A stretch of DNA of 64,000 nt from Campylobacterales bacterium. GTDB lineage: Bacteria; Campylobacterota; Campylobacteria; Campylobacterales; Sulfurospirillaceae. This document shows, piece by piece, positions 1 through 64,000 of this stretch. The DNA is taken from positions 49,593 through 113,592 of the forward strand of contig JAJRPV010000014.1 of NCBI GenBank assembly GCA_024280575.1. Direction: 5' to 3'. Within the stretch, counting starts at the first letter, position 1. Each line of letters begins with the position of its first letter. Under the pieces are notes generated by a model. The model made no database searches and was not told the origin of the DNA. It saw only the letters and a list, made by a program, of their open reading frames with translations. Both the position numbers and the translations under genes were made by a program.

Positions 1-605
1 GTATTAAAAATATCAGAATCAATAAAACCCTTCAAAGTATATATAATAATATTGTTTTTAATAAAAACAGCTACTGTTTTTTCAATATTTCCTATATAAG
101 AGTTTTTAACTACAAAATCAAAATTTTTCTTATTTTGTTCAAAATCATCTTTGTTTTTTGCGATTTGAACTTTAAGTTTTCTTTCTATCAGTGCCATTGC
201 AATTTGATTTTTTTGGCTCTGATCATTTGAATATATTATGATACTTTTATCTTCTAGTTTCTTACTTCTACTAAATAGAAAAACCATCTCTTCTCTTTCA
301 ACAAGAGAAAATGCTATATCATTTGCAAATGTACTTAGTATTGAATTATATATTTTTATATCATAATCGCAAAAACCTACAAATACCATGCACTCATCTT
401 TTAAAAATGCCAATCTATCAGCGAGGTAAGATATCCCTTTTTTATTGTAAAAAATAATTTTTTTCAGAGAAATAAATACTGCATCGGGTTTTTTTGAAAT
501 TATCTCTTGCTCATCAACACCAGTTATAATCGTAGAGGCATTGTCTCCGTCCAAAAAACCTGTTGGATAAAAAATTGCTACCTTATTTTTGATAATTGGC
601 TTCAA
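1..605 (-). CDS. Partial CDS running off the left edge; STAS-like signalling protein with two similar STAS-type starts
   Basis: Hand translation from TTG at 605 (overlaps the TGA of the HDOD gene) is open to position 1: MKPIIKNKVAIFYPTGFLDGDN...VFISLKKIIFYNKKGISYL...KNNIIIYTLKGFIDSD. Not in the ORF track, presumably because it has no stop inside the window. Confidence 0.6.
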   Translation of the reverse strand, partial: MKPIIKNKVAIFYPTGFLDGDNASTIITGVDEQEIISKKPDAVFISLKKIIFYNKKGISYLADRLAFLKDECMVFVGFCDYDIKIYNSILSTFANDIAFSLVEREEMVFLFSRSKKLEDKSIIIYSNDQSQKNQIAMALIERKLKVQIAKNKDDFEQNKKNFDFVVKNSYIGNIEKTVAVFIKNNIIIYTLKGFIDSDIFN

Positions 606-1405
606 ATTTTATTCCTAATTTTTAAAAACAGAGCAATATCGTTTTCCGTAAAATTCATGGGAATTTCAAAAAAATCATTTAACCCACTATTGATAATATA
701 GGACTTACTCATCTCATAGCTTATCAATAACCTTAAAAACACGATCTCTTTTTGTGTGATTTTGTTTGCGCTACCTTGTAATTTATCTTGTGAAAAATCT
801 TTTATAAAAGCAACTATCTCATCATCAAATTCCCATTTTTTTGCGATCAGGAGCACAATGTCAAAAAATCTATAACCGCTCATTTTATAGAGTATCTCAT
901 CAAAACTCATATGCTTTGACTCACGCAAAAGAAGTATTGTCTCTTTTGTATCTCTAAACATCATCTCACAAATAACTAGAGAAGCTGGGATTAGAGAGAT
1001 ACTTTGTTGTAAATTTTTATCATCAATTTTCAACTCTTTTAAAATTTCATTCCATCCTATGATTAAATTTGCTTGTAACTCTTGAAATTTTTTGTTTGAA
1101 AAATCAAAAACTTCCCAATTTTTAGGCATAATCAAGAGCATATAATAACTAGCTACAATTTGTCTTGCTTTGCCAAGTCCTAAAATACCAAAAATTTGAT
1201 TTACATTTTTAACATCATTTACAAAACCGAATATTGGTTTATTTACAATTTCTGAGAGATAAACAACAAATGCTTTGTCTTCTTTTGCGACATTTGCAGC
1301 TTGCACCACATCATTATTGTTCAAATGCAAGAGAGTTAGTCTTAAAGTATCAGGAATCGGGGGAATAGTGTCTAAATACTTGTCAATATCATCTTTTGAA
1401 AGCAT
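602..1405 (-). CDS. HDOD domain-containing protein (Cj0248-like)
   Basis: N-terminal IPPIPDT and helical HDOD-type pattern (IVNKPIFGF..VKNVNQIFGILGL; IAKKWEFDDEI). Confidence 0.8.
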   Translation of the reverse strand: MLSKDDIDKYLDTIPPIPDTLRLTLLHLNNNDVVQAANVAKEDKAFVVYLSEIVNKPIFGFVNDVKNVNQIFGILGLGKARQIVASYYMLLIMPKNWEVFDFSNKKFQELQANLIIGWNEILKELKIDDKNLQQSISLIPASLVICEMMFRDTKETILLLRESKHMSFDEILYKMSGYRFFDIVLLIAKKWEFDDEIVAFIKDFSQDKLQGSANKITQKEIVFLRLLISYEMSKSYIINSGLNDFFEIPMNFTENDIALFLKIRNKI

Positions 1406-1472
1406 AAAGATATCCTTATTTTTGGAAATTTTTAGATTTTATCGTTAATTTCATAAAACCTTTATAAATTTT

Positions 1473-1481
1473 TGGTATAAT
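1473..1481 (+). promoter_or_regulatory. Extended -10 (TGGTATAAT) RpoD promoter for rpmB
   Basis: TGnTATAAT ~34 nt upstream of the rpmB ATG; typical Campylobacterota sigma70 promoter. Confidence 0.7.
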
Positions 1482-1514
1482 ACCGTCCTTAATAAAAAAT
1501 TCAAGGGATTAAAA

Positions 1515-1703
1515 ATGGCAAAAAGATGCGCGATAACTGGCAAAGGTCCGATGGTAGGAAACAATGTTAGCCATGCTCACAATAAAACAAAAAGAAGATT
1601 TCTTCCAAATCTGAGAACTGTAAGAGTTACACTAGAAGACGGCACAACTAAAAAAATCAAAGTTGCTGCTTCAACACTTCGTACAATGAAGAAAAACGCT
1701 TAA
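1515..1703 (+). CDS. rpmB: 50S ribosomal protein L28
   Basis: [33 protein letters not shown] signature. Confidence 0.98.
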
Positions 1704-1715
1704 TAATACCTCATT

Positions 1716-1741
1716 ATGAGACCATTATGGTCTCATTGTTT
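1716..1741 (+). terminator. Possible intrinsic terminator or processing hairpin after rpmB
   Basis: ATGAGACCA-TTA-TGGTCTCAT 9-bp stem followed by a weak T tract. Confidence 0.45.
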
Positions 1742-1759
1742 GGGACTAAGTCTGCTTAA

Positions 1760-2890
1760 GTGTATTTATTTCATAAGATAAAAAAGCTTTTACACTGGAG
1801 TGACAGAAAAGTCCCGGCTATTAACCTAGACACAAAACTTTATCAAGAATTAAAACCTTTCCGTCTTCCTCTCATATTGACGGTATTGATGATTATGATA
1901 GGAGCCCTAGGCTATATCATAATAGATAACTTTTCCTTAGATGATGCAATCTATCAAGCGGCAATCACATTTACCACTGTAGGATTTGGAGAAATAGCTC
2001 CTATATCCAAAGCCGGCAGAATTTTCACCATAACTCTCATCATACTTGGATTTGGTGTTTTTTCTTTTTCTGTCGGTATTTTAATAGAAGTATTAAACAA
2101 GGGAAATTTTGTTAGAATCTTTAAGGAGCGCCAAATGTTATATAAAATAGCAAGACTAAAAAATCATTTTGTAGTGTGTTATCACAATGAATACACAATA
2201 GAACTTTCAAATCAATTTAGAGAAAACCATATACCTTTTGTTGTGGTAGCGCCAAATAATGATTTAGATAAAATAGCTCAAAAATACAAATATCCTTATT
2301 TTGTACAGGAAGAACCTCATACTGAAGTAGCCCTTTTAAAAACAGCCCTTTCTCGTGCCAAAGGACTGATAACCCTAAGTGAAAATTTAGCTGACAATAT
2401 CGCTCAAATCGTAACAACAAGACTATTTGAAAAAGAGCTAAACCTTAAAAGACCATACTTTATAATGTCTCAAGCAAAAAACTTAAATGATATCAATAAA
2501 CTGAAAAAACTAGGGGCTGACAGCGTAGTGAGTGCTACGAAACTTATGGCTCAAAGGATAAGCGCTATGAGCGTTAGACCTGACATGGAAAATATGCTCG
2601 AAAACATACTTTATCGAAGAGATATTCCACTTGATATGGAAGAGATAGAAATTCCTGACACCTCTTGGTTAAGATACAAGAAAATTAGAGAAGCCCATAT
2701 TCGGGACATTACAAATGTTAGCATAGTCGGCTTGGAAGAGCCAAATGGAAAGTTCACACCGATGCCACAGGGGGATGCTTTAATCATAAGCAATTCAAAA
2801 CTTCTTTTAATAGGCACCGGAAAAGATATAAGAATGGCAAAAAATATAATAAAAAGCAAACACAAACCGGAGGAATTGAAATATGTTTAA
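1760..2890 (+). CDS. Potassium channel protein with TrkA-N/TrkA-C (RCK) domains
   Basis: Two TM helices around pore motif TTVGFGE, followed by RCK domains (KLGADSVVS; IRDITNVSIVG). Confidence 0.9.
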   Translation: MYLFHKIKKLLHWSDRKVPAINLDTKLYQELKPFRLPLILTVLMIMIGALGYIIIDNFSLDDAIYQAAITFTTVGFGEIAPISKAGRIFTITLIILGFGVFSFSVGILIEVLNKGNFVRIFKERQMLYKIARLKNHFVVCYHNEYTIELSNQFRENHIPFVVVAPNNDLDKIAQKYKYPYFVQEEPHTEVALLKTALSRAKGLITLSENLADNIAQIVTTRLFEKELNLKRPYFIMSQAKNLNDINKLKKLGADSVVSATKLMAQRISAMSVRPDMENMLENILYRRDIPLDMEEIEIPDTSWLRYKKIREAHIRDITNVSIVGLEEPNGKFTPMPQGDALIISNSKLLLIGTGKDIRMAKNIIKSKHKPEELKYV

Positions 2891-4067
2891 CTTAATTTCA
2901 TTAAAAAATGGCATAGACAATGTAGAAGGTTTTTACAGTGATGGCATAAGTGCCGGATTTAAAAAAAACAATGAACCTGATGTTGCTTTTATAAGAAGTA
3001 ACAAAGAGTGCGATATAACAGCTGTGTTTACCACCAATAAATTTCAAGCTGCACCAATTAAGCATTACAAAAAATATCCGAAAAACTTTAAAACAAATTT
3101 TATCTTAATGAACTCTAAGAATGCAAACGCAATTACCGGACAAAGAGGGATAGATGATATAGATTTTATATTTAAAAATTTAAAAGGTATAAGACTCTTA
3201 AATCCGATAATGAGCTCTACCGGGGTTATAGGATATCCTTTGGATAAAGAAAAAATCATCACAGCAGCAAACAAGTTTGATTATAATTCAAAAAATTCAA
3301 AAAACTGCTCTAATGCCATAATGACAACAGATAAATTTTCAAAAGAACTATGTTTCAGAGTTGAATTTGATAATGGAGATTTTTTCCATATTGCCGGTAT
3401 TTGCAAGGGAGCAGGCATGATAAATCCTGCTATGGCTACTATGCTTTGTTTTTTGGTAACTGATGCAAATATCCCTAAAATTGATATGGATGAAATTCTT
3501 AAAGAAAGCGTGGAAAATTCTTTCAACAAGATAAGTGTTGATGGCGATACATCTACAAATGATACTGTTTTTTTACTAGCTAGCAAAACTAAAAAATGCT
3601 ATGATAAAACAGCTTTCAAAGAAGCTTTAAAATTTATAACAAAAAATTTAAGCCTACTGATACTAAAAGACGGGGAAGGTTCAAATAAAGTAGTAGCTTT
3701 TGAAGTAAATGGTGCAATAAGTGAAAAAGAAGCAGAAATTTCCGCAAAAGCCTTAAGCAATTCTCTACTTGTGAAAACTGCTCTTTTTGGAGAGGATCCA
3801 AACTGGGGAAGAATCGCTTCTACCATAGGAGCTTCCGGTGTCACATGTAGCGAAGAAGAACTAGAGATTTACTATGATAAAGTCTTGATTTTTTCAAAAA
3901 AGCATCCTGTTTTAGACAAAGAAACAGAACAAAAAGCAATGAAAGTTATGAAAAAAGAGTCTTTTAAAATAACTTGCAATCTCAATATGGGAAATTTCTC
4001 ATACAGGGCTTATGGATGTGATTTAAGTTACGAATATGTAAAAATAAATGCAGATTATAGAACTTAA
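2883..4067 (+). CDS. argJ: Bifunctional glutamate N-acetyltransferase/amino-acid acetyltransferase
   Basis: KGAGMINPAMATML, DGDTSTNDTV, GEDPNWGRI motifs. Confidence 0.97.
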   Translation: MFNLISLKNGIDNVEGFYSDGISAGFKKNNEPDVAFIRSNKECDITAVFTTNKFQAAPIKHYKKYPKNFKTNFILMNSKNANAITGQRGIDDIDFIFKNLKGIRLLNPIMSSTGVIGYPLDKEKIITAANKFDYNSKNSKNCSNAIMTTDKFSKELCFRVEFDNGDFFHIAGICKGAGMINPAMATMLCFLVTDANIPKIDMDEILKESVENSFNKISVDGDTSTNDTVFLLASKTKKCYDKTAFKEALKFITKNLSLLILKDGEGSNKVVAFEVNGAISEKEAEISAKALSNSLLVKTALFGEDPNWGRIASTIGASGVTCSEEELEIYYDKVLIFSKKHPVLDKETEQKAMKVMKKESFKITCNLNMGNFSYRAYGCDLSYEYVKINADYRT

Positions 4068-4111
4068 AGCAAATATTAGTTAAAATTTCACAAACCAACC
4101 AAGGAGACAGA

Positions 4112-4336
4112 ATGTTACAAGAATACAGAGATATAATTCCAGAAATGAAAACTAAAAATGCGCACTTTGCTAAAATTTTTGAAAGACACAACGAACTTGA
4201 CAAAAAAATAGACAATGTGGATGCAGGAAGAGAATTTATGAGTGACACTGAATTAGATACTTTAAAAAAAGAGAAACTCAAACTCAAAGATGAAGCATAC
4301 GCCATGATTATGGAATACAAAAAAAATAACCACTAA
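4112..4336 (+). CDS. YdcH family (DUF465) small coiled-coil protein
   Basis: AHFAKIFERHNELDKKI...LKKEKLKLKDE pattern; SD AGGAG upstream. Confidence 0.85.
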   Translation: MLQEYRDIIPEMKTKNAHFAKIFERHNELDKKIDNVDAGREFMSDTELDTLKKEKLKLKDEAYAMIMEYKKNNH

Positions 4337-4344
4337 CACAACAC

Positions 4345-4374
4345 AAAAAAGGCTTTGGTTTTAAAGCCTTTTTT
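4345..4374. terminator. Bidirectional intrinsic terminator
   Basis: AAAAAAGGCTTT-GGTTTT-AAAGCCTTTTTT perfect stem with A and T tracts on both sides. Confidence 0.85.
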
Positions 4375-4400
4375 CTCTCTAAATCTTTTTTATGAAAACT

Positions 4401-4409
4401 TGGTATAAT
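4401..4409 (+). promoter_or_regulatory. Extended -10 promoter of the glycogen cluster
   Basis: TGGTATAAT upstream of SD AGGAG and ATG 4442. Confidence 0.7.
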
Positions 4410-4441
4410 TATGACATCTTTTTTAATATAGGAGAATAATT

Positions 4442-4720
4442 ATGATAAAAATAACAAATAAAGGTAAAAAATCTTGGGTAACATTTACAACTGAACCTAT
4501 AGATGTAGAATCAGTAAAGATTTGTGGGGAATGGAACGAATGGAAAAGTGAACCCATGAAAAAAAAGAAAAATGGAGAGTTTTATATAACCAAAATTATA
4601 AACTCTAACAAAAATTACCAATTTGGCTACGAACTTGGTGATGGCAGATGGATATGTGATGAAAGCGTGGAAACAGTAATGTCCCCATTTAATTCACAAA
4701 ATTCACTACTAGAGATATAA
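4442..4720 (+). CDS. Stand-alone isoamylase early-set / CBM48-like glycogen-binding protein
   Basis: VTF...VKICGEWNEW..EPMKKKKNGEF...YQFGY...W..D pattern of AMPK-beta/isoamylase N-terminal domains. Confidence 0.8.
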   Translation: MIKITNKGKKSWVTFTTEPIDVESVKICGEWNEWKSEPMKKKKNGEFYITKIINSNKNYQFGYELGDGRWICDESVETVMSPFNSQNSLLEI

Positions 4721-4721
4721 A

Positions 4722-4937
4722 TTTAGTCGCGAGGAATTTAAAGGGGCTTTGCTCCTGCAAAAGGGGACAGTAAGATAAAATTACAGAAGTTTCTACTTCG
4801 TTCTTTAGTCGCGAGGAATTTTTGCGGAATTTACTTCCGTAAAAAGGGGACAGTAAGATAAAATTACAGAGCAAAGCTCGTGCTTTAGTCGCGAGGAATT
4901 TTATTTGGGCTTTGCCCAAATAAAAGGGGGCAATTAA
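4722..4937 (+). repeat. Tandem array (3 copies, period 80-82 nt) of a two-hairpin cassette ending in the SD/ATG of the next gene
   Basis: TTTAGTCGCGAGGAATTT at 4722, 4804, 4884; AAAAGGGGACAGTAAGATAAAATTACAGA at 4759 and 4842; variable but self-complementary segments between them. Confidence 0.9.
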
Positions 4938-7436
4938 ATGAAAGCAGTAGTTATGGCAGGGGGTTTTGGTACTAGAATACAACCACTAACCCACTCTTGT
5001 CCAAAACCTATGTTACCTGTTGTAAACAGGCCAATGATGGAACACACTATGATGACTCTTAAAGACCTTGGTATCACAGAGTTCATCATTCTTTTATACT
5101 TTAAACCAGAGATTATAAAAGATTACTTCAAAGACGGAAGTGATTTTGGCATAAAAATAAGCTATGTAACTCCAGATGATGATTATGGAACAGCGGGCGC
5201 AGTTAAACTTGCACAAGAACTCATAGGAGACGATAATTTTATCATCATAAGTGGTGATTTAGTTACTGACTTTGATTTTCAAAAGCTTTTTGATTTTCAC
5301 TCTGCAAAAAAAGCAAAACTCTCTATTGGATTGACTTCTGTCGAAAATCCTTTGCAATTTGGCGTAGTTATAGCAAATGAAGACAATGTTATAGAAAAAT
5401 TCTTGGAAAAACCAAGTTGGGGTGAAGTATTTAGCGACACTATAAACACGGGTATCTACATAATAGAACCGGAAATTTTAGAATCTATTCCCAAGGGTGA
5501 AAATTTTGATTTTGCAAAAGATCTTTTTCCAAAACTTATGAAAAATGGCATAGAATTGATGGGCTACAGCATGGAAGGCTATTGGAGAGATGTTGGAAAT
5601 CCAGAGAGTTACCGCGAAGTTCATGCAGATATTTTAAATGAAAAAGTAAAATTTAAAATTCCCGGGGTCAAAACAGAATTTCCCGATGGCACATTATATA
5701 GCAGCATTCCTTACACTTTAGACAAAAGTATAGAAATTATAGGAAATGTCGTCTTGGGAAAAGATGTAATCCTAAAGAAAAATACAAAATTAAACAATAC
5801 GGTTATAGGAAATAATGTTTCAATAGGAAGCGACAGCAATATCCGAAACAGCATCCTGTGGAGTGATATAAAAATCGGTAAAAATGCAAAATTTGACGGT
5901 TGCGTTATCTGCTATGACAACGAAATAGGGAAAAATGTTACGGCAAGGGCCGGTTTGATACTGGCCCAAGGATGTGAGGTTGGTGAACTTACTACATTTG
6001 AACAAGATGTCACGATATGGCCTGATAAAAAGATAGAACCGGCATCCATAGTGAGCCATAGTTTAATCCTCGGAAGCAAATACAGAAACAACATCTTTGA
6101 AAGTGGTAGTGTTTCAGGGAAAAGCAATATAGAACTCTCTTGTGAGATGGCTACAAAACTAGCAGAAGCATTTGCATCGCAATTGCCGATAGGTGTAACA
6201 GTGGCTGTCGGAAGAGACAAAGATAAAAGCTCAAGAATGTTAAAAAGAGCCTTTTTGGGCGGTCTTTTAAGTGCTGGTATTGATGTATTGGATATGAAAA
6301 GCATTCCTCCTTCTATTCTTAGATATGTTATTGCCAAAGATGAGAAAATTGTTGGTGGCGCACACTTCAAAAGAGACATAATCGACACAACAAGTTCACA
6401 AATTACTCTTTTTAATGAAGAAGCACTTAGAATTGATTCAAACTCTATAAAAGGTGTGGAAAAGGCATTTTTTACTGAAAATTTTAGAAGAGTTGATTAT
6501 ACTAAAATAGGCGAAATCAATGAGCTTTCAAGAGAAGATGAATCCTCAAAATACATAAAAGATATTGAAAATGAGATCGACCACAGCATCATAAAATGTG
6601 GTGGATTTAAAGTCGCAGTGGATGTTATGCACGGAAGCACCGCCGATATTTTTCCGACTTTATTAAATGATCTTGGGGTTGAAAACATAGTTTTAGACGC
6701 TTATTATGATGAAAAGAAATTATCAAATATAAAAATCTTGGAAAATCGTGCCAAATCAAATATTTCAAATATAGTAAAAAGTTTAAGTTATGATTTGGGA
6801 ATTATCATTTATCCAAATGCTCAAAGACTTTTACTCGTAACTGATGAAGGAGAGGTTCTAGATAAAATAAAAGGACTCTTGAGCATACTTTATCTTCTAA
6901 ATATGGAAGAAACAGATAAAAAACTAAAAGTCTTTTTACCTACCTGGGCTCCTGATATGATTGAGTTTGAAAACTTAGATATAGAAAGAGGAAAATACTC
7001 AAATTTTAAAGCTCAGAAATTAAAAGAGTATGATCTCATAGCCACGATGGATGGAAACTTTGCTTTTACAGAGTTTGGCGTGACTCGAGATGCGATGTAT
7101 GCCAGTTTAAAAATTATGGAATTACTTAGCTGTCATGGTATAAAAATATCAAATTTGGCAAAAAAAATAGACGATTTTTACTACTCCAGCAAAAAGATAG
7201 AATGCTCTCAGGCTCTCAAGGGTAAAATGATGAGAAAATTCCTTGAGGATTCCAAAGGCAAAAAAGCTTCGACAGCCGATGGCGTAAAAATTTGGGAAAA
7301 TGAAACAGATTGGATTTTGATGATACCAGATCAATATAGTGACCATTTAAATATATATATTCAGGCAAAAGATGAATTAAGTGCCAAAAAAATATATGAT
7401 GAATACAGTGAAAAAATAGCTATTTGGTCAAGATGA
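4938..7436 (+). CDS. Sugar-phosphate nucleotidyltransferase (mannose-1-P guanylyltransferase-like) + LbH + phosphohexomutase-like fusion
   Basis: AGGFGTRIQPLT..PKPMLPV NTP-transferase motif, hexapeptide repeats, C-terminal PGM/PMM-fold region lacking canonical SHNP and DxDxD motifs. Confidence 0.85.
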   Translation: MKAVVMAGGFGTRIQPLTHSCPKPMLPVVNRPMMEHTMMTLKDLGITEFIILLYFKPEIIKDYFKDGSDFGIKISYVTPDDDYGTAGAVKLAQELIGDDNFIIISGDLVTDFDFQKLFDFHSAKKAKLSIGLTSVENPLQFGVVIANEDNVIEKFLEKPSWGEVFSDTINTGIYIIEPEILESIPKGENFDFAKDLFPKLMKNGIELMGYSMEGYWRDVGNPESYREVHADILNEKVKFKIPGVKTEFPDGTLYSSIPYTLDKSIEIIGNVVLGKDVILKKNTKLNNTVIGNNVSIGSDSNIRNSILWSDIKIGKNAKFDGCVICYDNEIGKNVTARAGLILAQGCEVGELTTFEQDVTIWPDKKIEPASIVSHSLILGSKYRNNIFESGSVSGKSNIELSCEMATKLAEAFASQLPIGVTVAVGRDKDKSSRMLKRAFLGGLLSAGIDVLDMKSIPPSILRYVIAKDEKIVGGAHFKRDIIDTTSSQITLFNEEALRIDSNSIKGVEKAFFTENFRRVDYTKIGEINELSREDESSKYIKDIENEIDHSIIKCGGFKVAVDVMHGSTADIFPTLLNDLGVENIVLDAYYDEKKLSNIKILENRAKSNISNIVKSLSYDLGIIIYPNAQRLLLVTDEGEVLDKIKGLLSILYLLNMEETDKKLKVFLPTWAPDMIEFENLDIERGKYSNFKAQKLKEYDLIATMDGNFAFTEFGVTRDAMYASLKIMELLSCHGIKISNLAKKIDDFYYSSKKIECSQALKGKMMRKFLEDSKGKKASTADGVKIWENETDWILMIPDQYSDHLNIYIQAKDELSAKKIYDEYSEKIAIWSR

Positions 7437-9457
7437 AATTAGCGACTATTTGGCACATGCATCAGCCCGACTACCGCGACAATAGTGGGGTGATGCAGAT
7501 GCCCTGGGTATTTTTACACTCCATAAAAGATTATTATGATATGCCTTGGATGATGAGCAGACATAAAGGTATCAAGGCTACTTTTAATATAACTCCTCCT
7601 TTGATAAAACAGATAAAACTCTATTTTGATGAACCTTGTAAATATGATTACTTTTTAAATCTATGGTATAAAAACGGTAGTGAACTTGATTCAAATCAAA
7701 GAGAATGGATGATAAAGATTTGCAAAAGCGCACAGTTTGACACCATGGTATCGCCACTTCCTCGTTTTGTTGATTTATATCGCAAAGAAGTTTTAAATGA
7801 TGATGAATTTTTTGATTTGGAAGTTTTGTTTATACTCTCTTGGTGTGGCGTATATTTAAAGCAAAACAGTCAAGTCGTATCGTCCCTCATAGAAAAACAA
7901 GAAAATTATGATTTTAATGATAAGACTATTTTACTAAACGAATTAAAAGAGTTTATTAAGGGTATATTTGATTATTATAAATCCTTACATGTAGAGGGTT
8001 TGATTTCGATCTCAACAACACCTCTAAACCACCCTATTCTTCCGCTGTTACTTGATATGGACAATGCACGAAAAGCAAATCCATCTACTAATATACCGCG
8101 TCTCCATGAGCCTCTGAAAGAAGATGCTAATTTGCAGATTTCAAGAGCGGTGCATTTGTTTTGTGATACTTTTGGCTTTACACCCGAGGGTTTTTGGCCA
8201 GCCGAAGGAGCTGTGGATCAAAACAGTGTAAGGCTTTTGAGGTAACATGGTATCAAATGGATAGCTACCGATGAAGCGATACTCTTCAAATCCATAGAAA
8301 ACAGTGACAGAAAAAACCTATACTACCCTTACAGTTATGATGATGTATGTATTGGTTTTAGAGATCACGGGCTTAGTGATTTGATTGGATTTACATACAG
8401 ATTTTGGGAAGCAGACAAAGCAAGTGAAAACTTTATAAATGCACTAAAAAATATAAATGATGAAAACAACAATGCAACAGTTTTTGTCATACTTGATGGC
8501 GAAAACGCTTGGGAATTTTACAAAAATAACGGCTTTGATTTTTTTAATTCGTTATACGGTAAATTAAACTTATCTCCTTGGTGCGAAACCGTAACTATGG
8601 ACGAAATTTGCCAAATGGACAAAAGGAAACTACCAAATCTTTCGCCTGGAAGTTGGATAAACGGAGAATTTAATACCTGGGTAGGTCATAGTGAAAAAAC
8701 CAAAGCTTGGGATTTGATATTTCAAACAAAAAGAGATTATAAAAAATATGGTAAAAAACTTAATGCAAGTACAAAAGAAGAGATAGTAAAGCATTTCTTG
8801 GCAGCAGAATGCTCAGACTGGTTTTGGTGGTATGGGGACGATCACTATACCGACTTTGGGGCAGAATTTGATATTCTTTTCAGAAATCACTTAATTGATA
8901 TCTATAATCTGATGCAAATTTCACCGCCAAGCACTCTCTTTAAATCTATTTTAGAGAAAAAAAGTGCCATAAATTTTCATATTCCTCCACAATCAAATAT
9001 ATCTCCTATAATAAATGGCTTGCATGACTCTTTTTTCGAGTGGATAGGATGTGGCGTAATTGACGAAACAAAAATTTTCTCAACCATGGATAAAGTAAGG
9101 GCTCCCATCCATAAAATATTTTATGGCCAAGACGAGGAATTTTTGTATTTTGCATTTATCGCAGACATTGATTCTCTCTTAGAGTCTCAAACACTAAATA
9201 TAACGATAGATCCTATCGAAGCGAGTATAAAAATACCGCTAAAATCCGGGTCAGGCAAAATTAAAAAAGATTTTAAAATAGAGTATGCATGCAAACAGTG
9301 GCTCGAAATGAAAATAGATAAAAAAAGTTTCACGCAGAGAAATTTAAATTTTCGTTTTGAGTTGATAAAACAAAAAAGGGTTATCCAAACACTCCCGGGT
9401 TTTGGGGAACTCGTTTGCAATTTAGATACAAACTACAATCATAATTGGTTTATATAA
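7433..9457 (+). pseudogene. GH57 amylopullulanase-like enzyme interrupted by in-frame TAA at 8243-8245
   Basis: WHMHQP, GFWPAEGAV, ILDGENAWE and AECSDWFWW GH57 motifs; the frame continues after the stop (LLR*HGIKWIATDEAIL) into ORF 8381. Confidence 0.85.
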
Positions 9458-9468
9458 GGAAAAAACAT

Positions 9469-11498
9469 ATGCACAAAGTATCATTACTTTTCGGGGTGCA
9501 CATGCATCAGCCTGTTGATAATTTTGGTGAAGCGGTAGATGAAGCTATAGAAAAATGTTATAAGCCATTTTTTGAAACTATGGCTAATTATCCGCAGTTT
9601 AAATTTTCAGTCCACTGTAGTGGTTGGCTCTTGGATCAAATCGTAACAAAACATCCTGATATATTTAAAAATATGCAAAAACTGACTCGTTGTGGCTCAA
9701 TAGAGTGGATAAGTGCGGGATATTACGAACCGATTCTTAGTTCAATTCCATCAAATGACAGAGTAAATCAAATAAATAAATTAAACAAATATATCAAAAA
9801 AAGATTTGATGTAAAACCAAAAGGACTTTGGTTAACCGAGAGAGTTTGGGAATCCTCAATAGTGCCTGATTTAGACAAGGCCGATATTGATTTTGCCTTG
9901 GTTGATGATTATCATTTTTTAAGTAGTGGCTTTGACAAAAGTCAGATGGATGGATACTTTGAAACAGAAGAAAGTGGTAAAAAACTGGCACTTTTTCCAA
10001 TTTCAGGAGCTTTAAGATATGCTCTTCCTTTTTTTAGTGTCGAAAAAGCAATTGATGCGATAGAAAATTGCAAAAAAGAAGAAGACTCTACTGCGATTAT
10101 ATTTGATGATGCAGAAAAGTTTGGCTTGTGGCCTGAGACTTATGAATGGGTATATGAAAAAGGGTGGCTAAAAGATTTTGTAGGAGCAGTGATAAAAAAT
10201 AAAAAAATAAAAACAGAACATTTTGGAGATTTTAAGAAAAAAACCAAATCCAAAGGAATCGCATATCTTAACAATACTTCTTATTTTGAGATGGGAGAAT
10301 GGAGCCTGAGAGAATATCAAACTATCGCCATAGAAGAGCTAAAAAAGCGTGTTGGGTTTGAGTATTTTGAAAATATAGGCATCGCTTTTATAAAAGGCGG
10401 TATTTGGAAAAACTTTTTTGTGAAATACGAAGAAAGCAACTATCTTCACAAAAGAATGCTTTACATGAGCAAATTTCAAGATAAAATGAGCAAAAAATCG
10501 CTCGAGCTTTTATATGCACTTCAAACAAATGATGTTTTTTGGCATGGAGTTTTTGGAGGATTATACTTGCCCAATCTAAGAGATAATGCCTACAAATATC
10601 TTCTAGGCTTAGAAAAAACTTTTGCAAATACAAAAATTCAATACAAAGTGGATGATTTTGATATGGACGGATATGACGAGTTAAAAGTTTTGACAAACTC
10701 ATTTTCTTTTGTTTTTTCATCAAAAAACGGTGGACAAATGGTAGAGTTTGGCTCATTGGATAAATTTTTTAACTGGCAAAACAGTATCACAAGAAGAAAA
10801 GAAGCTTACCATGAAAAGATATTAAATCCTCCTGTTATTCAGAACAATGAACAAAGTAACGATGAGATAGCAACTATCCATAATTTGGTTGAAGAGATAG
10901 ATGATAATCTTAAAGAAAATCTGATCTTCGACTGGTATCTAAAATACTCTTTTATAGACCATATCTCAAATGTGCCTTTTAATCTTGAAAATTTTAAAAA
11001 GGCAAATTTCAGAGAAATCGGAGATTTTGCAAATCAACCTTTTGAACTTGATAAAAGAGTTAAAACATTCAGCAGAGATGGCGGTATTTACCTTGATAAT
11101 ATGTTTAAAACAAATATTCAAAAAAATATACTTTTAAAGAAAACGGACTGAAAGAAAACCTTACATGTAGAAGCGAGTTCAGAGATAAGGCCTTTTATGG
11201 CGTAGAGTTCAACTTTCACTTCGCACATCCGAATCTTGTAACGATTAATGATAATCTTATAAATGATGGGCTAAACTTAAAACATATAAAATCTTTGGAT
11301 ATCGTAGATGATTTTACAAATAAAAAACTAACTATCACTTCAAATATAGAGCTTGATATGCATGCTTATATTTTAAAAACGATATCTCAAAGTGAAAAAG
11401 GATTTGACATGGTAAGCCAACAAATTTCTTTCATATTGTCAACTGAATTTGCACAAAATTTAGAATTATCATTAGATATCGAGGTTACAGATGTCTAA
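9469..11498 (+). pseudogene. GH57 alpha-amylase/4-alpha-glucanotransferase with -1 frameshift in A7 run 11120-11126
   Basis: GVHMHQP, GLWLTERVWE, FDDAEKFG motifs; adding one A gives QKKYTFKENG...FYGVEFNFHF, continuous with ORF 11295-11498. Confidence 0.85.
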
Positions 11499-12504
11499 CA
11501 TAAGATTGGATTTACTACGCAACAAGTATGTTCTAATAGCTCCGGAAAGACTTCATCGTCCTGATTTTTACCGACAATCTTCTTCTAAAATCAATACAGA
11601 GAATTGCCCATTTTGTGATGGTCATGAAGATATGACTCCCCATGAGATATTTGCTATGAGAGACAATGAACCAAACAGCAATGGCTGGAAAACAAGAGTT
11701 GTTCCAAATCTATATAAAGCTGTACAAGTTGAATTGGAAAGTAGCTCAAAAATAGAGGGTATATTTGAAACTATCCAAGGAGTTGGAGCCCATGAAATCC
11801 TGATAGACTCACCAAATCACGATAAAGATATAGTTACACTTGATACTCTCTTTATTGAGCTTTGGCTAAATACTATGATAAAAAGAATAGAAGATTTAAA
11901 AAACGATAAAAGGCTGATTCACTTAAGTATTTTTAAAAACTACGGACAAAATGCAGGAGCAACGCAAGTCCATCCTCATACGCAACTGTTGGCACTTCCT
12001 ATTATGCCAAAAGATGAACTAAATTTTTTAAAACGAAATTTTTATTATTATAAAAAACACGGCAGAGGAAAACTTCAAGATATCATAGAAAATGAAAAAA
12101 TATCTAAAGACAAGAGAGTTATAGAAGAGATTGATAATTTTATAGCATACTGTCCATTTGCCAGTAGCTTTCCTTTTGAAGTTGCCATTGCACCTTTGAA
12201 AAATATACCTTCCTTAGAGCATTGCAATCATGGAGAAATTTCAAATTTAGCTCTCATGATTCAAAAAGTTTTTGAAAAACTGCATTTTCAACTAGGTCGA
12301 TTTGATTACAATCTATACTTTAGATTAGCCCCATTAAATAGAAATTTTGAAAATGAAGCATATCTTTCTTCAATTCCTGAAAATTTTCGTTTTAGCATCC
12401 ATATAACTCCGAGAATTTACAGATTCGGAGGATTTGAGCTTTCAACCAATATGGCTATCAATCCGGTATCTCCCGAAGAGTGTGCAGAGCTCTTAAATTC
12501 ATGA
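11491..12504 (+). CDS. GalT-like HIT-family nucleotidyltransferase (galactose-1-phosphate uridylyltransferase family)
   Basis: CPFC, RVVPNLY, HPHTQ active-site motif, CPFAS.FPFE. Confidence 0.85.
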   Translation: MSNIRLDLLRNKYVLIAPERLHRPDFYRQSSSKINTENCPFCDGHEDMTPHEIFAMRDNEPNSNGWKTRVVPNLYKAVQVELESSSKIEGIFETIQGVGAHEILIDSPNHDKDIVTLDTLFIELWLNTMIKRIEDLKNDKRLIHLSIFKNYGQNAGATQVHPHTQLLALPIMPKDELNFLKRNFYYYKKHGRGKLQDIIENEKISKDKRVIEEIDNFIAYCPFASSFPFEVAIAPLKNIPSLEHCNHGEISNLALMIQKVFEKLHFQLGRFDYNLYFRLAPLNRNFENEAYLSSIPENFRFSIHITPRIYRFGGFELSTNMAINPVSPEECAELLNS

Positions 12505-13877
12505 AAATTCTATTTGCCGCAAGCGAAATTTTTCCATATGCAAAAAGTGGAGGTTTGGCAGATGTGGCAAATGCACTTCCCAAAGCATTAAACAAAGAAA
12601 TTGAAGTTATATCCGTGATGCCCTTTTATGGTTTTATGGACATCGCAAATTTTCAAAAAACCGACATAAAATTTGATATCAATTTGGGCGGTATAAACTA
12701 CAACATAGAATTGCTTTGCAAATTAAACAAAGGCGTTTTAACTTACTTTATCAAAGCACCTCTTCTAAGCACTACTAAAAATCTATATGGTGACAACACG
12801 GCTTATGCGAACAATGACATAAGATTTGGAATCTTCAGCAAAGCTATAAGTCATCTTGCCGAGACTCTACATGTAGAGATTGTTCATCTAAATGATTGGC
12901 ATTGTGCACTTAGTGCTTTTTGGCTAAAAGATACAAAAATCAAAACAATATTTACGATACACAATCTCGCATATCAAGGAATTTTTGAAAAACATACTTT
13001 AGGCAGGTTAGGTATAGATGAAAAACATTTTAACTTTCAAGATTTAGAGTTTTACGGAAATTGCAACTTTATGAAAGCCGGCATCAAATACAGTGATGCC
13101 ATCACGACAGTCAGTCCGACTTATGCAAAAGAGATTTTAACTCCACAGTTTGGTTGTGGATTAGACGGCTTTTTGAGATTTTACAAAGATAAAGTAAGTG
13201 GCATTTTAAATGGAATTGATACAGAAATTTTTAATCCAACAACTGATAAAACAATCTTTAAAAATTATGACAAAAACTCACTCTCTTTAAAATAGGAAAA
13301 CAAAAAAGAGTTGTTTAAAAAAATCAAACTAAAAAATACAAAAATACCTCTTTTTGTTATGATTAGCAGATTAGTAGAGCAAAAAGGTTTCGATATCATT
13401 TTAGACTCGATAAACGACTTAACAAAAGAAGAGATAAATCTTTTACTTTTGGTTGACGGCGAAAGCAAATATAAAAAACCTCTCATGAGATCAGCAAAAA
13501 AATATAAAAATTTTGAACTAATCTTCGGATATAACGAAAGTTTATCACATCAAATTTATGCTTCAGCTGATTTTCTACTTATGCCTTCCCTTTTTGAGCC
13601 ATGCGGACTAAACCAAATGATATCTATGGCTTATGGCACAATCCCGATAGTCCATAGCATTGGCGGTTTAAAAGACAGCGTACATGAAAACAGCAAAAAA
13701 TGCGGAGCCGGAATCGTCTTTTCAAAGCCCAGCAAAAAAGCTTTTATGCTGGCAATTAATCGGTCTTTAAACTTGAAAAACAGAGTTGCTTTGCAAAAAT
13801 TTAATATGCAATGTGATTTTTCTTTTGACAAAAGTGCCTTAAAATATATCAAATTATATAAAAAAGTGTTATCATGA
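12501..13877 (+). pseudogene. glgA: Glycogen synthase paralogue 1 interrupted by in-frame TAG at 13293-13295
   Basis: KSGGLADV, HLNDWH, TIHNLAYQG, EPCGLNQM; the same frame resumes after the stop (SLK*ENKKELF). Confidence 0.85.
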
Positions 13878-14698
13878 ACTTAGCGATAGATGCAGGAGGA
13901 ACAAACCTAAGAGCATCTGTAAAAAATATAACATATAGAGAAAAAAGTAACAAAATAGGTTTAGCCAGTTTTATAGAAGGGATACTTGGCAAACATAAAA
14001 ATATAAAAACTATCGGCATATCTTATGCCGGTCAAGTCGAAGATGGCGTCATAATCGATTCACCAAATATCAAAGTAGATATTAAAAATATCAAAGAGTA
14101 TTTTAAAGCCAAATACGATATCTCTTTATTTATAGAAAATGACCTGACTTGCGCAGTAATCGCAGAAGCAAGTGAGCTAAAAAGTAAAAATATCTGTGCT
14201 TTATATGTGGGGACCGGTCTTGGTTTAGGCGCTATCGATCACGAAAAAGTTATAAAAGGAAACAACAATCTTTCTTGTGAAATAGGACACATACCATACA
14301 AAAAAGCTCCTTTTAGATGCGGTTGTGGGCGAGATAACTGTATAGAAAACTTTATCTCAGGTGCAGGCATCATCAAGTGGATAGATTATTATAATCTTAC
14401 ATGTAGCCCTACTTTGGAAGCTTTGAAAAATGATGAAAATCCTGATTCCAAAAAGATTCTAAAAGAGTTTGAAGAAGCACTTTTTTTTGCAGCCGGTACC
14501 ACAATAACACTTTTTAATCCAGAGATTTTAGTTCTAGGAGGTGGCATAATAGAAGCAAATCCGTACCTAGTAGGAAAAATTATATCCAACATAGACAATT
14601 TTGCTCTAAAACCTATATTAAAAAATTGTAAAATAATAAAAAGCGAATTACAAGATGCATCTCTCATCGGTGCTTCTTTACTAAAGGACATAAAATGA
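13874..14698 (+). CDS. ROK-family sugar kinase (probable glucokinase)
   Basis: IDAGGT, ENDL, GTGLGLG, EIGH and CGCG..C zinc motif. Confidence 0.85.
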   Translation: MNLAIDAGGTNLRASVKNITYREKSNKIGLASFIEGILGKHKNIKTIGISYAGQVEDGVIIDSPNIKVDIKNIKEYFKAKYDISLFIENDLTCAVIAEASELKSKNICALYVGTGLGLGAIDHEKVIKGNNNLSCEIGHIPYKKAPFRCGCGRDNCIENFISGAGIIKWIDYYNLTCSPTLEALKNDENPDSKKILKEFEEALFFAAGTTITLFNPEILVLGGGIIEANPYLVGKIISNIDNFALKPILKNCKIIKSELQDASLIGASLLKDIK

Positions 14699-16164
14699 AA
14701 AAATTAAATATTTTATTTGTAGCAAGTGAAGTTGTTCCCTTTGCAAAAACAGGAGGACTAGCTGATGTTGCGGGTGCTCTTCCTAAAGCATTAAAAAAGT
14801 TAGGTCACAATATCATCGTTGTGATGCCAAGATATTATAAAATCAATAAGTCAAAACTTACTCATATTCCCGGAGCTCTCGGGGTTCCTATGGGTCCTAT
14901 GGGGGAACTTTGGGCAGGAATTTATAGCTCAACTCTGCCAAACAGTGAAGTGCCGATTTATTTTATAGATTATGAAAAGTTTTTTGGCAGAGGTGGTCTT
15001 TATGATGAAAATGGGCAACCTTACAAAGATAATGAAAATCGTTTTATATTTTTATCAAAATCAGCTTTTATGCTATGCAAGAAATTGGGATTTACTCCCG
15101 ATATCATACATGTAAACGACTGGCATACAGCTACTATGCCCCTTCTTTCTAAAACAAGATTTGTGTATGATTTTGCAAATACCGCAACGGTTTTAACTAT
15201 ACACAATCTTCAGCATCAAGGCGAGTTCTTCAAAGGTGCTATTGATGTACTTGAAGTTGGCTGGGAGCATTTTAATCCGATGGAATTTGAAAGCCATGAT
15301 GTATTTAATGCTCTAAAAGGAGGTATTGCCCATGCTGACGCAGTTACTACCGTATCTCAAAAATACGCCAAAGAGATACAAACAAAAGAGTTTGGATTTG
15401 GTCTGGAAAACCACATACAAGCCCATACTGCAAAACTTTTTGGCATATTAAACGGAGTGGATTACAGTGAGTGGAATCCAAGTATTGATGAAGCTATAGC
15501 CAAAAAATATGACACAAATGATATGAGCGGCAAAAAAGCATGCAAAAAAGCCTTGCAAAAACATTTTGGACTAAAAATTGATGAAAATATACCGCTAATT
15601 GGTTTTGTAGGCAGATTTGCCGAACAAAAAGGCATAGGCTTGATTGCCGAGATTATGCATGGCTTAAAAGATTTGGATTTACAAATCGTGATGCTAGGTA
15701 CAGGAGAAAAATGGGCAGAATTTTTCTTTAGTGATCAAGCAAGCAAACATAAGCATAAGTTTGGCGTTCATGTAGGATACAGCGATATATTAGCACACCA
15801 AATAGAAGCGGGAAGCGATCTGTTTTTGATGCCTTCTTTGTTTGAGCCTTGCGGACTTAACCAGATATACTCCTTAAGATACGGCACGCTTCCGATAGTG
15901 CGAGCAACTGGCGGACTTGATGATACGATAGAAAATTATGATCCAAAAAGCTCTACATGTAACGGTTTTAAATTTTATGAAGCAAGTGGACATGCCCTTT
16001 ACAATACCGTAAAATGGGCAGTTGATACATATTATAATGACAAAGAAAATTTTGATAAAATGCGCAAGCGAGCCATGAAGATGAGATTTGACTGGACAAA
16101 ATCAGCCAAATCGTACGAAGAGGTATATAAATACGCTCTTGAAAAAAGAGGGGTAAAAAAATGA
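14695..16164 (+). CDS. glgA: Glycogen synthase (GT5) paralogue 2, intact
   Basis: KTGGLADV, HVNDWH, GRFAEQKG, EPCGLNQIYSLRYGT. Confidence 0.95.
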   Translation: MKKLNILFVASEVVPFAKTGGLADVAGALPKALKKLGHNIIVVMPRYYKINKSKLTHIPGALGVPMGPMGELWAGIYSSTLPNSEVPIYFIDYEKFFGRGGLYDENGQPYKDNENRFIFLSKSAFMLCKKLGFTPDIIHVNDWHTATMPLLSKTRFVYDFANTATVLTIHNLQHQGEFFKGAIDVLEVGWEHFNPMEFESHDVFNALKGGIAHADAVTTVSQKYAKEIQTKEFGFGLENHIQAHTAKLFGILNGVDYSEWNPSIDEAIAKKYDTNDMSGKKACKKALQKHFGLKIDENIPLIGFVGRFAEQKGIGLIAEIMHGLKDLDLQIVMLGTGEKWAEFFFSDQASKHKHKFGVHVGYSDILAHQIEAGSDLFLMPSLFEPCGLNQIYSLRYGTLPIVRATGGLDDTIENYDPKSSTCNGFKFYEASGHALYNTVKWAVDTYYNDKENFDKMRKRAMKMRFDWTKSAKSYEEVYKYALEKRGVKK

Positions 16165-18083
16165 AATATACAATGTATTATGATGTAACAAGATTTAGTG
16201 AGCTTGATATATATTTATTCAAAGAAGGAACTCACTCCAAATTATATAAACATCTAGGTTCTCATCTCATGAAAAGAGAAGGTGTTGAGGGTGTCTATTT
16301 TGCTCTGTGGGCTCCGCATGCAAAAGGCGTGAGCGTTATTGGCGACTTTAACAAATATGATGAAAATGCACACAAATTACAATTGAGAGGTGATGGTTCC
16401 GGCATATGGGATGGATTTATAGAAAATGTAAAAGAGTATGACATTTACAAATATCACATCTTCAATGATTTTGAGAATCTAAACGCAAACAAAGCTGATC
16501 CTTACGCTTTTTACGCTGAAGTTGCTCCAAATTCCGCTTCAAGAGTATATAACATAGAAAACTTTACCTGGGATGATGAAAAATGGATGAAAAAAAGAGC
16601 CAAAAATAATTCACACAAAAATGCCATATCTGTTTATGAAGTGCATCTTGGATCTTGGAGAAGAAAAGTGGAGGAAAACAACCGATATTTGACTTACGAA
16701 GAATCTGCACGCGAACTAGCAATCTACTTAAAAGAGATGAAATTTACACATGTTGAATTGATGCCTATCACAGAATTTCCTTTTAAAGGTTCCTGGGGAT
16801 ATCAGACCAGCGGGTATTTTGCTCCGACTTCCAGATTTGGAGAACCAAAAGATTTCATGAGATTTGTTGAAGTGATGCATCAAAACGGCATAGGAGTCAT
16901 ACTCGACTGGGTACCTTCACATTTTGTGACTGATGGTCACGGATTGATGAACTTTGACGGAACCTGTCTTTATGAGCACGAAGATCCGCGTCTTGGATAC
17001 CATCCTCAATGGGGAAGTGCGATATTTAATTATGAAAGAAATGAAGTAAGGGAATTTTTGATAAGTTCTGCCATGATGTGGCTAGACATTTATCATATAG
17101 ACGGGATTAGAGTCGATGCAGTTGCGTCTATGCTATATCTTGATTATGCACGCGAAGAAGGGGACTGGATTCCAAATGAGTTCGGAGGAAATGAAAATCT
17201 AGGAGCCATAAAATTTTTGAAACAACTCAATTCTACTGTCGGTGAATTTCATACAGACACCATGATGTTTGCCGAAGAATCCACAAATTTTCCACAAGTT
17301 ACAGGAAAAGTAAGCGAGGGAGGTCTTGGATTTGATTACAAATGGAATATGGGTTGGATGCACGACATACTAAAATACATGAAAAATGACCCGATTCACA
17401 GACAATATCATCATAATGATTTGACTTTTAGTTTTGTTTACATGTACAATGAAAACTACATACTGCCTCTCAGCCATGACGAGGTAGTACATATGAAAGG
17501 CTCCTTAATCAACAAAATGCCCGGAGACAATAACCAAAAATTTGCAAATCTAAGGGCGATGTACTCTTTGATGTATGCACATCCCGGCAAAAAACTTCTT
17601 TTTATGGGAGGAGAATTTGCACAATTTGCTGAGTGGAATTTTGAAAAAAGCCTGGATTGGCATTTACTTGATCAAGAAAACCATAAAGGAATCAGCGATA
17701 TCATAAAAGAGTTAAACAAACTCTACAAAAAAGAACCGGCGCTTCACAAGTATGATTGTGATCCAAAGGGATTTGAATGGATAGACGAAAATGATCATAG
17801 TGCAAATGTGATATCCTACATACGAAAAGCAAAAAAAAGCAAAGATAACATAATAGTAGTTTGTAATTTTTCAGACAAACCGCATATCGGCTATGAAGTT
17901 GGAATCAGTGAAGAAGGTAAGTATAAAGAGATATTTAATTCACAAGACAAACAATTTGCAGGTTGGAGCAGTAAAAACAAAGAGATACTAAAGACGATTG
18001 ACAAATCCGTCCACGGAAGAGATTTATCCCTAAAAGTAACTCTGCCGCCACTTAGTGTAATATATATAAAAAAGGAGAATTAA
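16161..18083 (+). CDS. glgB: 1,4-alpha-glucan branching enzyme (GH13)
   Basis: WAPHA, YEVHLGSW, SWGYQ, RVDAVASM, AEEST, LSHDEVVH. Confidence 0.97.
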   Translation: MKYTMYYDVTRFSELDIYLFKEGTHSKLYKHLGSHLMKREGVEGVYFALWAPHAKGVSVIGDFNKYDENAHKLQLRGDGSGIWDGFIENVKEYDIYKYHIFNDFENLNANKADPYAFYAEVAPNSASRVYNIENFTWDDEKWMKKRAKNNSHKNAISVYEVHLGSWRRKVEENNRYLTYEESARELAIYLKEMKFTHVELMPITEFPFKGSWGYQTSGYFAPTSRFGEPKDFMRFVEVMHQNGIGVILDWVPSHFVTDGHGLMNFDGTCLYEHEDPRLGYHPQWGSAIFNYERNEVREFLISSAMMWLDIYHIDGIRVDAVASMLYLDYAREEGDWIPNEFGGNENLGAIKFLKQLNSTVGEFHTDTMMFAEESTNFPQVTGKVSEGGLGFDYKWNMGWMHDILKYMKNDPIHRQYHHNDLTFSFVYMYNENYILPLSHDEVVHMKGSLINKMPGDNNQKFANLRAMYSLMYAHPGKKLLFMGGEFAQFAEWNFEKSLDWHLLDQENHKGISDIIKELNKLYKKEPALHKYDCDPKGFEWIDENDHSANVISYIRKAKKSKDNIIVVCNFSDKPHIGYEVGISEEGKYKEIFNSQDKQFAGWSSKNKEILKTIDKSVHGRDLSLKVTLPPLSVIYIKKEN

Positions 18084-18084
18084 G

Positions 18085-19332
18085 ATGTTAAGTTTTGATA
18101 GAAGTTTTGATTTTCAAAACACACAAAAAGAGATAGAGAAAATGGACAGTGCTTTTGAGGCATTGAAAAAAGAGATGGACAGTGACGAGATAGGATACTA
18201 CAAACTGCCACAAAGTTCGCTTGACATAGTTGAAAAAGTTAAAGCTCTACATGTAGAGAATTTTTCGCAAATAGTGATTATAGGAATTGGTGGATCAAGC
18301 CTTGGCATAAAGGCAGTTGACCAGATACTCAGACCTTACGGTAAAAATATCAAAGAGATACTGTATCTTGAAAACTCTGACCCCGTCAGCATCAGCTTGA
18401 CTCTTAAAAAAATCAAAAAAGAAGAAGCTCTGTTTTTTGTTATATCAAAATCAGGCGGAACGATAGAGACTACTTCTATATTTAAAACTGTTATACAATA
18501 CTGCTCACTAGATTTAGATGGAGTCGATAAGAAGCGCATATTTGCTATCACTGACAGTGGTTCCAATCTCAGCGATTTTGCTAATTTTCACCAAATTGCA
18601 CAGTTCAATATACCTCTAAATGTAGGCGGAAGATTTTCAGTTCTAAGTGCGGTAGGAGTTGCTCCTTTGATGATGGCAGGATACGATATGAAAGCTCTTT
18701 TAAAAGGTGCGGGAGATTTTGTCAAAAGTTTTTTTGCCGGAGATGAAAATCATCTCTTGGAAAAAGCATGTTATTTAAGCGACAAATCAAAAACTACACC
18801 TATAAATGTACTCTTCTCTTATGCAGACAGATTGGAAAACTTCACAAAATGGTTCGTTCAACTTTGGGCAGAATCACTCGGAAAAGTGGACAATCATGGC
18901 GCACATGTAGGGCTGACTCCAGTAGGACTGATAGGCGCTGTAGATCAACACTCGTTTTTACAACTCATCATAGAAGGAACCAGAGACAAAACAGTAACGC
19001 TCATAAAAGTAGAAGATTTTGGAGATGACTTGAGAGTACCTGATATCTCACTGAAAAACATAGAAAAGACAAATTTTATAAATGGCAAGAAATTCAACAC
19101 TCTCATCAATGCACAATGTGATGCTACAATGCAGAGTTTAATAGATACTAAAGTTAGTACAGATATAATAATGCTTGATTTTGTGAGCCCGGAAAATATC
19201 GGAGCGTTGATTATGTACTATGAATTACTTACTTCAGCAGTCGGCTCTATGACAGATATAAATACCTACAATCAACCAGGAGTTGAGCTAGGCAAACAAA
19301 TCTTATATAAAAATCTACAAAAACAGGGATAA
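18085..19332 (+). CDS. pgi: Glucose-6-phosphate isomerase
   Basis: GIGGSSLG, SKSGGT.ET, GGRFSVLS, QPGVELGK. Confidence 0.95.
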   Translation: MLSFDRSFDFQNTQKEIEKMDSAFEALKKEMDSDEIGYYKLPQSSLDIVEKVKALHVENFSQIVIIGIGGSSLGIKAVDQILRPYGKNIKEILYLENSDPVSISLTLKKIKKEEALFFVISKSGGTIETTSIFKTVIQYCSLDLDGVDKKRIFAITDSGSNLSDFANFHQIAQFNIPLNVGGRFSVLSAVGVAPLMMAGYDMKALLKGAGDFVKSFFAGDENHLLEKACYLSDKSKTTPINVLFSYADRLENFTKWFVQLWAESLGKVDNHGAHVGLTPVGLIGAVDQHSFLQLIIEGTRDKTVTLIKVEDFGDDLRVPDISLKNIEKTNFINGKKFNTLINAQCDATMQSLIDTKVSTDIIMLDFVSPENIGALIMYYELLTSAVGSMTDINTYNQPGVELGKQILYKNLQKQG

Positions 19333-19334
19333 AA

Positions 19335-19415
19335 ATGGAAAATTCTATGCGAAGCATAAGCTTTAGTCGCGAGGAATTTTTTAGGAATTTACTTCCTAAA
19401 AAAGGAGACAGTTAA
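19335..19415 (+). other. 26-codon bridging ORF (MENSMRSISFSREEFFRNLLPKKGDS*) formed by a fourth copy of the two-hairpin cassette
   Basis: ATG 2 nt after the pgi stop; its TAA directly abuts the glgP ATG; contains the core TTTAGTCGCGAGGAATTT at 19362. Confidence 0.7.
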
Positions 19416-21059
19416 ATGAAACTAATCACATATGATATAAACAAAAAATATGAAAAAGCAGTAGCGTATTTTTCTATGGAATTTGCCATAGATCAGGCAC
19501 TCAAGATTTACTCAGGCGGACTTGGTTTTTTAGCCGGCTCTCACATGAGAAGCGTTTATGACCTTAAGCAAAATGTTGTGGGTATCGGACTTCTTTGGAG
19601 TTTTGGATATTATGATCAGACCAGAAACGAAGACAGAACTCTAAGACCTACTTTTACCAGAAAATTTTACTACTTTTTGGAAGAACTTGATATTGATGTC
19701 AGGGTAAGAGTTCACAATCAGGATGTAAAGATAAAAGCATTTTTGGTCAAACCTGAAGTTTTTGGCTCGGCTCCTATCATATTGCTCTCAACTGATATAG
19801 ATGAAAATGACTATTTAGCCAGAACTATAACACATAAATTATACGACGGAAACGAGAGAACAAGAGTTGCTCAAGAGATAGTTTTGGGAATTGGCGGAAC
19901 AAAAGTGCTCGAAGCATTAAATCACAAAGTTGATATTTATCATATGAATGAAGGTCATGCTCTTCCTCTGGTTTATCAACTCTATTCAAAATTTAAAGAT
20001 ATGGATGAGATTAGAAAAAGAGTAGTTTTTACCACTCACACACCAGAAGCTGCGGGAAATGAGATACACAATATACATTTTCTGCAAGAGATGGGATTTT
20101 TCAATGGCTTGGATATGCAAACCATAAGAGAGATAAGCGGCTATCAAAATGATGATAACTTCAGTCTGACGGTTGGGGCTTTAAGAAGTGCAAAGATAGC
20201 AAATGCAGTATCAAAAATACATGAAAAAGTTTCAAACGAAATGTGGTCAGGTGTAGAAGGAAGATGTGAGATAATATCTATAACCAATGCACAAAACAAG
20301 AAATACTGGACAGACAAAACTCTGATAAGAAATCTTGACGAACATGAAGATTATGAACTTGTTGCGAGAAAAAAACATCTCAAAAAATTACTTTTTGATA
20401 TCGTGGCAGATCAAACCGGAAAGATGTTTGACCCAGAAATTCTAACAATAGTCTGGGCGAGAAGATTCGCAGAATACAAAAGACCGGGTTTGCTGGCATA
20501 TGATTTGGAAAGATTTGAAAATCTTATGAAAAGAGTTAAGATTCCTGTTCAAATCATATGGGCAGGCAAGCCGTATCCAGGTGATTTTGGAGCTATTGAT
20601 CTGTTTAATGAACTCATAGATATGTCTCATCACTACCAAAATATGGCAGTTCTAATAGGATATGAACTCACTCTTTCAAAATTCCTCAAACAAGGTAGTG
20701 ATATTTGGCTTAACACACCAAGAATCACAAGAGAAGCCAGTGGAACCAGTGGGATGACTGCCAGCATGAATGGCTCTATTCACTTCTCGGTCGATGACGG
20801 TTGGCATCCTGAGTTTGCAAGAGACGGCAAAAATGCTTTTACGATTCCAGAACTAGACCACAAAATGTCAATAGAAGAGCAAGACAGACTAGACAATAAA
20901 AACATGATGGATATACTAGAAGATAAAATCATCCCAACATATTATAATAACCATAAAAAATGGGTAGAAATCATGAAAAACGCGATGACAGAAATAGATA
21001 TAGATTTCGACTCAGGAAGAATGGCAGAACAATACTATAAAAAGATGTTTAATCACTAA
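19416..21059 (+). CDS. glgP: Alpha-glucan (glycogen) phosphorylase, short type
   Basis: YFSMEF, YSGGLG.LAG, HMNEGH, WARRFAEYKR, EASGTSGM. Confidence 0.95.
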   Translation: MKLITYDINKKYEKAVAYFSMEFAIDQALKIYSGGLGFLAGSHMRSVYDLKQNVVGIGLLWSFGYYDQTRNEDRTLRPTFTRKFYYFLEELDIDVRVRVHNQDVKIKAFLVKPEVFGSAPIILLSTDIDENDYLARTITHKLYDGNERTRVAQEIVLGIGGTKVLEALNHKVDIYHMNEGHALPLVYQLYSKFKDMDEIRKRVVFTTHTPEAAGNEIHNIHFLQEMGFFNGLDMQTIREISGYQNDDNFSLTVGALRSAKIANAVSKIHEKVSNEMWSGVEGRCEIISITNAQNKKYWTDKTLIRNLDEHEDYELVARKKHLKKLLFDIVADQTGKMFDPEILTIVWARRFAEYKRPGLLAYDLERFENLMKRVKIPVQIIWAGKPYPGDFGAIDLFNELIDMSHHYQNMAVLIGYELTLSKFLKQGSDIWLNTPRITREASGTSGMTASMNGSIHFSVDDGWHPEFARDGKNAFTIPELDHKMSIEEQDRLDNKNMMDILEDKIIPTYYNNHKKWVEIMKNAMTEIDIDFDSGRMAEQYYKKMFNH

Positions 21060-21067
21060 AACAAAGG

Positions 21068-21095
21068 GGGAGTTTTTTGTAAAATAAGAACTCCC
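21068..21095 (+). terminator. Hairpin after glgP (terminator or 3' stabiliser)
   Basis: GGGAGTTTTT/AAGAACTCCC 10-bp stem with one G-U pair; no good U tract. Confidence 0.4.
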
Positions 21096-21148
21096 GAATA
21101 TAAATTAAATTTAGAAGCAGAAATTTAACCAAAAGGAACGAAAATAAA

Positions 21149-22414
21149 GTGAATCATATATGTATAGTTGGTCTTGGATATGTCGGATTGCCTTTAGCAC
21201 ATGCTTTTAGCGAAAAATACAAAGTAGTCGGTTTTGATATAAACAAATCAAGAATAGATGAGCTAAACAGCGGAATTGATAAAACACTTGAACTCTCAAG
21301 CAAGCAATTAAAGGAATCCATCAAAAACGGTATAAAATTCACTACAAATATAGAGGAAATAAAAGATTGCGATATCTATATAGTCACAGTTCCAACTCCT
21401 ATAGACAGTAGCAATGAGCCTGATTTGACTCCTATCATAAAATCAACTCAAACCATAGGAAAAGTCCTTAAAGACGGGGATATTGTCATCTATGAATCGA
21501 CTGTTTATCCAGGCGTTACCGAAGATACATGTGTTCCAATACTGGAAAAAGAGAGTGATTTAAAATTTAATGAAACATTTTTTTGCGGATACTCTCCAGA
21601 GAGGATAAACCCTGGAGACAAAGAACATACTGTCACAAAAATACTAAAAATCACATCAGGCTCAACACCACAAATAGCAAAAAAGATAGATGAACTGTAC
21701 AAATCGATCATAACAGCCGGCACACATCTTGCACCGAGCATCAAAGTAGCAGAAGCGGCAAAAGTCATAGAAAACACACAAAGAGATGTAAATATAGCGT
21801 TGATGAATGAATTGGCTATGATTTTTGATACTATGGATATAGACACAAATGCTGTACTTGAAGCAGCAGGAACCAAATGGAACTTTATAAAACTGACTCC
21901 AGGCTTGGTCGGTGGTCACTGCATAGGAGTAGATCCTTACTATCTGACATTTAAGGCTCAATCCCTGGGCTACACTCCAAATCTAATCCTTGGAGCAAGA
22001 CAGGTAAATAACAACATAAGCAAATTCATAGCAGGTAAAACCATAAAATATATGGTAAAAGAAAACAAAAAACTAAATAACGCAAATATACTGATTTTAG
22101 GAATCACATTTAAAGAAAACTGTCCCGATCTTAGAAATACAAAAGTTATAGATATCATAAATGAACTCAAAGAATACGAATGTAACATAGAAGTATATGA
22201 CTATTGGATCAGCGAAAATGATAAAAAGTCAATCGATGTAACTTTTATAGACAAACTTCCATACAACAGCAACAAATACGAATCAATCATAGTTGCCGTA
22301 GGGCACGATAAATTTAAGCAAATAACCACCGAGCAGTTTAAAAAATTATCAAACGGAAAACCAATAATCATAGATGTAAAAGGCATAGTGGAAAAGGCCA
22401 CCTGGAGATTATAG
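21149..22414 (+). CDS. UDP-N-acetylhexosamine 6-dehydrogenase (WbpO/TviB-like)
   Basis: GLGYVG, YSPERINPG, GGHCIGVDPYYL, FKENCPDLRN. Confidence 0.9.
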   Translation: MNHICIVGLGYVGLPLAHAFSEKYKVVGFDINKSRIDELNSGIDKTLELSSKQLKESIKNGIKFTTNIEEIKDCDIYIVTVPTPIDSSNEPDLTPIIKSTQTIGKVLKDGDIVIYESTVYPGVTEDTCVPILEKESDLKFNETFFCGYSPERINPGDKEHTVTKILKITSGSTPQIAKKIDELYKSIITAGTHLAPSIKVAEAAKVIENTQRDVNIALMNELAMIFDTMDIDTNAVLEAAGTKWNFIKLTPGLVGGHCIGVDPYYLTFKAQSLGYTPNLILGARQVNNNISKFIAGKTIKYMVKENKKLNNANILILGITFKENCPDLRNTKVIDIINELKEYECNIEVYDYWISENDKKSIDVTFIDKLPYNSNKYESIIVAVGHDKFKQITTEQFKKLSNGKPIIIDVKGIVEKATWRL

Positions 22415-22745
22415 GTTAGAGTTTCTAGTAAATTTTCTAAGTAAGAAAAAATATGTCAATTTTATCTTTCTTGTAGCAGAAAAATATATACAATATTTTT
22501 TTGAAATTAAAAATATTGCACTCAATCCAAAACCAATCAAATCAAAAACAACATCAAATAAATCAAACTCTCTTGTAGTAAATAATCCCTGTGTTATCTC
22601 TATAAATAATCCAAATAAAACTACAAAATAAAAAACATTTAAAATTTTAATTTTTTTAATGAAATCCAGATATAATGACAATACAAAAAACGACACTACA
22701 TGTAAGAGATTTGTATTTACGCTGTCTATTGCTTGGGGTAAAATA
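22409..22745 (-). pseudogene. VanZ-family membrane protein, 5'-truncated
   Basis: The frame upstream of the called ORF reads LPQAIDSVNTNLLHVVSFFVL...LFIEITQGLFTTREFDLFDVVFD (VanZ-like), but lacks the first TM helix and a start codon. Confidence 0.6.
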
Positions 22746-23018
22746 ATTCATAGTTACAATAGGAATATCATTTTCCATAATTTTACTAATTGTTTTGGTT
22801 GCATATTCAACATCACCACTGCATTCTACTATGATGTCTGAATTGTCTATTAACTCCTGCAGAGAATTCGTCAAAAAATCTTTATATGGAAATTTATCTC
22901 TTTCTTGAATTTTTGCTCTTGTTAAAATATTTGAAATAGCATATTCTTTTTTTGAATTTATCAAATCAAGCAATCCTTTAGCTATAAAACCACTCCCGAT
23001 AACACCTATTTTTTTCAT
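22746..23018 (-). pseudogene. N-terminal Rossmann fragment of a homoserine-dehydrogenase-like (SAF-domain family) oxidoreductase, 3'-truncated
   Basis: GVIGSGFIAKG...DIIVECSGD...IPIVTMN, then an abrupt change to sequence belonging to the VanZ gene. Confidence 0.6.
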
Positions 23019-23031
23019 CTAAAAACCTTTT

Positions 23032-24410
23032 TTATATTCTCTTAAAATCGTCACTGATTCGCACTATATCATCTTCTCCTGTATATTCTCCGACTTGTGC
23101 TTCTATTAGTATTACCGGTATTTTTCCTTCATTTGAAAGTCTGTGAAGTTCTCCCATTTTTATATAAGTTGATTCATTTGGTCTTACAAGTTCGGTTTTG
23201 TCTCCAACTGTTACAGTAGCAGTTCCGCTCACCACTATCCAGTGCTCATTTCTGTGGTAATGTTTTTGCAAACTCAAACGCTTTCCCGGTTTCACTTCTA
23301 TCCGCTTTATCTTATAGCCCGGCGTATCTTGAAGTACAGTATATGTTCCCCAAGGCCTGTATCCTGTTAGGTGGATATTGTGAAGTTCTGTATCTTTTTT
23401 GACTTGCTTGACTATCTCTTTGACTTTTTGAGAACTTCCTTTTTTAGAGATAAGTATAACATCACCGGTATCAACGATGATAGTATCTTCTATATCAACT
23501 GTCGCGATATATCTTTGCTTCGAATATATGAGATTGTTTTTACTGTCTATGTTGTAATATTTATCATTTTTCGTATTTCCGTCTTCATCTTTTGGCAACT
23601 CTTCATAAAGAGCGTCAAAACTTCCCACATCTGACCAATTTATATCCGAAGGCACCACTTTTACTTTTGAAGATTTTTCCATTACCGCATAATCAATACT
23701 GTCTTCAGGTATATTTACCATATCTTCATGCAAAACTCTTAAAGTAGCCATATCTGTGTCATATTTTGCTCTCTCAACAGCCTTAAGAGAATTTTCACAA
23801 ATCTCAGGAGAGTACTTTTTAAGTTCCTCTAAAAATACTTTTGCTTTAAACATAAACATACCGCTGTTCCAATAATAATTACCCTCTTTCAGATATCTAC
23901 TTGCAGTTTGAAAATCCGGTTTTCATGAAAAGCCTTTACACCGTAACCATCTGCTTCTATGTATCCAAATCCTGTTTCTGCAAAAGTGGGTGTTATACCA
24001 AAAGTTACAAGATTGTCTTTTTCTGCCAATTCCTTGGCTACATGTAGAGCTTTTTTGTATGCCACTTCATCTTTTATAAGATGATCAGATGGTGTTACGA
24101 GTATCAATTCATCAGGATCCAAAACCATACATGCAAGCGCTATGGCAGGAGCCGTATTTCTTCCTATGGGTTCTAGTAGATACTTATTATTCTCTTTTCC
24201 TAACTCTTCTAGTTGGTCGAGGGCTAAAAAGTATTGCTCTATATTTGAAACTATAAATTGTGAATTACATATTTTAGAATTTCTTTCTACTGTTAATTGA
24301 AATAGTGATTTATCATCAAATAGTTTTGAAAACTGTTTTGGCATAAGTGTACGGCTTATCGGCCACAGTCTTGTTCCGTTTCCTCCACACAATATTATAT
24401 TTGTCATCAT
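23032..24410 (-). pseudogene. manC: Mannose-1-phosphate guanylyltransferase/mannose-6-phosphate isomerase, frameshifted at T4 run 23920-23923
   Basis: LCGGNGTRLWPISR, EPIGRNTAPA; one extra A restores FHEKPD...YYWNSGMF; C-terminal cupin RPWG...LSLQKHYHRNEHW. Confidence 0.9.
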
Positions 24411-24859
24411 ACTCTCCCTAGAAAATAATTTTTTGTATATTTATGCACTTTGCCTGAATTTAATACTCCCTCCAAGCCAAACCATTTGTATGCTTCGTGT
24501 TGGTCATTTAATCTTAAATCGTCATTTGTCATAAATTCGTGAGCCAAAACTATATAATGGGTCCCAAAGTCATCGTTAAAAACATTGTTTTCATAAAAAT
24601 GCTCATATATCCCATAAAATTTAGACTCTTCTCTTTTTATATCTAAGCTCAACTCTTCTTTGCTTATACGGTTAAATGCCTCATCCAAAGTTTCGTCTTT
24701 AAAAACTCTTCCTCCAGGAACAAACCAGCAGCCTTTTGCGGGCTCGTTTACTCTTTTACCCAACAATATCTCTTTTTTAAAATTTTTCACTATTAAATCT
24801 ATGGAAATTAGTGGCGCATTTTTTATAACTGAAGAGAAATCATCTATATTTAAAAGCAT
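24407..24859 (-). CDS. gmm: GDP-mannose mannosyl hydrolase (Nudix)
   Basis: PLISIDLIV, PAKGCWFVPGGRV.KDETL..AF.RI, THYIVL; ATG at 24859 overlaps the fcl stop. Confidence 0.9.
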   Translation of the reverse strand: MLLNIDDFSSVIKNAPLISIDLIVKNFKKEILLGKRVNEPAKGCWFVPGGRVFKDETLDEAFNRISKEELSLDIKREESKFYGIYEHFYENNVFNDDFGTHYIVLAHEFMTNDDLRLNDQHEAYKWFGLEGVLNSGKVHKYTKNYFLGRV

Positions 24860-25821
24860 TATCGGTTTTTCAAATACCACTCATACACAACTCTAATACC
24901 ATCTTCTAATTCCATTTTATGTTTCCACCCCAAAGAGTGAAGTTTAGTCGGATCAGTCAGTTTTACCATAGTACCATCGGGTTTAGAATCATCGAAATAC
25001 AATTTACCGTTATATCCGACTATTTTTTTGATAGTCTCAGCCAACTCTTTTATAGATATATCTACGCCTGTTCCTATGTTTATATGTGTATTTCTTATCT
25101 CTTTGTTGTCTTTGGTGTAAGTATCTTTAAAATCTCTATTTTCCAGCAAAAAAACACAAGCATCAGCCATATCTTCACTAAATAAAAATTCTCGTCTTGG
25201 CTTTCCGCTTCCCCAAATCTCCACTATTGGTTCATCATTTATTTTTGCCTCATGCATCTTTCTGAGAAGTGCAGGCAATACATGTGATGTTTTAAGGTCA
25301 AAGTTATCATTTGGTCCATATAGATTCGTAGGCATCACCGATATAAAATTTGTACCGTATTGGAGATTGTAACTCTCGCACATTTTTATGCCCGCTATTT
25401 TCGCTATGGCATAAGGTTCATTTGTGTATTCGAGTGTATCAGTGAGCAAACAATCCTCCGGCATAGGTTGCGGAGCATTTTTGGGATATATACATGTAGA
25501 GCCTAAAAACAGAAGTTTATCTACGCCGTTTAGATAGCTTTGATGAATGATATTGTTTTGAATTTGAAGATTTTCATATATAAAATCTGCCCTGTAAGTA
25601 TTGTTAGCAACTATGCCCCCGACTTTTGCCGCGGCAAGGACTACATACTTAGGTTTTTCTGATTCAAAAAAGTCCTTGACTGCGTCTTGATTTAACAAAT
25701 CCAGTTCTTTGTGAGTTTTTGTCACAAGATTTGTATAACCTTTGGCTTTTAAATTTTTAACGATAGCAGAACCAACTAGTCCTCTGTGTCCTGCTACATA
25801 TATTTTTGAATTTTTTTTCAA
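24859..25821 (-). CDS. fcl: GDP-L-fucose synthase
   Basis: [41 protein letters not shown]. Confidence 0.96.
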
Positions 25822-25830
25822 GATTAAATC

Positions 25831-26949
25831 CTACTCAAAATAGTTCATGATAGTATAGCCACCATCTTTCAGATAAGTATCTTTTGTCATCAGTTTTAAA
25901 TCTGATGCCATCATGTCATTTACTAATTCTGCCAGCTTATACTCTCTTTTCCAACCTAGTTTTTTCTCAGCCTTAGAAGGGTCGCCCAAAAGCAAATCAA
26001 CTTCAGTCGGACGAAAATACTTAGGATCTACTGCCACTACTTCGCTTCCAATTCCGAGTTGGTATTTTGGATTGTTACAAGCGACTACATAACCTTTTTC
26101 ATCAAGACCTTCACCTTTAAATTCTAACTCTATGCCTGCACTTAAAAATGCCATTCTTACGAAATCACGAACAGCAGTTGTCTCACCTGTTGCTATGACC
26201 CAGTCTTCAGGCTTATCTGCTTGAAGAATCAACCACATCATACGAACATAATCTTTAGCATGTCCCCAGTCTCTTTTTGCATCAAGATTACCCAGGTAGA
26301 GTTTATCCTGAAGTCCGAGTGCTATCTTAGATGCGGCTCTGGTGATCTTTCTTGTCACAAAAGTTTCACCTCTTACCGGTGATTCGTGGTTGAAAAGTAT
26401 CCCGTTGCAAGCAAACATACCATAAGCGTCTCTATAGTTAACTGTTATCCAGTACGCATACATCTTAGCAACTGCATAAGGACTTCTTGGATAAAAAGGA
26501 GTAGTCTCTTTTTGCGGAGTTTCCTGCACTTTTCCAAAAAGCTCACTTGTACTAGCTTGGTAAATTCTAGTTTTATTTGCCAAACCCAGTAGCTTAACAG
26601 CTTCCAAAATTCTGAGTGTACCTGTACCATCAGCATTTGCCACATACTCGGGTGTTTCAAAAGATACAGCCACATGACTCATGGCAGCAAGATTATATAT
26701 CTCATCAGGCTGAACTTCCTGTATGATTCTTGTCAAGTTCATACTGTCTGTCATCTCACCAAAATGTAAGATAAAATTCCTGTTTTCCACATGTGGATCT
26801 TGATAAAGGTGGTCTATCCTGTCTGTATTAAAAAGTGATGATCTCCTTTTGATACCGTGTACTATATAACCTTTTTTCAACAAAAACTCTGCCAAATAAG
26901 ATCCATCCTGCCCTGTAATGCCGGTAATTAACGCAACTTTTTTACTCAT
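25831..26949 (-). CDS. gmd: GDP-mannose 4,6-dehydratase
   Basis: [36 protein letters not shown]. Confidence 0.98.
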
Positions 26950-26972
26950 TTTTTTCCTTTTTATAATTTTAA

Positions 26973-28143
26973 TTATTTATCTTTTCCAAACAAATCTCTT
27001 GTGTACACTTTTGATTTTACATCTTCGATATCGGAAGAGAGTCTGTTTGCAACTACTACATCTGATATTTTTTTAAATTCTTCCAAATCTTTTATCACTC
27101 TAGAATGAAAAAACTCTTTTTCACCGTAAACCGGTTCATATATCACCACTTCTATCCCTTTGGCTTTGATTCTTTTCATAATGCCTTGAATCGCACTTGC
27201 TCTAAAATTGTCACTTCCACTTTTCATAACAAGCCTGTATATACCGACGATTTTTGGATTTTTTCTTATAATACTATCGGCAATAAAATCTTTTCTTGTA
27301 GAGTTAGAATCAACAATAGCGCCGATTATATTGTTAGGTACATTTTTATAGTTTGCTCTGAGTTGCTTTGTATCTTTAGGCAAACAGTACCCTCCATACC
27401 CAAATGATGGATTATTATAATGGCTTCCTATGCGTGGATCCAAACCTACACCCTTGATTATGTCCCTTGTACTCAAACTATAATGTTGCGCATAAGAGTC
27501 AAGTTCATTGAAAAATGATATTCTCAACGCAAGGTAAGTATTTGCTAAAAAGTTTTATGGCTTCAGCTTCTGTTGAGTTGGTAAGTAAAATATCTATATC
27601 TTCTTTTATAGCACCCTCAGCCAAAAGATTTGCAAATTTCTGAGCCCTATTACTTTTTTCACCGATTATAATTCTGCTAGGATAAAGATTATCATAAAGG
27701 GCGCTGCCTTCTCTTAAAAATTCCGGTGAAAAAATAATATTTTTAGTATTAAATTTTTCATTTAAGGATTTTGTATATCCAACTGGGACGGTAGATTTTA
27801 TCACTATAGTTGCATTTGGATTTATTTTTAATACATCTTTTATGACCAATTCAACCAGTTTCGTATTAAAAAAATTCGTCTCAGGATCATAATCAGTCGG
27901 AGTGGAAACAATAATATAATCTGCATCTTTGTATGCTTCATTTTTATCCAAAGTAGCTCTAAAATTTAAATTTTTGTTTTTTAAATATTCACTTATTTCA
28001 CTATCTTCTATCGGAGAAATTTTATTATTAATCATCTCAACTTTTTCAGGAACAATATCCAAAGCAACAACTTCATTGTGCTGAGATAGCAAGATCCCAT
28101 TTGATAAACCAACATATCCCGTACCAGCTATTGCAATTTTCAT
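26973..28143 (-). pseudogene. ugd: UDP-glucose 6-dehydrogenase with +1 frameshift near 27541-27546
   Basis: [15 protein letters not shown]; removing one A restores EAIKLF(S/A)[13 protein letters not shown]; [10 protein letters not shown]. Confidence 0.9.
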
Positions 28144-28343
28144 TTGTATATCCTTAAAAAAATTTGAAACTATATTTTACCTTAATATAAATTATTATTT
28201 TATTAACTAACCTTGAACCACATAATTAAGTCCAAAAGCAATCATGATGCCTTGAAATTTTTACAAAAAGACCTGCTAATCCATGGCAAATCAACTAAAA
28301 TTAAGGATACAATTGACAAAAATAATATTCAAAAAAGGGGTGA

Positions 28344-29159
28344 ATGATGAAATCTAAGTTTGTGATTTTTTTCAGTTTTATAATCGTGATAATATTTTCG
28401 GGGTGTAGCGTACAAAATGATACCTTGTTCCAAAATGATTCAAATGCTGTTGCGGCTAAAGCAAATACTGTAGTCTCAAATCAAGAATACCAAAAAGAAG
28501 TTTCCTATGAGTATAAGATTCAGCCAAATGACAGACTCTCTATCTTTATATATGTTCAATCCGGAGCAGGCTCTCAGCAAATGAACTCAATCCTGACAAG
28601 TAAAAATACAAATACAAATACTCTTAATCAAGAAAATGTTGGCCTATTGGTTACACAAGACGGAACAGTCAGATTACCACTTATTGGCTCGACAAAAATT
28701 ACAGGTTACACCCAAGACGGTGCATCAAAAATGCTAATCACAAAATATAAAAAATATATAAGAAATCCATATATAACTGTAGAAATCTTAAATCAAAGAG
28801 TCATAGTTGTCGGAGAAGTGCAAAAGCCCGGAATAGTACCTGTAGTAAATGGCACGATGAATCTGCTCGAAGCACTATCTAGAAGTGGTGGTTTAAAAGA
28901 TTTGGCCGATAGAAGTGAGATAAAAATAGTAAGGGGAAATTTAAGACATCCTGACATTCGTACGGTAGATTTAACAAAGGTGAAGAACCTGACTTACAGT
29001 AGCTTGCTATTACGACCAAATGATATAGTATATGCACAACCTAGAAGAATGAAAGGCATAAACAAAGCTTTCAATGAAGCAGCTCCTTTTTGGAATTTGG
29101 CTTCAAGCATCTTAGCTCCATTTGTACAAATCAAAGATTTGCATCACTGGGACCGATAA
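28344..29159 (+). CDS. wza: Polysaccharide export lipoprotein (Wza/OPX family)
   Basis: Lipobox IFSGC, YKIQPND, DGTVRLPLIG, V.VVGEV..PG, SLBB region. Confidence 0.85.
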   Translation: MMKSKFVIFFSFIIVIIFSGCSVQNDTLFQNDSNAVAAKANTVVSNQEYQKEVSYEYKIQPNDRLSIFIYVQSGAGSQQMNSILTSKNTNTNTLNQENVGLLVTQDGTVRLPLIGSTKITGYTQDGASKMLITKYKKYIRNPYITVEILNQRVIVVGEVQKPGIVPVVNGTMNLLEALSRSGGLKDLADRSEIKIVRGNLRHPDIRTVDLTKVKNLTYSSLLLRPNDIVYAQPRRMKGINKAFNEAAPFWNLASSILAPFVQIKDLHHWDR

Positions 29160-29182
29160 AAATTATATATTTAGGATAAAAT

Positions 29183-31533
29183 TTGGAAGTTAATATATCA
29201 AACAACAATGAAATAATGGACTCTAAAGAGGCTTTTAGAACAATTTTACGCTACAAAGGATTTATCTCCTTTGTAGTATTTATATTTTTAATTGGTAGTG
29301 CTATATATGCATACTATGCAACTAGAATCTATCAATCAAGCACATCTATAGAGATACTCAAAGAAAACTCTAATGGCTCTAATGATATCATCTTAAAAGC
29401 TCTTGGTGGAGGAAAAGCAAATATAGACAATGAGATATCTGTTTTGCAATCAAGATGGATTATGCAACGGGCACTGGAAAAACTCAACTTAACAACTGAG
29501 TATTTTAGCATCAATGAATTTGAGAAAAAAACCGAACTATATAAAGACTCACCTTTTGTCGTAAATAAAAAAATACTCGAAGACGCCATTTATGGTAAAA
29601 CTTTTGAATTAATCCCAAAGACTGAAGATACTTTTGAATTGGTTATCAAACCTGTATCCGAATACTCCTTAAAAGGAATATTGGCAAAATTAGACATCCA
29701 ACCTCTGACTGAAAGTGATAAAATAGCTTATGATTCTATCCATAAATATGGCGAAGAAATTAGTACTCCACTGTTTACAGTCACCATTGACAAGATAAAA
29801 AAATTCGACGGAAAACACTATAGCTTTAGATTTGTCCAAAAAAATGATCTTTACAGTATGTATGTAAAACGCCTTACAATTAATCAGACATCAGAATATT
29901 CTTCTTTGCTAAATTTAACATTAGATGATGATGTGGCATTAAGAGCTAAAGAAATATTAAATTCTATAACACGCACATATATTGATCAGGGAATAAAAGC
30001 AAAAACAAGATCATCAGAAGCTGCTCTTGGTTTCATAGACAAACAACTTGAATACATAAGCAAAAGATTGAATAAATCAGCGTCAAATCTGGAACAATAC
30101 AAAGAAAAAAATAATGCTGTTGATATCGGACAAAAAGCAAGCCTGGCTGCTAGTAAAATCGCAGAATACGAATCGAAAGAACTGGAACTCCAGACAGAAA
30201 TAAATATATTGACCAATGTGCAGCGTTTTATAAACAAAAATGAAGATTTATCCGGTTTGACTGTAGGAGCAATTAATTTTGCAGATAAAAACCTAGGTAC
30301 ACTTATAGTGAAACTTCAAGATATGCTTAGCCAAATAAGTGATTTGCTAACAGATTTTACTGAATTGCACCCTGAAGTACAAAAACTAACAAAAAGTATT
30401 TCAAAGATGAAAAGATCAATCAAAATCGCTCTAAGAAGTAATTTAGGACAACTACATCAAAGAAAAAATGCTTTAGTTAAAATGGTCTCTAGATACAATG
30501 CTATGCTTAGAAATCTTCCTTCTAAAGAAACTAAGATTGCGGCTCTAAATAGACCTTTTGATGTAAATCAAAAGATATATGAGTATTTACTGCAAAAAAG
30601 AGCTGAAACTGCAATCTTAAAATCATCTACAGTTTCGCGCGCAAGAATTCTTGATTCTGCAAAGGAAATGATACTCCAATCAAGCCAAGAATAAAAATAA
30701 TAATGCTAATAGGATTAATATTAGGATTAATTGCCGGTGTATTAATTACCTTCTTAAGAGAATTCTTAATTTATACTATAAAAAATGCAGAAGAAGTAGA
30801 AAAATTAACTACCATACCAATATACGGTGTGATACCTCTGAAGAAAAACAGATTAACTAGAAACATATCTGCTGAAACTTTTAGAACTGTAAGAACAAAC
30901 CTACAATTTTTACCAGGTAAAAACAACAATCAAATAATATCTATAACTTCATCTGTTTCAGGCGAAGGAAAAACTACAGTCGTAGCATCTTTAGGTGAGA
31001 TATTAGCTCATGGAGATAAAAAAGTAATAGCTCTAGATGTTGACTTGCGTAAAGCTTCGCTGCATGATATATTTCAAATTAAAAATGACATAGGTATGTC
31101 AGATTACTTGATATCAAAAAATTCTCTTGAAGAGGTGATAAAAGCAACTGATGTTCCTGGCTTTGATGTTATAACAACAGGAACTTTACCTCCGAATCCA
31201 TCTGAACTAATCTTATCGCCTGCTTTTACTAATCTTTTACAGATTCTCAGAACAAAGTATGACTATATTCTCATAGATACTCCACCTGTAGGATTGGTAA
31301 CTGATGCTGTTATAATCATGAACTACGCAGACATTTCACTTGTTGTTGTAAGAGCAGAATATACCAGAAAAGAGTTTATAAAAAATATTGACAGATTAGC
31401 AAAAGAGCACTCCGGCAATAAAGTAGGAATCATACTAAATGGCACAAAAATAGGCGCACAATACGGTTATGGTTACGGATCAAGTTATGCCTATGGATAT
31501 GGCAATTCAAAATACTATAAAAATAGAAAGTAG
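29183..31533 (+). pseudogene. wzc: Polysaccharide co-polymerase / BY-kinase (Wzc/GumC) with -1 frameshift at A3 run 30666-30668
   Basis: N-terminal TM, coiled-coil periplasmic domain, Walker A SGEGKTT, DTPP, Tyr cluster YGYGYGSSYAYGYG; one extra A restores AKENDTPIKPRIKIIM. Confidence 0.88.
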
Positions 31534-31543
31534 GAGATGTATA

Positions 31544-32014
31544 ATGGATAATCATGAAAAGCAAAGAGTAATTAAAAGCATCGTTCCAAAAGCAATACTA
31601 AAAGCTCTGACGGATGGATCAAAGTATGCTATTACCAAAAAAAATTATGAACTTGATGTAATTCCTATATATAATTATCCTTTTAAAATCGGTCGCGAAG
31701 CAAGAGTTGAGCATACTAAAGGCGATATAATAGTCAAAGAAAGGCACAATTTTGATTCTTCAACACCTAGCAATGATGCATATCTAGTGGATAATGGCAA
31801 GCTTTTACAAATATCGAGAAGGCATTGTGCTATCGCAGCAGAAAATAATGGATATAGATTAGAAGACAGAGGAAGCGCCTGCGGATGCATGGTAAATGAT
31901 ATAAAAATTGGTGATGAGTTTGGTAATAATTGCAGATTGAAAGATGGGGATATCATCACACTTGGCTCACATAACTCTAACTATAAATTTCAGTTTATAA
32001 CACTTGAATCGTAA
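31544..32014 (+). CDS. FHA domain-containing protein
   Basis: KIGRE...ISRRHC...LEDRGS..G...LKDGDII.LG; SD AGGAG before ATG 31544. Confidence 0.85.
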   Translation: MDNHEKQRVIKSIVPKAILKALTDGSKYAITKKNYELDVIPIYNYPFKIGREARVEHTKGDIIVKERHNFDSSTPSNDAYLVDNGKLLQISRRHCAIAAENNGYRLEDRGSACGCMVNDIKIGDEFGNNCRLKDGDIITLGSHNSNYKFQFITLES

Positions 32015-32015
32015 A

Positions 32016-32756
32016 TTATAGAAAATCATTTTTTATATAATTTTTTTCAAATATTTTTGGATAAAGCTTATGTTTTAGTGCTTTATTAAATGCGTCAACA
32101 TATTTTTCAGAATGAATATCGCTACCGATAAAATCAACCAGCCCTGCATTTATAATCTCTTCTGCTGATTTTTTAGCTTTCTTGCCATAAAATCCTTGTA
32201 GTGAGACAAGATTTATCTGAAACAACAAACCCAAATCTTTTAGAGCATAATAGTCATCTATATCGTTAAAGAAAAGGTATCTCTCAGGATGTGCAAGAAT
32301 AGGGTTGTATCCTAACTCTAAAAGTCTAAATACTACTTGTGCGATTCCAATTGGTTTGACATGAAATGAAAATTCAAAAAGTACATAATTATCACCAAAA
32401 GTGAGTAAATCTTTTTTATTAATCAATTCTAAGAAATGTTCATCATAATAGTATTCAGATGCCACTTGCAAGTCTATATTGATATTGTACTTTATAAGTT
32501 CTTTTTTGAGTATTTCATATCTATACAATATGGCATTCTTGCTATTTGGAAAACGATGTCTCATAATATTAGGAGTTGTAATAATTTTTTTAAACCCCAT
32601 CTCTTGCAACTGCTTGATTATTGATATACTTTGCTTTAAATTTTTCACACCATCGTCAATAGCCGGTATTAAATGCGAATGTAGGTCTATGGTATGCAAT
32701 AAATCAAACTTTTCATCAGATGAAAAACTCAATTTTTCTATTAACTTATTAAACAT
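32016..32756 (-). CDS. CpsB/CapC (PHP-family) protein-tyrosine phosphatase
   Basis: DLHSHLIPAIDDG, AHPERY, GSDIH; the usual TPH motif reads TPN. Confidence 0.9.
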   Translation of the reverse strand: MFNKLIEKLSFSSDEKFDLLHTIDLHSHLIPAIDDGVKNLKQSISIIKQLQEMGFKKIITTPNIMRHRFPNSKNAILYRYEILKKELIKYNINIDLQVASEYYYDEHFLELINKKDLLTFGDNYVLFEFSFHVKPIGIAQVVFRLLELGYNPILAHPERYLFFNDIDDYYALKDLGLLFQINLVSLQGFYGKKAKKSAEEIINAGLVDFIGSDIHSEKYVDAFNKALKHKLYPKIFEKNYIKNDFL

Positions 32757-32837
32757 TTTTACTCTTTTCCATAACTCAATAATTTATAAACTTATTTAAT
32801 CATTTTAATATTACTTATATCCAATTTTAACCAAATA

Positions 32838-33098
32838 CTAGCTTTTACTTGTCATTTTATATATAAAACTAAAAACTTCTGCTACTGCTTTATAAAGATT
32901 TTGCGGTATCTCTTTGTCTATCTCCACTTTGCTTAAGAGCTCCACTAAATCTTCATCTTTTTTTATTGGTAAATTATAATCTTCTGCTATTTTTATAATC
33001 TTTTTGGCAACCTCGCCTTTTCCACTGGCCCTTACTTTTGGGGCACTGTCTTTTTCTTTGTTATATTTTAAAGCTATAGCCTTTTTTAGTTTAGACAT
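32838..33098 (-). CDS. FlhB C-terminal-like protein (EscU/YscU/HrcU family)
   Basis: KKAIALKY...APKVRASGKGEVAKKII..A..EIP..LY.AVAEV; likely ATG at 33098. Confidence 0.88.
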   Translation of the reverse strand: MSKLKKAIALKYNKEKDSAPKVRASGKGEVAKKIIKIAEDYNLPIKKDEDLVELLSKVEIDKEIPQNLYKAVAEVFSFIYKMTSKS

Positions 33099-34041
33099 GC
33101 AAGCTGATTCCCATGCCCTTGCTTTGGCTAAGTGCATAATCTCTTGCATCGTTTTTTATCTTTTTATCTCGCATAAAATCATATAAGTATATATTTGAAG
33201 GTATCAATCCTACACTACTTATACCCTCTTTTAATATTTGTAAATTCTCTCTAATTTTCTCTAAAAATTTATCACTTTGCACAAAGAAAGAGATATTTAA
33301 ATAGATATCATCAAACAGCATCACGAGTAAATCAATCTTTCCGATATTTTTTAATTTTAGATTTATTTCACAAAAATACTTCTTTTGTTTTAGCTTTTTA
33401 ATACTGATTTGCCCCTCATCTAACTGTTCCCACAAAAGAGGAAGATACAATATATTTGCACCCAAGCTAAAAGATGCAAGCTGATAATAACTGATGTTTG
33501 TCAGTACCCTGTTTACCTTAGCAAGAGTATCTTTTGCACTTGGGTCATTGCTTGAGCCAAGCTCCTCTTTTAACTGCAGAAGAGCACCTTTCACATCATC
33601 CAATATCACTTTTTTTGGATCTGTAGTACTATTTGCTAATTTTGTTTCCAAAAAAATACCCGATTTGCTTATCTGTTTTTGCAAAGACTCGGCATCTAAT
33701 TCACTTATATCTAAAAGTAATTTTTCCAAAGAAGATGTTGTTTTTAAAGTTAATTTGCTATCTTTTAAATCATTTATAACAGATTTTAAATCTAAAGAGA
33801 TATTTTTTATATTTTGCAAAATATTTTCATCTTTTAGAATCTTCAATACCATATCTTTAGATTTTTCACCACTAATCAAGTCTTTAAAAAGAGAATCAAG
33901 AAGAGTTTTGATGGTAAAATCTTTAATCTCTTGCTTATTTGAAACTTCAGCTTTTTCTATACTGTTTAAATTTTGCTTTTCCCCACCTGCTTTGATATTA
34001 TCCCTGTTTGGTATAAAATTTTCAGATGCAAATATTTTCAT
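33091..34041 (-). CDS. Flagellar hook-length control protein FliK-like
   Basis: SGIFLETKL, YYQLAS, C-terminal FCEINLKLKNIGKIDL FliK-C-like region; next to the FlhB-like gene. Confidence 0.65.
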   Translation of the reverse strand: MKIFASENFIPNRDNIKAGGEKQNLNSIEKAEVSNKQEIKDFTIKTLLDSLFKDLISGEKSKDMVLKILKDENILQNIKNISLDLKSVINDLKDSKLTLKTTSSLEKLLLDISELDAESLQKQISKSGIFLETKLANSTTDPKKVILDDVKGALLQLKEELGSSNDPSAKDTLAKVNRVLTNISYYQLASFSLGANILYLPLLWEQLDEGQISIKKLKQKKYFCEINLKLKNIGKIDLLVMLFDDIYLNISFFVQSDKFLEKIRENLQILKEGISSVGLIPSNIYLYDFMRDKKIKNDARDYALSQSKGMGISLHV

Positions 34042-34706
34042 GATTTTAGATTTTGGATAATAACAGTTTTTCCTTTGCTGTTTTCCTTGCAATACTCAAC
34101 AATTTTTCCGTGAAACCTGCTAAAAACCGTATTTACACTCATTTCTTTTTGATACAGCTCATCTATCTTGTCTTGATTTGATAAAATTCCATCACTCATC
34201 CACTCCTGCAACTCTTCATAACTTTCAAAATCATATCCAAAAGCTGACAATAATCTCATAGTATAATTATCGACCGCAAAGTAATCTTTTAAACATCCAT
34301 AGCACAATATAGAATCTGCACTTTCTCGCCCTATGCCTTTTTGAGCAAGCAACCAGTCCCTATCCACCATCATGCAAAATTCTTCAAAACTTCCAAAATC
34401 TTTTATGATATTTTTTGAGATTCCCAAAAGGTACTTAGCTTTTGTGTTATAAAAACCGCTTGGTTTTATAAGCAAAGATAAGGTTTTTAAATCCAATTTA
34501 GCAATTTCCTCAAGAGAGTTTATGCCATTTTCTTTCAAATTATCCAGACTTTTTTCTACTTTTTCCCACTTAGTCTGCTGAGTTAAAATCACCCCCACTA
34601 CAACTTCATAGCTCCCGCTTTTAGGCCACCAAAGAGGATCTCGAGAGCTTTTTATAAAGCCGGCATTCTTCAACATTACTAAAAGTTCAAAACTATCATT
34701 TAACAT
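34038..34706 (-). CDS. HhH-GPD DNA glycosylase (3-methyladenine glycosylase MagIII/endonuclease III-like)
   Basis: WWP, ILTQQTKWEKV, IKPSGFYNTKA, LLAQKGIGRESADSIL, VDNYT.R; start could be 34706 or 34718. Confidence 0.85.
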   Translation of the reverse strand: MLNDSFELLVMLKNAGFIKSSRDPLWWPKSGSYEVVVGVILTQQTKWEKVEKSLDNLKENGINSLEEIAKLDLKTLSLLIKPSGFYNTKAKYLLGISKNIIKDFGSFEEFCMMVDRDWLLAQKGIGRESADSILCYGCLKDYFAVDNYTMRLLSAFGYDFESYEELQEWMSDGILSNQDKIDELYQKEMSVNTVFSRFHGKIVEYCKENSKGKTVIIQNLKS

Positions 34707-34737
34707 CTGCGTCCCCATAAAAAAGGTAAATACTTTA

Positions 34738-34815
34738 GTATTTTCAGCGAGCACCTCAAAAGAGGCTCAGACCAACGGGAGGATTTGTCTCTTTTGAGGT
34801 GCTCGCTGAAAATAC
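34738..34815. repeat. Perfect 27-bp inverted repeat with 24-nt spacer
   Basis: GTATTTTCAGCGAGCACCTCAAAAGAG (34738-34764) / CTCTTTTGAGGTGCTCGCTGAAAATAC (34789-34815). Confidence 0.95.
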
Positions 34816-34822
34816 GATAAGA

Positions 34823-34869
34823 CTATTTTAGCAAAACAAAAGCTATTTTAGAAAACAAAAGCTATTTTT
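34823..34869. repeat. Short tandem duplication (~2.4 x 19-20 nt) including the mfd stop codon
   Basis: CTATTTTAGCAAAACAAAAG / CTATTTTAGAAAACAAAAG / CTATTTTT starting at 34823, 34843, 34862. Confidence 0.75.
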
Positions 34870-37831
34870 TCCTTAAAAATATCAATATCGCATTTATCAA
34901 ATCATCATCATCTTTACTTCTTGATTTCAACAAAACTTTTCGCTCGTCACTGTATTTTACCGTAATATTTTGAGCATAGTTAGAGATAGATATTATATCT
35001 TTTAGACTAGAGAGTATCTTGATATTTATGATTTGCAAAAACTGTGCTGTTATCTCGTCTATCTTACCAAATCTATCTATTAATTCTTCTTCAATATCAA
35101 GAACATCTCTCAAACTTTCACATTTGCTAAGTCTTCTGTATATCTCAAGTCTTACACGATCTTCTCTTATATAGTCACTGTTTATATAGGCATTTACACT
35201 TAGTTTTATATCTATATGTTTTGTTTGAACCGAGGTTTTATTTAACAGTGTATTTATAGCATCTTCTAACATTTTTAGATACAAAGAGTAGCCTATATTT
35301 TTTATATGCCCGCTTTGAGCCTCGCCTATGAGATTTCCACCGCCTCTTATCTCTAAATCATGATACGCCAAAACTGAACCGCTTCCAAGATATGAGTTAG
35401 ACTCAAGCGCTATAAGCCTTTTTTTGGATGCATCGCTTAATTTATCTCTGTTTTCAACAAGAAAATAACAAAACCCCTGTTTTTTTGCACGCCCTACTCT
35501 TCCTCTTAGTTGATGTAAATCTGCCATACCAAAGTTATCGGCACCATCAATCATAATAGTATTTACATTTGGTATATGGATGCCTGATTCTATGATGGAA
35601 GTGCTTAAAAGCATATCGTACTCGCCCTCTTGGAATCGTAACATCTCTTTTTCACTAATGTTTGGTGCAACTTTGGAGTGTAAAACCAAAATTTTCAATT
35701 TAGGTAAAATACTTTGAAGCTCTTTTTTCTTATTTTCTATCGAAGCTATTCTGTTATGCACAAAAAAGATTTGCCCACCTCTTCTAAGTTCTCTTAAGAT
35801 AGCCTCTTTTATCACAACTTCATCATACTCTTTTACGAAAGTTCTCACATCTTCTCTTTCATCAGGAGGAGTAAGGAGTTTGGAGTATTGTTTGATTGAG
35901 CTTAATGCCATATTTAAACTTCTTGGAATCGGCGTGGCACTCATGGAGAGTATATGTATATTTTCCCTCATATTTTTGAGTTTTTCTTTTTGTTTAACAC
36001 CAAATTTATGCTCTTCGTCTATAACTATGAGAGCTGGATTATGGAGCTCTTTATCAAGCAGTGTGTGAGTTCCTACACAAACTTTTAGGCTACCGTCTTT
36101 TAAATCTTTGAGTATAATATTTTTTTGACGCGCGGTTGTAAATCTGTCTAACTTTTCGACTCTTATATCGTATCTCTTAAACCTGTCATTTAGACTGACA
36201 AAATGCTGAGAACTTAAAAGTGTGGTTGGAGCAATCAAGATTGTCTGAAAACCGGCCAGGGCAGTAGCAAACATAGCATTCATGGCAACTTCTGTTTTTC
36301 CAAAGCCCACATCTCCACTTAAAAGCCTATCCATCATTTTTCCACTTTTTAAATCACTAAATATCTCATTGATACTTGTATCCTGATCCGCGGTATAAAC
36401 AAATCCACTGTCTTGTTGGAACTTTTTTATCTCCTCTTTTTGGGTGTTTATCTTAAGAGCGTCTATCATTTCTCTTTTTGCGGCAGTTTCAATAATCTCT
36501 TTGGCTATGGCAAAAAGCTTTTCTCTAGTTTTTGCTTTTAGTTTGGCAAAACTTCCTTGACCTAATTTATCAACGATAGCTAGCGAACCACTACTTGCTA
36601 TATATCTATCTATCACATCGAGATTTTCAACAGGCAGTAAAAGTTTGTCGTCGCCTTGATAGACAATTTGCACAAAATCTCTTGTTGAGCCTAAAACTTT
36701 ACTGTTAATCAAACCCTTAAAGATGCCAATTCCGTAATTTTCATGTACTACATAATCACCTGTTTTTAATTCATCAAGCAAGATTGTAGCTTTTCTTCTT
36801 CTCTTTTTCTTGGTAATTTTATTTAAAGATATGATTATTTCATCACTGCTCATGAGATTTAGCGACAATGAACTTTCTCTAAATTTTACTTTTTTGGGAT
36901 TTAATCCTGCCTGTTTTAACAATACTTCATTTTTGGCTAAAATTATCTTTCTCTTATCTTTATGAAATTCAAAAAAGTTCGTTATCGAGGATATCTCTAT
37001 CGGTTTATAGATTATAGGCTCAGGCAAAGTCTCCACATGTAGGACACTTTCTTTAACTCCCTCGTTAAATATCGAAATCTCATCTATCTCGCTACTCATA
37101 TCACTGGCAAAAGAGGTTTTAAAGCATTTTAAATACTCATCTCCAAATTTACCTAAAGCCCAAAGCCCTAGGGAATGTATATCTTTTTCAAAACTGTCGC
37201 TTTCTAGATTTTCTATATTTTTATTTATCTTTTCATATTTATCTTTATCAAGTGCAAAAACAGCGGGATAAATCTCTATCTGTTCCAACTCTTCTTTGTA
37301 GCTTTTTTGAGATTCACACTCAAACTCTCTTAAACTTTCAACTTCATCATCAAATAGGGAAATTCTTACAGGTTTATCAAGATTATTTGGAAAAATATCT
37401 ATGATATCCCCTCTAAAAGAGGCTTCTCCGCTAGCTTCTACTACATCTACCATCCTGTAACCCCAGTAAAAAAGCTCATCTTTTAAACTGTTTATATCAA
37501 CTCTTGATGCAAACTCTATCGTTTTAGTTTTGAAAAGTTCTTTTTTTGGAAGTGGAGTTAAAAGAGTACGAATAGGGGAAACCAGTATTTTTTTACTGGA
37601 ATTATCCTTATAATATTTGCTCAACTGCGAAAAAAGCTGACTAACTTCCAAAGAATATGGAAGTAAATCATCGCCAGAACTGACTCTCAAATCAGGTAGT
37701 ACATAAGTTTTTTTATTTAAAAATTCTAAAGCCTGCGAAGCTAAAAAAGCATCTTTATCGTTTTTTACACAAAGTAACTCTATATCTCGTTTATTGTTTT
37801 TAAAATATTCATAGCAAGTGGCTTGTATCAG
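34862..37831 (-). CDS. mfd: Transcription-repair coupling factor; frame open upstream of the called TTG to a CTG at 37831
   Basis: RGDIIDIF, DYVVHENYGIG, GDVGFGKTE, DEEHKFG, SATPIPR, QLRGRVGR. Confidence 0.96.
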   Translation of the reverse strand: MIQATCYEYFKNNKRDIELLCVKNDKDAFLASQALEFLNKKTYVLPDLRVSSGDDLLPYSLEVSQLFSQLSKYYKDNSSKKILVSPIRTLLTPLPKKELFKTKTIEFASRVDINSLKDELFYWGYRMVDVVEASGEASFRGDIIDIFPNNLDKPVRISLFDDEVESLREFECESQKSYKEELEQIEIYPAVFALDKDKYEKINKNIENLESDSFEKDIHSLGLWALGKFGDEYLKCFKTSFASDMSSEIDEISIFNEGVKESVLHVETLPEPIIYKPIEISSITNFFEFHKDKRKIILAKNEVLLKQAGLNPKKVKFRESSLSLNLMSSDEIIISLNKITKKKRRRKATILLDELKTGDYVVHENYGIGIFKGLINSKVLGSTRDFVQIVYQGDDKLLLPVENLDVIDRYIASSGSLAIVDKLGQGSFAKLKAKTREKLFAIAKEIIETAAKREMIDALKINTQKEEIKKFQQDSGFVYTADQDTSINEIFSDLKSGKMMDRLLSGDVGFGKTEVAMNAMFATALAGFQTILIAPTTLLSSQHFVSLNDRFKRYDIRVEKLDRFTTARQKNIILKDLKDGSLKVCVGTHTLLDKELHNPALIVIDEEHKFGVKQKEKLKNMRENIHILSMSATPIPRSLNMALSSIKQYSKLLTPPDEREDVRTFVKEYDEVVIKEAILRELRRGGQIFFVHNRIASIENKKKELQSILPKLKILVLHSKVAPNISEKEMLRFQEGEYDMLLSTSIIESGIHIPNVNTIMIDGADNFGMADLHQLRGRVGRAKKQGFCYFLVENRDKLSDASKKRLIALESNSYLGSGSVLAYHDLEIRGGGNLIGEAQSGHIKNIGYSLYLKMLEDAINTLLNKTSVQTKHIDIKLSVNAYINSDYIREDRVRLEIYRRLSKCESLRDVLDIEEELIDRFGKIDEITAQFLQIINIKILSSLKDIISISNYAQNITVKYSDERKVLLKSRSKDDDDLINAILIFLRKK

Positions 37832-37832
37832 T

Positions 37833-38213
37833 TTATCTTTCCTTCTTTGAGATATCTTTGTCAGATTTCATAGTGCTTTGTCCATTAAATATAGCATTTG
37901 CTTCTACCATCAACTCTTTAGAAATAACTTTTCCTTTACAAGTGCTACCGATCAATAATTCAATACTATCACAATCAGCGCCACCTTCTAAAAATCCGTT
38001 TAATATCAATTTCTTAGCTTTAATATTTCCATAAAATTTTCCTTTTTTACCTATGGTTACCATACTCTTTGATATTATCTCTCCCCGCACTTCACCATCT
38101 ATATGTATTCTTGTCGTACAGTTTAAAACACCTTCTATCTTTGTTCCACTGGCTATTATGGTTGTTTCTGATGAAGAAATTGATTGTTGTTCATGCTTAT
38201 TAAAGACTCCCAT
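37833..38213 (-). CDS. Bactofilin (CcmA-like polymer-forming cytoskeletal protein)
   Basis: TTIIASGTKIEG...IHIDGEV.G.I beta-helix repeats; follows an M23 peptidase as in the Helicobacter csd-ccmA locus. Confidence 0.9.
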   Translation of the reverse strand: MGVFNKHEQQSISSSETTIIASGTKIEGVLNCTTRIHIDGEVRGEIISKSMVTIGKKGKFYGNIKAKKLILNGFLEGGADCDSIELLIGSTCKGKVISKELMVEANAIFNGQSTMKSDKDISKKER

Positions 38214-39052
38214 GGCACTCTTCTCTCCTTTTTAAATATCTCTTTGAAATTATCTTTACTCCACTTTAAAAAATATATAGGATTTAGTGGTCTCAATATA
38301 AATCTAACTTCATAATGGAGATGAGGTCCCGTTGAGAGCCCACTATTTCCAGTATATCCGATAATTTCACCTTTTCTTACAAATTGTCCAGCTTTTACAA
38401 TCATCTTTTTATATAAATGCCCATACCGTGTTTGAAAACCAAAATTATGATCTATTATTACAAGATATCCGTAGCCACTATTTTTATTAAATCCCGCAAA
38501 TTCAATAACTCCATTAGCTGGAGATTTAATTGGTGTTTTTCTGCTTGCTTTTAAATCTATACCTCTATGAAATTCTCTTCGTTTTAAAATCGGATGTTTT
38601 CTCCATCCAAATTTTGCAGTAATTCTCATATCCGGCAAAACATTTCCGCTTGGTATAGAATTTAATAAAGATTGTTCCTGAATCTTTGTTAAATTTATAT
38701 TTTCCAGTCTTGTGTTAATCTCTTCGGTACTATCTGGCGTTAGACCTATCAACTCTTCTATATCACTTACCTTATCTTTGATTTCTTAATACTCTTTTGT
38801 TTTTACACCAATTTCTTTTTCTAGTTTTGTATTGCTCTTTTTTAGTTTTACATATTCATGTTCAACTATCTCTTTTTTTGACTGAACAGCATCAACCTCA
38901 TACATCAAAAAAGAGATAAAAAAAGAACCTAATATGATAAGCAAGACAATAAACAAAGTAAAATACAACACAATTCTTTTCATAACCTGGTGAAGCAAAT
39001 AATGTTTTGAACCATAGATATCTGTGATAGTTATCGTAAATCTATTTTTCAA
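38156..39052 (-). pseudogene. M23 peptidoglycan endopeptidase (Csd1-like) with in-frame TAA at 38786-38788
   Basis: N-terminal TM, KEY*EIKDKVSDIEELIG in one frame, HRGID, YGHL, STGPHLHYE. Confidence 0.88.
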
Positions 39053-40196
39053 AATAATCCTTCATAAATTTTTCCACGACTATAAATGACCCAAAAACTA
39101 GATACTCTTCATCATCATTTATGCTCTTAAAATCACTTATTTCTATTTTCTTTTGCTTGCAGATATTTTTAATCTCCTTTTGTGCCATCCCTCTTTGATT
39201 CTCTACATGTAGAACTTCAATTCTCTTTACAATAGGGAAAAGAATATCTAATATCGATTTATACTCCTTATCTATAAAGCTATTATACACGAGTACAATT
39301 TTTTTATTTTTAAAGTATTTTACGATAGCTGACGCAGCCATTATATTATGACCAACATCAATTGTTATATTTTTTGCTATCTTTTGACATCTTCCTGGCA
39401 AAATTGGCAAATCTATTTTTTGCAAATCAATATCAAATCCTAGAATCTTTATGGCGCAAAAAGCAGTTTGGAGATTAATTTTTTGAAATGATGGAAGACT
39501 TTTTTCTTTTATAAGCTTTTTTATCTCTTTCTTATCTTTATTTCTCAGTACATCTTCTACTAAATACAACTTGCAAGCATTTTTTTCAGCTATATTTTTC
39601 GCCACTTTATACACAACTTCTTCATATTGAAAAGATAACAGAGAAACCGAAGTGATACTATTTATCTTGGTAGTGGCAATCTCTTCTATGCTGTTTCCCA
39701 AAAAAGAGCTATGATCATATCCTATAGGAGTAATTATACTTAAAACTTTTGGAAATACGCTAGTAGCATCAAACTCTCCGCCTAAACCTGCTTCAAGTAC
39801 AACAAAATCACAATCTTCTGAAAAAATTAAAATTGCCAAGAATGTTGTGTATTCAAAATACGAAAGAGTTTTTAGGAATTCTTTTGACAATAAATTTTGT
39901 AATTTTTTATGTGCATCTTCCAAAACATCATCATCTGCATCTTTGCCATTTAGCCAAATTCTTTCATTGAATTTAAATATATGAGGTGAAGTGTAGTGGC
40001 CGACCGATAAACCTTTTTGCAACAACATATTTGCCAAAAATCTACCAGTACTTCCTTTTCCGTTTGTGCCAACTATCTGCACAATCTTTGGTAGTTTTAT
40101 ATACTTCTTGATACTCTCATAAGCCCTTGGCATCCTGGAATAATCAATTTCATCATAATAAAGAGGTTTCTCTTTTAAATATTCACATAATGTCAT
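39042..40196 (-). CDS. folC: Folylpolyglutamate synthase/dihydrofolate synthase
   Basis: GTNGKGST, YTSPH, LEAGLGG.FDAT, DVGHN. Confidence 0.95.
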   Translation of the reverse strand: MTLCEYLKEKPLYYDEIDYSRMPRAYESIKKYIKLPKIVQIVGTNGKGSTGRFLANMLLQKGLSVGHYTSPHIFKFNERIWLNGKDADDDVLEDAHKKLQNLLSKEFLKTLSYFEYTTFLAILIFSEDCDFVVLEAGLGGEFDATSVFPKVLSIITPIGYDHSSFLGNSIEEIATTKINSITSVSLLSFQYEEVVYKVAKNIAEKNACKLYLVEDVLRNKDKKEIKKLIKEKSLPSFQKINLQTAFCAIKILGFDIDLQKIDLPILPGRCQKIAKNITIDVGHNIMAASAIVKYFKNKKIVLVYNSFIDKEYKSILDILFPIVKRIEVLHVENQRGMAQKEIKNICKQKKIEISDFKSINDDEEYLVFGSFIVVEKFMKDYFEK

Positions 40197-41740
40197 GAAA
40201 AATCTGGCAATACCTTGTTTCTTCCTGAGTCCTTTGCTGCATAAAGCATCTTATCGGCTTTTTCAACAGCATCTTTTGAAGATTTTTCCTTGCTTCTTTG
40301 AGACAATCCACAGCTGACTGTGATTCTTATCCTCTCATCTTTATACATAAATTTATATGATTCTATAATTCCTCGTATTTTATTTTAAAAATAAAAGGCT
40401 TGTTCAATATCAATGCTTGGCAATACAACCAAAAATTCTTCTCCACCATATCTGCCGACAAAATCTGTCTGCCTTATGTATTTTCTTAAAATTTTTCCGA
40501 TGCTTGAGAGTATAACATCTCCTGCTTCATGCCCATATGTATCGTTTACCATCTTAAAATGATCAATATCTAAAAAACACAAAGAGTAGTCCGTCTTATA
40601 GCGAAGATATGCCTCATCAGCTCTTTTCAACGCTTCATCTAATGCTCTTTTTGTTGCTGTATGGGTTAAAAAATCTTCCTTTACTTCTTTTTTTGCAACA
40701 AGCAGTGCTCTTTCCAAACCTTTTACTCTAGTATGTAAAATTTTTATAGTTTGCTGGTTTTTCTTCATTTTAGTACCAAGACTTTTAGTCTCGGCTTCCA
40801 AAGAAGTCGCAATGTGTACTAGTTTTAAACGAACACTATCAAAACTATCTGTTTTTAGATTAATATCTTGAAGATCTTTTTTGATATCTACTACTTGTTT
40901 ATTGCTAATCTCACTGCTATCGATTAAAGCAAATATTCTTTTATTGATCTCATCCAAAAGTTTATCTAGTGAAGATACCTTGGACTTTACCTCTTCTTTA
41001 TCAATGTCTATTCTTTTTTTAATAAAATGCTTGATTTCATCCTGAATCGCTTTAGTGCTCAAAGAAGACGGGTCATTTCTCAGTTTATAGGAAATAGAAG
41101 CTAAGTCATCATTCATACTTGATGCAATTGATGGAGTAAGACTTGCTATTATCAAAGGCGCAACAGTTTCATATATCGTGCCTTCGTCTTCTTTTTGAAT
41201 AATCTTAACAATATCTTTTACCATCTTTGTTAGATCGCTTTTTTCTACATATCCATACATATCAAGCTGATTTAAAAAACTGTCATCATATTCTGTAACA
41301 AAATCAAACCACTGATCTTTAATGGAGTCTATCACTTTTGAATTTTGACTAAAATCTAATCTCGAGAGAGTTGTATTTGCAAGTTCTCTGGCTTTTTTAT
41401 CATGAAGTAGTGTGGTTGCTTGTAAAATTCTTTTTGACATAACAACTAGAGAATTTATAATTTTTTCACTCTCATTTTCGTTTGCCTTATTAACTTTTGC
41501 TATCAAAAAGGATAAAAGTTCATTTATCGTACTTACTTTAAATTTTTTTAAATCTTGTTGCAAATGTTCATTTAGTTTTTTGGAAAATTTCTCTATTTTT
41601 CGGCAGTCTTCTACTATTAATCCTCTTTTTTTAGCAACTTCACAAAAGTATTTATTGTAATTATCCGGTGTTAGATTTAAATTGTCTCTTCTTAAAGCTT
41701 CAATACTCTCTTTGATAATTTGATTTATAGTGCTTGCCAT
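40193..41740 (-). pseudogene. Cytoplasmic diguanylate cyclase (GGEEF) with in-frame TAA at 40385-40387
   Basis: DIDHFKMVNDTYGHEAGD, RYGGEEF; the frame continues F*NKIR...ITVSCG...ADKMLYAAKDSGRN to a TGA overlapping the folC ATG. Confidence 0.88.
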
Positions 41741-41762
41741 TTTTCCTTCCTTGTATGCCAAT

Positions 41763-42308
41763 TTATTCGAGATATATTTTTATATTTTTTCTGATAGAAA
41801 TTTTCTTTTTGCTACCCATGATACCCATGATAGAAATTTTGGAAACCAACTCATTGATTGCATCAGTTGAAGCATTTTTTATAGCCTCAAATCTTTTTGT
41901 ATCAGAAATTACACTGTTTGCTTCAATCGGAAAGTTATAGTCTCCAACAGTAGAAAAGTTTTTAACCACACCGCTATCGTCTTTGAAACTAGATTTTAAT
42001 GTAACTTTTGCTTTATAGGCAATTACATACCCATTCTTATCATAAACTGTTGGTGAAAAACTTACAGATCCGATACTTACTAGCAAATTTGTATCTGCAT
42101 CTTTTTTACTGCTAAGCTTCGCTCCAAATCGACTTACAACTGCTTCATTTACTGCATCTTTAATCAAAACACTATTTTTTGGATCAGTTCTACTAATTCT
42201 TGCATCTACATGTATATTTTTCCCAAGCACTTTTTTGGTATAAAATGAACTAGGCTTATAGCCACATCCTAAAAGCAAAAAAGGTATAAGAAAATATATT
42301 ATTTTCAT
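41763..42308 (-). CDS. lptE: LPS assembly lipoprotein LptE
   Basis: Lipobox LLLGCGYKP; downstream of leuS; ATG 42308 overlaps the leuS TGA. Confidence 0.8.
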
Positions 42309-44755
42309 TTTACAACCAAATTTACAAGTTTGTTTGGAACATATATCTCTTTTATAATATTTTTTCCTTCTAACCATTTTGCTACTTTTTCTTTTGCACT
42401 AGAAATAATTTGATCCTTTTCCAAGCCAATTTCTACTTCCATCTCATCTCTTTTTTTACCATTGACCGTGATAGCCAAGGTGATGCTCTCTTCTTTAAAA
42501 ACTTCTTCAATAATATCTATTTTAGCAAAATTTTTCAAACCAAACAAATCTTCACTTATCTCCCAGCAAATATGTGGAATTATGGGCTCTAGGATGTTTG
42601 CAAGCACAAAATAACCTTCACTCCAAACATCTGAATTTTCTTGCTGATTTAAAGCATTTAAGGCTTCCATACAAGCTGCTATCAAAGTATTGAAAGTATA
42701 TGTTCCTTTATATATATCATTTGATTTTTTAAGGGCAACATATACTTTTTTTCTTGCATATTTTGAGTTTTTTGAAAGCTTTGAGTGTTCAATTTTCGGT
42801 AGTTTTTCACATTTCTTTGCCATTTCTGTTTTTGAAGCAAATCTCTTTATAAACTTAAAAGCACCCTCAACCGCACTGTCATTCCACTCTAACTCTTTTT
42901 GAGGAGGAGCTGCAAAAAGTATAAAAAGTCTTGCCGTATCTGCTCCATATCTTTTTATAATATCATCAGGATCTACGGTGTTGCCTTTTGATTTGCTCAT
43001 TTTAGAACCGTCTTTTAAAACCATCCCTTGAGTTAAAAGATTTTGAAATGGCTCATCACTTGATTGCATACCCATGTCTCTTAAAACTTTTGTAAAAAAT
43101 CTTGAGTATAAAAGATGAAGTATAGCATGCTCAATTCCACCAACATACTGATCAACGCTCATCCAATAATCACTACTTTTTTTATCAAACGGCACTTCAC
43201 CCCAAAGAGAAGGATCTGTTGTATATCTTAAAAAATACCAACTTGACTGAAAAAATGTATCCATAGTATCAGTCTCTCTCAAAGCATCTGTCCCACATTT
43301 TGGACATTTTGCATATTTCCATGTTGGATGAGTCTGCAAGGGGTTCCCTTCGCCTGTGATCTCAATATCATTAGGAAGAGTAACGGGCAAATTTTCTTTT
43401 GCTTCCGGAACCAAGCCACATTTTGGACAGTGAATCATAGGTATCGGAGCACCCCAATATCTCTGTCTGCTTATTCCCCAATCTCTTAATTTATAATTTA
43501 CAACTTTACTGCCAAGATTATTATCTTCAAAATACTTTATAACTGCTTTTTTACCCTCATCGCTACTAAGTCCCGTAAAATCATCTGAATTTACCATAAC
43601 TCCATACTCTGTGAGAGCGCAACTGCCGTCAAATTTTTGTTTTTTGTTTTCTATACTCTGGATAATTGGCAAATCATACTTTTTGGCAAATTCAAAATCT
43701 CTTTCATCATGAGCAGGAACCGCCATAACAGCACCACCGCCATACTCAATCAAAACAAAATTAGCAACCCAAAGCGGTACTTTTTTCTTTGTCAATGGGT
43801 GGACAACATCAAGCTCCAAACTCAAGCCTTCTTTGTCAATCATAGATCTCTCTCTTGCACTTAGAGATTGCATATCTTTGATTTTTTTGATTTTTTCATC
43901 ACTGAGCAATTTGTTTTCTACAAGGTATTTTACTATTTTATGCTCAGGTGCCAAAGCAGAATAACTCACGCCATAGATGGTATCTGGTCTTGTTGTGAAA
44001 ACTTTAAATTTATCAAAATTATCATCTATTTTCTTTTTGGATTCATCACTTAAAGTAAAATCAAATTCTAAACCCTCGCTTCTTCCTATCCAATTTTCCT
44101 GCATAGTCAAAACTTGTGATGGCCATCCTTTTTTCAAAGTCTCCAAATCATCCAGTAATTCTTGAGCATATTGGGTTATCTTAAGATAGTATCCTGCCAT
44201 ATCTTTTTGCACGACTTCATTATCGCATCTCCAGCATTTTCCGTCTTCTACTTGTTCATTTGCCAAAACAGTTTGGCAGGTTTCACACCAATTTAAAGAT
44301 GCGCTTTTTTGATAAACCAAGCCTTTATTAAACATATCGATAAATATTTTTTGTTCGTGTTTCGTATAAAGTGGATCACTTGTAGCAAATTCTCTTTTTT
44401 GTGAAAAAGAGAGACCTAAAGAATTTAACTCTTTTTTCATATAATCTATATTTTCATAAGTCCATTTTTTTGGATGGGTTTTATGTTTAATCGCAGCATT
44501 TTCTGCTGGCATTCCAAAAGAGTCCCATCCTATTGGATGAAGAACATTATATCCCTCTTTTCTGTTAAATCTCGCAATTGCATCGCCTATACTGTAATTT
44601 CTCACATGCCCCATATGTATCTTTCCACTAGGATATGGAAACATACTTAAAATATATTTTTTTTCTTTATTAAAATCATTCTCAGGCTCAAATGAGTTAT
44701 GCTTTAACCAATACTCTTGCCATTTTTTTTCTATCTGTGAAACATTATATTCCAT
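42305..44755 (-). CDS. leuS: Leucine--tRNA ligase
   Basis: [33 protein letters not shown]. Confidence 0.98.
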
Positions 44756-44766
44756 TTATTACTCCA

Positions 44767-45105
44767 CTAAAATTCTTCTCTTGTTTTTGATGCTTCAATC
44801 AATACCAATGCCACAGAAAAGATATTTGCTATGATTGCACCAATTGCAAAAGCAATAGCCATTCTGACATTGCCATTTATTTCAAACATGATATATGCAG
44901 GAATCAGATGCAAATCTGCAACAAGTGAGCTTGCAAAAAGCTCGGCTGAGAGTATATTTTTAACTCCAATTTTTAAAAGAGTAGATATGAGATTTATAGA
45001 AGCTGCTATAAAAAGAGCTGTTCCGTTGTCTTCATACAAAAAACCGGCTGTCGTAGTCAAACTCATCAATGCAAAGAATATATATATTACTTTTCCCCAA
45101 TCCAC
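44767..45105 (-). CDS. DUF6394-family membrane protein
   Basis: MDWGKVIYIFFALMSLTTTAGFLY...LFASSLVADLHLIPA; conserved Campylobacterota gene between secF and leuS (family name from recall). Confidence 0.7.
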   Translation of the reverse strand: MDWGKVIYIFFALMSLTTTAGFLYEDNGTALFIAASINLISTLLKIGVKNILSAELFASSLVADLHLIPAYIMFEINGNVRMAIAFAIGAIIANIFSVALVLIEASKTREEF

Positions 45106-45125
45106 AACTCTACCTCCTAAAAACT

Positions 45126-45146
45126 CAGCCCCAAAAAATGGGGCTG
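45126..45146. terminator. GC-rich hairpin between secF and the DUF6394 gene
   Basis: CAGCCCCA-AAAAA-TGGGGCTG; weak U tract on the minus strand. Confidence 0.5.
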
Positions 45147-45153
45147 TTTATAT

Positions 45154-46125
45154 CTACATCAAGCCTTTTTCATATTGAGCTCTTAGCTTTTCTTTTTCTA
45201 TTCTTCTTTTTTCTTTCTCTACTTGTTTTGTTTTATATTCTTTTAGACTGAAACCTAGCCACTTTAGCATAGGAGATGCTACAAATACAGAACTGTATGT
45301 TCCTACGATAATACCAACCAAAAGAGTAAAACTAAAACTATATATAATTTCTCCGCCTAGTAAAAAGAGCGTCAAAATAACAAAGAATGTCGTCAAAGAT
45401 GTCAAAATTGTTCTTGTAAGTGTTTTAGATACAGAATCATTGATAACATTAAAAAGATTCAAATCTTTTGTATCAACAATCCCTTCTCTGATTCTGTCAA
45501 ATACAATAATCGTATCATTCAAAGAGTAACCAAGTAGTGTTAGGAGTGCCGCTAACACATCAAGATTAAAATCTACCTGAAAAAGAGCAATTGCACCCAT
45601 GGCAATAGAAACATCATGTACTAATGCTAAAACAGATGCCAATGCAAATCGCCACTCAAATCTAAAAGCTACATATATAAGAATTGCTAAAATAGACATA
45701 ACCATAGCCATGATTCCCTTCTCTCGAAGCTCACCACCTACTTTTGGACCGACTATGTCAACTCTTCTTATCTTAAAATTTCCTGTACCTTTTAAAAGTC
45801 TTTTTATCTTATCGCCTGCATCTGTGCTGACATTTCCACTTGTTTTAGCAAAACGAATTATAATTTCATCGGGTGAACCAAACTCAGTAATAGAGGCATT
45901 TGCAAATTCTTTTTCCTTACTAATATGCTCTCGTATAGCTTTTATAGGGGCTTTTTTGTCATATTTTACCTGAACAACCGTTCCGCCAGAAAAATCTATA
46001 CCATAATTTAAACCTTTTGTATATAAAAAGAAGTATGAAGCCAATATCAAAATAATTGAAATTGATATAAAAAAATTACTTTTACCCATAAAATCATAGG
46101 TTTTATCTTTTGAAAATATTTGCAT
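45154..46125 (-). CDS. secF: Protein translocase subunit SecF
   Basis: GIDFSGG, VGPKVG.EL, GYSLNDTIIVFDRIRE. Confidence 0.97.
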   Translation of the reverse strand: MQIFSKDKTYDFMGKSNFFISISIILILASYFFLYTKGLNYGIDFSGGTVVQVKYDKKAPIKAIREHISKEKEFANASITEFGSPDEIIIRFAKTSGNVSTDAGDKIKRLLKGTGNFKIRRVDIVGPKVGGELREKGIMAMVMSILAILIYVAFRFEWRFALASVLALVHDVSIAMGAIALFQVDFNLDVLAALLTLLGYSLNDTIIVFDRIREGIVDTKDLNLFNVINDSVSKTLTRTILTSLTTFFVILTLFLLGGEIIYSFSFTLLVGIIVGTYSSVFVASPMLKWLGFSLKEYKTKQVEKEKRRIEKEKLRAQYEKGLM

Positions 46126-47705
46126 TATTTACCTCTCTTTACGCCAAACCAAAATGACAATCGTTTGCTTCTTTCGATATAAGGCATAATCCATTGATAG
46201 ATTCCATGTGTTCCCAATATCGCTGTTAACATTGAGGCTAAAATACCGATACTCATGGTAACTGCAAAACCTTTAATCGGTCCTGTACCATAGGCATATA
46301 GAACAACTGCTGCTATCAGCGTTGTGATATTTGCATCCAAGATGGCGCTCATAGCATTTGCATAACCTTTTTCTACTGCCTGTGCCACGGTTTTTCCTTC
46401 TCTAAATAGCTCTCTTATCCGTTCATTTATAATAACATTGGCATCAACTGCCATACCAACCGTCAGAACGATTCCAGCCATACCAGGCAAGGTCAATGTT
46501 GCTCCAAACAGAGCCATAATGGAAATAACCAAAAATAGGTTTACAAGTAGCGCTATATCTGCAATCAAACCAGCCATACCATAGTATAAAATCATAAAGA
46601 CAAATACTAAAACAAATCCCGTGATTAATGCCAACATACTAGCTTTAATACTATCAGCTCCCAAGCTCGGTCCTACACTTCTTTGTTCAAGTAACTTAAC
46701 CGGAGCCAATAGTGCGCCACTTCTTAATGCAATTGCTACATCATGAGCTTCTTTTACCGTAAAACCACCACTTATCTGACCACTTCCTCCGCCAATTCTC
46801 TCTCTTATGACCGGAGCTGAATAGACTTTATTGTCAAGTACGATCGCTAAGTGATTTCCAACATTTTTAGCTGTATAGTCTCCAAATATTTTAGCCCCTT
46901 CACTGTTTAGCGTAAAGTTAATAACAGGCTGATTCATATTGCTAAAGCCGACTTTTGCATCTGTTAGCATACTGCCATCCAAAATAGGAACACTTTTTAC
47001 GATATATTTTACATTTGGTGTTTTGGAATCCGGTAAAATCACATCCCCATAACTCGCAGCTTCGTCCTCACTCATAGTGTTTGCCTGATCTGCTCTTTTT
47101 TCATCTATCGACATCAGTTGGAGGTGTGCCGCTTTTGCTATAAGTTCTCTTGCTCTTTTTTCCTACTCAATAGTTTTAATACCCGGCAATTCAACAAGTA
47201 TCTTGTCTTTTCCTTGTTTTGCAACATTTGGCTCACTGAGACCAAATTGATCAAGTCTGTTTCTAATAGTTTCAACTGCTTGCGATACAGCAAATTTCTT
47301 AGTAGCAATTTTTTCTTTATCACTTAAGCTCAGAGTATAAGAAAGTTTATTTTTCTTGACTTGAACACCTGGTATTTTTTTAATCATGGCATCAAGATTT
47401 TTCTCTTCATCACCGTCTAAAAGTGTAAAAGTAACCAAGTCATCTTTCACCCTTAATTCATCAATAACTATGTCGTTATTATCTGTAAAAAATTTTATGC
47501 TTGAAGCGATTGATTTCATCTTTGATTTTATTGCTTCATCAGTCTTCACACCTAGAAGCATATGCAAGCCACCTTGAAGATCAAGCCCTAAGGATATCTT
47601 TGCACCTTTATCGGTTTGCAAAAAGGTTGGCAAGGAAAAGCCAACCCCAAATATAATCGCAATGAAAAAAATCACCAAGCGGTAATTTAATCCACCCTTA
47701 CTCAT
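46125..47705 (-). pseudogene. secD: Protein translocase subunit SecD with in-frame TAG at 47163-47165
   Basis: [58 protein letters not shown]. Confidence 0.92.
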
Positions 47706-47969
47706 CTATTTTTTTCGCTATATATTCTCTTGAGATTTTAACCGTTACTTCATTATTAAGTGAAACTTTGATAAAATTCTCTTCTGGTTTAATTACTTGA
47801 CAGATAAGTCCACCATTTGTGATAACCTTGTCTCCTTTTTGAGACCTGCAATCATATCCTTGTGTTGTTTTGCTTGTTTTTGTTGAGGTCTTATAACCAA
47901 AAAATAAAAAATCGCGAAAAGTACGATCAATGGTAATAAAGAAGTCAGCATATTTGAACCGCCTTGCAT
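47698..47969 (-). pseudogene. yajC: Preprotein translocase subunit YajC with -1 frameshift at T5 run 47836-47840 (absent from the ORF track)
   Basis: MQGGSNMLTSLLPLIVLFAIFYFLVIRPQQKQAKQHKDM; one extra A restores LKKGDKVITNGGL. Confidence 0.9.
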
Positions 47970-47983
47970 GTAAATCCTTTTAT

Positions 47984-49207
47984 GTAAAAATTTTAAGAGA
48001 TTATTTTACCATTTCTTACATAATAAAAGCCTTTGTTATTGCTTTTTGTTTATCTATTTTTATATATCTTGAATATTTTCATATTTCATCAAAGATTTTG
48101 AACTCTATTTTTCCTATTTTAGGGTTTTATCTACTTTTGAAAGCAAATAAATATGAGTTTTTTTGGAGTGGTTTTTTCATAGGAATTTTTTGGTTCTATT
48201 GGATTAGCCTTAGTTTTAGATACTATGATTTAAGTTTTCTTATCCCTTTTGTGATCTTTGGAATTGCCCTTATTTATGGATTGATTTTTAGAATTATTGC
48301 ATTTTTTGACAATATCTATGCAAGAGTTGTTTTAATTTTTTCTCTTAGTTTCATCTCTCCTTTTGGGTTTAACTGGTTAAAACTTGAACTTAGTTTAATC
48401 AATAGCTATTTTAATATGCAAATTATATTTTATGCTCTGTTTTTAATTGGAATTGCGGTGCTTGTAAAACTTCCAAAATGGCATAAGATGTTTTCTCTTC
48501 TTCTTTTTGTTACTTGTTTATATCATCCTGCATATAAAAGAGATAAAATTCCTCTACATGTAAAGATTGTCAAAACAAATACCAATCAAGATAATAAGTG
48601 GAACCCAAAATATGAAAAAAAACTCGTGAAAGAGAATTTCGATTATATTATTGATGCAATTGATAAAAGATATGACTTGGTTATACTTCCTGAGAGTGTA
48701 TTCCCACAATACTTAAATCTGCATATTGATGAAATTGCTGAGTTAAAAAAGTTATCCAAAAAAATCAATATTGTAGCCGGAGGCTTAACTTATGAAAATC
48801 ATAAAATATACAACTCGTCCTATTTTTTCAGTGATGGAAATATGCAAATAGCCCACAAAGTTACTTTGGTTCCATTTGGTGAAGAGATACCATTGCCTGG
48901 TTTTTTAAACAAATTTATAAATAAAATATTTTTTAACTCTGCAACTGACTATTCAAGAGCAAAAACTCCATATGATTTCGACATAAAAGGTATAAAATTC
49001 AGAAGTGCAGTATGCTTTGAAGCCACAACAGACAAACTATTTGAAAACCATCCCAAATATATGATAGCCATCAGTAATAATGCTTGGTTCAAACCGTCAA
49101 TCGAACCGACACTTCAGCATTTGCTCTTAAAATTGTATGCAAAAAAATACAACACTGTGATATTGCACAGTGCAAATGGAGGAATCAGTGGTATCATCAA
49201 ACCGTAG
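47984..49207 (+). CDS. lnt: Apolipoprotein N-acyltransferase (start uncertain)
   Basis: Multi-TM N-terminus, LPES, HKVTLVPFGE, VCFE, SNNAWF nitrilase-fold motifs. Confidence 0.9.
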   Translation, partial: VKILRDYFTISYIIKAFVIAFCLSIFIYLEYFHISSKILNSIFPILGFYLLLKANKYEFFWSGFFIGIFWFYWISLSFRYYDLSFLIPFVIFGIALIYGLIFRIIAFFDNIYARVVLIFSLSFISPFGFNWLKLELSLINSYFNMQIIFYALFLIGIAVLVKLPKWHKMFSLLLFVTCLYHPAYKRDKIPLHVKIVKTNTNQDNKWNPKYEKKLVKENFDYIIDAIDKRYDLVILPESVFPQYLNLHIDEIAELKKLSKKINIVAGGLTYENHKIYNSSYFFSDGNMQIAHKVTLVPFGEEIPLPGFLNKFINKIFFNSATDYSRAKTPYDFDIKGIKFRSAVCFEATTDKLFENHPKYMIAISNNAWFKPSIEPTLQHLLLKLYAKKYNTVILHSANGGISGIIKP

Positions 49208-49733
49208 TTTGTTTTATTTTTCCAAAGAGTTTTTTTAGGCACTCCTGCTTAAAACTTACCATCGGAGTTTTCTTGGCATATTCTATATAATCAAGTCCGA
49301 ATTTTTTTCTCACTTCCCACTCTTCAAAAATGATAACCATAAAAATGATAAATAACATTTCAAGCGGAGCGATAAAAGAGATAAAAGTAGGTGAACCTAT
49401 TATCAGAGCTGTTCCTAGAGGTAAAAGAGTTAGTCCAAAAAGCATGGGATGTCTCATACAACTGTAAATTCCCGTACTTACAAGATGGTTGGTTTCGAGT
49501 CTCGGAATATCTCCAACTCGTCCTTTTTTTAGTTCTAGTCCGCCATTTGCGGCAGATCTAAAAGCAAAAACAAGTATAAAATATCCCAAAATAAGACTGA
49601 TTATATGAAAAGTATAACTATGCCACAAAGGGCTGTTCAAATCTCTAACTATTCCAAATATCGCGCCACCAGCGAGTAAAAATACCCAAAGCAAAATGCG
49701 TATGACAACTGAAACAGAAGTTTTTATTTTCAT
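49197..49733 (-). CDS. ICMT/PEMT-family membrane methyltransferase
   Basis: GIYSCMRHPM, EE..V..KFG..Y..Y.K.TP. Confidence 0.8.
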   Translation of the reverse strand: MKIKTSVSVVIRILLWVFLLAGGAIFGIVRDLNSPLWHSYTFHIISLILGYFILVFAFRSAANGGLELKKGRVGDIPRLETNHLVSTGIYSCMRHPMLFGLTLLPLGTALIIGSPTFISFIAPLEMLFIIFMVIIFEEWEVRKKFGLDYIEYAKKTPMVSFKQECLKKLFGKIKQTTV

Positions 49734-49752
49734 AACAGCCCTACATGTAGCC

Positions 49753-50964
49753 TTATATTAAAGCCTCGAAAAGCTCTACTGCGTCTAATTTTTCCCACGG
49801 ATAATCACTTTGTCCGACTTGTCCTCGTGCTGCTACATCAGCATATAAGAAAGTTTCACGGCTTGGTTTATCTAGTCCAAATTTTTTTGTTATCCATCTA
49901 GGTGTCAGGCTAAAAGTGTTAATCACAAAATTTGACAGCACATCATCACTTACACTGACATTTGTACCAAAGGTATCAACACTGATTGAGAGTGGTTTTG
50001 CCACTCCAATCGCATAAGAGAGTTGTACTGAGCATTTTTTAGCCAATCCGCTTGCTATTATATTTTTTGCCAGCCATCGAGCTGCATAAAGACCGCTTCT
50101 GTCAACTTTTGTATAATCTTTACTACTTTGTGCACCCCCACCAATGGGTGAATATCCGCCAAAACTATCTACTATTAGTTTTCGCCCCGTCAGTCCCGAA
50201 TCATGCAAAGGACTGTGATTTACATATCTGCCTGTCGGATTTAGATGCAAGATCGTATTTTCCGGATCATACAGTCTTGGAGGAAGCCCCGTATCGTCTA
50301 TTAAGCCTTTCAAAAGCTCTCTCACCTCTTCTATGGGCATATCTTCAACTGATGGAGCTGAAACTACTATAGTATGAATTTTTTGGGGAAGGCAATTTTC
50401 AAAATTTTCTTTTGTACCATAATCCATAGTCACTTGAGTTTTTATATCAACTCCTAGTTTTTGGTTGTGATTTAGTGCATAATTATAAACTTTATCGCAA
50501 ATCATCCTCGCATAAGTGATGGCCGAGGGCATAAAATCCGCTGTTTCATTTGTGGCAAAACCAAACATAATTCCCTGATCGCCTGCTCCAATTTCTCCGG
50601 TTTCTTGATCAACTCCTTGAGATATGTCACTTGATTGTCTGTTTAACAGAACTTGAATTTTAACATCATCAGGATGCAGGCATTGCTCTCTTGTGAAGGC
50701 AGATTTTCCATCATATCCTATCTTAATAAGAGCATTTTTTACTATATCTTCATAATCTTCTATGTCCAAATTAGCTGAAGTTTTGACTTCACCGCCTATA
50801 ATGATATTTTTGCCCGCTACAAATACTTCACTAGCAACTCTTGAGTTGGGATCAGCGATAATCAAAGCATCTACAATGCTGTCTGCTATGATATCGGCAC
50901 ATTTATCCGGATGTCCGGGGCTTACTACTTCACTTGTAAAAAGGTATTGTGGTGTGTTTTCCAT
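49753..50964 (-). CDS. metK: S-adenosylmethionine synthetase
   Basis: FTSEVVSPGHPDK, GAGDQG, DSGLTGRK, GGGAQSSKD. Confidence 0.98.
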   Translation of the reverse strand: MENTPQYLFTSEVVSPGHPDKCADIIADSIVDALIIADPNSRVASEVFVAGKNIIIGGEVKTSANLDIEDYEDIVKNALIKIGYDGKSAFTREQCLHPDDVKIQVLLNRQSSDISQGVDQETGEIGAGDQGIMFGFATNETADFMPSAITYARMICDKVYNYALNHNQKLGVDIKTQVTMDYGTKENFENCLPQKIHTIVVSAPSVEDMPIEEVRELLKGLIDDTGLPPRLYDPENTILHLNPTGRYVNHSPLHDSGLTGRKLIVDSFGGYSPIGGGAQSSKDYTKVDRSGLYAARWLAKNIIASGLAKKCSVQLSYAIGVAKPLSISVDTFGTNVSVSDDVLSNFVINTFSLTPRWITKKFGLDKPSRETFLYADVAARGQVGQSDYPWEKLDAVELFEALI

Positions 50965-51035
50965 TTTTGTTTTCCATTTCTTTGTTTTCCATAAGAGATG
51001 AACTCTTAATTGTTTTCCATCCTTTTGTTTTCCAT
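50955..51035 (-). repeat. Five perfect copies of ATGGAAAACA in the metK leader, the last being the metK start
   Basis: ATG positions (minus strand) 51035, 51020, 50992, 50977, 50964; hairpin TAAGAG-ATGAA-CTCTTA at 50992-51008. Confidence 0.9.
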
Positions 51036-51183
51036 TTTCTTTGAAGAGGTGTTAACCTAAAAAATAAAATTAAAAAGTTTGAATTGAGGCAATCTTTGCC
51101 CACCATTACTTATAAACCGTTGGGAATTATACAGTTTTAATATAAATAAATATTTAATTTACCCTATTTTGATAAAATAGGGT

Positions 51184-51624
51184 ATGAAACAAAAATTTTA
51201 CTCGTATTTATTAGTATCGTTACAATATATTTTTATGGCTGTGCTTTTATATTTAAATAAACACTATCTTTTGCAAATCGTACCATTTAGCATATTTATT
51301 ATCGGTTTTATCATTGGTATTTATGCAATATATAACAACGAGCTGCATAATTTCAATATTATTCCCGAGATAAAAGATGGCGCATCTTTAGTAACGCATG
51401 GCATATACAAATACATAAGACATCCTATGTATTTTTCTGTGGCTCTCATGATGTTTGGAGTTATTGTTTACAATATAAATATAAGCAATATTTTCATATA
51501 TTTACTACTGATTTTAGTTATTGTTTTAAAAGCTAAAAAAGAAGAAGCACTTTGGAGTCAAATATCTTCTCAATACAGCATTTACAAGCAAAAAACAAAA
51601 ATGATAATTCCTTGCATTCTATAA
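51184..51624 (+). CDS. ICMT/PEMT-family membrane methyltransferase
   Basis: LVTHGIYKYIRHPMY, EEALW...YK.KTK..IP. Confidence 0.8.
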   Translation: MKQKFYSYLLVSLQYIFMAVLLYLNKHYLLQIVPFSIFIIGFIIGIYAIYNNELHNFNIIPEIKDGASLVTHGIYKYIRHPMYFSVALMMFGVIVYNINISNIFIYLLLILVIVLKAKKEEALWSQISSQYSIYKQKTKMIIPCIL

Positions 51625-51633
51625 AGGATTTTT

Positions 51634-52374
51634 ATGCAAAATTTTCTCTTAAAATATAATATTTCAATTCAAAAGATACTATTGCCCCTCTTTGCTGTTT
51701 TTATATTTATCTCCACACCTCTTTATGATAATTTATCTAAAAACTATATAAATAATTCACTTGCGAAATCAGCCATTACCTATGCAACTCTCAGAGGTTT
51801 AAACGCCGCAGTTTCTGTTATACAAGAAAGTTCTCTTAACTTTGGTATAGGAGTTGAAGCAAATATCGCTATCGGTCAGGCAGTGGATCCCATCAATGAT
51901 GCGATAGAGCGATTTTCAGATATGATTACTCTCTCAATCTGGGCGCTTGGCAGCGAAAAGATTATCTATGAAGTTTCCAAAACCCCACTGATGGTTTTGA
52001 TTGTTATTGTTTTATCCGTAATAGGTATTTTTATCAAAAGAGATTATATTAAAAAAATTTTGATAATCTTGATTATTGCAAGAATTTTTATCCCTTTTAG
52101 CGCTCTTATCTCAGACTATACATACAAAGAAATTTTTCAAACAAAAATTGAGTCAAATTTGGAAATTTTAAGCTCACCTCCAAAAACCGAAAATTCAATA
52201 GAATCTATACGAAAATCTATTGTTTACTACACAACAAATTCAACAAAATTCATAACAGCACTTTTAAATCTATCTATGTTGTATTTTGGTAGATTTGTTT
52301 TAGATGTTTTATTGTTGCCGCTATTTTTGATTTATCTAGTGAGAATTCTGGTATTTAATAAAAAAAGCATTTAA
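51634..52374 (+). CDS. Hypothetical multi-pass membrane protein
   Basis: Long ORF with several hydrophobic segments; ITYATLRGLNAAVSVIQES...IGQAVDPINDAIERFS. Confidence 0.7.
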   Translation: MQNFLLKYNISIQKILLPLFAVFIFISTPLYDNLSKNYINNSLAKSAITYATLRGLNAAVSVIQESSLNFGIGVEANIAIGQAVDPINDAIERFSDMITLSIWALGSEKIIYEVSKTPLMVLIVIVLSVIGIFIKRDYIKKILIILIIARIFIPFSALISDYTYKEIFQTKIESNLEILSSPPKTENSIESIRKSIVYYTTNSTKFITALLNLSMLYFGRFVLDVLLLPLFLIYLVRILVFNKKSI

Positions 52375-52791
52375 TTGATTTGCAAATAGATGAGCATCTT
52401 TTTGCCCAAAAGCAGATGGACCTCTGGTCATCTCGCCGCTGTCTCTGATGCTTTGCATTAAATTTCTCATAGCTAAGTATTGTTTGATGTTGTCCACGCT
52501 GTACAGTTCACCTCGATGGTCTATCGCATGAGCATTTTTACTGATCACTCTATCAGCCAAAGGGATATCAGCGGTGATTACCAAATCTTCTTCTTTTAGC
52601 ATATCAACAATATGATTGTCTGCTTCATCTGCTCCGGCACTCACTATGATATAGCTTATATTTTTTGATTTTCCTATATTTATCTTTTTATTTGCTACGA
52701 CATATGTTTCTAAACTCAGTCTCTCTATGGCTTTTAGGATTATCGGTTTTAAAAGGTTTGGAAAAGCATCACCGTCTATAAAAAGCCTCAT
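52336..52791 (-). CDS. YaiI/YqxD (UPF0178) family protein
   Basis: FIDGDAFP, GADEADNHI, VITADIPLA. Confidence 0.92.
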   Translation of the reverse strand: MRLFIDGDAFPNLLKPIILKAIERLSLETYVVANKKINIGKSKNISYIIVSAGADEADNHIVDMLKEEDLVITADIPLADRVISKNAHAIDHRGELYSVDNIKQYLAMRNLMQSIRDSGEMTRGPSAFGQKDAHLFANQLNAFFIKYQNSH

Positions 52792-52792
52792 G

Positions 52793-53020
52793 CTAGCCTT
52801 TTTCTATCACTATGCACCAGCTACCGTCTCTTTGTTCTTTTCTTGATAAAACTTTATGACCCTCTTTTTCAACTGAGCCAGGAAGATTTTTGATGGCTGA
52901 GCCATCATCTATATAAAGCTCTAAAATATCACCATTTTTCATACCTTGAAGAACCAACTTTGTTTTTGCAAAATTCACAGGACATTTTATACCTCTAAAA
53001 TCTTTTTTTATATCACTAAT
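52793..53020 (-). CDS. TusA/SirA sulfur-carrier protein; apparent start codon reads ATT
   Basis: DFRGIKCPVNFAKTK CPx motif; SD GAGGT 6 nt before ATT at 53020. Confidence 0.8.
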   Translation of the reverse strand: MSDIKKDFRGIKCPVNFAKTKLVLQGMKNGDILELYIDDGSAIKNLPGSVEKEGHKVLSRKEQRDGSWCIVIEKG

Positions 53021-53826
53021 ATCTTTACCTCACAACTATTTTGTTCATAATCACTTAATTTTTTTATACCATTTTTTCCGCATACTCTACAATCTGGATT
53101 TTTCTTAAATTTTACCTTGTCAAAATCCATACTTAAAGCATCGACTATAAGTAATTTGTCAGTCAAAAGCTCACCCTCATTTAATAAATATTTTACAGCC
53201 TCAGTTGCTTGTATGCTTCCAAGTATCCCAGCTATCGTTCCCAAAACTCCGGCTTGTGAGCAAGTTGGCACACTATCAACCGGTGGCGGAGAATCAAATA
53301 CACAGGCATAACATGCAGACTCATGTGGAATTACAGTCATGGTTTGAGCTATAAACCTTAAAATTCCACCATGTGAAAAAGCTTTGTTTGCTAATACACA
53401 GACATCATTTATCAGAAATTTTGTAGCAAAATTATCAGCTCCGTCAATCACAAAATCATACTTTGAGACAATATCTAAGATATTTGAAGCATTTAAATAT
53501 TCATTATATGTGATAACATTTATACCCGGATTTAACGCTTCCATCTTATTTTTCGCTGATTTGGTTTTTGGCACCCCTATATCTTTGGTTGTGTGAATTA
53601 TCTGTCTTTGCAGATTACTTAAGTCCACCTCATCTCCATCAGCAATCCCAATAGTTCCAACTCCGGCAGCCGCCAAATATAAAGCCGCCGGACTCCCGAG
53701 ACCTCCGGCACCTATGATTAAAACTTTTGAGTTTAAAAGCTTTAACTGCCCTTCTATGCCGATATTTTGCAGTATTATATGCCTTGCATATCTTTCTATC
53801 TCTTCATCATTAAAATCTGTTTTCAT
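53008..53826 (-). CDS. ThiF/MoeB/HesA-family adenylyltransferase
   Basis: RYARHIIL, GAGGLGS, SNLQRQI, CYACVF and CRVC zinc pairs; likely ATG 53826. Confidence 0.92.
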   Translation of the reverse strand: MKTDFNDEEIERYARHIILQNIGIEGQLKLLNSKVLIIGAGGLGSPAALYLAAAGVGTIGIADGDEVDLSNLQRQIIHTTKDIGVPKTKSAKNKMEALNPGINVITYNEYLNASNILDIVSKYDFVIDGADNFATKFLINDVCVLANKAFSHGGILRFIAQTMTVIPHESACYACVFDSPPPVDSVPTCSQAGVLGTIAGILGSIQATEAVKYLLNEGELLTDKLLIVDALSMDFDKVKFKKNPDCRVCGKNGIKKLSDYEQNSCEVKILVI

Positions 53827-53888
53827 AATTTGCCTCATATCTATTATGATTATTGTACCTAAGGTATTTAAACTTGTCAATTATATTT

Positions 53889-53897
53889 TGCTATAAT
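53889..53897 (+). promoter_or_regulatory. Extended -10 promoter (TGCTATAAT)
   Basis: TGnTATAAT upstream of SD AAGGA and ATG 53923. Confidence 0.65.
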
Positions 53898-53922
53898 ACC
53901 GCTTTAAACAAAGGATAATCAT

Positions 53923-54480
53923 ATGAAGTTTCTCTATTCTAGTAAATCACATTTTAATCTTGCTAATTTAATCACTTTTTCAAATATTGCCGCAGGGTTA
54001 ATCGCAACTTATCTCATATCTCAAAATATATTTTTATGGGCAGCCGTTTTTGCATGGATGGGCGGTGCTTTTGACATTATGGATGGGAAAGTCGCAAGAA
54101 AGTATAAACTCTCAAGTGAATTTGGCATACAGTTAGACAGTTTTGCAGATTTTTTGAGTTTTGTTTTAGTACCCGTGTTTTTTATCTTTCAAGCTATATA
54201 TGCTGTTTCATTTAGCGGTTTTGGATTGTTCATATCTGGGATTGTGAGTATCTATTATGTAATTTCTGGCCTTAGAAGATTAATTCAATTTAATATAGAT
54301 GCGGATGCGGGTGAAGTGGAAAAGTTTTTTACAGGAGTTCCGACACCATTGGGAGCCATACTTCTATGGGTATTTTATCTGGTAAATTTAGCTGGAATTT
54401 TATCACCGTCTTCCATAGTCCTGCTGATGATTGTTACGGCATGGAGTTTAAATTCTAAGATAAAAGTTCCTCATCCTTAA
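53923..54480 (+). CDS. CDP-alcohol phosphatidyltransferase (PssA-like)
   Basis: DIMDGKVARK....G.QLDSFADFLSF, FTGVPTP. Confidence 0.88.
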   Translation: MKFLYSSKSHFNLANLITFSNIAAGLIATYLISQNIFLWAAVFAWMGGAFDIMDGKVARKYKLSSEFGIQLDSFADFLSFVLVPVFFIFQAIYAVSFSGFGLFISGIVSIYYVISGLRRLIQFNIDADAGEVEKFFTGVPTPLGAILLWVFYLVNLAGILSPSSIVLLMIVTAWSLNSKIKVPHP

Positions 54481-54878
54481 TCAATAAGCTTAACAACATT
54501 GTTACTGTTTTTCTCTATAAAACTCTCAAGTTTTTCTAAAAGCTCTTTAGCATCTGTGCCGTCTTCCGGATACTAGACAAGATTGTCGTCAATCTTTTGT
54601 CCTAAAAAATCCTGAATTCCCGCCAAGAGTTCACTAGCTCCATTCCAATCAGAACAAGTCAGTAAAATAACAAAAGCATTATCTAATTCAAAAAGAGCAT
54701 CACTTTGTCTTAAAATCTTTTTAATCATAGCAATACTCTCGGTATTTTTATCATCACCGGGTAAAAAATATATGATAGAAAATGGTTCTTCATCGCTCAA
54801 ACCTAGTCGTTCCAACAGAGCTATATGATAGTCCACTAACGACACTAAATCTTTTTTTGAAAAAATAATACCAGCCAT
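54477..54878 (-). pseudogene. Small degenerate GGDEF-like/nucleotide-cyclase-fold protein with in-frame TAG at 54573-54575
   Basis: FSIIY, LRQSDAL, FVILL; after the stop the frame continues V*YPEDGTDAKELLEKL to a TAA at 54477-54479 overlapping the convergent pssA stop. Confidence 0.6.
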
Positions 54879-55010
54879 ACTACATCCTTATTTATTCTCG
54901 TTATACATTTTACAATAAACTTTACATAATTTCAAATAAAAATTTACCAACATCGCCTTTTAAGATATAAAAACTAAAAATATTATTATAATTTTTATTA
55001 ATAATTTTTA

Positions 55011-55043
55011 AATAAGATAAAATTTATCTTATTATGTTACAAT
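55011..55043 (+). promoter_or_regulatory. Perfect 11-1-11 operator-like palindrome abutting an extended -10
   Basis: AATAAGATAAA-A-TTTATCTTATT (55011-55033) then TGTTACAAT (55035-55043). Confidence 0.7.
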
Positions 55044-55072
55044 TTAGTCATTCTTAAGTCAAGGAGTATAAT

Positions 55073-55234
55073 ATGATATTCAACAAAGAACATGCAAATA
55101 TTTATTTAGTCATTGTAATTTTGTCGCTCTTTGTTATTTTTTCTTTAGCAACACTGTATTTTATGCAGGAAAATATTTCAAACAGATCAAGTGTACACAT
55201 AAAAAATGAGAAGCTCCAGAAGCTAAATAAATAA
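55073..55234 (+). CDS. 53-aa single-pass membrane small protein (below the ORF-track cutoff)
   Basis: SD AAGGAG; MIFNKEHANIYLVIVILSLFVIFSLATLYFMQENISNRSSVHIKNEKLQKLNK. Confidence 0.7.
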   Translation: MIFNKEHANIYLVIVILSLFVIFSLATLYFMQENISNRSSVHIKNEKLQKLNK

Positions 55235-55236
55235 TA

Positions 55237-56133
55237 CTAGCCTAATATACTGTTCCAGGCGACTATGCTCACAAATGATACAATTATGCCTAGAGCCAAT
55301 GTGTTTATCGCCAAATTTTTATTTAATCCGCCTTTTATCGCAAAAACTGTTGCCATTGTCATAGGTGGCATCGCAATTTCTAGAAATGTTACTTTTGCCC
55401 AAACAGCTGTGAAATCCACGAAAAAATACATCAAGCCAAACAATATAAAAGGAGTCAAAAACATCTTTATAAACAAAGCTATCACATTTTCTTTGAAATA
55501 ATATCCTAAAGCTCTGATATCTAATTTCATACCGACTATGATAGTAACAAGAGGTATCAAGGTAGCTTGAAGCTTGTCTAGTATTCCCTCTAGATAAGAT
55601 GGGAAAACCGTACCGTGAAAATACACTGCAACTACAATTGCCATAAGAGGCGGTGAGAGAAATATCTGCTTCAAAACATCTCTTTTAAATCCCTCTTTCT
55701 TGCCGCCTCCCCATGAAATAATAGCTACGCCGAAAGTCAAAAGTGCTACAAATGAACCTAATTGGTCATACACCAAAGCATAGACTATCTCGTGCATGGA
55801 ATAGAGTGATTCAATATAGGAGAATCCGACAAAAGAGGTATTCCCAAAAATTGAAACTATCATAAAAGTAGCCAAATCTTTTTTAGATAATCTTAAAAGT
55901 TTGCCTATTATCAAAGAGAGAATAAAAGCTATAAACATAGCAATATAACTAATCGCTATAACTTTCAATATGACAGCATTAAAATCTAAAGCTCTCACTT
56001 TTGAAAGTGCAAGAGCCGGCAGTGAAAAATAAATGACAAATTCTATAAGTGCATTTGATATATCTTCTTTAAAGATTTTAAAAAGATACCCGACAAGGAC
56101 AAACAAAAACACAGGGGCAATTTGCTCTATCAT
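55237..56133 (-). CDS. AEC (auxin efflux carrier) family transporter
   Basis: ~10 TM segments, YFSLPAL, GNTSFVG, AMPP. Confidence 0.9.
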   Translation of the reverse strand: MIEQIAPVFLFVLVGYLFKIFKEDISNALIEFVIYFSLPALALSKVRALDFNAVILKVIAISYIAMFIAFILSLIIGKLLRLSKKDLATFMIVSIFGNTSFVGFSYIESLYSMHEIVYALVYDQLGSFVALLTFGVAIISWGGGKKEGFKRDVLKQIFLSPPLMAIVVAVYFHGTVFPSYLEGILDKLQATLIPLVTIIVGMKLDIRALGYYFKENVIALFIKMFLTPFILFGLMYFFVDFTAVWAKVTFLEIAMPPMTMATVFAIKGGLNKNLAINTLALGIIVSFVSIVAWNSILG

Positions 56134-56822
56134 TAATTTCTCCACTCTATTGTGTTGCTCTTTATCTCTAATGATTTTTTTACTAAATCTAAAAATTCAT
56201 CTCTTTTCATCTCTTTGGCACCCATAGATTTAAGATGATTTGTCGGAATTTGACAATCTATAAAATCACCGCCAATTTCATCCATCTTTGAACAAAGTGC
56301 CACAAGAGCCGTTTTGGAAGCATCACTTTTTGTACTAAACATAGACTCTCCGCAAAACATACCGCCGATACTCAAGCCATAAAGTCCACCGACTAATTTA
56401 TCATCCAAATAAGTCTCGACACTATGAGCAAAACCCTCTACATGTAGAGCATTAAAAAGTTCAATAATATCATCACTTATCCAACTGTCTTCGCAATTTT
56501 CCAGGCGTACATCCTTGCATGAATTAATAACTTTATCAAAATTCGTATCATAACGCACTTCAAATTTTTTCATACTCTTTTTCAGGCTTTTTGAAATCTT
56601 TATATCTTTGGTAAAAAGCACAAGTCTTGGGTCCGGCGACCACCAAAGAATCGGATCATCTACATTATACCAAGGGAAAATCCCGTTCATATATGCCATC
56701 AAAACTCTATCTCTGTTTAAATCTCCACCCCACGCAAGAAGGCCTTTTTCACTTGCATCTCTAGGCTTTGGAAAAGCGTATGAATATTTACTTAGTTGCG
56801 GTATAAATATAGTTTCAGGCAA
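56133..56822 (-). CDS. aat: Leucyl/phenylalanyl-tRNA--protein transferase
   Basis: GGDL, GIFPW, WWSPDPR, HSVE, GGLYG, FCGESMF, ASKTA. Confidence 0.96.
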   Translation of the reverse strand: MPETIFIPQLSKYSYAFPKPRDASEKGLLAWGGDLNRDRVLMAYMNGIFPWYNVDDPILWWSPDPRLVLFTKDIKISKSLKKSMKKFEVRYDTNFDKVINSCKDVRLENCEDSWISDDIIELFNALHVEGFAHSVETYLDDKLVGGLYGLSIGGMFCGESMFSTKSDASKTALVALCSKMDEIGGDFIDCQIPTNHLKSMGAKEMKRDEFLDLVKKSLEIKSNTIEWRN

Positions 56823-59009
56823 CTATAGACTTTCATATTTAAAGCTAAGTTCTTTTTTACGATAATCAATCTTTGCCGTTCCGCCTCGTTTTAATTTACC
56901 AAAAAGTATCTCTTCGCTAAGTGGATTTTTTATCTCCTCTTGTATCACTCTTCTCATCGCGCGCGCGCCCATATCTTTACTAAAGCCTTTGGTTGCAAAA
57001 TGTTTTTTAGCGGCTGGTGATAACTCAATATTTACTTTTTTCTCTTTTAACTGCTCTTCTAATTCATCTATTACTTTTTGTACAATTTCTATCATAATAT
57101 TAGTATTAAGGGATTTAAAATATATAATATCATCTAGTCTGTTTCTAAATTCTGGAGCAAAGAAATCTTTGATTGCATTATGCGCTTTGAAAGACTCATC
57201 TTTTTCAAAACCCATATGCACTCCCTCTTTTGTGCCAAGATTTGAAGTCATGATGATGATGACATTTCTAAAGTCGGTTTTTACTCCATTATTATCGGTC
57301 AAAACAGCTCCGTCAAAAATCTGCAAAAGTACATTTAGCAAATCCGGATGAGCTTTTTCTACTTCATCCAAAAGCAAAACAGAATAAGGATGTTTTTTGA
57401 TACTCTGCGTCAATTGTCCACCATCCTCAAAACCTACATATCCCGGAGGTGCTCCTATGAGTCGGCTGATAGTATGTTTTTCCATATATTCACTCATATC
57501 GTATCTTTCAAAATTTACACCAAGCTCATTTGAAAGTTGTTTTGCAACTTCAGTTTTTCCCACTCCCGTAGGGCCTGCAAACAAGAAAGAACCTATCGGC
57601 GCATCTGCGTTTCCAAGTCCGGCGCGAGACCTTTTAATCGCACGGACCAGGGCATGTATCGCCTCATCTTGCCCAAAAACTTTTGATTTAAGATTTTTTT
57701 CCAAACTTCCTATGACTTCACTTTCATCTGCATTGATATGTCTGTTTGGGATATGGGCAATTTTTTCAAGTATATTTTCAATATCAATTATACTCACCCT
57801 CTTTCTTTTTCGCTTTAGCAGATGAAATGAAGCTCCTACCTCATCTATCAAATCTATGGCGGAATCCGGCAAAAACCTGTCATTTATATATTTTTTAGCA
57901 AGCTCAACCGAGCTTTTTAAAACCGTATTTGGGTATTTTACTCCGTGATGCTCCTCATAACTTCCTTTTAGTCCTAGAAGTATTTTATAGCTGTCTTCAA
58001 GTGTTGGCTCATCTATATCTATCTTGGCAAATCTTCTACTTAGTGCTCTGTCTTTGTCAAAAAAGTTTCTAAATTCTCCATAAGTTGTGGCACCGATACA
58101 TTTGAGTTTTCCCGAAGCTAAAGATGGCTTAAGAAGATTTGACAAGTCCATAGATCCGCCACTTGTGGCACCCGCTCCGACTATCGTGTGAATTTCATCT
58201 ATGAAAAGTATGGCGTTTTCTTCATTTTCCAACTCTTTTAAAATCTCTTTCAGCCTCTTTTCAAAATCGCCTCGATACTTTGTTCCGCTAAGAAGTGAGC
58301 CCATATCCAGTGCATACAAAGATGAATCCTTCAAAATATCTGGCACATTATCATTTACTATCAATTGTGCGATGCCTTCGATAACCGCAGTTTTTCCGAC
58401 TCCCGGTTCTCCCACTAGTAAAGGATTGTTTTTCTTTCTTCTACAAAGCACCTGAATCACGCGGTTACACTCATCAACTCTTCCAATCAACGGATCTAGT
58501 TTGCCTTCTTTTGCCAAACTCACAAGATTTATACAATATTTACCCAAAGCACTGTCATCGTTTTCACTCTCCTTTTGCTCAGGCTCTGTTGCCTCTGTGA
58601 TTGCCTCAAGTATCTCCAATCTCGAAATACCCTGTTGCTGAAGCAACCAGGCACTGTATGAGTGCTCTTCTTGAAAAATAGCTACCAAAAGATCAAACAC
58701 ATTTGCTTCTACTTTACCTGCTGATTTTGAGTGAAGCATCATATTTTCCACTACTCTTGCGAGTGAGACGCTTTCTATCGGTTCATATTGTTCTTTATCT
58801 ATGACTATCGGGGAATGCAGAGTGAAATATTTTCTTAAATTATCTGAAATTTCATCTATATTTGCATTGCATTTTTTTAAAACTTCTACAATTGAAGGAT
58901 TTTGCAACATAGAAAAAAACAGATGCTCTATTGTGATATATTCGTACTTATGATGTTTTACAAAACCTATCGTTTCGCTAAAAAGTATATTTAATTCCTG
59001 GCTTACCAT
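56823..59009 (-). CDS. clpA: ATP-dependent Clp protease ATP-binding subunit ClpA
   Basis: Two AAA modules (GEPGVGKT, GPTGVGKT), RLIGAPPGYVG; downstream of clpS. Confidence 0.95.
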   Translation of the reverse strand: MVSQELNILFSETIGFVKHHKYEYITIEHLFFSMLQNPSIVEVLKKCNANIDEISDNLRKYFTLHSPIVIDKEQYEPIESVSLARVVENMMLHSKSAGKVEANVFDLLVAIFQEEHSYSAWLLQQQGISRLEILEAITEATEPEQKESENDDSALGKYCINLVSLAKEGKLDPLIGRVDECNRVIQVLCRRKKNNPLLVGEPGVGKTAVIEGIAQLIVNDNVPDILKDSSLYALDMGSLLSGTKYRGDFEKRLKEILKELENEENAILFIDEIHTIVGAGATSGGSMDLSNLLKPSLASGKLKCIGATTYGEFRNFFDKDRALSRRFAKIDIDEPTLEDSYKILLGLKGSYEEHHGVKYPNTVLKSSVELAKKYINDRFLPDSAIDLIDEVGASFHLLKRKRKRVSIIDIENILEKIAHIPNRHINADESEVIGSLEKNLKSKVFGQDEAIHALVRAIKRSRAGLGNADAPIGSFLFAGPTGVGKTEVAKQLSNELGVNFERYDMSEYMEKHTISRLIGAPPGYVGFEDGGQLTQSIKKHPYSVLLLDEVEKAHPDLLNVLLQIFDGAVLTDNNGVKTDFRNVIIIMTSNLGTKEGVHMGFEKDESFKAHNAIKDFFAPEFRNRLDDIIYFKSLNTNIMIEIVQKVIDELEEQLKEKKVNIELSPAAKKHFATKGFSKDMGARAMRRVIQEEIKNPLSEEILFGKLKRGGTAKIDYRKKELSFKYESL

Positions 59010-59011
59010 AC

Positions 59012-59320
59012 CTACTCCTCTTCCATAGTTGCACGAAGTGGAAATTGATGCTCTTTTGCCAAATTATGAACTTGTGCTATCTTTGTCTCAGCTACTTCAT
59101 ATGTATAAACGCCACAAAGCCCTGAACCCTCTTCGTGAATTTTAAACATAATAGAATTTGCTTTTCCGGCACTTTGGTGAAAAATCTCCATTAACACCAT
59201 CACTACAAAATCCATACTTGTATAATCATCATTTAAGAGCAAAACTTTATATAATTTTGGCTCTTCTAATTCCCACTCTTCTTCATATTCGTTTTCAATT
59301 TCCGTATCAACTCTAGCCAT
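59012..59320 (-). CDS. clpS: Clp protease adaptor ClpS
   Basis: YKVLLLNDDYTSMDFV, IHEEG, E.K...V, FPLRATME. Confidence 0.96.
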   Translation of the reverse strand: MARVDTEIENEYEEEWELEEPKLYKVLLLNDDYTSMDFVVMVLMEIFHQSAGKANSIMFKIHEEGSGLCGVYTYEVAETKIAQVHNLAKEHQFPLRATMEEE

Positions 59321-59774
59321 TTCTAAAATCCTTCATAGCTCTTTGCGCTTCTCTTTTGGCGTCTTTTTTCTTTAAATCTTCTCGTTTGTCGTGCAAAGCT
59401 TTTCCTTTTGCCAAAGCAATTTTTAGTTTTACCATATTTCTGGAATTAAAATATATGCTAAGCCCCACTATCGTCAAGCCGTCACGATTGACTTTTTTTT
59501 CTAACTTCTCAATCTCTCTTTTGTGCAACAGTAGTTTTCTGTCTCTTCTTTCAGCCGGAGCAAAATGTATATTTGCCGTTTTTATATGTGAAACATGCAT
59601 ACCAAACAGATATGCCTCACCTTTTATAATCTTCACAAAAGAGTCTTTAAGATTGACTCTGCCACCCCTGATAGCCTTAACTTCACTGCCTTTTAACTCA
59701 ATCCCGGCTTCAAAAGTATCCAATATCTCATAATCATGATATGCTTTTTTATTTCTCGCTATTGTTTCACCCAT
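59313..59774 (-). CDS. smpB: SsrA-binding protein
   Basis: NKKAYHDY, EAGIELKGSEVK, RKLLLHK, GK..HDKRE. Confidence 0.97.
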   Translation of the reverse strand: MGETIARNKKAYHDYEILDTFEAGIELKGSEVKAIRGGRVNLKDSFVKIIKGEAYLFGMHVSHIKTANIHFAPAERRDRKLLLHKREIEKLEKKVNRDGLTIVGLSIYFNSRNMVKLKIALAKGKALHDKREDLKKKDAKREAQRAMKDFRNG

Positions 59775-59778
59775 ATTT

Positions 59779-60546
59779 TTATATACCTACTATTTTAAAA
59801 AAACTACTACCGCTTCCGCTGAAAAACCAATTTTCTTTTCTGTAATTTTCTAAATTTTTTTCTATTTTTAATGCCGGCTTCAACAAATCATTTAATTCTA
59901 AATCCCTGTATGTTTTCACTAACTCTTCACTTTTTGTTTTTGACATATTTTGGGCTAAATTTATATCAGTTTTATAATTTTGCCTAAATGCCCTGTAAAT
60001 TGCACCCGTATCGCATTTTATATCCGGGGTAACAACCTCTACATGTAGGGCTTTTTCTTCAAATCTTTCCACTATTTCTCCGATACCTGATACATTTGCA
60101 CTCTCATAATTATATATAAAAAAAGGCACATCAGCCCCTACATCAAGCCCTATATCTGCCAATTCTGCGTCAGTCAGATTTAGATTAGCTTCCTGATTTA
60201 CCATATGCAAAAACGAAGCTGCATCGCTGCTTCCTCCGCCAAGGCCTGCAAAAGAAGGGATATTTTTCTCTACTCGTAGGGCTTTTTCTTCAAATAATTT
60301 ACAAACTTGTTCTTTAAAGCCGGCTTTTTTCAAGGCTTCATAAGCCTTATATATTGTATTTTGGGAAAGATGACAACCAAAATCTCCATTTAATTCAAAC
60401 TCATCATCACTTTTCTTTTCTGTGAAACAAAGCTCGTCAAAAAGATTTTTAACCAAGATAAATCTAGATATTATCTCGTGATAATTTCCTCTAACTCCAA
60501 CTATCTTTAAAAAAATATTTACTTTAGAATAAGCCTTGTATTTCAT
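59779..60546 (-). CDS. ispE: 4-diphosphocytidyl-2-C-methyl-D-erythritol kinase
   Basis: KVNIFLKI, KNIPSFAGLGGGSSDAA, GADVPFF, SGSGS. Confidence 0.95.
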   Translation of the reverse strand: MKYKAYSKVNIFLKIVGVRGNYHEIISRFILVKNLFDELCFTEKKSDDEFELNGDFGCHLSQNTIYKAYEALKKAGFKEQVCKLFEEKALRVEKNIPSFAGLGGGSSDAASFLHMVNQEANLNLTDAELADIGLDVGADVPFFIYNYESANVSGIGEIVERFEEKALHVEVVTPDIKCDTGAIYRAFRQNYKTDINLAQNMSKTKSEELVKTYRDLELNDLLKPALKIEKNLENYRKENWFFSGSGSSFFKIVGI

Positions 60547-60773
60547 TTTTTAAGTTTTTCGCTAAGAGAACTCAAATCTTCAAAGCTTGCACTTTTTACA
60601 GCTTTTATATTCATATCTTTAACTGCTTCTTCCAACTCTTTTCTCAAAATCAACATCTCTTTTGGAGCGTCAATTCCAATTCTCACCATACCCTTTGAAA
60701 TATCCATAACCTTTATAGTTATTTTGTCATCCAAAAGTATAGATTCCCCTACTTTTCTTGATAATACTAGCAC
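60543..60773 (-). CDS. csrA: Carbon storage regulator CsrA
   Basis: MLVLSRKVGESI, VRIGIDAPK...ILRKEL. Confidence 0.96.
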   Translation of the reverse strand: MLVLSRKVGESILLDDKITIKVMDISKGMVRIGIDAPKEMLILRKELEEAVKDMNIKAVKSASFEDLSSLSEKLKK

Positions 60774-61588
60774 AGCTTTACCTTATTTAACAGATATTTT
60801 ACCTCATCATCACCTATCTCTATAATGGCTAGATATTTTTCATCCACTAGCTTATAGATACCATTTTCTTTTCTTTCAAAATTGTTTTTATCTAATTTTC
60901 TTCCAAGCTCTATGTCGTCATTTTCACCTAAATAAATATTGTCTTCTATCTTCAAATAATCCAATGGATTTAGAACTTCTTCATTATTATATACAAAATC
61001 GCCTTCACTAAGTCTCTCCAGAGAGCTTAAAATTACGTCAAATCCTAATTTTTCAGCAAAAAGACTTCCGATACTTCTGACATAACCACCCTCGCTAATA
61101 CCTAATTCAAAAGTTAAAAAAGGGTGCATATAGTGAAGAATTTTGAAATCATAAATAGTGCTTTTAATCTTTTTGAGTTCAAACTCCTCGCCGTCTCTTG
61201 CTAATTTATAAGCTCTTTTACCATCAACTCTTTTTGCACTGTATTTTGGCGGTAGATACTCTATCTCTCCTAAAAAACTTTTAGCTATTATGTTTATAGA
61301 GTCTTTTGAAAACGGTGCAAGAGTTTTTACACTCTCTATCTTTTCAGTGTCTAAGGTAGGGCTGTATGCACCTATCCATAAAGTAGCTCTGTATCTTTTT
61401 GGCTCTTTTTTTAAAAATCTAAATAACTTCGTAAACTGCCCAAAAGCCACGATCAAAACTCCACTCGCAAAAGGATCAAGCGTACCGGAAAATCCCGCTT
61501 TTTTAACCTCGTATCTTCTTTTAATCTTTCTCAAAAAATAATTTGAAGATAATCCCTTTGGCTTGTATGCGACAAAAAGTTTATTCAT
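60767..61588 (-). CDS. truB: tRNA pseudouridine(55) synthase
   Basis: KAGFSGTLDPFASGVL, PPKYSAK, GGYVRS. Confidence 0.96.
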   Translation of the reverse strand: MNKLFVAYKPKGLSSNYFLRKIKRRYEVKKAGFSGTLDPFASGVLIVAFGQFTKLFRFLKKEPKRYRATLWIGAYSPTLDTEKIESVKTLAPFSKDSINIIAKSFLGEIEYLPPKYSAKRVDGKRAYKLARDGEEFELKKIKSTIYDFKILHYMHPFLTFELGISEGGYVRSIGSLFAEKLGFDVILSSLERLSEGDFVYNNEEVLNPLDYLKIEDNIYLGENDDIELGRKLDKNNFERKENGIYKLVDEKYLAIIEIGDDEVKYLLNKVKLC

Positions 61589-63627
61589 ATTTTCTCAACA
61601 AATGAAGCCAAAATATCTCTCTTGGTTCCACTAAAATTAATCTTTAGTTTAAATTCTCTTTTTACCTTGCTTATCTCAAAAACTCTTCCGATTCCAAAGA
61701 TTTTATGCTTAACCAAATCACCCTTTTTGTATGAAGTTGTTTTTTCAAGTATCAAACTTCCCTTGCAAACTCCAGCCTCTTTTAAAAATCTGCTTTTTTT
61801 AAGCTCCGCTCTTCGACCTTTATAAAATCTACTTTGTACGGAACTTAGAGTTAACTCTCTTTTTGCTCTTGTGATTGCCACATATCCGAGCCTTCTCTCC
61901 TCTTCTATATCGCTTCCATCTCCGATTAATGGGAAAAATCCCTCTTCTAAACCAATCACAAAAAGGTATTCAAATTCTAAACCTTTACTTGCATGTACGC
62001 TCATGATAGAAATATGCTCATTGTCTATCTGATCCTGATCACTTTGAAGTGCTAAATCATTTAAAAAATCCTCCACTCCTGCATCAGTATTTTGTTTTAT
62101 AAAATCTCTATAAAGTCCGTAAAATTCATCTATATTAGAGACTCGGTCAAGTGCATCAGGAAGCATATCGTAATGCTCTCTTATCTTGAAAGCACTTTCT
62201 AATTCAAAGATAAAATCATAAGCTTTATTAGAATTTAACTCTTTTAGTTTCTGGATATTGCTAACAAATTCTTCCAAAGCTAAAAAACCTTTTTTGCTTG
62301 TCATATTTTTAACTTCATCAACATTTGTTGTTATGTATTCATACATAGATATTTTATTTTGATAAGCTGCTTTTAAGATTTTATCTACGGTTACACTTCC
62401 TAAGCCTCTTTTTGGCTTGTTTATTATCCTTTTCATGGAAAAATCATCATGCTCATTAGCTATGATTCGAAGATAACTGATAAGATCTTTTATCTCTGCT
62501 CTTTCGTAAAATTTTACTCCGCCTACCATATTGTAAGAGATACCTTCTTTGTTTAAACCTTCTTCAAGTGAACGGCTAAGTGCATTGATTCTATACAATA
62601 CAGCTATGTTTTTTGAATCACCTCCGCTATCGATTAATTTTTTTATTTTTCTTGCTATGGCTTGTGATTCATAGTTTTCATCATGAGATTCTAAAAATTC
62701 TATCTCTTTTCCATCTCCAAAAACACTAACTAAATTTTTTCCTATTCTTTACCTATTGTGATCTATTAAATCATTTGCTGCTTTTAGAATTTGACTGGTT
62801 GATCTATAATTTTTTTCCAACTTTGTAACTTTTACATGATCAAATGAGTTATGGAATTCTAAAATATTTTTTATATTTGCCCCACGCCAACCGTAGATAC
62901 TTTGATCATCATCACCAACAACACAAAGATTTTCATGGGTCAAGCAGAGTTTTCTCAAAAGCATTGACTGAAGTTCATTTGTATCTTGGTATTCATCTAC
63001 CATTATATATTTGTATCTTTCACTTGTTTCGGCACATAATTTTTCATCAAAATCAAGTATTTTATATGTTAGCACCAAAAGATCATCAAAATCCACAAGA
63101 TTATTGCTAGCTATATAATTTTCATATTGCTCATACAATTTTGCTATCGCTTTATAGTCTTTTTTTTCAGCTTTTTTAAAAACTTCTTCCGGCGAAATAA
63201 GGGAATTCTTATATCTTGATATTTCACTTGCCACCAAAGAGATAGGCATATCTACACCAAAACTTTTAATAATTCTCTTTTTATCATCTGTATCAATTAC
63301 GACAAAACCATTACTTCTACCGAGCTTATTGATATTAAATTTTAAAAAAAGCAGTCCAAATTTATGAAAGGTGCAAAGAAGCGGAGGATACCTGACATCC
63401 CCTATCATAGAACGTGCACGATCTCTCATCTCGCTCGCTGCTTTGTTTGTAAAAGTTAAAGTTAATATACTAGAGGGGTCAATTCCCAAAGATATAAGAT
63501 AAGCGACTCTAGTGGTTATAGTCTTGGTCTTTCCACTTCCTGCTCCTGCTAGTATCAATAAAGGACCATCTATATGCTTGGCAGCTTCTTTTTGGTTTTC
63601 ATTTAATTCACTTAATATTTTATCCAT
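61585..63627 (-). pseudogene. uvrD: UvrD/PcrA helicase with in-frame TAA at 62749-62751
   Basis: AGAGSGKT, VDEYQDTN, NYRS; the frame continues HNR*RIGKNL into YRINALSR, HASKGLEF, EEERRLGYVAITRA. Confidence 0.9.
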
Positions 63628-63763
63628 TCTGTACTTTCTTAGTATAATTTGTTTCTATTATATCAAAAATTATATAAATCTTACAAATTTTACACAAAAT
63701 GCTATTGTATAAATTATCATTTTTAGTTATAATTTAAAAAATATGAACTTGTTAGGAGAATTT

Positions 63764-64000
63764 ATGTTAAAGGATTTTACAAAAATTGAAACTTTTTTAA
63801 CTGTTGTTAGAGAAAAAAGTTTTTCAAAAGCATCAAAAAAACTTGGCATCAGCCAGCCTGCTGTTACTCAACAAATAAAACTTTTGGAAGACTATATAGA
63901 AGATAAGATAGTGGACAGAAAGAAAAATGGTATAAGACTCACTAAAACCGGGGAAGAATTTCATAAAATTGCTCTTAAGCTAGACAAGTGTATTAATAGT
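63764..64000 (+). CDS. LysR-family transcriptional regulator, partial (runs off the right edge)
   Basis: SD AGGAG; MLKDFTKIETFLTVVREKSFSKASKKLGISQPAVTQQIKLLE HTH. Confidence 0.92.
   Translation, partial: MLKDFTKIETFLTVVREKSFSKASKKLGISQPAVTQQIKLLEDYIEDKIVDRKKNGIRLTKTGEEFHKIALKLDKCINS

Follow-up and report, generated by a model that had tools for sequence, protein, structure and literature searches.

A candidate NDP-glucose pyrophosphorylase fused to a degenerate phosphohexomutase domain in the GlgC-less glycogen gene cluster of Campylobacterales

A glycogen gene cluster in a Campylobacterales genome lacks GlgC, the enzyme taught as the committed, regulated step of bacterial glycogen synthesis, and the most likely candidate for an NDP-glucose pyrophosphorylase in its place is, judging from sequence, an 832-amino acid protein in which a nucleotidyltransferase is joined to an apparently dead phosphohexomutase. 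In the window (the whole stretch of DNA that was analysed, 64,000 nucleotides in length), HMM searches place twelve glycogen genes between positions 4442 and 21059, all of them on the + strand, with stop/start overlaps of 4-13 nt between most of the genes. The gene content and order, the shared direction and the mostly overlapping stop and start codons are those listed in the original prediction, which had been made from the letters of the window; taken as a whole, its observation is partly confirmed and its interpretation partly supported. The genes of the cluster are as follows.

4442-4720, + strand: stand-alone CBM48/AMPK1_CBM glycogen-binding module, 92 amino acids (PF16561, 30.5 bits)
4938-7436, + strand: the fusion, 832 amino acids, with NTP_transferase, LbH and PGM_PMM_I/II domains (Pfam, NCBIfam)
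7424-9457, + strand: GH57a, amylopullulanase-like, with an in-frame TAA at 8243-8245 (PF03065 on both halves, translation)
9445-11498, + strand: GH57b, apparent 4-alpha-glucanotransferase, with a frameshift near 11118-11150 (PF03065, PF09094 and PF09095)
11491-12504, + strand: GalT-like nucleotidyltransferase/phosphorylase of the HIT superfamily, intact, with CPFC zinc and HPHTQ nucleophile motifs
12501-13877, + strand: GlgA1, GT5 glycogen synthase, with an in-frame TAG at 13293-13295 (TIGR02095, 494.9 bits with the one TAG)
13874-14698, + strand: ROK-family sugar kinase (PF00480, 144.7 bits)
14695-16164, + strand: GlgA2, GT5 glycogen synthase, intact (TIGR02095, 538 bits against a cut-off of 328)
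16161-18083, + strand: GlgB branching enzyme, GH13 (NF003811, 935 bits against a cut-off of 741)
18085-19332, + strand: Pgi, glucose-6-phosphate isomerase (NF003016, 550 bits against a cut-off of 487)
19416-21059, + strand: short alpha-glucan phosphorylase, 547 amino acids (TIGR02094, 440.8 bits against a cut-off of 191.7)

The GlgC-less layout is an order-wide trait and is not peculiar to a single genome. The order fusion, GH57a, (GH57b), GalT-like gene, GlgA, ROK kinase is kept in 19 loci from at least eight families, although the synteny and co-occurrence counts given here are drawn from related genomes and hence do not represent independent observations. The ROK gene, which probably encodes a glucokinase that recycles the glucose freed by the GH57 enzymes, occupies the same position in 14 distant loci, and the CBM48 gene, the first of the cluster, also lies upstream of the fusion in loci L011-L013, L046-L048, L050 and L052. 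No second copy of Pgi was found in the genome by tblastn.

The absence of GlgC, which had been predicted from the window, extends to the whole genome (94.8% complete) and well beyond it. No protein of the genome exceeds the cut-off of the glgC model (TIGR02091, 424.9 bits), nor does any in the 251 genomes of the order or the 401 genomes of a phylum-wide sample, while eight named control genomes lie above it. The best match in the genome is the fusion itself, at 140.7 bits, and a fusion of about 840 amino acids is likewise the best match in 112 of the 251 genomes. A six-frame motif scan of the whole genome finds the RAKPAV-type motif, which in GlgC follows the glycine loop, in no real open reading frame, as the original prediction had stated of the window; the fusion reads CPKPMLPV. 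The genome-wide check that had been proposed for glgE and treS also found neither: a PF00128 search of the genome yields GlgB as its sole GH13 gene, and no GH77 gene is present in it, so the TreS/GlgE maltose-1-phosphate route, GlgX and MalQ are missing and can be set aside. The claim that the glucosyl donor is made by a non-canonical route stands in that the canonical enzyme is missing, but with GalU present the known UDP-glucose solution is also possible. No paper on the donor supply of the Campylobacterales glycogen operon was found in the literature.

The fusion consists of an NTP-transferase domain (residues 1-235), a left-handed beta-helix (253-352) and a phosphohexomutase fold (386-832). 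The transferase domain is highly conserved, with a mean identity of 73%, and keeps the G-loop GGFG(T/S)R, K23, D107, FLEK158P and GYWRDVG. Among PDB entries, the N-terminal half (residues 1-319) is matched best by the CugP-type UDP-glucose pyrophosphorylase tlr0611, at 170 bits; GDP-mannose pyrophosphorylases score 158-164 bits, and by sequence the domain is as close to them as to CugP. The AlphaFold2 model has low confidence in the substrate loops of this domain, and no specificity can therefore be read from it.

The mutase half matches TIGR03990 over residues 386-827 (166 bits) and is modelled by AlphaFold2 as a full four-domain PMM/PGM fold, with Foldseek TM scores of 0.83-0.86 to 1wqa and 9du5. 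Where an active enzyme is expected to have a serine loop (T/S)(A/G)SHNP, a metal loop DxDxDR, a sugar loop GEx(S)GH and a phosphate loop R(x)SGTE, the loops of this half read GGAHFK, YPNAQR, DGNFAF and IPDQYS. All four are lost in 20 of 20 orthologues and in 120 of 120 homologues; the residues that replace them are themselves conserved, and the half has 50 invariant columns. This pattern argues for a conserved pseudoenzyme that is catalytically dead, and since all four mutase loops are degenerate, a bifunctional mutase/transferase is ruled out. A stand-alone Pgm is encoded elsewhere in the genome (851 bits against a cut-off of 778).

The link between the fusion and glycogen comes chiefly from its distribution: among the 251 genomes, the fusion and GlgA occur together in 110, the fusion alone in two, GlgA alone in five and neither in 134, giving seven discordant genomes and co-occurrence in 110 of 117. 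This distribution, together with the position of the fusion at the head of the operon, counts against a competing account in which the donor is UDP-glucose from housekeeping GalU, and the fusion makes GDP-mannose or some other sugar nucleotide unrelated to chain elongation. Such an account, which we consider unlikely, can draw on the presence of GalU over its cut-off in the genome (380.8 against 326.8) and in 236 of the 251 genomes, owing to which UDP-glucose would be available without the fusion; on Pseudomonas aeruginosa, which lacks glgC and whose GlgA prefers UDP-glucose, supplied by GalU (PMC8084333); and on the annotation of the fusion, whose top NCBIfam model is that of a mycobacterial mannose-1-phosphate guanylyltransferase (NF052502, 248 bits, below its cut-off of 440) and which public records name mannose-1-phosphate guanylyltransferase/phosphomannomutase. 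However, the 134 genomes that lack GlgA have GalU just as often, so that it carries no glycogen signal; since GalU is nearly universal, its distribution is uninformative as a test of the UDP-glucose account. Against that account also stand the separate manC of the EPS locus, which the original prediction had pointed to and which was located at 23032-24410 on the minus strand, though frameshifted, and the scores of the two synthases, both of which are far over the cut-off of TIGR02095, the model for glycogen/starch synthases of the ADP-glucose type. Both synthases also keep the predicted KxGG motif, in the form K(S/T)GGLADV.

The GalT-like gene, listed but given no role in the original prediction, is a second candidate for a role in donor metabolism, as a homologue of ADP-glucose phosphorylase. 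Its best PDB match is the Arabidopsis enzyme At5g18200 (1z84; 161 bits over the full length), compared with 53-77 bits for true GalTs, and it falls below the cut-offs of the GalT equivalog models (TIGR00209, 93.3 against 102.1; NF008724, 107 against 448). With no match to galK (TIGR00131) in the genome (94.8% complete) and with these scores, a role in the Leloir pathway is ruled out. The zinc CxxC and HxHxQ motifs are retained in 119-120 of 120 homologues, and the gene immediately precedes GlgA in almost every locus and is found together with it in 109 of the 251 genomes. The conserved motifs, the linkage to GlgA and the identity of the closest characterized homologue could be taken to mean that the GalT-like enzyme is the true source of the donor, running as a reverse phosphorylase from ADP and glucose-1-phosphate to ADP-glucose at no ATP cost, with the fusion serving otherwise or as a regulator only. 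We regard this as improbable. By established thermodynamics, the formation of ADP-glucose and phosphate from ADP and glucose-1-phosphate, followed by the GlgA reaction, would sum to the reversed glycogen phosphorylase reaction, and the route would therefore have no driving force at cellular phosphate levels. Moreover, the GalT-like gene is missing from four genomes that carry both the fusion and GlgA, and three of these four are at least 97% complete; the opposite combination is seen in three genomes, of which G061 is 83% and G183 92% complete and the third was searched in part. In genome G184, the GalT-like protein is fused to GH57a in a single 872-amino acid open reading frame, so that its partner there is a glucan hydrolase and not a synthase.

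The proposal that GH57 enzymes replace GlgX and MalQ, made in the original prediction, gains support from the same absence of GH77 and of any GH13 gene other than GlgB, and from structural homologues. An intact orthologue of GH57b matches the 4-alpha-glucanotransferase 1K1W of Thermococcus litoralis over its full length (473 bits), and GH57b is thus apparently a 4-alpha-glucanotransferase and MalQ analogue. A GH57a orthologue matches the GH57 amylopullulanase 8ZYI/9IHT over the catalytic domain (289 bits), which makes GH57a a candidate debranching enzyme and GlgX analogue. These comparison enzymes (for 8ZYI, see PMC12106739) come from archaea or thermophiles and have been studied for starch processing, whereas GH57a and GH57b belong to an operon of mesophilic bacteria, and both are interrupted in the assembly.

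Three genes of the cluster are interrupted in the assembly, a point absent from the original prediction: GH57a by a TAA, GH57b by a frameshift and GlgA1 by a TAG. The TAG falls between the two Rossmann domains of GlgA1, the two halves of which score 272.8 and 204.9 bits on TIGR02095. The frameshift in GH57b adjoins an A7 run and leaves the last ~115 residues in another frame, PF09095 being matched over positions 1-160 and then over 222-283 in an open reading frame at 11295-11498. GH57a orthologues are intact at 673-678 amino acids, and GH57a, GH57b, GlgA1 and the EPS manC are all intact in five to nineteen related loci. The two nonsense codons and one frameshift among twelve genes, set against relatives that are all intact, might suggest that the glycogen system is being lost in this strain and that the three genes are true pseudogenes. 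This reading, to which we give very little credence, is countered by the state of the rest of the genome: 31 of 244 orthologue comparisons, representing 24 distinct genes, are interrupted, about 10% of conserved genes are affected, and the interrupted genes elsewhere include those for SecD, a PcrA/UvrD-type helicase, RadA, FeoB and TrkA. Against a base rate of ~11%, three of twelve is no excess (binomial P ~0.14), and because a similar share of genes is interrupted genome-wide, the interruptions are not specific to the cluster, and cluster-specific pseudogenization is rejected. The same test applied between two relatives gives 3 of 81 and 4 of 86. All of the frameshift zones contain A/T runs of 5-9, as expected of sequencing errors. 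An alternative genetic code is ruled out as well, since the stop codons (TAA 10, TAG 7, TGA 5) replace E, K, S, Q, R, Y and D. The lesions in GH57a, GH57b and GlgA1 are part of a genome-wide excess and do not reflect decay of the cluster.

The pathway that we propose, and that we consider moderately probable, is one in which the CugP/GMPP-type transferase of the fusion makes NDP-glucose for GlgA under regulation by the dead mutase domain, with Pgm supplying glucose-1-phosphate, the GalT-like enzyme buffering the pool and the GH57 enzymes replacing MalQ and GlgX. Glucose-6-phosphate would be supplied by Pgi or the ROK kinase and converted to glucose-1-phosphate by the stand-alone Pgm; the N-terminal domain of the fusion, as the presumed stand-in for GlgC, would then convert this to NDP-glucose, to be polymerized by GlgA1 and GlgA2 and branched by GlgB. 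The donor is likely to be ADP-glucose or UDP-glucose, between which the sequence does not choose. For the C-terminal half of the fusion, the likeliest role is to bind a hexose phosphate and thereby to regulate or scaffold the transferase, as the allosteric sites of GlgC or the inactive GMPPA subunit do in other systems. By homology and gene linkage, the GalT-like protein would be an NDP-glucose:phosphate nucleotidyltransferase that reversibly links the NDP-glucose pool to glucose-1-phosphate and would serve in buffering, salvage or a switch to degradation, which would itself be carried out by the short phosphorylase, the GH57 4-alpha-glucanotransferase and the GH57 amylopullulanase-like enzyme.

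Like the glgBXCAP operon of E. coli, the cluster combines synthesis and degradation in one operon, with a GT5 GlgA carrying KxGGL, a GH13 GlgB and a glucan phosphorylase. It differs from glgBXCAP and MalQ in having no GlgC, GlgX or MalQ, the roles of which are apparently taken by the CugP/GMPP-family transferase-dead mutase fusion and the two GH57 enzymes, and in adding the ROK, Pgi, CBM48 and GalT-like genes. The transferase half of the fusion resembles CugP (sll1558; tlr0611, PDB 8X7S) in its combination of NTP-transferase and beta-helix, and the two proteins share a two-residue insertion after the EKPS motif, the motif INTGIYI(I/F)EPE and a history of mislabelling as GDP-mannose pyrophosphorylase; CugP is described, in a passage of PMC7401256 that cites Maeda 2014, as a non-GalU cyanobacterial UDP-glucose pyrophosphorylase long mis-annotated in this way. 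Unlike the fusion, CugP, at ~390 amino acids, lacks a mutase-like domain and is not encoded in a glycogen operon, and because the identity is only ~40%, its nucleotide specificity cannot be transferred to the fusion.

The control of a sugar-nucleotide pyrophosphorylase by a catalytically inactive partner, as proposed for the fusion, has parallels in GMPPA/GMPPB (PDB 7D72) and in plant ADP-glucose pyrophosphorylase with its large subunits; GMPPA and the plant large subunits are, however, transferase paralogues, while the inactive part of the fusion is a phosphohexomutase that is dead and joined to the transferase in cis. The GalT-like protein is homologous over its full length to At5g18200 (PDB 1Z84), an Arabidopsis ADP-glucose phosphorylase according to the part of PMC4136846 that cites McCoy et al. 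2006, and shares its zinc CxxC and HxHxQ motifs. At5g18200 is cytosolic, whereas the gene for the GalT-like protein, a putative NDP-glucose phosphorylase, accompanies GlgA in the operons of more than 100 genomes. P. aeruginosa is comparable in having a GlgC-less, GlgA-dependent alpha-glucan and GalU, but it has a TreS/GlgE route and neither the transferase/mutase fusion nor a GalT-like partner, whereas in the genome analysed here GH13 is represented by GlgB alone.

A more far-reaching version of the proposal, to which we assign a low probability, is that the dead mutase domain senses hexose phosphates and gives the CugP/GMPP-type transferase GlgC-like allosteric control, and that it forms, with the HIT-type ADP-glucose phosphorylase, a two-enzyme donor module. 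NDP-glucose would then be made either at the cost of ATP or reversibly from ADP and glucose-1-phosphate, and chemolithoautotrophs could charge and discharge glycogen according to their ADP/phosphate state. To our knowledge, such a two-enzyme logic of donor supply and control has been described for no bacterial glycogen pathway.

At vents, seeps and redoxclines, Campylobacterota rank among the major primary producers, and GlgC was found in none of the ~650 genomes of the phylum that were searched, although about half still keep a tightly conserved GlgA operon. If our reading of the fusion is correct, donor supply and its control would have been solved a second time, independently, thousands of proteins would be mis-annotated in both halves, and a physiological context would be at hand for a conserved pseudoenzyme domain as well as for a plant-type NDP-glucose phosphorylase. 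Ordinary expression and complementation experiments can test the donor-supply reading.

The start of the fusion gene lies next to a further feature of the cluster.

4722-4937, + strand: three tandem copies of a dispersed hairpin "gene-start cassette" with the core TTTAGTCGCGAGGAATTT

The genome holds 19 exact and 43 relaxed copies of this cassette, most of them immediately before start codons, and it is therefore not specific to glycogen genes; a role of the 18-mer as a glycogen-specific regulator is ruled out, as it precedes many unrelated genes. Within the cluster, a fourth copy (19335-19415) precedes the phosphorylase gene, and the third of the tandem copies provides the Shine-Dalgarno sequence and the ATG of the fusion gene.

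The window (G000:C15:49593-113592, G000 being the genome under study) belongs to a genome of 2.06 Mb in 86 contigs, 94.8% complete, with a G+C content of about 33%, and the assignment to Campylobacterota stands, because the nearest public relatives carry the labels Sulfurospirillum sp., Sulfurospirillaceae or Sulfurimonas. Positions 4442-21059 carry twelve co-directional genes whose stop and start codons mostly overlap by 4-13 nt, and the identities returned by HMM searches agree with the glycogen gene set of the original prediction; the KxGG motif that it had assigned to both synthases is found in each as K(S/T)GGLADV.

Genes of the glycogen cluster (within 4442-21059, plus strand), identified by HMM searches
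CBM48/AMPK1_CBM module, 92 aa
4938-7436, fusion of NTP-transferase, beta-helix and PGM/PMM-like parts, 832 aa
7424-9457, GH57a, amylopullulanase-like
GH57b, 4-alpha-glucanotransferase, the end of its C-terminal domain lying in the ORF at 11295-11498
11491-12504, GalT-like gene, between GH57b and GlgA1
12501-13877, GlgA1, GT5 synthase
ROK kinase, between GlgA1 and GlgA2
GlgA2, GT5 synthase
GlgB
18085-19332, glucose-6-phosphate isomerase (Pgi)
short alpha-glucan phosphorylase, TIGR02094

The Pgi gene is the sole recognisable copy in the genome, so that a housekeeping step of gluconeogenesis is co-transcribed with the storage genes.

The predicted absence of a canonical GlgC and of the RAKPAV motif holds across the whole genome, in which the glgC model finds nothing above its cut-off (its top match is the fusion, at 140.7 versus 424.9 bits) and the motif occurs in no real ORF. 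None of 251 genomes drawn from the order and none of 401 high-quality genomes sampled from the phylum exceeds the cut-off, which all eight named genomes used as positive controls do. GlgB is the sole GH13 gene of the genome and no GH77 gene is found in it, so TreS/GlgE, GlgX and MalQ are excluded. Since, in addition, a GH57b orthologue aligns along its entire length with the 4-alpha-glucanotransferase of Thermococcus litoralis (473 bits), the earlier proposal that GH57 enzymes take the place of MalQ and GlgX is reasonable.

The fusion is predicted to combine one enzyme with one non-catalytic domain. Its transferase half, with a mean pairwise identity of 73%, retains the glycine loop, K23, D107, FLEK158P and GYWRDVG, and its closest solved relative is tlr0611 (170 bits), closely followed by GDP-mannose pyrophosphorylases (146-164 bits). 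Deposited as a UTP-glucose-1-phosphate uridylyltransferase, tlr0611 is treated here as CugP-type by this deposited activity, because the activity is what defines CugP; no source was found that calls tlr0611 CugP. CugP is described as a UDP-glucose pyrophosphorylase once annotated as a Man-1-P guanylyltransferase (PMC7401256, citing Maeda et al. 2014), and the names that public records give the fusion, ‘mannose-1-phosphate guanylyltransferase/phosphomannomutase’ and ‘sugar phosphate nucleotidyltransferase’, are therefore no evidence for mannose. In the mutase half, all four catalytic loops are replaced when 20 fusions are aligned with the GlmM and PMM/PGM of the genome under study.

Mutase loops in active mutases and in the fusions
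Phosphoserine loop: SASHNP; fusions GGAHFK / AGVHFR
Metal loop: DGDADR; fusions YPNAQR / YPHGQR
Sugar loop: GEQSGH; fusions DGNFAF
Phosphate loop: RYSGTE; fusions IPDQYS

Neither the Ser loop nor the DxDxDR motif occurs in any of 120 database homologues of the fusion, which together with the four replaced loops rules out a two-step enzyme. The mutase half is nevertheless under selection, because it keeps a mean identity of 50% and 50 invariant columns and the substituted loops are themselves conserved; it is modelled as a full four-domain PMM/PGM fold (TM 0.83-0.86 to 1wqa and 9du5). Elsewhere, the genome has genes for a genuine Pgm (TIGR01132, 851 bits), for GlmM and for a PMM/PGM-like protein.

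Among the 251 order genomes, 112 have the fusion of about 840 aa, 115 have GlgA, 114 have the GalT-like gene and 106 have all three. Fusion and GlgA are both found in 110 genomes, the fusion only in 2, GlgA only in 5 and neither in 134; the corresponding counts for the GalT-like gene and GlgA are 109, 5, 6 and 131, all of these being counts from related genomes and hence non-independent events. The gene order fusion, GH57a, (GH57b), GalT-like, GlgA, ROK is found at 19 loci, which represent at least 8 families, and this distribution is the pattern of a single module, inherited and retained. One locus of a close relative (G008, L011:7928-8619) has about 690 bp extra between the ROK and GlgA1 genes.

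The GalT-like protein matches Arabidopsis At5g18200 over its full length with 161 bits, versus 53-77 bits for true GalTs; it falls under both GalT equivalog cut-offs, and no galactokinase is found in the 94.8% complete genome. Of 120 homologues, 119-120 retain its zinc CxxC and HPHTQ motifs. A natural fusion of two adjoining operon genes is seen in G184, a complete genome, where one 872-aa ORF (L051:5954-8572) has a GH57a catalytic domain at aa 6-408 and a GalT-like domain at aa 545-865. At5g18200 is described as converting ADP-glucose and Pi to ADP and Glc-1-P (PMC4136846, citing McCoy 2006), and the GalT-like enzyme could thus be the donor source, from ADP and Glc-1-P. This reaction followed by GlgA is, however, the net reverse of the phosphorylase reaction, so that established biochemistry would give it no thermodynamic pull at cellular phosphate levels; because of this, and because four genomes lack the GalT-like gene but have both the fusion and GlgA, the GalT-like enzyme is ranked below the fusion. 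Three genomes (83% complete, 92% complete, and one with part of its bases withheld) have the GalT-like gene and GlgA without the fusion. The donor may also be UDP-glucose made by GalU, a solution known from Pseudomonas aeruginosa (PMC8084333), and this route remains a candidate, since the genome under study and 236 of the 251 order genomes have GalU; genomes that lack GlgA have GalU just as often, whereas the fusion follows GlgA. In the favoured scheme, GlgA would receive NDP-glucose from the fusion's transferase domain, for which the dead mutase domain would serve as regulator or scaffold, and the GalT-like enzyme would reversibly link the NDP-glucose pool to Glc-1-P. The system is read as a GlgA-type glycogen pathway in which a different, unstudied module serves donor supply and control; no paper on donor supply in this operon was found, and the names in public records are generic or misleading.

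The original prediction overlooked that several genes of the cluster are interrupted: GH57a has an in-frame TAA at 8243-8245, GlgA1 an in-frame TAG at 13293-13295, and GH57b a frameshift near 11118-11150 alongside an A7 run. In the adjoining EPS locus, the bifunctional manC (23032-24410, minus strand) is likewise broken in this assembly, by a frameshift in a run of A (FHE|KPDFQ). The orthologues are uninterrupted in five same-family loci. These interrupted genes, and a genome-wide excess of such lesions, are added facts for this window. When 307 ORFs, each 150 aa or longer and drawn from about 400 kb of sequence in two genomes of the same genus, were mapped onto this genome, 31 of the 244 comparisons of orthologues, covering 24 distinct genes, proved to be broken by stops or frameshifts. 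About one conserved gene in ten is hit, either by one in-frame stop or by a shift of frame at an A/T run, while the identical test between the two relatives gave 3/81 and 4/86 (3-5%). Genes hit include RadA, FeoB, TrkA and the first two of the following.

Further interrupted genes in the window
46128-47705, minus strand, SecD
61588-63627, minus strand, PcrA/UvrD-type helicase
40196-41740, minus strand, diguanylate cyclase
38162-39052, minus strand, M23 peptidase

Three lesions in twelve cluster genes are no excess over the genome-wide base rate (binomial P ~0.14), and the lesions therefore reflect the genome or its assembly, not the glycogen cluster. The 22 in-frame stops rule out a recoded genome, since TAA, TAG and TGA all occur among them and the residues they replace are of many kinds. 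An A/T run of 5-9 lies in each of the frameshift zones. The cause is either an error-rich assembly or a decaying genome, and should the lesions prove real, those in the genes for DNA repair (RadA and the PcrA/UvrD-type helicase) would fit a mutator lineage.

The window also contains, at 4722-4937 and 19335-19415, copies of an element composed of the invariant 18-mer TTTAGTCGCGAGGAATTT, a variable hairpin and a Shine-Dalgarno-like tail, AAAGGGGACA. The 18-mer has 19 exact copies genome-wide, and the element lies directly 5' of the start codons of many unrelated genes, at times in tandem; this placement disfavours a glycogen regulator, and it looks like a dispersed gene-start element. It also stands ahead of the fusion gene at L011, L012 and L014, three loci of the same family, the last of them from a different genus.

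Follow-up and report, generated by a model that had tools for sequence, protein, structure and literature searches.

Why does the same 18-mer, TTTAGTCGCGAGGAATTT, stand repeatedly in front of genes of a glycogen cluster? The window, that is, the whole 64-kb stretch of DNA analysed here, covers C15:49593-113592 of genome G000 (2.06 Mb in 86 contigs, 32.9% G+C) and contains this 18-mer at 4722, 4804, 4884, and 19362. The original prediction was that the four copies mark a two-hairpin RNA element controlling initiation or mRNA processing in the glycogen cluster, or else a REP-like dispersed repeat that supplies ribosome-binding sites. As had been reported, all four copies were exact; they lay on the + strand, and no further match appeared in the window when up to three mismatches were allowed. 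The chance expectation in the window was 0.06 as estimated by dinucleotide shuffles, and none of 100 shuffles gave four matches.

Anatomy of the unit and its copies in the window

The alignment of genome copies showed that the 18-mer is the core of a unit of ca. 82 bases (80-85 bases), which consists, from 5' to 3', of an A/T-rich left border, hairpin 1, GC plus the core, hairpin 2, and an initiation module. In the main subfamily, the core reads GC-TTYAGTCGCGAGGAATTT. Hairpin 1 has a variable stem of 4 to 5 bp closed by a conserved C-G pair and occurs in three common types, namely A (TTCTYGGCGAnAGCCRAAGC), B (ACAGAGCGnnAGCTCGTGC), and C (TTCTATGCGAAGCATAAGC). Hairpin 2 comprises at least 11 bp with a loop of TTTAC or TTT; its stem, predicted correctly but too short, begins with the AATTT of the core and extends as far as the A-run that precedes the SD. 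The initiation module is AAAGGGGACA followed, after about 7 bases, by ATG.

Three consecutive units reach from 4722 to 4940 on the + strand. Unit 1 (4722-4779; covariance model (CM) match 4694-4782, 61 bits) is 5'-truncated: its first base is the start of the 18-mer (core, 4722-4739), it abuts the TAA (4718-4720) of an upstream ORF of 92 aa, and it lacks hairpin 1, the helix-1 positions being flagged as non-pairing in the CM match. Its hairpin 2, formed by AGGGGC (4742-4747) and GCTCCT (4751-4756) with a TTT loop, is followed by the SD-like AAAGGGGACA at 4760-4769 and by ATA at 4775-4777, where other units have ATG. Unit 2 (4780-4860) is complete, and both of its hairpins appear in the centroid fold. 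Hairpin 1 pairs GAAGT (4786-4790) with ACTTC (4795-4799), the core spans 4804-4821, and hairpin 2 pairs TTTTGCGGAA (4820-4829) with TTCCGTAAAA (4835-4844) across a TTTAC loop; the SD, GGGG, lies at 4846-4849, and ATA (4858-4860) again takes the position of ATG. Unit 3 (4861-4940; CM 91 bits, E 1.5e-20), also complete, is the last of the array and folds with an MFE of -23.9 kcal/mol (z -2.75). Its hairpin 1 (GAGC 4869-4872, GCTC 4876-4879), core (4884-4901), and hairpin 2 (TTTTATTTGGGC and GCCCAAATAAAA with a TTT loop, about 4899-4925) are followed by the SD GGGGG (4926-4930) and by an ATG (4938-4940) that is the start of an 832-aa ORF, a nucleotidyltransferase-fusion gene. Tandem Repeats Finder reported nothing at 4600-5000, and the three units at 4722-4940 are different variants, not a recent duplication.

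The solitary unit 4 (19335-19418, + strand; CM 90.9 bits) is placed between pgi (stop 19330-19332) and glgP. It contains hairpin 1 (TATGC 19346-19350, GCATA 19354-19358), the core (19362-19379), hairpin 2 (AGGAA 19383-19387 and TTCCT 19393-19397 with a TTTAC loop, extended by T/A runs), the SD GGAG (19404-19407), and the ATG at 19416, which opens a 547-aa glgP-like ORF. The arms of its hairpin 2 match the TTTTTTAGGAA-TTTAC-TTCCTAAAAAA listed earlier for this copy.

Many details of the original prediction were recovered. The variable second hairpins of all four copies agreed with the sequences listed, an A-rich GGGG or GGAG tail was found in 4/4 copies where a purine-rich SD-like tail had been described, and the TTAA-ATG of the next gene was located in copies 3 and 4, at 4934-4940 and 19412-19418. 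The description as a gene-start cassette, three times in front of one gene and once in front of another, holds for units 3 and 4, which give ATG, but not for units 1 and 2, which end in ATA. Similarly, the small upstream hairpin was present in the three copies for which it had been noted (copies 2, 3, and 4), and two hairpins per copy is correct for these but not for the truncated copy 1.

A dispersed repeat at gene junctions

Exact matches to the core 18-mer numbered 19 in the genome, rising to 54 when one mismatch was allowed and to 58 when two were; a profile (HMM) built from core copies detected 103 copies at E<1e-3, which is a lower bound as many contig ends fall inside copies. TTYAGTCGCGAGGAATTT was exact in 42 of the ca. 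103 copies and present with up to one mismatch in 57. The rest are subfamilies with other cores, so that the 18-mer, described earlier as invariant, deserves this term within the main subfamily but not beyond it. The copies are organised in 68 arrays (38 single, 25 double, and 5 triple). A same-strand ORF of at least 60 codons starts within 45 bases of the array end in 60 of the 68 arrays, and most of the remaining eight hit a contig end; wherever the downstream gene was readable, arrays and genes genome-wide had the same orientation. In SD-bearing arrays, the ATG of the last unit is the start of the long downstream ORF, and a co-directional ORF ends within about 150 bases upstream of most arrays. 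Arrays, thus, mostly occupy junctions between co-directional genes, i.e. operon junctions, and in each genome the repeat provides some sixty genes with their ribosome-binding site and start codon. Annotation of carrier genomes should take the repeat into account wherever gene starts, small ORFs, and operon junctions are called, and many contig breaks in these assemblies fall within it.

The genes behind the arrays have little to do with one another. When ten downstream proteins were scanned, nine scored above the model cut-offs, their genes being trpA, rpe, aroC, purH, argF, purE, pyrH, flgG, and clpX; the tenth was ParA-like by eye and matched a plasmid-partition RepA model alone, far below its cut-off. 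Further downstream genes, as read by eye, were fabF-like, pdxA, hemN, nadC, nfo, nuoC, lepB, and a gene for a TonB-dependent receptor. At the glgP site itself, the relatives G008, G012, G013, and G005 have no unit, the pgi stop being followed by ATG directly or within a few bases, while in G009 the site holds a unit that differs in hairpin 1, along with the remnant of a second one. A cis element tied to glycogen genes did not withstand these observations: with ca. 103 copies throughout the genome, unrelated housekeeping genes behind those checked, and an empty glgP site in four related genomes, glycogen-specific control was ruled out, by the very kind of outcome that the original prediction had named as refuting it, and a tempting false lead, a glycogen-specific RNA regulator, is removed. 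That all copies in the window lie in the glycogen cluster had seemed special; however, the genome carries one array per ca. 30 kb, so about two arrays are expected per 64 kb, two were seen, and the clustering is unremarkable. The other option offered at the outset, a REP-like dispersed repeat supplying ribosome-binding sites, fared well, given the 68 arrays whose last unit gives an SD and ATG.

The taxon range of the family was narrow. When one genome per species was scanned for the exact pattern, more than 106 loci were obtained, almost all of them from MAGs labelled Sulfurospirillum, Campylobacteraceae, or Campylobacterales; the few matches in other phyla were weak and concerned the 18-mer alone. 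Among 40 relatives, the core was present in 11 of 13 genomes of the genus of the window, with 8 to 57 matches per genome when one mismatch was allowed, and three other genera of the family had a few copies. The core pattern had no match in two complete genomes of the same genus, and among these relatives the core was not found in two further genera of the family or in 16 other families of the order; a reversed control pattern gave no matches. Judged by these sequence matches, the repeat family is confined to one family of Campylobacterota, in which the relatives carry the name Sulfurospirillum. Carriage by phages was considered and rejected: a single viral contig matched the 18-mer, without the rest of the unit.

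Within the genome, tandem neighbours were often identical, and copies at separate loci mostly differed at 6 or more of ca. 70 positions (median 29), the exceptions being a pair of subfamily-4 arrays separated by 4.5 kb and two probable duplicates at contig ends. Since there are few near-identical copies at separate loci, there is no sign of a recent burst of copies in this genome.

Hairpins, subfamilies and modules

RNAalifold applied to 48 diverse copies gave an 11-bp hairpin 2 in which 9 of the 11 pairs were changed on both sides in some copies. A two-helix covariance model detected 127 copies in the window together with 94 loci of other species. In the 125 distinct rows of this alignment, which is fitted to the structure and whose copies are related by descent, standard pairs filled 94.9% of the cells as compared to 70.2% in shuffles, and none of 500 shuffles was as high. 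Compensatory double changes were observed at 14 of the 16 pairs, and sliding the partner by 1 to 3 columns as a control lowered pairing to 49-57%. The change of sequence with pairing kept, first read from the few copies in the window, was thus seen across the 125 distinct copies, and both hairpins are real. Recombination and self-templated palindrome repair may add to the apparent structural selection. Among the paired cells, G·U outnumbered A·C by 128 to 32 (4:1), which points to structure on the sense strand. The unusually clean structural covariation together with the conserved core makes the family a good system for studying repeat movement and host co-option.

Two further structures were evaluated, and neither was accepted as a trait of the family. 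A long-range helix pairing the 5' flank AAATTTCTCG with the core CGAGGAATTT, present in the MFE fold of the glgP unit, showed 59.6% pairing over 125 copies as compared to 59.7% in shuffles. In unit 3, a 6-bp alternative stem (CTCGTG/CGCGAG) followed by GAATTTT was flagged as terminator-like (4877-4905). This stem joins the 3' arm of hairpin 1 with the CGCGAG of the core, and 44 of 47 type-B units could adopt it, as compared to few units of types A and C; no terminator-like stem was found in the glgP unit. An intrinsic terminator or attenuator was rejected as a family trait, because hairpin 2 is followed by an A-run and GGGG and the alternative stem is type-B-specific at best. In agreement with the view that the element has no named family, Rfam gave no match for the unit sequence: no match was obtained in the window at gathering thresholds, and a permissive scan matched RybB alone, which lay on the opposite strand and scored 22 bits where the gathering score is 40.

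Outside the main subfamily, the core TTTAGT-GAGAGGAATTT was accompanied by the tail AAAGGAGA, and the core TTTAGT-GCAATGAATTT by the tail AAAGAAAACA. Units with the core TTYAGTAGAGCGTGAATTG had the tail CAAGATGACAGTAAAATAAAA, without SD or ATG, and the gene's own SD came next. Subfamilies without SD or ATG still have both hairpins, which suggests that the hairpins serve something besides supplying a ribosome site. When 152 non-redundant units from the genome and loci L001-L106 were counted, all 131 units with a GGAATT core had an SD tail and all 17 with a TGAATT core had a non-SD tail, with no recombinants. This coupling of core and tail amounts to about two subfamily events and is read here as only a hint.

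Unlike the core-tail pairs, the hairpin modules mix freely between subfamilies, and some units are chimeras with crossovers in the loops, e.g. in the triple array on C47. Two modules can be distinguished, one comprising hairpin 1 and GCTTYAGT and the other the core, hairpin 2, and the SD. Half-units ending after GCTTYAGT recur before full units (L031, L072, L079, L084, L093, and C33:41799), a pattern that suggests a modular build. A single site-specific breakpoint in the core was discarded as an explanation; the 5' half-units end after GCTTYAGT, but 3'-truncated units begin at different bases.

Several unusual arrangements were also recorded. L065:6894-7079 is a tandem array with a 56-base period consisting of the left half only (hairpin 1 and core), without hairpin 2 or SD, and two core matches at G002:C45:12235-12306 are spaced 54 bases, similarly short as judged from positions alone. 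At G000:C33:41233-41360 and at G000:C27 ca. 9160-9270 (minus strand), the loop of hairpin 2 contains the same insert of ca. 34 bases, AAGGAAGCATCGCTGACGCGACCGCATTTGCTTG and a close variant of it, a repeat within a repeat. At G000:C2 ca. 54170-54290 (minus strand) and in L049, the core is followed by CTGCCCATAAA ... TTTATGGGCAGGGGGGACA, giving a much larger second hairpin with a long loop. A related element occurs in tandem with a 96-base period at G000:C82:11552-11744 (minus strand), C60:45856, and C4:117766; it consists of hairpin 1 and GCTTTAGTGACTGA..., then a GGACTTTGTTC hairpin, and may represent a further subfamily.

Docking at start codons and the origin of the family

In order to compare occupied and empty sites, 89 element-led genes from other species were queried in the genome, and a clear orthologue start was obtained for 74, of which 31 were occupied and 43 empty. 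Inserts were placed at start codons or ribosome sites. Where the flanks align, homology on the left often runs through the native ATG and 0-9 bases beyond it, as in gcgTAATGaaatc/TACAG and aagATGAaat/TACAG (the slash marks the junction). At many filled sites, the native ATG is retained to the left of the unit, often still in overlap with the upstream stop, and native codon 2 follows the SD and ATG that the unit brings. In type-A units, the left homology stops 12-29 bases upstream, which indicates that the native SD has been replaced too. The tail of the unit is in essence the consensus ribosome site of the organism, and one "empty" site (q87) reads TTTAAAGGGGACAATAAAATG. Because the unit ends resemble ordinary ribosome sites, the insertion boundary cannot be fixed to the base. 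A MITE would have terminal inverted repeats and a target-site duplication of fixed length. The ends, AAATTNC... and ...GACAGTAAAATG, are not reverse complements by eye; ATG plus a variable 0-12 bases is repeated at both ends, which is indistinguishable from homology between the tail and native ribosome sites. Occupied orthologous sites usually differ in hairpin type between species, even at 93.6% protein identity, and the number of units at the same gene varies between species (arrays have 1-3 units in the genome of the window). Turnover is fast relative to speciation.

These data bear on whether the host uses the unit as a post-transcriptional module, in which one trans-acting factor would read the core and SD and place ca. 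60 unrelated genes under one control. Candidate readers are CsrA, which would act on the two GGA motifs flanking hairpin 2, and an RNase that would cut polycistronic mRNA at the core and leave a ready-to-translate message protected by a 5' hairpin. Such a module would account for the structure kept on the sense strand, for the many genes that have a unit in several species (31/74), and for a core that is far more conserved than the stems across genera, although the other-species loci were picked by their exact core and core conservation is inflated in that set. The lack of recombinants between the GGAATT/SD-tail and TGAATT/non-SD-tail classes (131 + 17 units) also fits, but this association is essentially two subfamily events. 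A csrA gene is present in the genome and even in the window (60618-60770, - strand; PF02599, 73.6 bits), and a CsrA-type reading of the GGA motifs is conceivable from the sequence; however, good CsrA sites have GGA in hairpin loops, and those of the unit are not in loops. In addition, the genes share no common function, close relatives have empty sites, and in two complete genomes of the same genus the core pattern was not matched at all. On balance, we consider a host-used module unlikely.

The units also contain a frame that bridges the two genes. The frame GCT-TYA-GTC-GCG-AGG-AAT traversed the unit without a stop in 36 of the 47 units of the genome and in 69 of the 119 units from other species; in 25 and 46 units, respectively, an ATG in front of hairpin 1 opened it. 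The ATG-led frames have 26-28 codons, and 73 of them end at the TGA of ATGA. A second frame was open about as often, and type-A units have TAG or TAA at the left border instead of ATGAAA. In the window, a bridging ORF was found in the glgP unit only, with 26 codons from ATG 19335 to TAA 19413-19415, next to ATG 19416; the triple array at 4722-4940 has no sense bridging ORF, and unit 2 opens none because ATA replaces ATG. Since the bridging frame is missing in about half of the units, translational coupling is not universal.

It might be argued from these frames that the units are small protein genes and that the peptide of 26-28 residues is the selected product. ATG-led frames of 26-28 codons run through about half of the units and end at the next start, and length differences between units are often multiples of three or paired +1/-1 changes. 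On the other hand, the units vary by compensatory changes in the stems, and these scramble the peptide; half of the units have no start or have TAG/TAA at the border; window units 1 and 2 have ATA for ATG, with no sense ORF there; and the second frame is open about as often. A peptide-coding role is exceedingly improbable, and we ruled it out on the scrambling of the peptide by the stems and the missing starts. We take the bridging frame to be a frequent means of getting rid of a displaced start codon rather than a peptide gene or the purpose of the element.

The frame also enters a wider version of the regulatory idea, that of a portable post-transcriptional control module. In this version, the repeat would be more than tolerated DNA. 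The near-invariant core and the SD, which come and go together between subfamilies, would be read by one factor, either a CsrA-like protein on the two GGA motifs or a processing RNase, and in type-B units the terminator-like hairpin would compete with hairpin 1 under the control of ribosomes on the bridging frame. If true, dozens of unrelated operon junctions would be tuned together. We regard this version as distinctly unlikely.

Taken together, we estimate a probability of about three in four that the units are copies of a non-autonomous, MIRU-like dispersed repeat of ca. 80-85 bases that docks at start codons in Sulfurospirillum-like Campylobacterota. The repeat family is undescribed, and the kind of element is already known. 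A unit would spread by transposition or by short-homology recombination between its ribosome-site-like ends and similar native ribosome sites, and the latter route is plausible given the sequence of the tails. Insertion would be tolerated because the unit replaces what it displaces, the gene retaining an SD and ATG. The displaced native ATG would either open a throw-away frame of 26-28 codons, whose stop is the TGA of ATGA or a TAA beside the new ATG and which could hand ribosomes on to that ATG, or be replaced by TAG or TAA. As the hairpins are kept on the sense strand, a role in mRNA is indicated: they may keep SD-like and anti-SD-like strands paired and leave the real SD open at the foot of the helix, or they may block exonucleases. 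Alternatively, they may act in one particular DNA strand while the unit is mobilised.

The closest parallel is provided by MIRUs, which 'insert themselves at start codons' with -4 coupling (Supply et al. 1997 via PMC12548453). According to PMC12548453, MIRUs are, like the present units, repeats of tens of bases in gaps between co-directional genes, oriented with the genes, single or in small tandem arrays of variable number, and inserted at start codons; MIRUs have a small internal frame whose stop overlaps the gene start (ATGA, -4), so that their insertion barely disturbs expression, and the ATG-led units that end in ATGA are comparable in this respect. The present family belongs to a different phylum and has an AT-rich, probably unrelated sequence. 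It differs further in its two hairpins with strong compensatory variation, its near-invariant core, the explicit SD in each unit, the lack of a bridging frame in about half of the units, and the subfamilies that have lost SD and ATG and retained the hairpins. The likeness would, therefore, be one of functional class, and membership of the Mycobacterium MIRU sequence family is not claimed. Read in this way, the logic of MIRUs, docking at start codons and paying their way by bringing initiation signals, extends to another phylum. Synthetic bicistronic-design (BCD) cassettes, which are mentioned in PMC12548453, resemble the ATG-led units in that a short upstream frame ends on the gene start, delivers ribosomes, and makes initiation independent of context. 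BCD cassettes are engineered and the present units are natural dispersed DNA, so the analogy is functional only.

Among other repeats that the units call to mind are the BOX elements of Streptococcus pneumoniae, dispersed modular intergenic repeats (boxA-boxB-boxC) with a variable number of modules, which are predicted to fold into stable RNA structures and for which we know of no transposase of their own. The present units are similarly dispersed and modular with variable module number, but BOX elements are not docked at start codons and supply no ribosome site. REP/BIME and REPIN sequences are comparable as abundant extragenic palindromes in operon gaps in which structure prevails over sequence, whereas REPs usually follow genes and carry no SD or ATG.

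The comparison with REPs raises the possibility that the units are REP/REPIN-like or IS200/IS605-derived palindromes moved as single-stranded DNA hairpins by a RAYT-type Y1 (HUH) transposase. The two hairpins and their strand-asymmetric tolerance of G·T would be compatible with a single DNA strand as well, and many type-B units begin after TTAC, the target sequence of ISHp608. The genome has two RAYT-like genes, which exceed the cut-off of PF01797 and reach 72-74 bits with NF047646 (REP_Tyr_transpos), whose cut-off is slightly higher, at 80. However, no unit flanks either gene, and homologues occur where the core pattern has no match, namely in genera g3 and g4 and in other families; a RAYT link was rejected on this lack of adjacency and co-distribution. 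Moreover, RAYT/IS200-type transposases read specific hairpins, while the hairpin sequences of the units vary between copies, with neither a conserved palindrome sequence nor a GTAG-type head. We, thus, find RAYT-driven movement very unlikely, and the start-codon-docking repeat remains our preferred reading.

The RAYT-like genes, L128:1465-2505 (G000:C70) and L127:309-1073 (G000:C82), have long C-terminal extensions, one of which shows similarity to a sigma-70-region-4-like HTH; their homologues are widespread in the order, many with in-frame stops. Directly upstream of one of them lies a different, separate repeat of ca. 258 bp (L127:1-258, i.e. G000:C82:1-258) whose ends are inverted repeats of 25 bp, CACTGCGCAGTAACAACCCCCACAA ... 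TTGTGGGGGTTGTTACTGTGCAGTG. At least 10 copies of it with 90-100% identity are present, further ones being on C44, C18, C41, C23, C2, C4, C62, and C28 and at C15:123324-123474, and from its sequence this repeat looks like a MITE unrelated to the 82-base unit.

Follow-up and report, generated by a model that had tools for sequence, protein, structure and literature searches.

Here we report a strongly conserved mRNA leader of metK, the gene for S-adenosylmethionine (SAM) synthetase, which is absent from Rfam, has not been described previously, and was found at metK only and in the families Sulfurospirillaceae and Arcobacteraceae only. The core of the leader is an array of two to six units of the form (A)UGGAAAAC(R)A, with almost pure-purine spacers between them. 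Very probably the leader is an element of RNA-level, metK-specific translational control; it is plausible, at slightly less than an even chance, that this largely unstructured 5′ leader, with the repeats at its core, acts on the mRNA when translation of metK is initiated and is read by a trans-acting factor. For this essential enzyme, modes of control are known from many bacteria and involve MetJ, the S-box and other SAM riboswitches, or the SMK box. A description of SAM-synthetase control in Campylobacterota was not found in the literature searched, nor, in literature outside subscription journals, was an account of any metK leader from Arcobacter or Sulfurospirillum.

The array was detected in a 64-kb stretch of DNA from a member of the Sulfurospirillaceae, referred to here in its full length as the window. 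Five exact copies of ATGGAAAACA are present on the minus strand, starting at positions 51035, 51020, 50992, 50977, and 50964; the expected number for the window is 0.51, and 0 of 100 shuffled sequences reached five. The whole genome contains 23 copies (17 for the reversed control), and a cluster of them is present at metK alone. The features of the leader and its gene are:

51126..51131, minus strand: predicted -10 box of the metK promoter (TATAAT, with TG before it), read from the sequence
near 51119, minus strand: predicted metK transcription start site
51087..51104, minus strand: 5′ element, in which a conserved GGYG precedes hairpin P1 (arms 51101-51096 and 51092-51087)
51056..51083, minus strand: UUCAAAC and U-rich tract (UUCAAACUUUUUAAUUUUAUUUUUU), kept in both families
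51026..51035, minus strand: repeat unit r1 (AUGGAAAACA), exact repeat copy
51011..51020, minus strand: repeat unit r2, exact repeat copy
50992..51008, minus strand: hairpin P2 between r2 and r3, 6 bp with a 5-nt loop, supported by covariation
50983..50992, minus strand: repeat unit r3, whose AUG is not kept in relatives (AU directly after the hairpin in 23/91 leaders)
50968..50977, minus strand: repeat unit r4, whose GGA is the likely metK Shine-Dalgarno (SD) sequence, 8 nt before the AUG
50955..50964, minus strand: repeat unit r5, which forms the beginning of metK (start codon and following codons, MEN)
49753..50964, minus strand: metK (SAM synthetase), 403 aa, homologs with 74-95% identity, conserved YLFTSEVVSPGHPDKCADI N-terminus

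The ORF at 49753-50964, which we take to be metK from its sequence, starts with MENTPQYLFTSEVVSPGHPDK. The five repeats, the 6-bp hairpin, two upstream ORFs, and the identity of the fifth repeat with the metK start had all been noted in a preliminary description of the window, and their coordinates were confirmed. The first of the upstream ORFs, uORF1 (51035-51006, minus strand), encodes MENKRMENN* and ends with a TAA stop codon (51008-51006) inside the 5′ arm of P2. The two arms of this hairpin are 51008-51003 and 50997-50992, and the 3′ arm ends on the A of the ATG at 50992. The second, uORF2 (50992-50930, minus strand), overlaps metK out of frame. The spacer between r1 and r2 (AAAAGGAU) includes a canonical SD sequence (AAAGGA).

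Several other features of the region and the genome were recorded. Small membrane methyltransferase genes of the SAM-using PEMT/ICMT family flank metK on both sides (49197-49733, minus strand; 51184-51624, plus strand), and the downstream gene, which is co-directional with metK, may be co-transcribed with it. A perfect 10+10 palindrome (ACCCTATTTT-ATC-AAAATAGGGT, 51161-51183) immediately precedes the start codon (ATG, 51184) of the divergent PEMT/ICMT-like gene, about 30-50 bp upstream of the metK -10 box; it is partly retained in close relatives and could be an operator or a 5′-UTR hairpin. Elsewhere in the window, secD appears as two ORFs within 46125-47705 (minus strand), one comprising the N-terminal domain (47163-47705) and the other the P1 head and the C-terminal domain (46125-47114); the split could be a frameshift, an assembly error, or genuine. 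Outside the window, the same genome contains dense short-range repeat clusters (C35:~2400, C24:~0 / C38:~8400, C77:~3000, and C60:~7200), which, when the genome was roughly screened for 8-mers present three or more times, ranked higher than the metK array or close to it.

The leader was found before metK in 56 of 61 Sulfurospirillaceae and 119 of 121 Arcobacteraceae species genomes; searches of other Campylobacterales families did not detect it. A 24-mer spanning r3 and r4 (GGAAAACAAAGRAAUGGAAAACAA) occurs once per genome in 56 of the 61 genomes of the window's family; nearly every motif-bearing genome, from six Sulfurospirillaceae genera and with MetK identities down to 79%, carries it without a mismatch, a degree of conservation far greater than that of the coding sequence. 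An exact 22-mer scan of all GTDB species genomes yielded 72 loci, nearly all of them before metK, that are assigned to Sulfurospirillum/Sulfurospirillaceae and Arcobacter/Halarcobacter/Arcobacteraceae; two matches in Bacteroidales-type bins are unrelated sequence with no metK downstream. With a looser unit-pair pattern, matches were obtained in 119 of 121 Arcobacteraceae genomes, representing 22 of 22 genera, and were located at metK wherever the sequence was read. The same pattern was present in 36 of 38 and 38 of 39 genomes of the two families within a set of 401 Campylobacterales genomes from 26 families. Matches in other families proved, where opened, to be coding sequence or chance, those in a third family being aspartokinase coding sequence or one ordinary ribosome-binding site, and an apparent double array in one genome was a scaffold-gap duplicate.

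A covariance model built from 55 leaders gave exactly one significant match per genome. In the genome of the window, the match at metK scored 86.7 bits and the next best 26 bits (E about 0.1). Among 151 high-quality Campylobacterota genomes, the model detected the leader in 4 of 4 and 6 of 6 members of the two families and in 0 of 53 and 0 of 60 members of the two largest other families. No metK neighbour gene is conserved across the array-bearing genera. In the genome-wide and relatives' counts, which had been proposed at the outset as a check for a generic repeat, no similar arrays preceded unrelated genes, and the generic-repeat reading was not borne out. A regulon of a single gene is typical of autogenous or dedicated control.

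The anatomy of the array was analyzed in 92 distinct leaders. They contain 439 units, of which 426 read GGAAAAC and 13 GGACAAC, usually followed directly by RA. The spacers are 6-8 nt long, consist almost entirely of purines, and have AU at their end (e.g. AAAGAAAU, AAAAGGAU, AAAAAU, and AAAGGAU). The unit spacing varies between 13 and 16 nt. Where another unit sits 13-16 nt upstream, AU precedes the unit in 252 of 256 cases; before first copies it is found in 57 of 92 leaders (UU in 20), and directly after the hairpin in 23 of 91. The U alone precedes about 70% of the post-hairpin copies, and most first copies likewise have a U before the GG. Ribosome binding does not account for the invariant C of the units or for the U that flanks them. 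UUG and GUG never substitute for AUG at tandem positions, and UUG is common in first copies. In arrays that lack the hairpin, the third unit has no AUG despite a GGA at SD distance.

The relation of the array to the start codon is nearly constant. Between the last upstream GGA and the metK AUG, the distance is 8 nt in 63 of the 92 leaders and 7-9 nt in 89, and the last upstream unit is therefore taken as the metK SD sequence. Tandem AUGs follow the preceding GGA at 8-10 nt; the SD-AUG distances of the genome peak at 6-7 nt. The 3′ end of the 16S rRNA is ...CACCUCCUUUCU, and the spacers hold true SD matches to this tail, such as AAAGGA. As an SD heptamer, GGAAAAC is not favoured in this genome (7 cases vs 45 for GGAGAAA). 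Relative to metK, the upstream AUGs are distributed over all three frames (110/102/75), the stop codons and lengths of the uORFs are not conserved between genera, and conservation covers every nucleotide, including third codon positions.

In its general order, the leader consists of the -10 box, GGYG and P1, UUCAAAC and the U-rich tract, a variable stretch, two or three units, P2, another two or three units, and the metK AUG. P2 is 20-159 nt long, and every inter-repeat segment examined folds; at any length, the hairpin begins 2-3 nt past one unit and stops 0-2 nt short of the following one. Its pairing is supported by covariation (83.4% of cells paired vs 56.2% in shuffled alignments; score 0.738 vs 0.269; 0 of 500 shuffles as high), and slid controls score lower; of the two hairpins, these statistics cover P2 alone. 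A few Arcobacteraceae lineages lack P2 and have a 6-nt spacer instead. In this family, the short leader of one genus carries just two units and has neither P1 nor P2, and another genus has two hairpins. At the P1 position, Sulfurospirillaceae leaders have a hairpin with varied stems (GGGC/GCCU, GAGC/GCUC, GAACCC/GGGUUC, and GAGCGAU/AUCGCUU), and many of the Arcobacteraceae leaders examined, though not every one, have a comparable hairpin.

In the RNAalifold consensus, which contains no structure beyond P2, the units remain unpaired, and the fold of the whole leader is no more stable than that of shuffled sequences (z = -0.44). A role of the U-rich tract as a sequestor of the repeats was rejected, with duplex energies no better than those of shuffles (mean z about 0 in 102 leaders); pairing of the P2 5′ arm with UUCAAAC, or of a pyrimidine box with P2, was judged by eye and was inconsistent between genera. 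In 54 Sulfurospirillaceae leaders, a -10-like hexamer is mostly located 15-20 nt upstream of GGYG/P1, and the distance from the array to the -10 box varies widely across leaders. In two other Sulfurospirillaceae genera, the metK -10 box lies inside a palindrome, GAGTA-N3-TACTC, upstream of P1 (16 of the 54 leaders, e.g. L053, L058, L070, and L080), which may serve as an operator where a DNA-binding regulator adds to the effect of the RNA element.

A partner of the array was searched for among proteins and RNAs. CsrA (PF02599) was detected in 24 of 24 Sulfurospirillaceae genomes tested, and over the cut-off in 0 of 121 Arcobacteraceae genomes, 119 of which have the array, so it cannot be the common reader. 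In the window, csrA is located at 60618-60770 (minus strand), about 10 kb from metK, and the linkage is retained at 5-16 kb in relatives. As the two genes are also linked in a Campylobacter-like genome that has no array, their proximity looks like plain synteny. Hfq (PF17209), which an (ARN)n site would depend on, TRAP (PF02081), and MetJ (PF01340) were not found in five genomes; the controls worked, with TRAP positive in Bacillus subtilis and MetJ in Escherichia coli. Cold-shock proteins are patchy and are missing from complete genomes that have the array. No lineage-specific insertion in MetK distinguishes the array-bearing lineages.

The RNA searches were likewise negative. The Rfam scans matched no bacterial family, either with the leader of the window (E ≤ 10) or with nine diverse leaders (E ≤ 1). 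No covariance-model match to the known SAM riboswitches (SAM-I/IV, II/V, III/SMK, VI, and SAM-SAH) or to the T-box was obtained in the leaders scanned, and SAM-I had no match genome-wide in five genomes, with controls working; in the genome-wide SAM-II search, the controls were silent. The earlier statement that neither a SAM riboswitch nor a MetJ box is present thus agrees with the Rfam scans, the SAM-I search, and the MetJ search, none of which gave a match. Among those searched, the clade has no detectable SAM-responsive regulator of a described kind. A complement to the units, GUUUUC(C), is absent from the 16S and 23S rRNAs of both families and from the tRNAs and tmRNA of this genome. A complement was likewise found in neither the leader nor the metK mRNA, within which there is no conserved long-range pairing. 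The genome has about 20 lone GUUUUCC sites outside ORFs and no second GUUUUCC cluster of the kind expected for an antisense-type small RNA.

Taken at the level of the leader, these observations point to the mRNA. Action on RNA, not DNA, is indicated by the fixed distance of the array to the AUG and its variable distance to the -10 box; these distances, the strictly purine-rich strand, and an inserted element that is kept as a helix and not as a sequence all indicate action on the mRNA at initiation. Since the units are unpaired in the RNAalifold consensus and no complement was found, the motif appears to be presented as a single strand, and because P2 is flush with the units or replaced by a 6-nt spacer, the proximity of the units is preserved, as for a multivalent binder. 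The array overlaps the metK SD and start codon at a fixed distance from the AUG, as would be expected of a reiterated single-strand translational operator, a functional class and not a homologous family.

The arrangement, for which the name reiterated operator is used here, would work as follows. The 3′-most units are themselves the SD sequence and start codon of metK; a sequence-specific trans-acting factor would bind several units at once, and this binding would set the access of the 30S subunit to the genuine ribosome-binding site, with feedback on the supply of SAM or methionine as the outcome. The position of P2, flush between two units, would keep the units near each other in space at any length of the hairpin. 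The factor would be a protein that binds single-stranded RNA, for which MetK itself or a SAM-binding protein is conceivable; a small RNA is less likely. We infer the factor, its repression or activation of translation, and the SAM or methionine signal from sequence comparison. That a dedicated trans-acting factor reads the array is quite possible, if somewhat doubtful; tentatively, and with a little more reserve, we suggest that a new sequence-specific regulator binds the (A)UGGAAAAC(R)A units as single-stranded RNA and gates metK translation, thereby providing the SAM/methionine feedback of both families. Against a trans-acting factor count the lack of a candidate (Hfq and TRAP were not found in array-bearing genomes, nor CsrA in Arcobacteraceae, cold-shock proteins are patchy, MetK has no distinguishing insertion, and no neighbour gene is conserved), the AU at 252 of 256 tandem units, which forms AUGs that the ribosome alone could read, and the presence of only two units in some Arcobacteraceae.

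The main rival, which we consider rather unlikely, is an array that acts only in cis, as a series of reiterated ribosome-binding sites without a dedicated factor. The GGA of each unit would be the SD sequence for the AUG of the next, 30S subunits would load upstream and start tiny or out-of-frame ORFs on these decoy or standby starts, and the upstream loading would set the flow to the true metK AUG by competition or reinitiation; a response to methionine or SAM would run via initiator tRNA or the status of the ribosome. This possibility had already been raised as decoy starts that tune the output of MetK, and several observations agree with it: AU is almost invariable at tandem units and infrequent directly after the hairpin, the GGA-to-AUG distance of 8-10 nt falls at the long end of the range used in the genome, the 16S tail has true SD matches in the spacers, and a partner protein or RNA was not found. 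It leaves unexplained, however, why AAAAC, and especially its C, is invariant in 439 units and why a U is kept before first and post-hairpin copies, which have no SD upstream. GGAAAAC is also not a favoured SD context, UUG and GUG never replace the tandem AUG even though UUG is common in first copies, and the third unit of hairpin-less arrays lacks an AUG in spite of a GGA at SD distance. Moreover, out-of-frame AUGs 13 nt before the true start would be costly.

Four further readings are much less probable. A new SAM or methionine riboswitch, with an aptamer formed by P1, the U-rich tract, the purine repeats, and P2, for instance through a triplex or other non-canonical contacts, would suit a metK-only leader with two hairpins (P2 tested by covariation, P1 with varied stems) and highly conserved unpaired stretches, in a clade where the known SAM riboswitch classes were not detected. 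We regard it as improbable: the array is kept in lineages without P2, some of them also without the P1/U-rich domain, its units number anywhere from two to six, no consensus structure is predicted beyond P2, and neither the complementarity of the U-rich tract to the repeats nor the leader fold differs from shuffles. It is very improbable that the array is a DNA-level operator, at which a transcription factor would bind the tandem direct repeats in the manner of MetJ on metboxes; such repeats do follow the promoter of a met gene and precede its start codon, but their distance is fixed to the AUG and varies widely to the -10 box, one strand is strictly purine-rich, the insert is kept as a base-paired hairpin and not as a sequence, and MetJ was not found. 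Still less can be said for an array of CsrA sites, A(N)GGA, bridged by dimers that block the metK SD sequence. Each unit contains AUGGA, the r1-r2 junction (ACAAAAGGAUGG) resembles the CsrA SELEX consensus, and the protein is encoded in all 24 Sulfurospirillaceae tested and, in the window, not far from metK; but conservation extends well past GGA over the whole of (A)UGGAAAAC(R)A, the GGAs are not in hairpin loops, and 119 of 121 Arcobacteraceae have the array and none has CsrA over the cut-off. A CsrA-binding array, as put forward in the preliminary description, therefore fails as a general mechanism, and at most CsrA could be a secondary user in Sulfurospirillaceae. Scarcely credible, finally, is a leader-peptide sensor, in which Met-rich peptides such as MENKRMENN would stall ribosomes in response to methionine or SAM. 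AUG-started mini-ORFs are present in the window, but a spacing of 13-16 nt shifts the frame and keeps no reading frame, which excludes a sensing peptide; the AUGs occupy all three frames, uORF lengths and stops differ between genera, and conservation is found at every nucleotide. Of the original proposal of a methionine- or SAM-sensing leader, the translation-level and metK-specific part has thus held up (AUG distance in 89/92 leaders; metK only), and the Met-rich uORFs have not.

The leader is conserved in about 175 species genomes of two families, which include the emerging food-borne Arcobacter and the dehalorespiring Sulfurospirillum. Being unique to metK, outside Rfam, and in agreement with no known reader, it poses the concrete question of how SAM is sensed in these bacteria. 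Should a new RNA-binding regulator or an autoregulating MetK prove to read the reiterated operator, a further type of metabolite feedback would be added to those known; an array that works via ribosomes alone would be an exceptionally clear natural example of decoy ribosome-binding sites in reiterated form.

Among known systems, the SMK box (SAM-III) riboswitch of Lactobacillales metK is likewise a metK-only leader that involves the SD region at translation initiation. In the SMK box, however, a folded aptamer brings SD and anti-SD sequences into pairing around SAM, whereas the metK array has no Rfam match, no conserved fold around the SD sequence, and a variable number of units. The target leaders and sponge RNAs of CsrA/RsmA resemble the array in having several GGA motifs, one of which overlaps the SD sequence, and there a dimer bridges the sites; the metK motif differs in comprising 8-10 nt instead of GGA, in not being placed in loops, and in its occurrence in Arcobacteraceae without detected CsrA. 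In vertebrates, the hairpin array in the MAT2A 3′UTR that is read by METTL16 is also a reiterated conserved RNA motif on a SAM-synthetase mRNA with feedback by SAM; it is a conceptual analogue only, being eukaryotic, composed of structured 3′UTR hairpins, involved in the control of splicing and stability, and not homologous.

The (G/U)AG arrays of TRAP in Bacillus trp leaders and at the ribosome-binding sites of trpG and trpP share with the metK array a reiterated short single-stranded motif, variable spacers, and overlap with the ribosome-binding site. In the TRAP system, an oligomeric protein reads the repeats and provides end-product feedback; for the metK array, such a reader is a proposal from the sequence, and motif, taxon, and period (13-16 nt vs 5) differ, as does the gene content, TRAP not having been found. 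The metbox operators of MetJ in Enterobacteria, including that of metK, are tandem repeats before methionine and SAM genes, with 2-5 copies in metboxes. Yet a metbox is an 8-bp DNA site positioned by the promoter, whereas the features of the metK array point to RNA, and MetJ was not found. Upstream decoy starts and uORF leaders, finally, have SD-AUG modules that precede the main start in a different frame, as does the metK array. In contrast to such leaders, the array keeps neither a peptide nor a reading frame; what it keeps are identical modules, repeated two to six times and retained nucleotide for nucleotide in two families.
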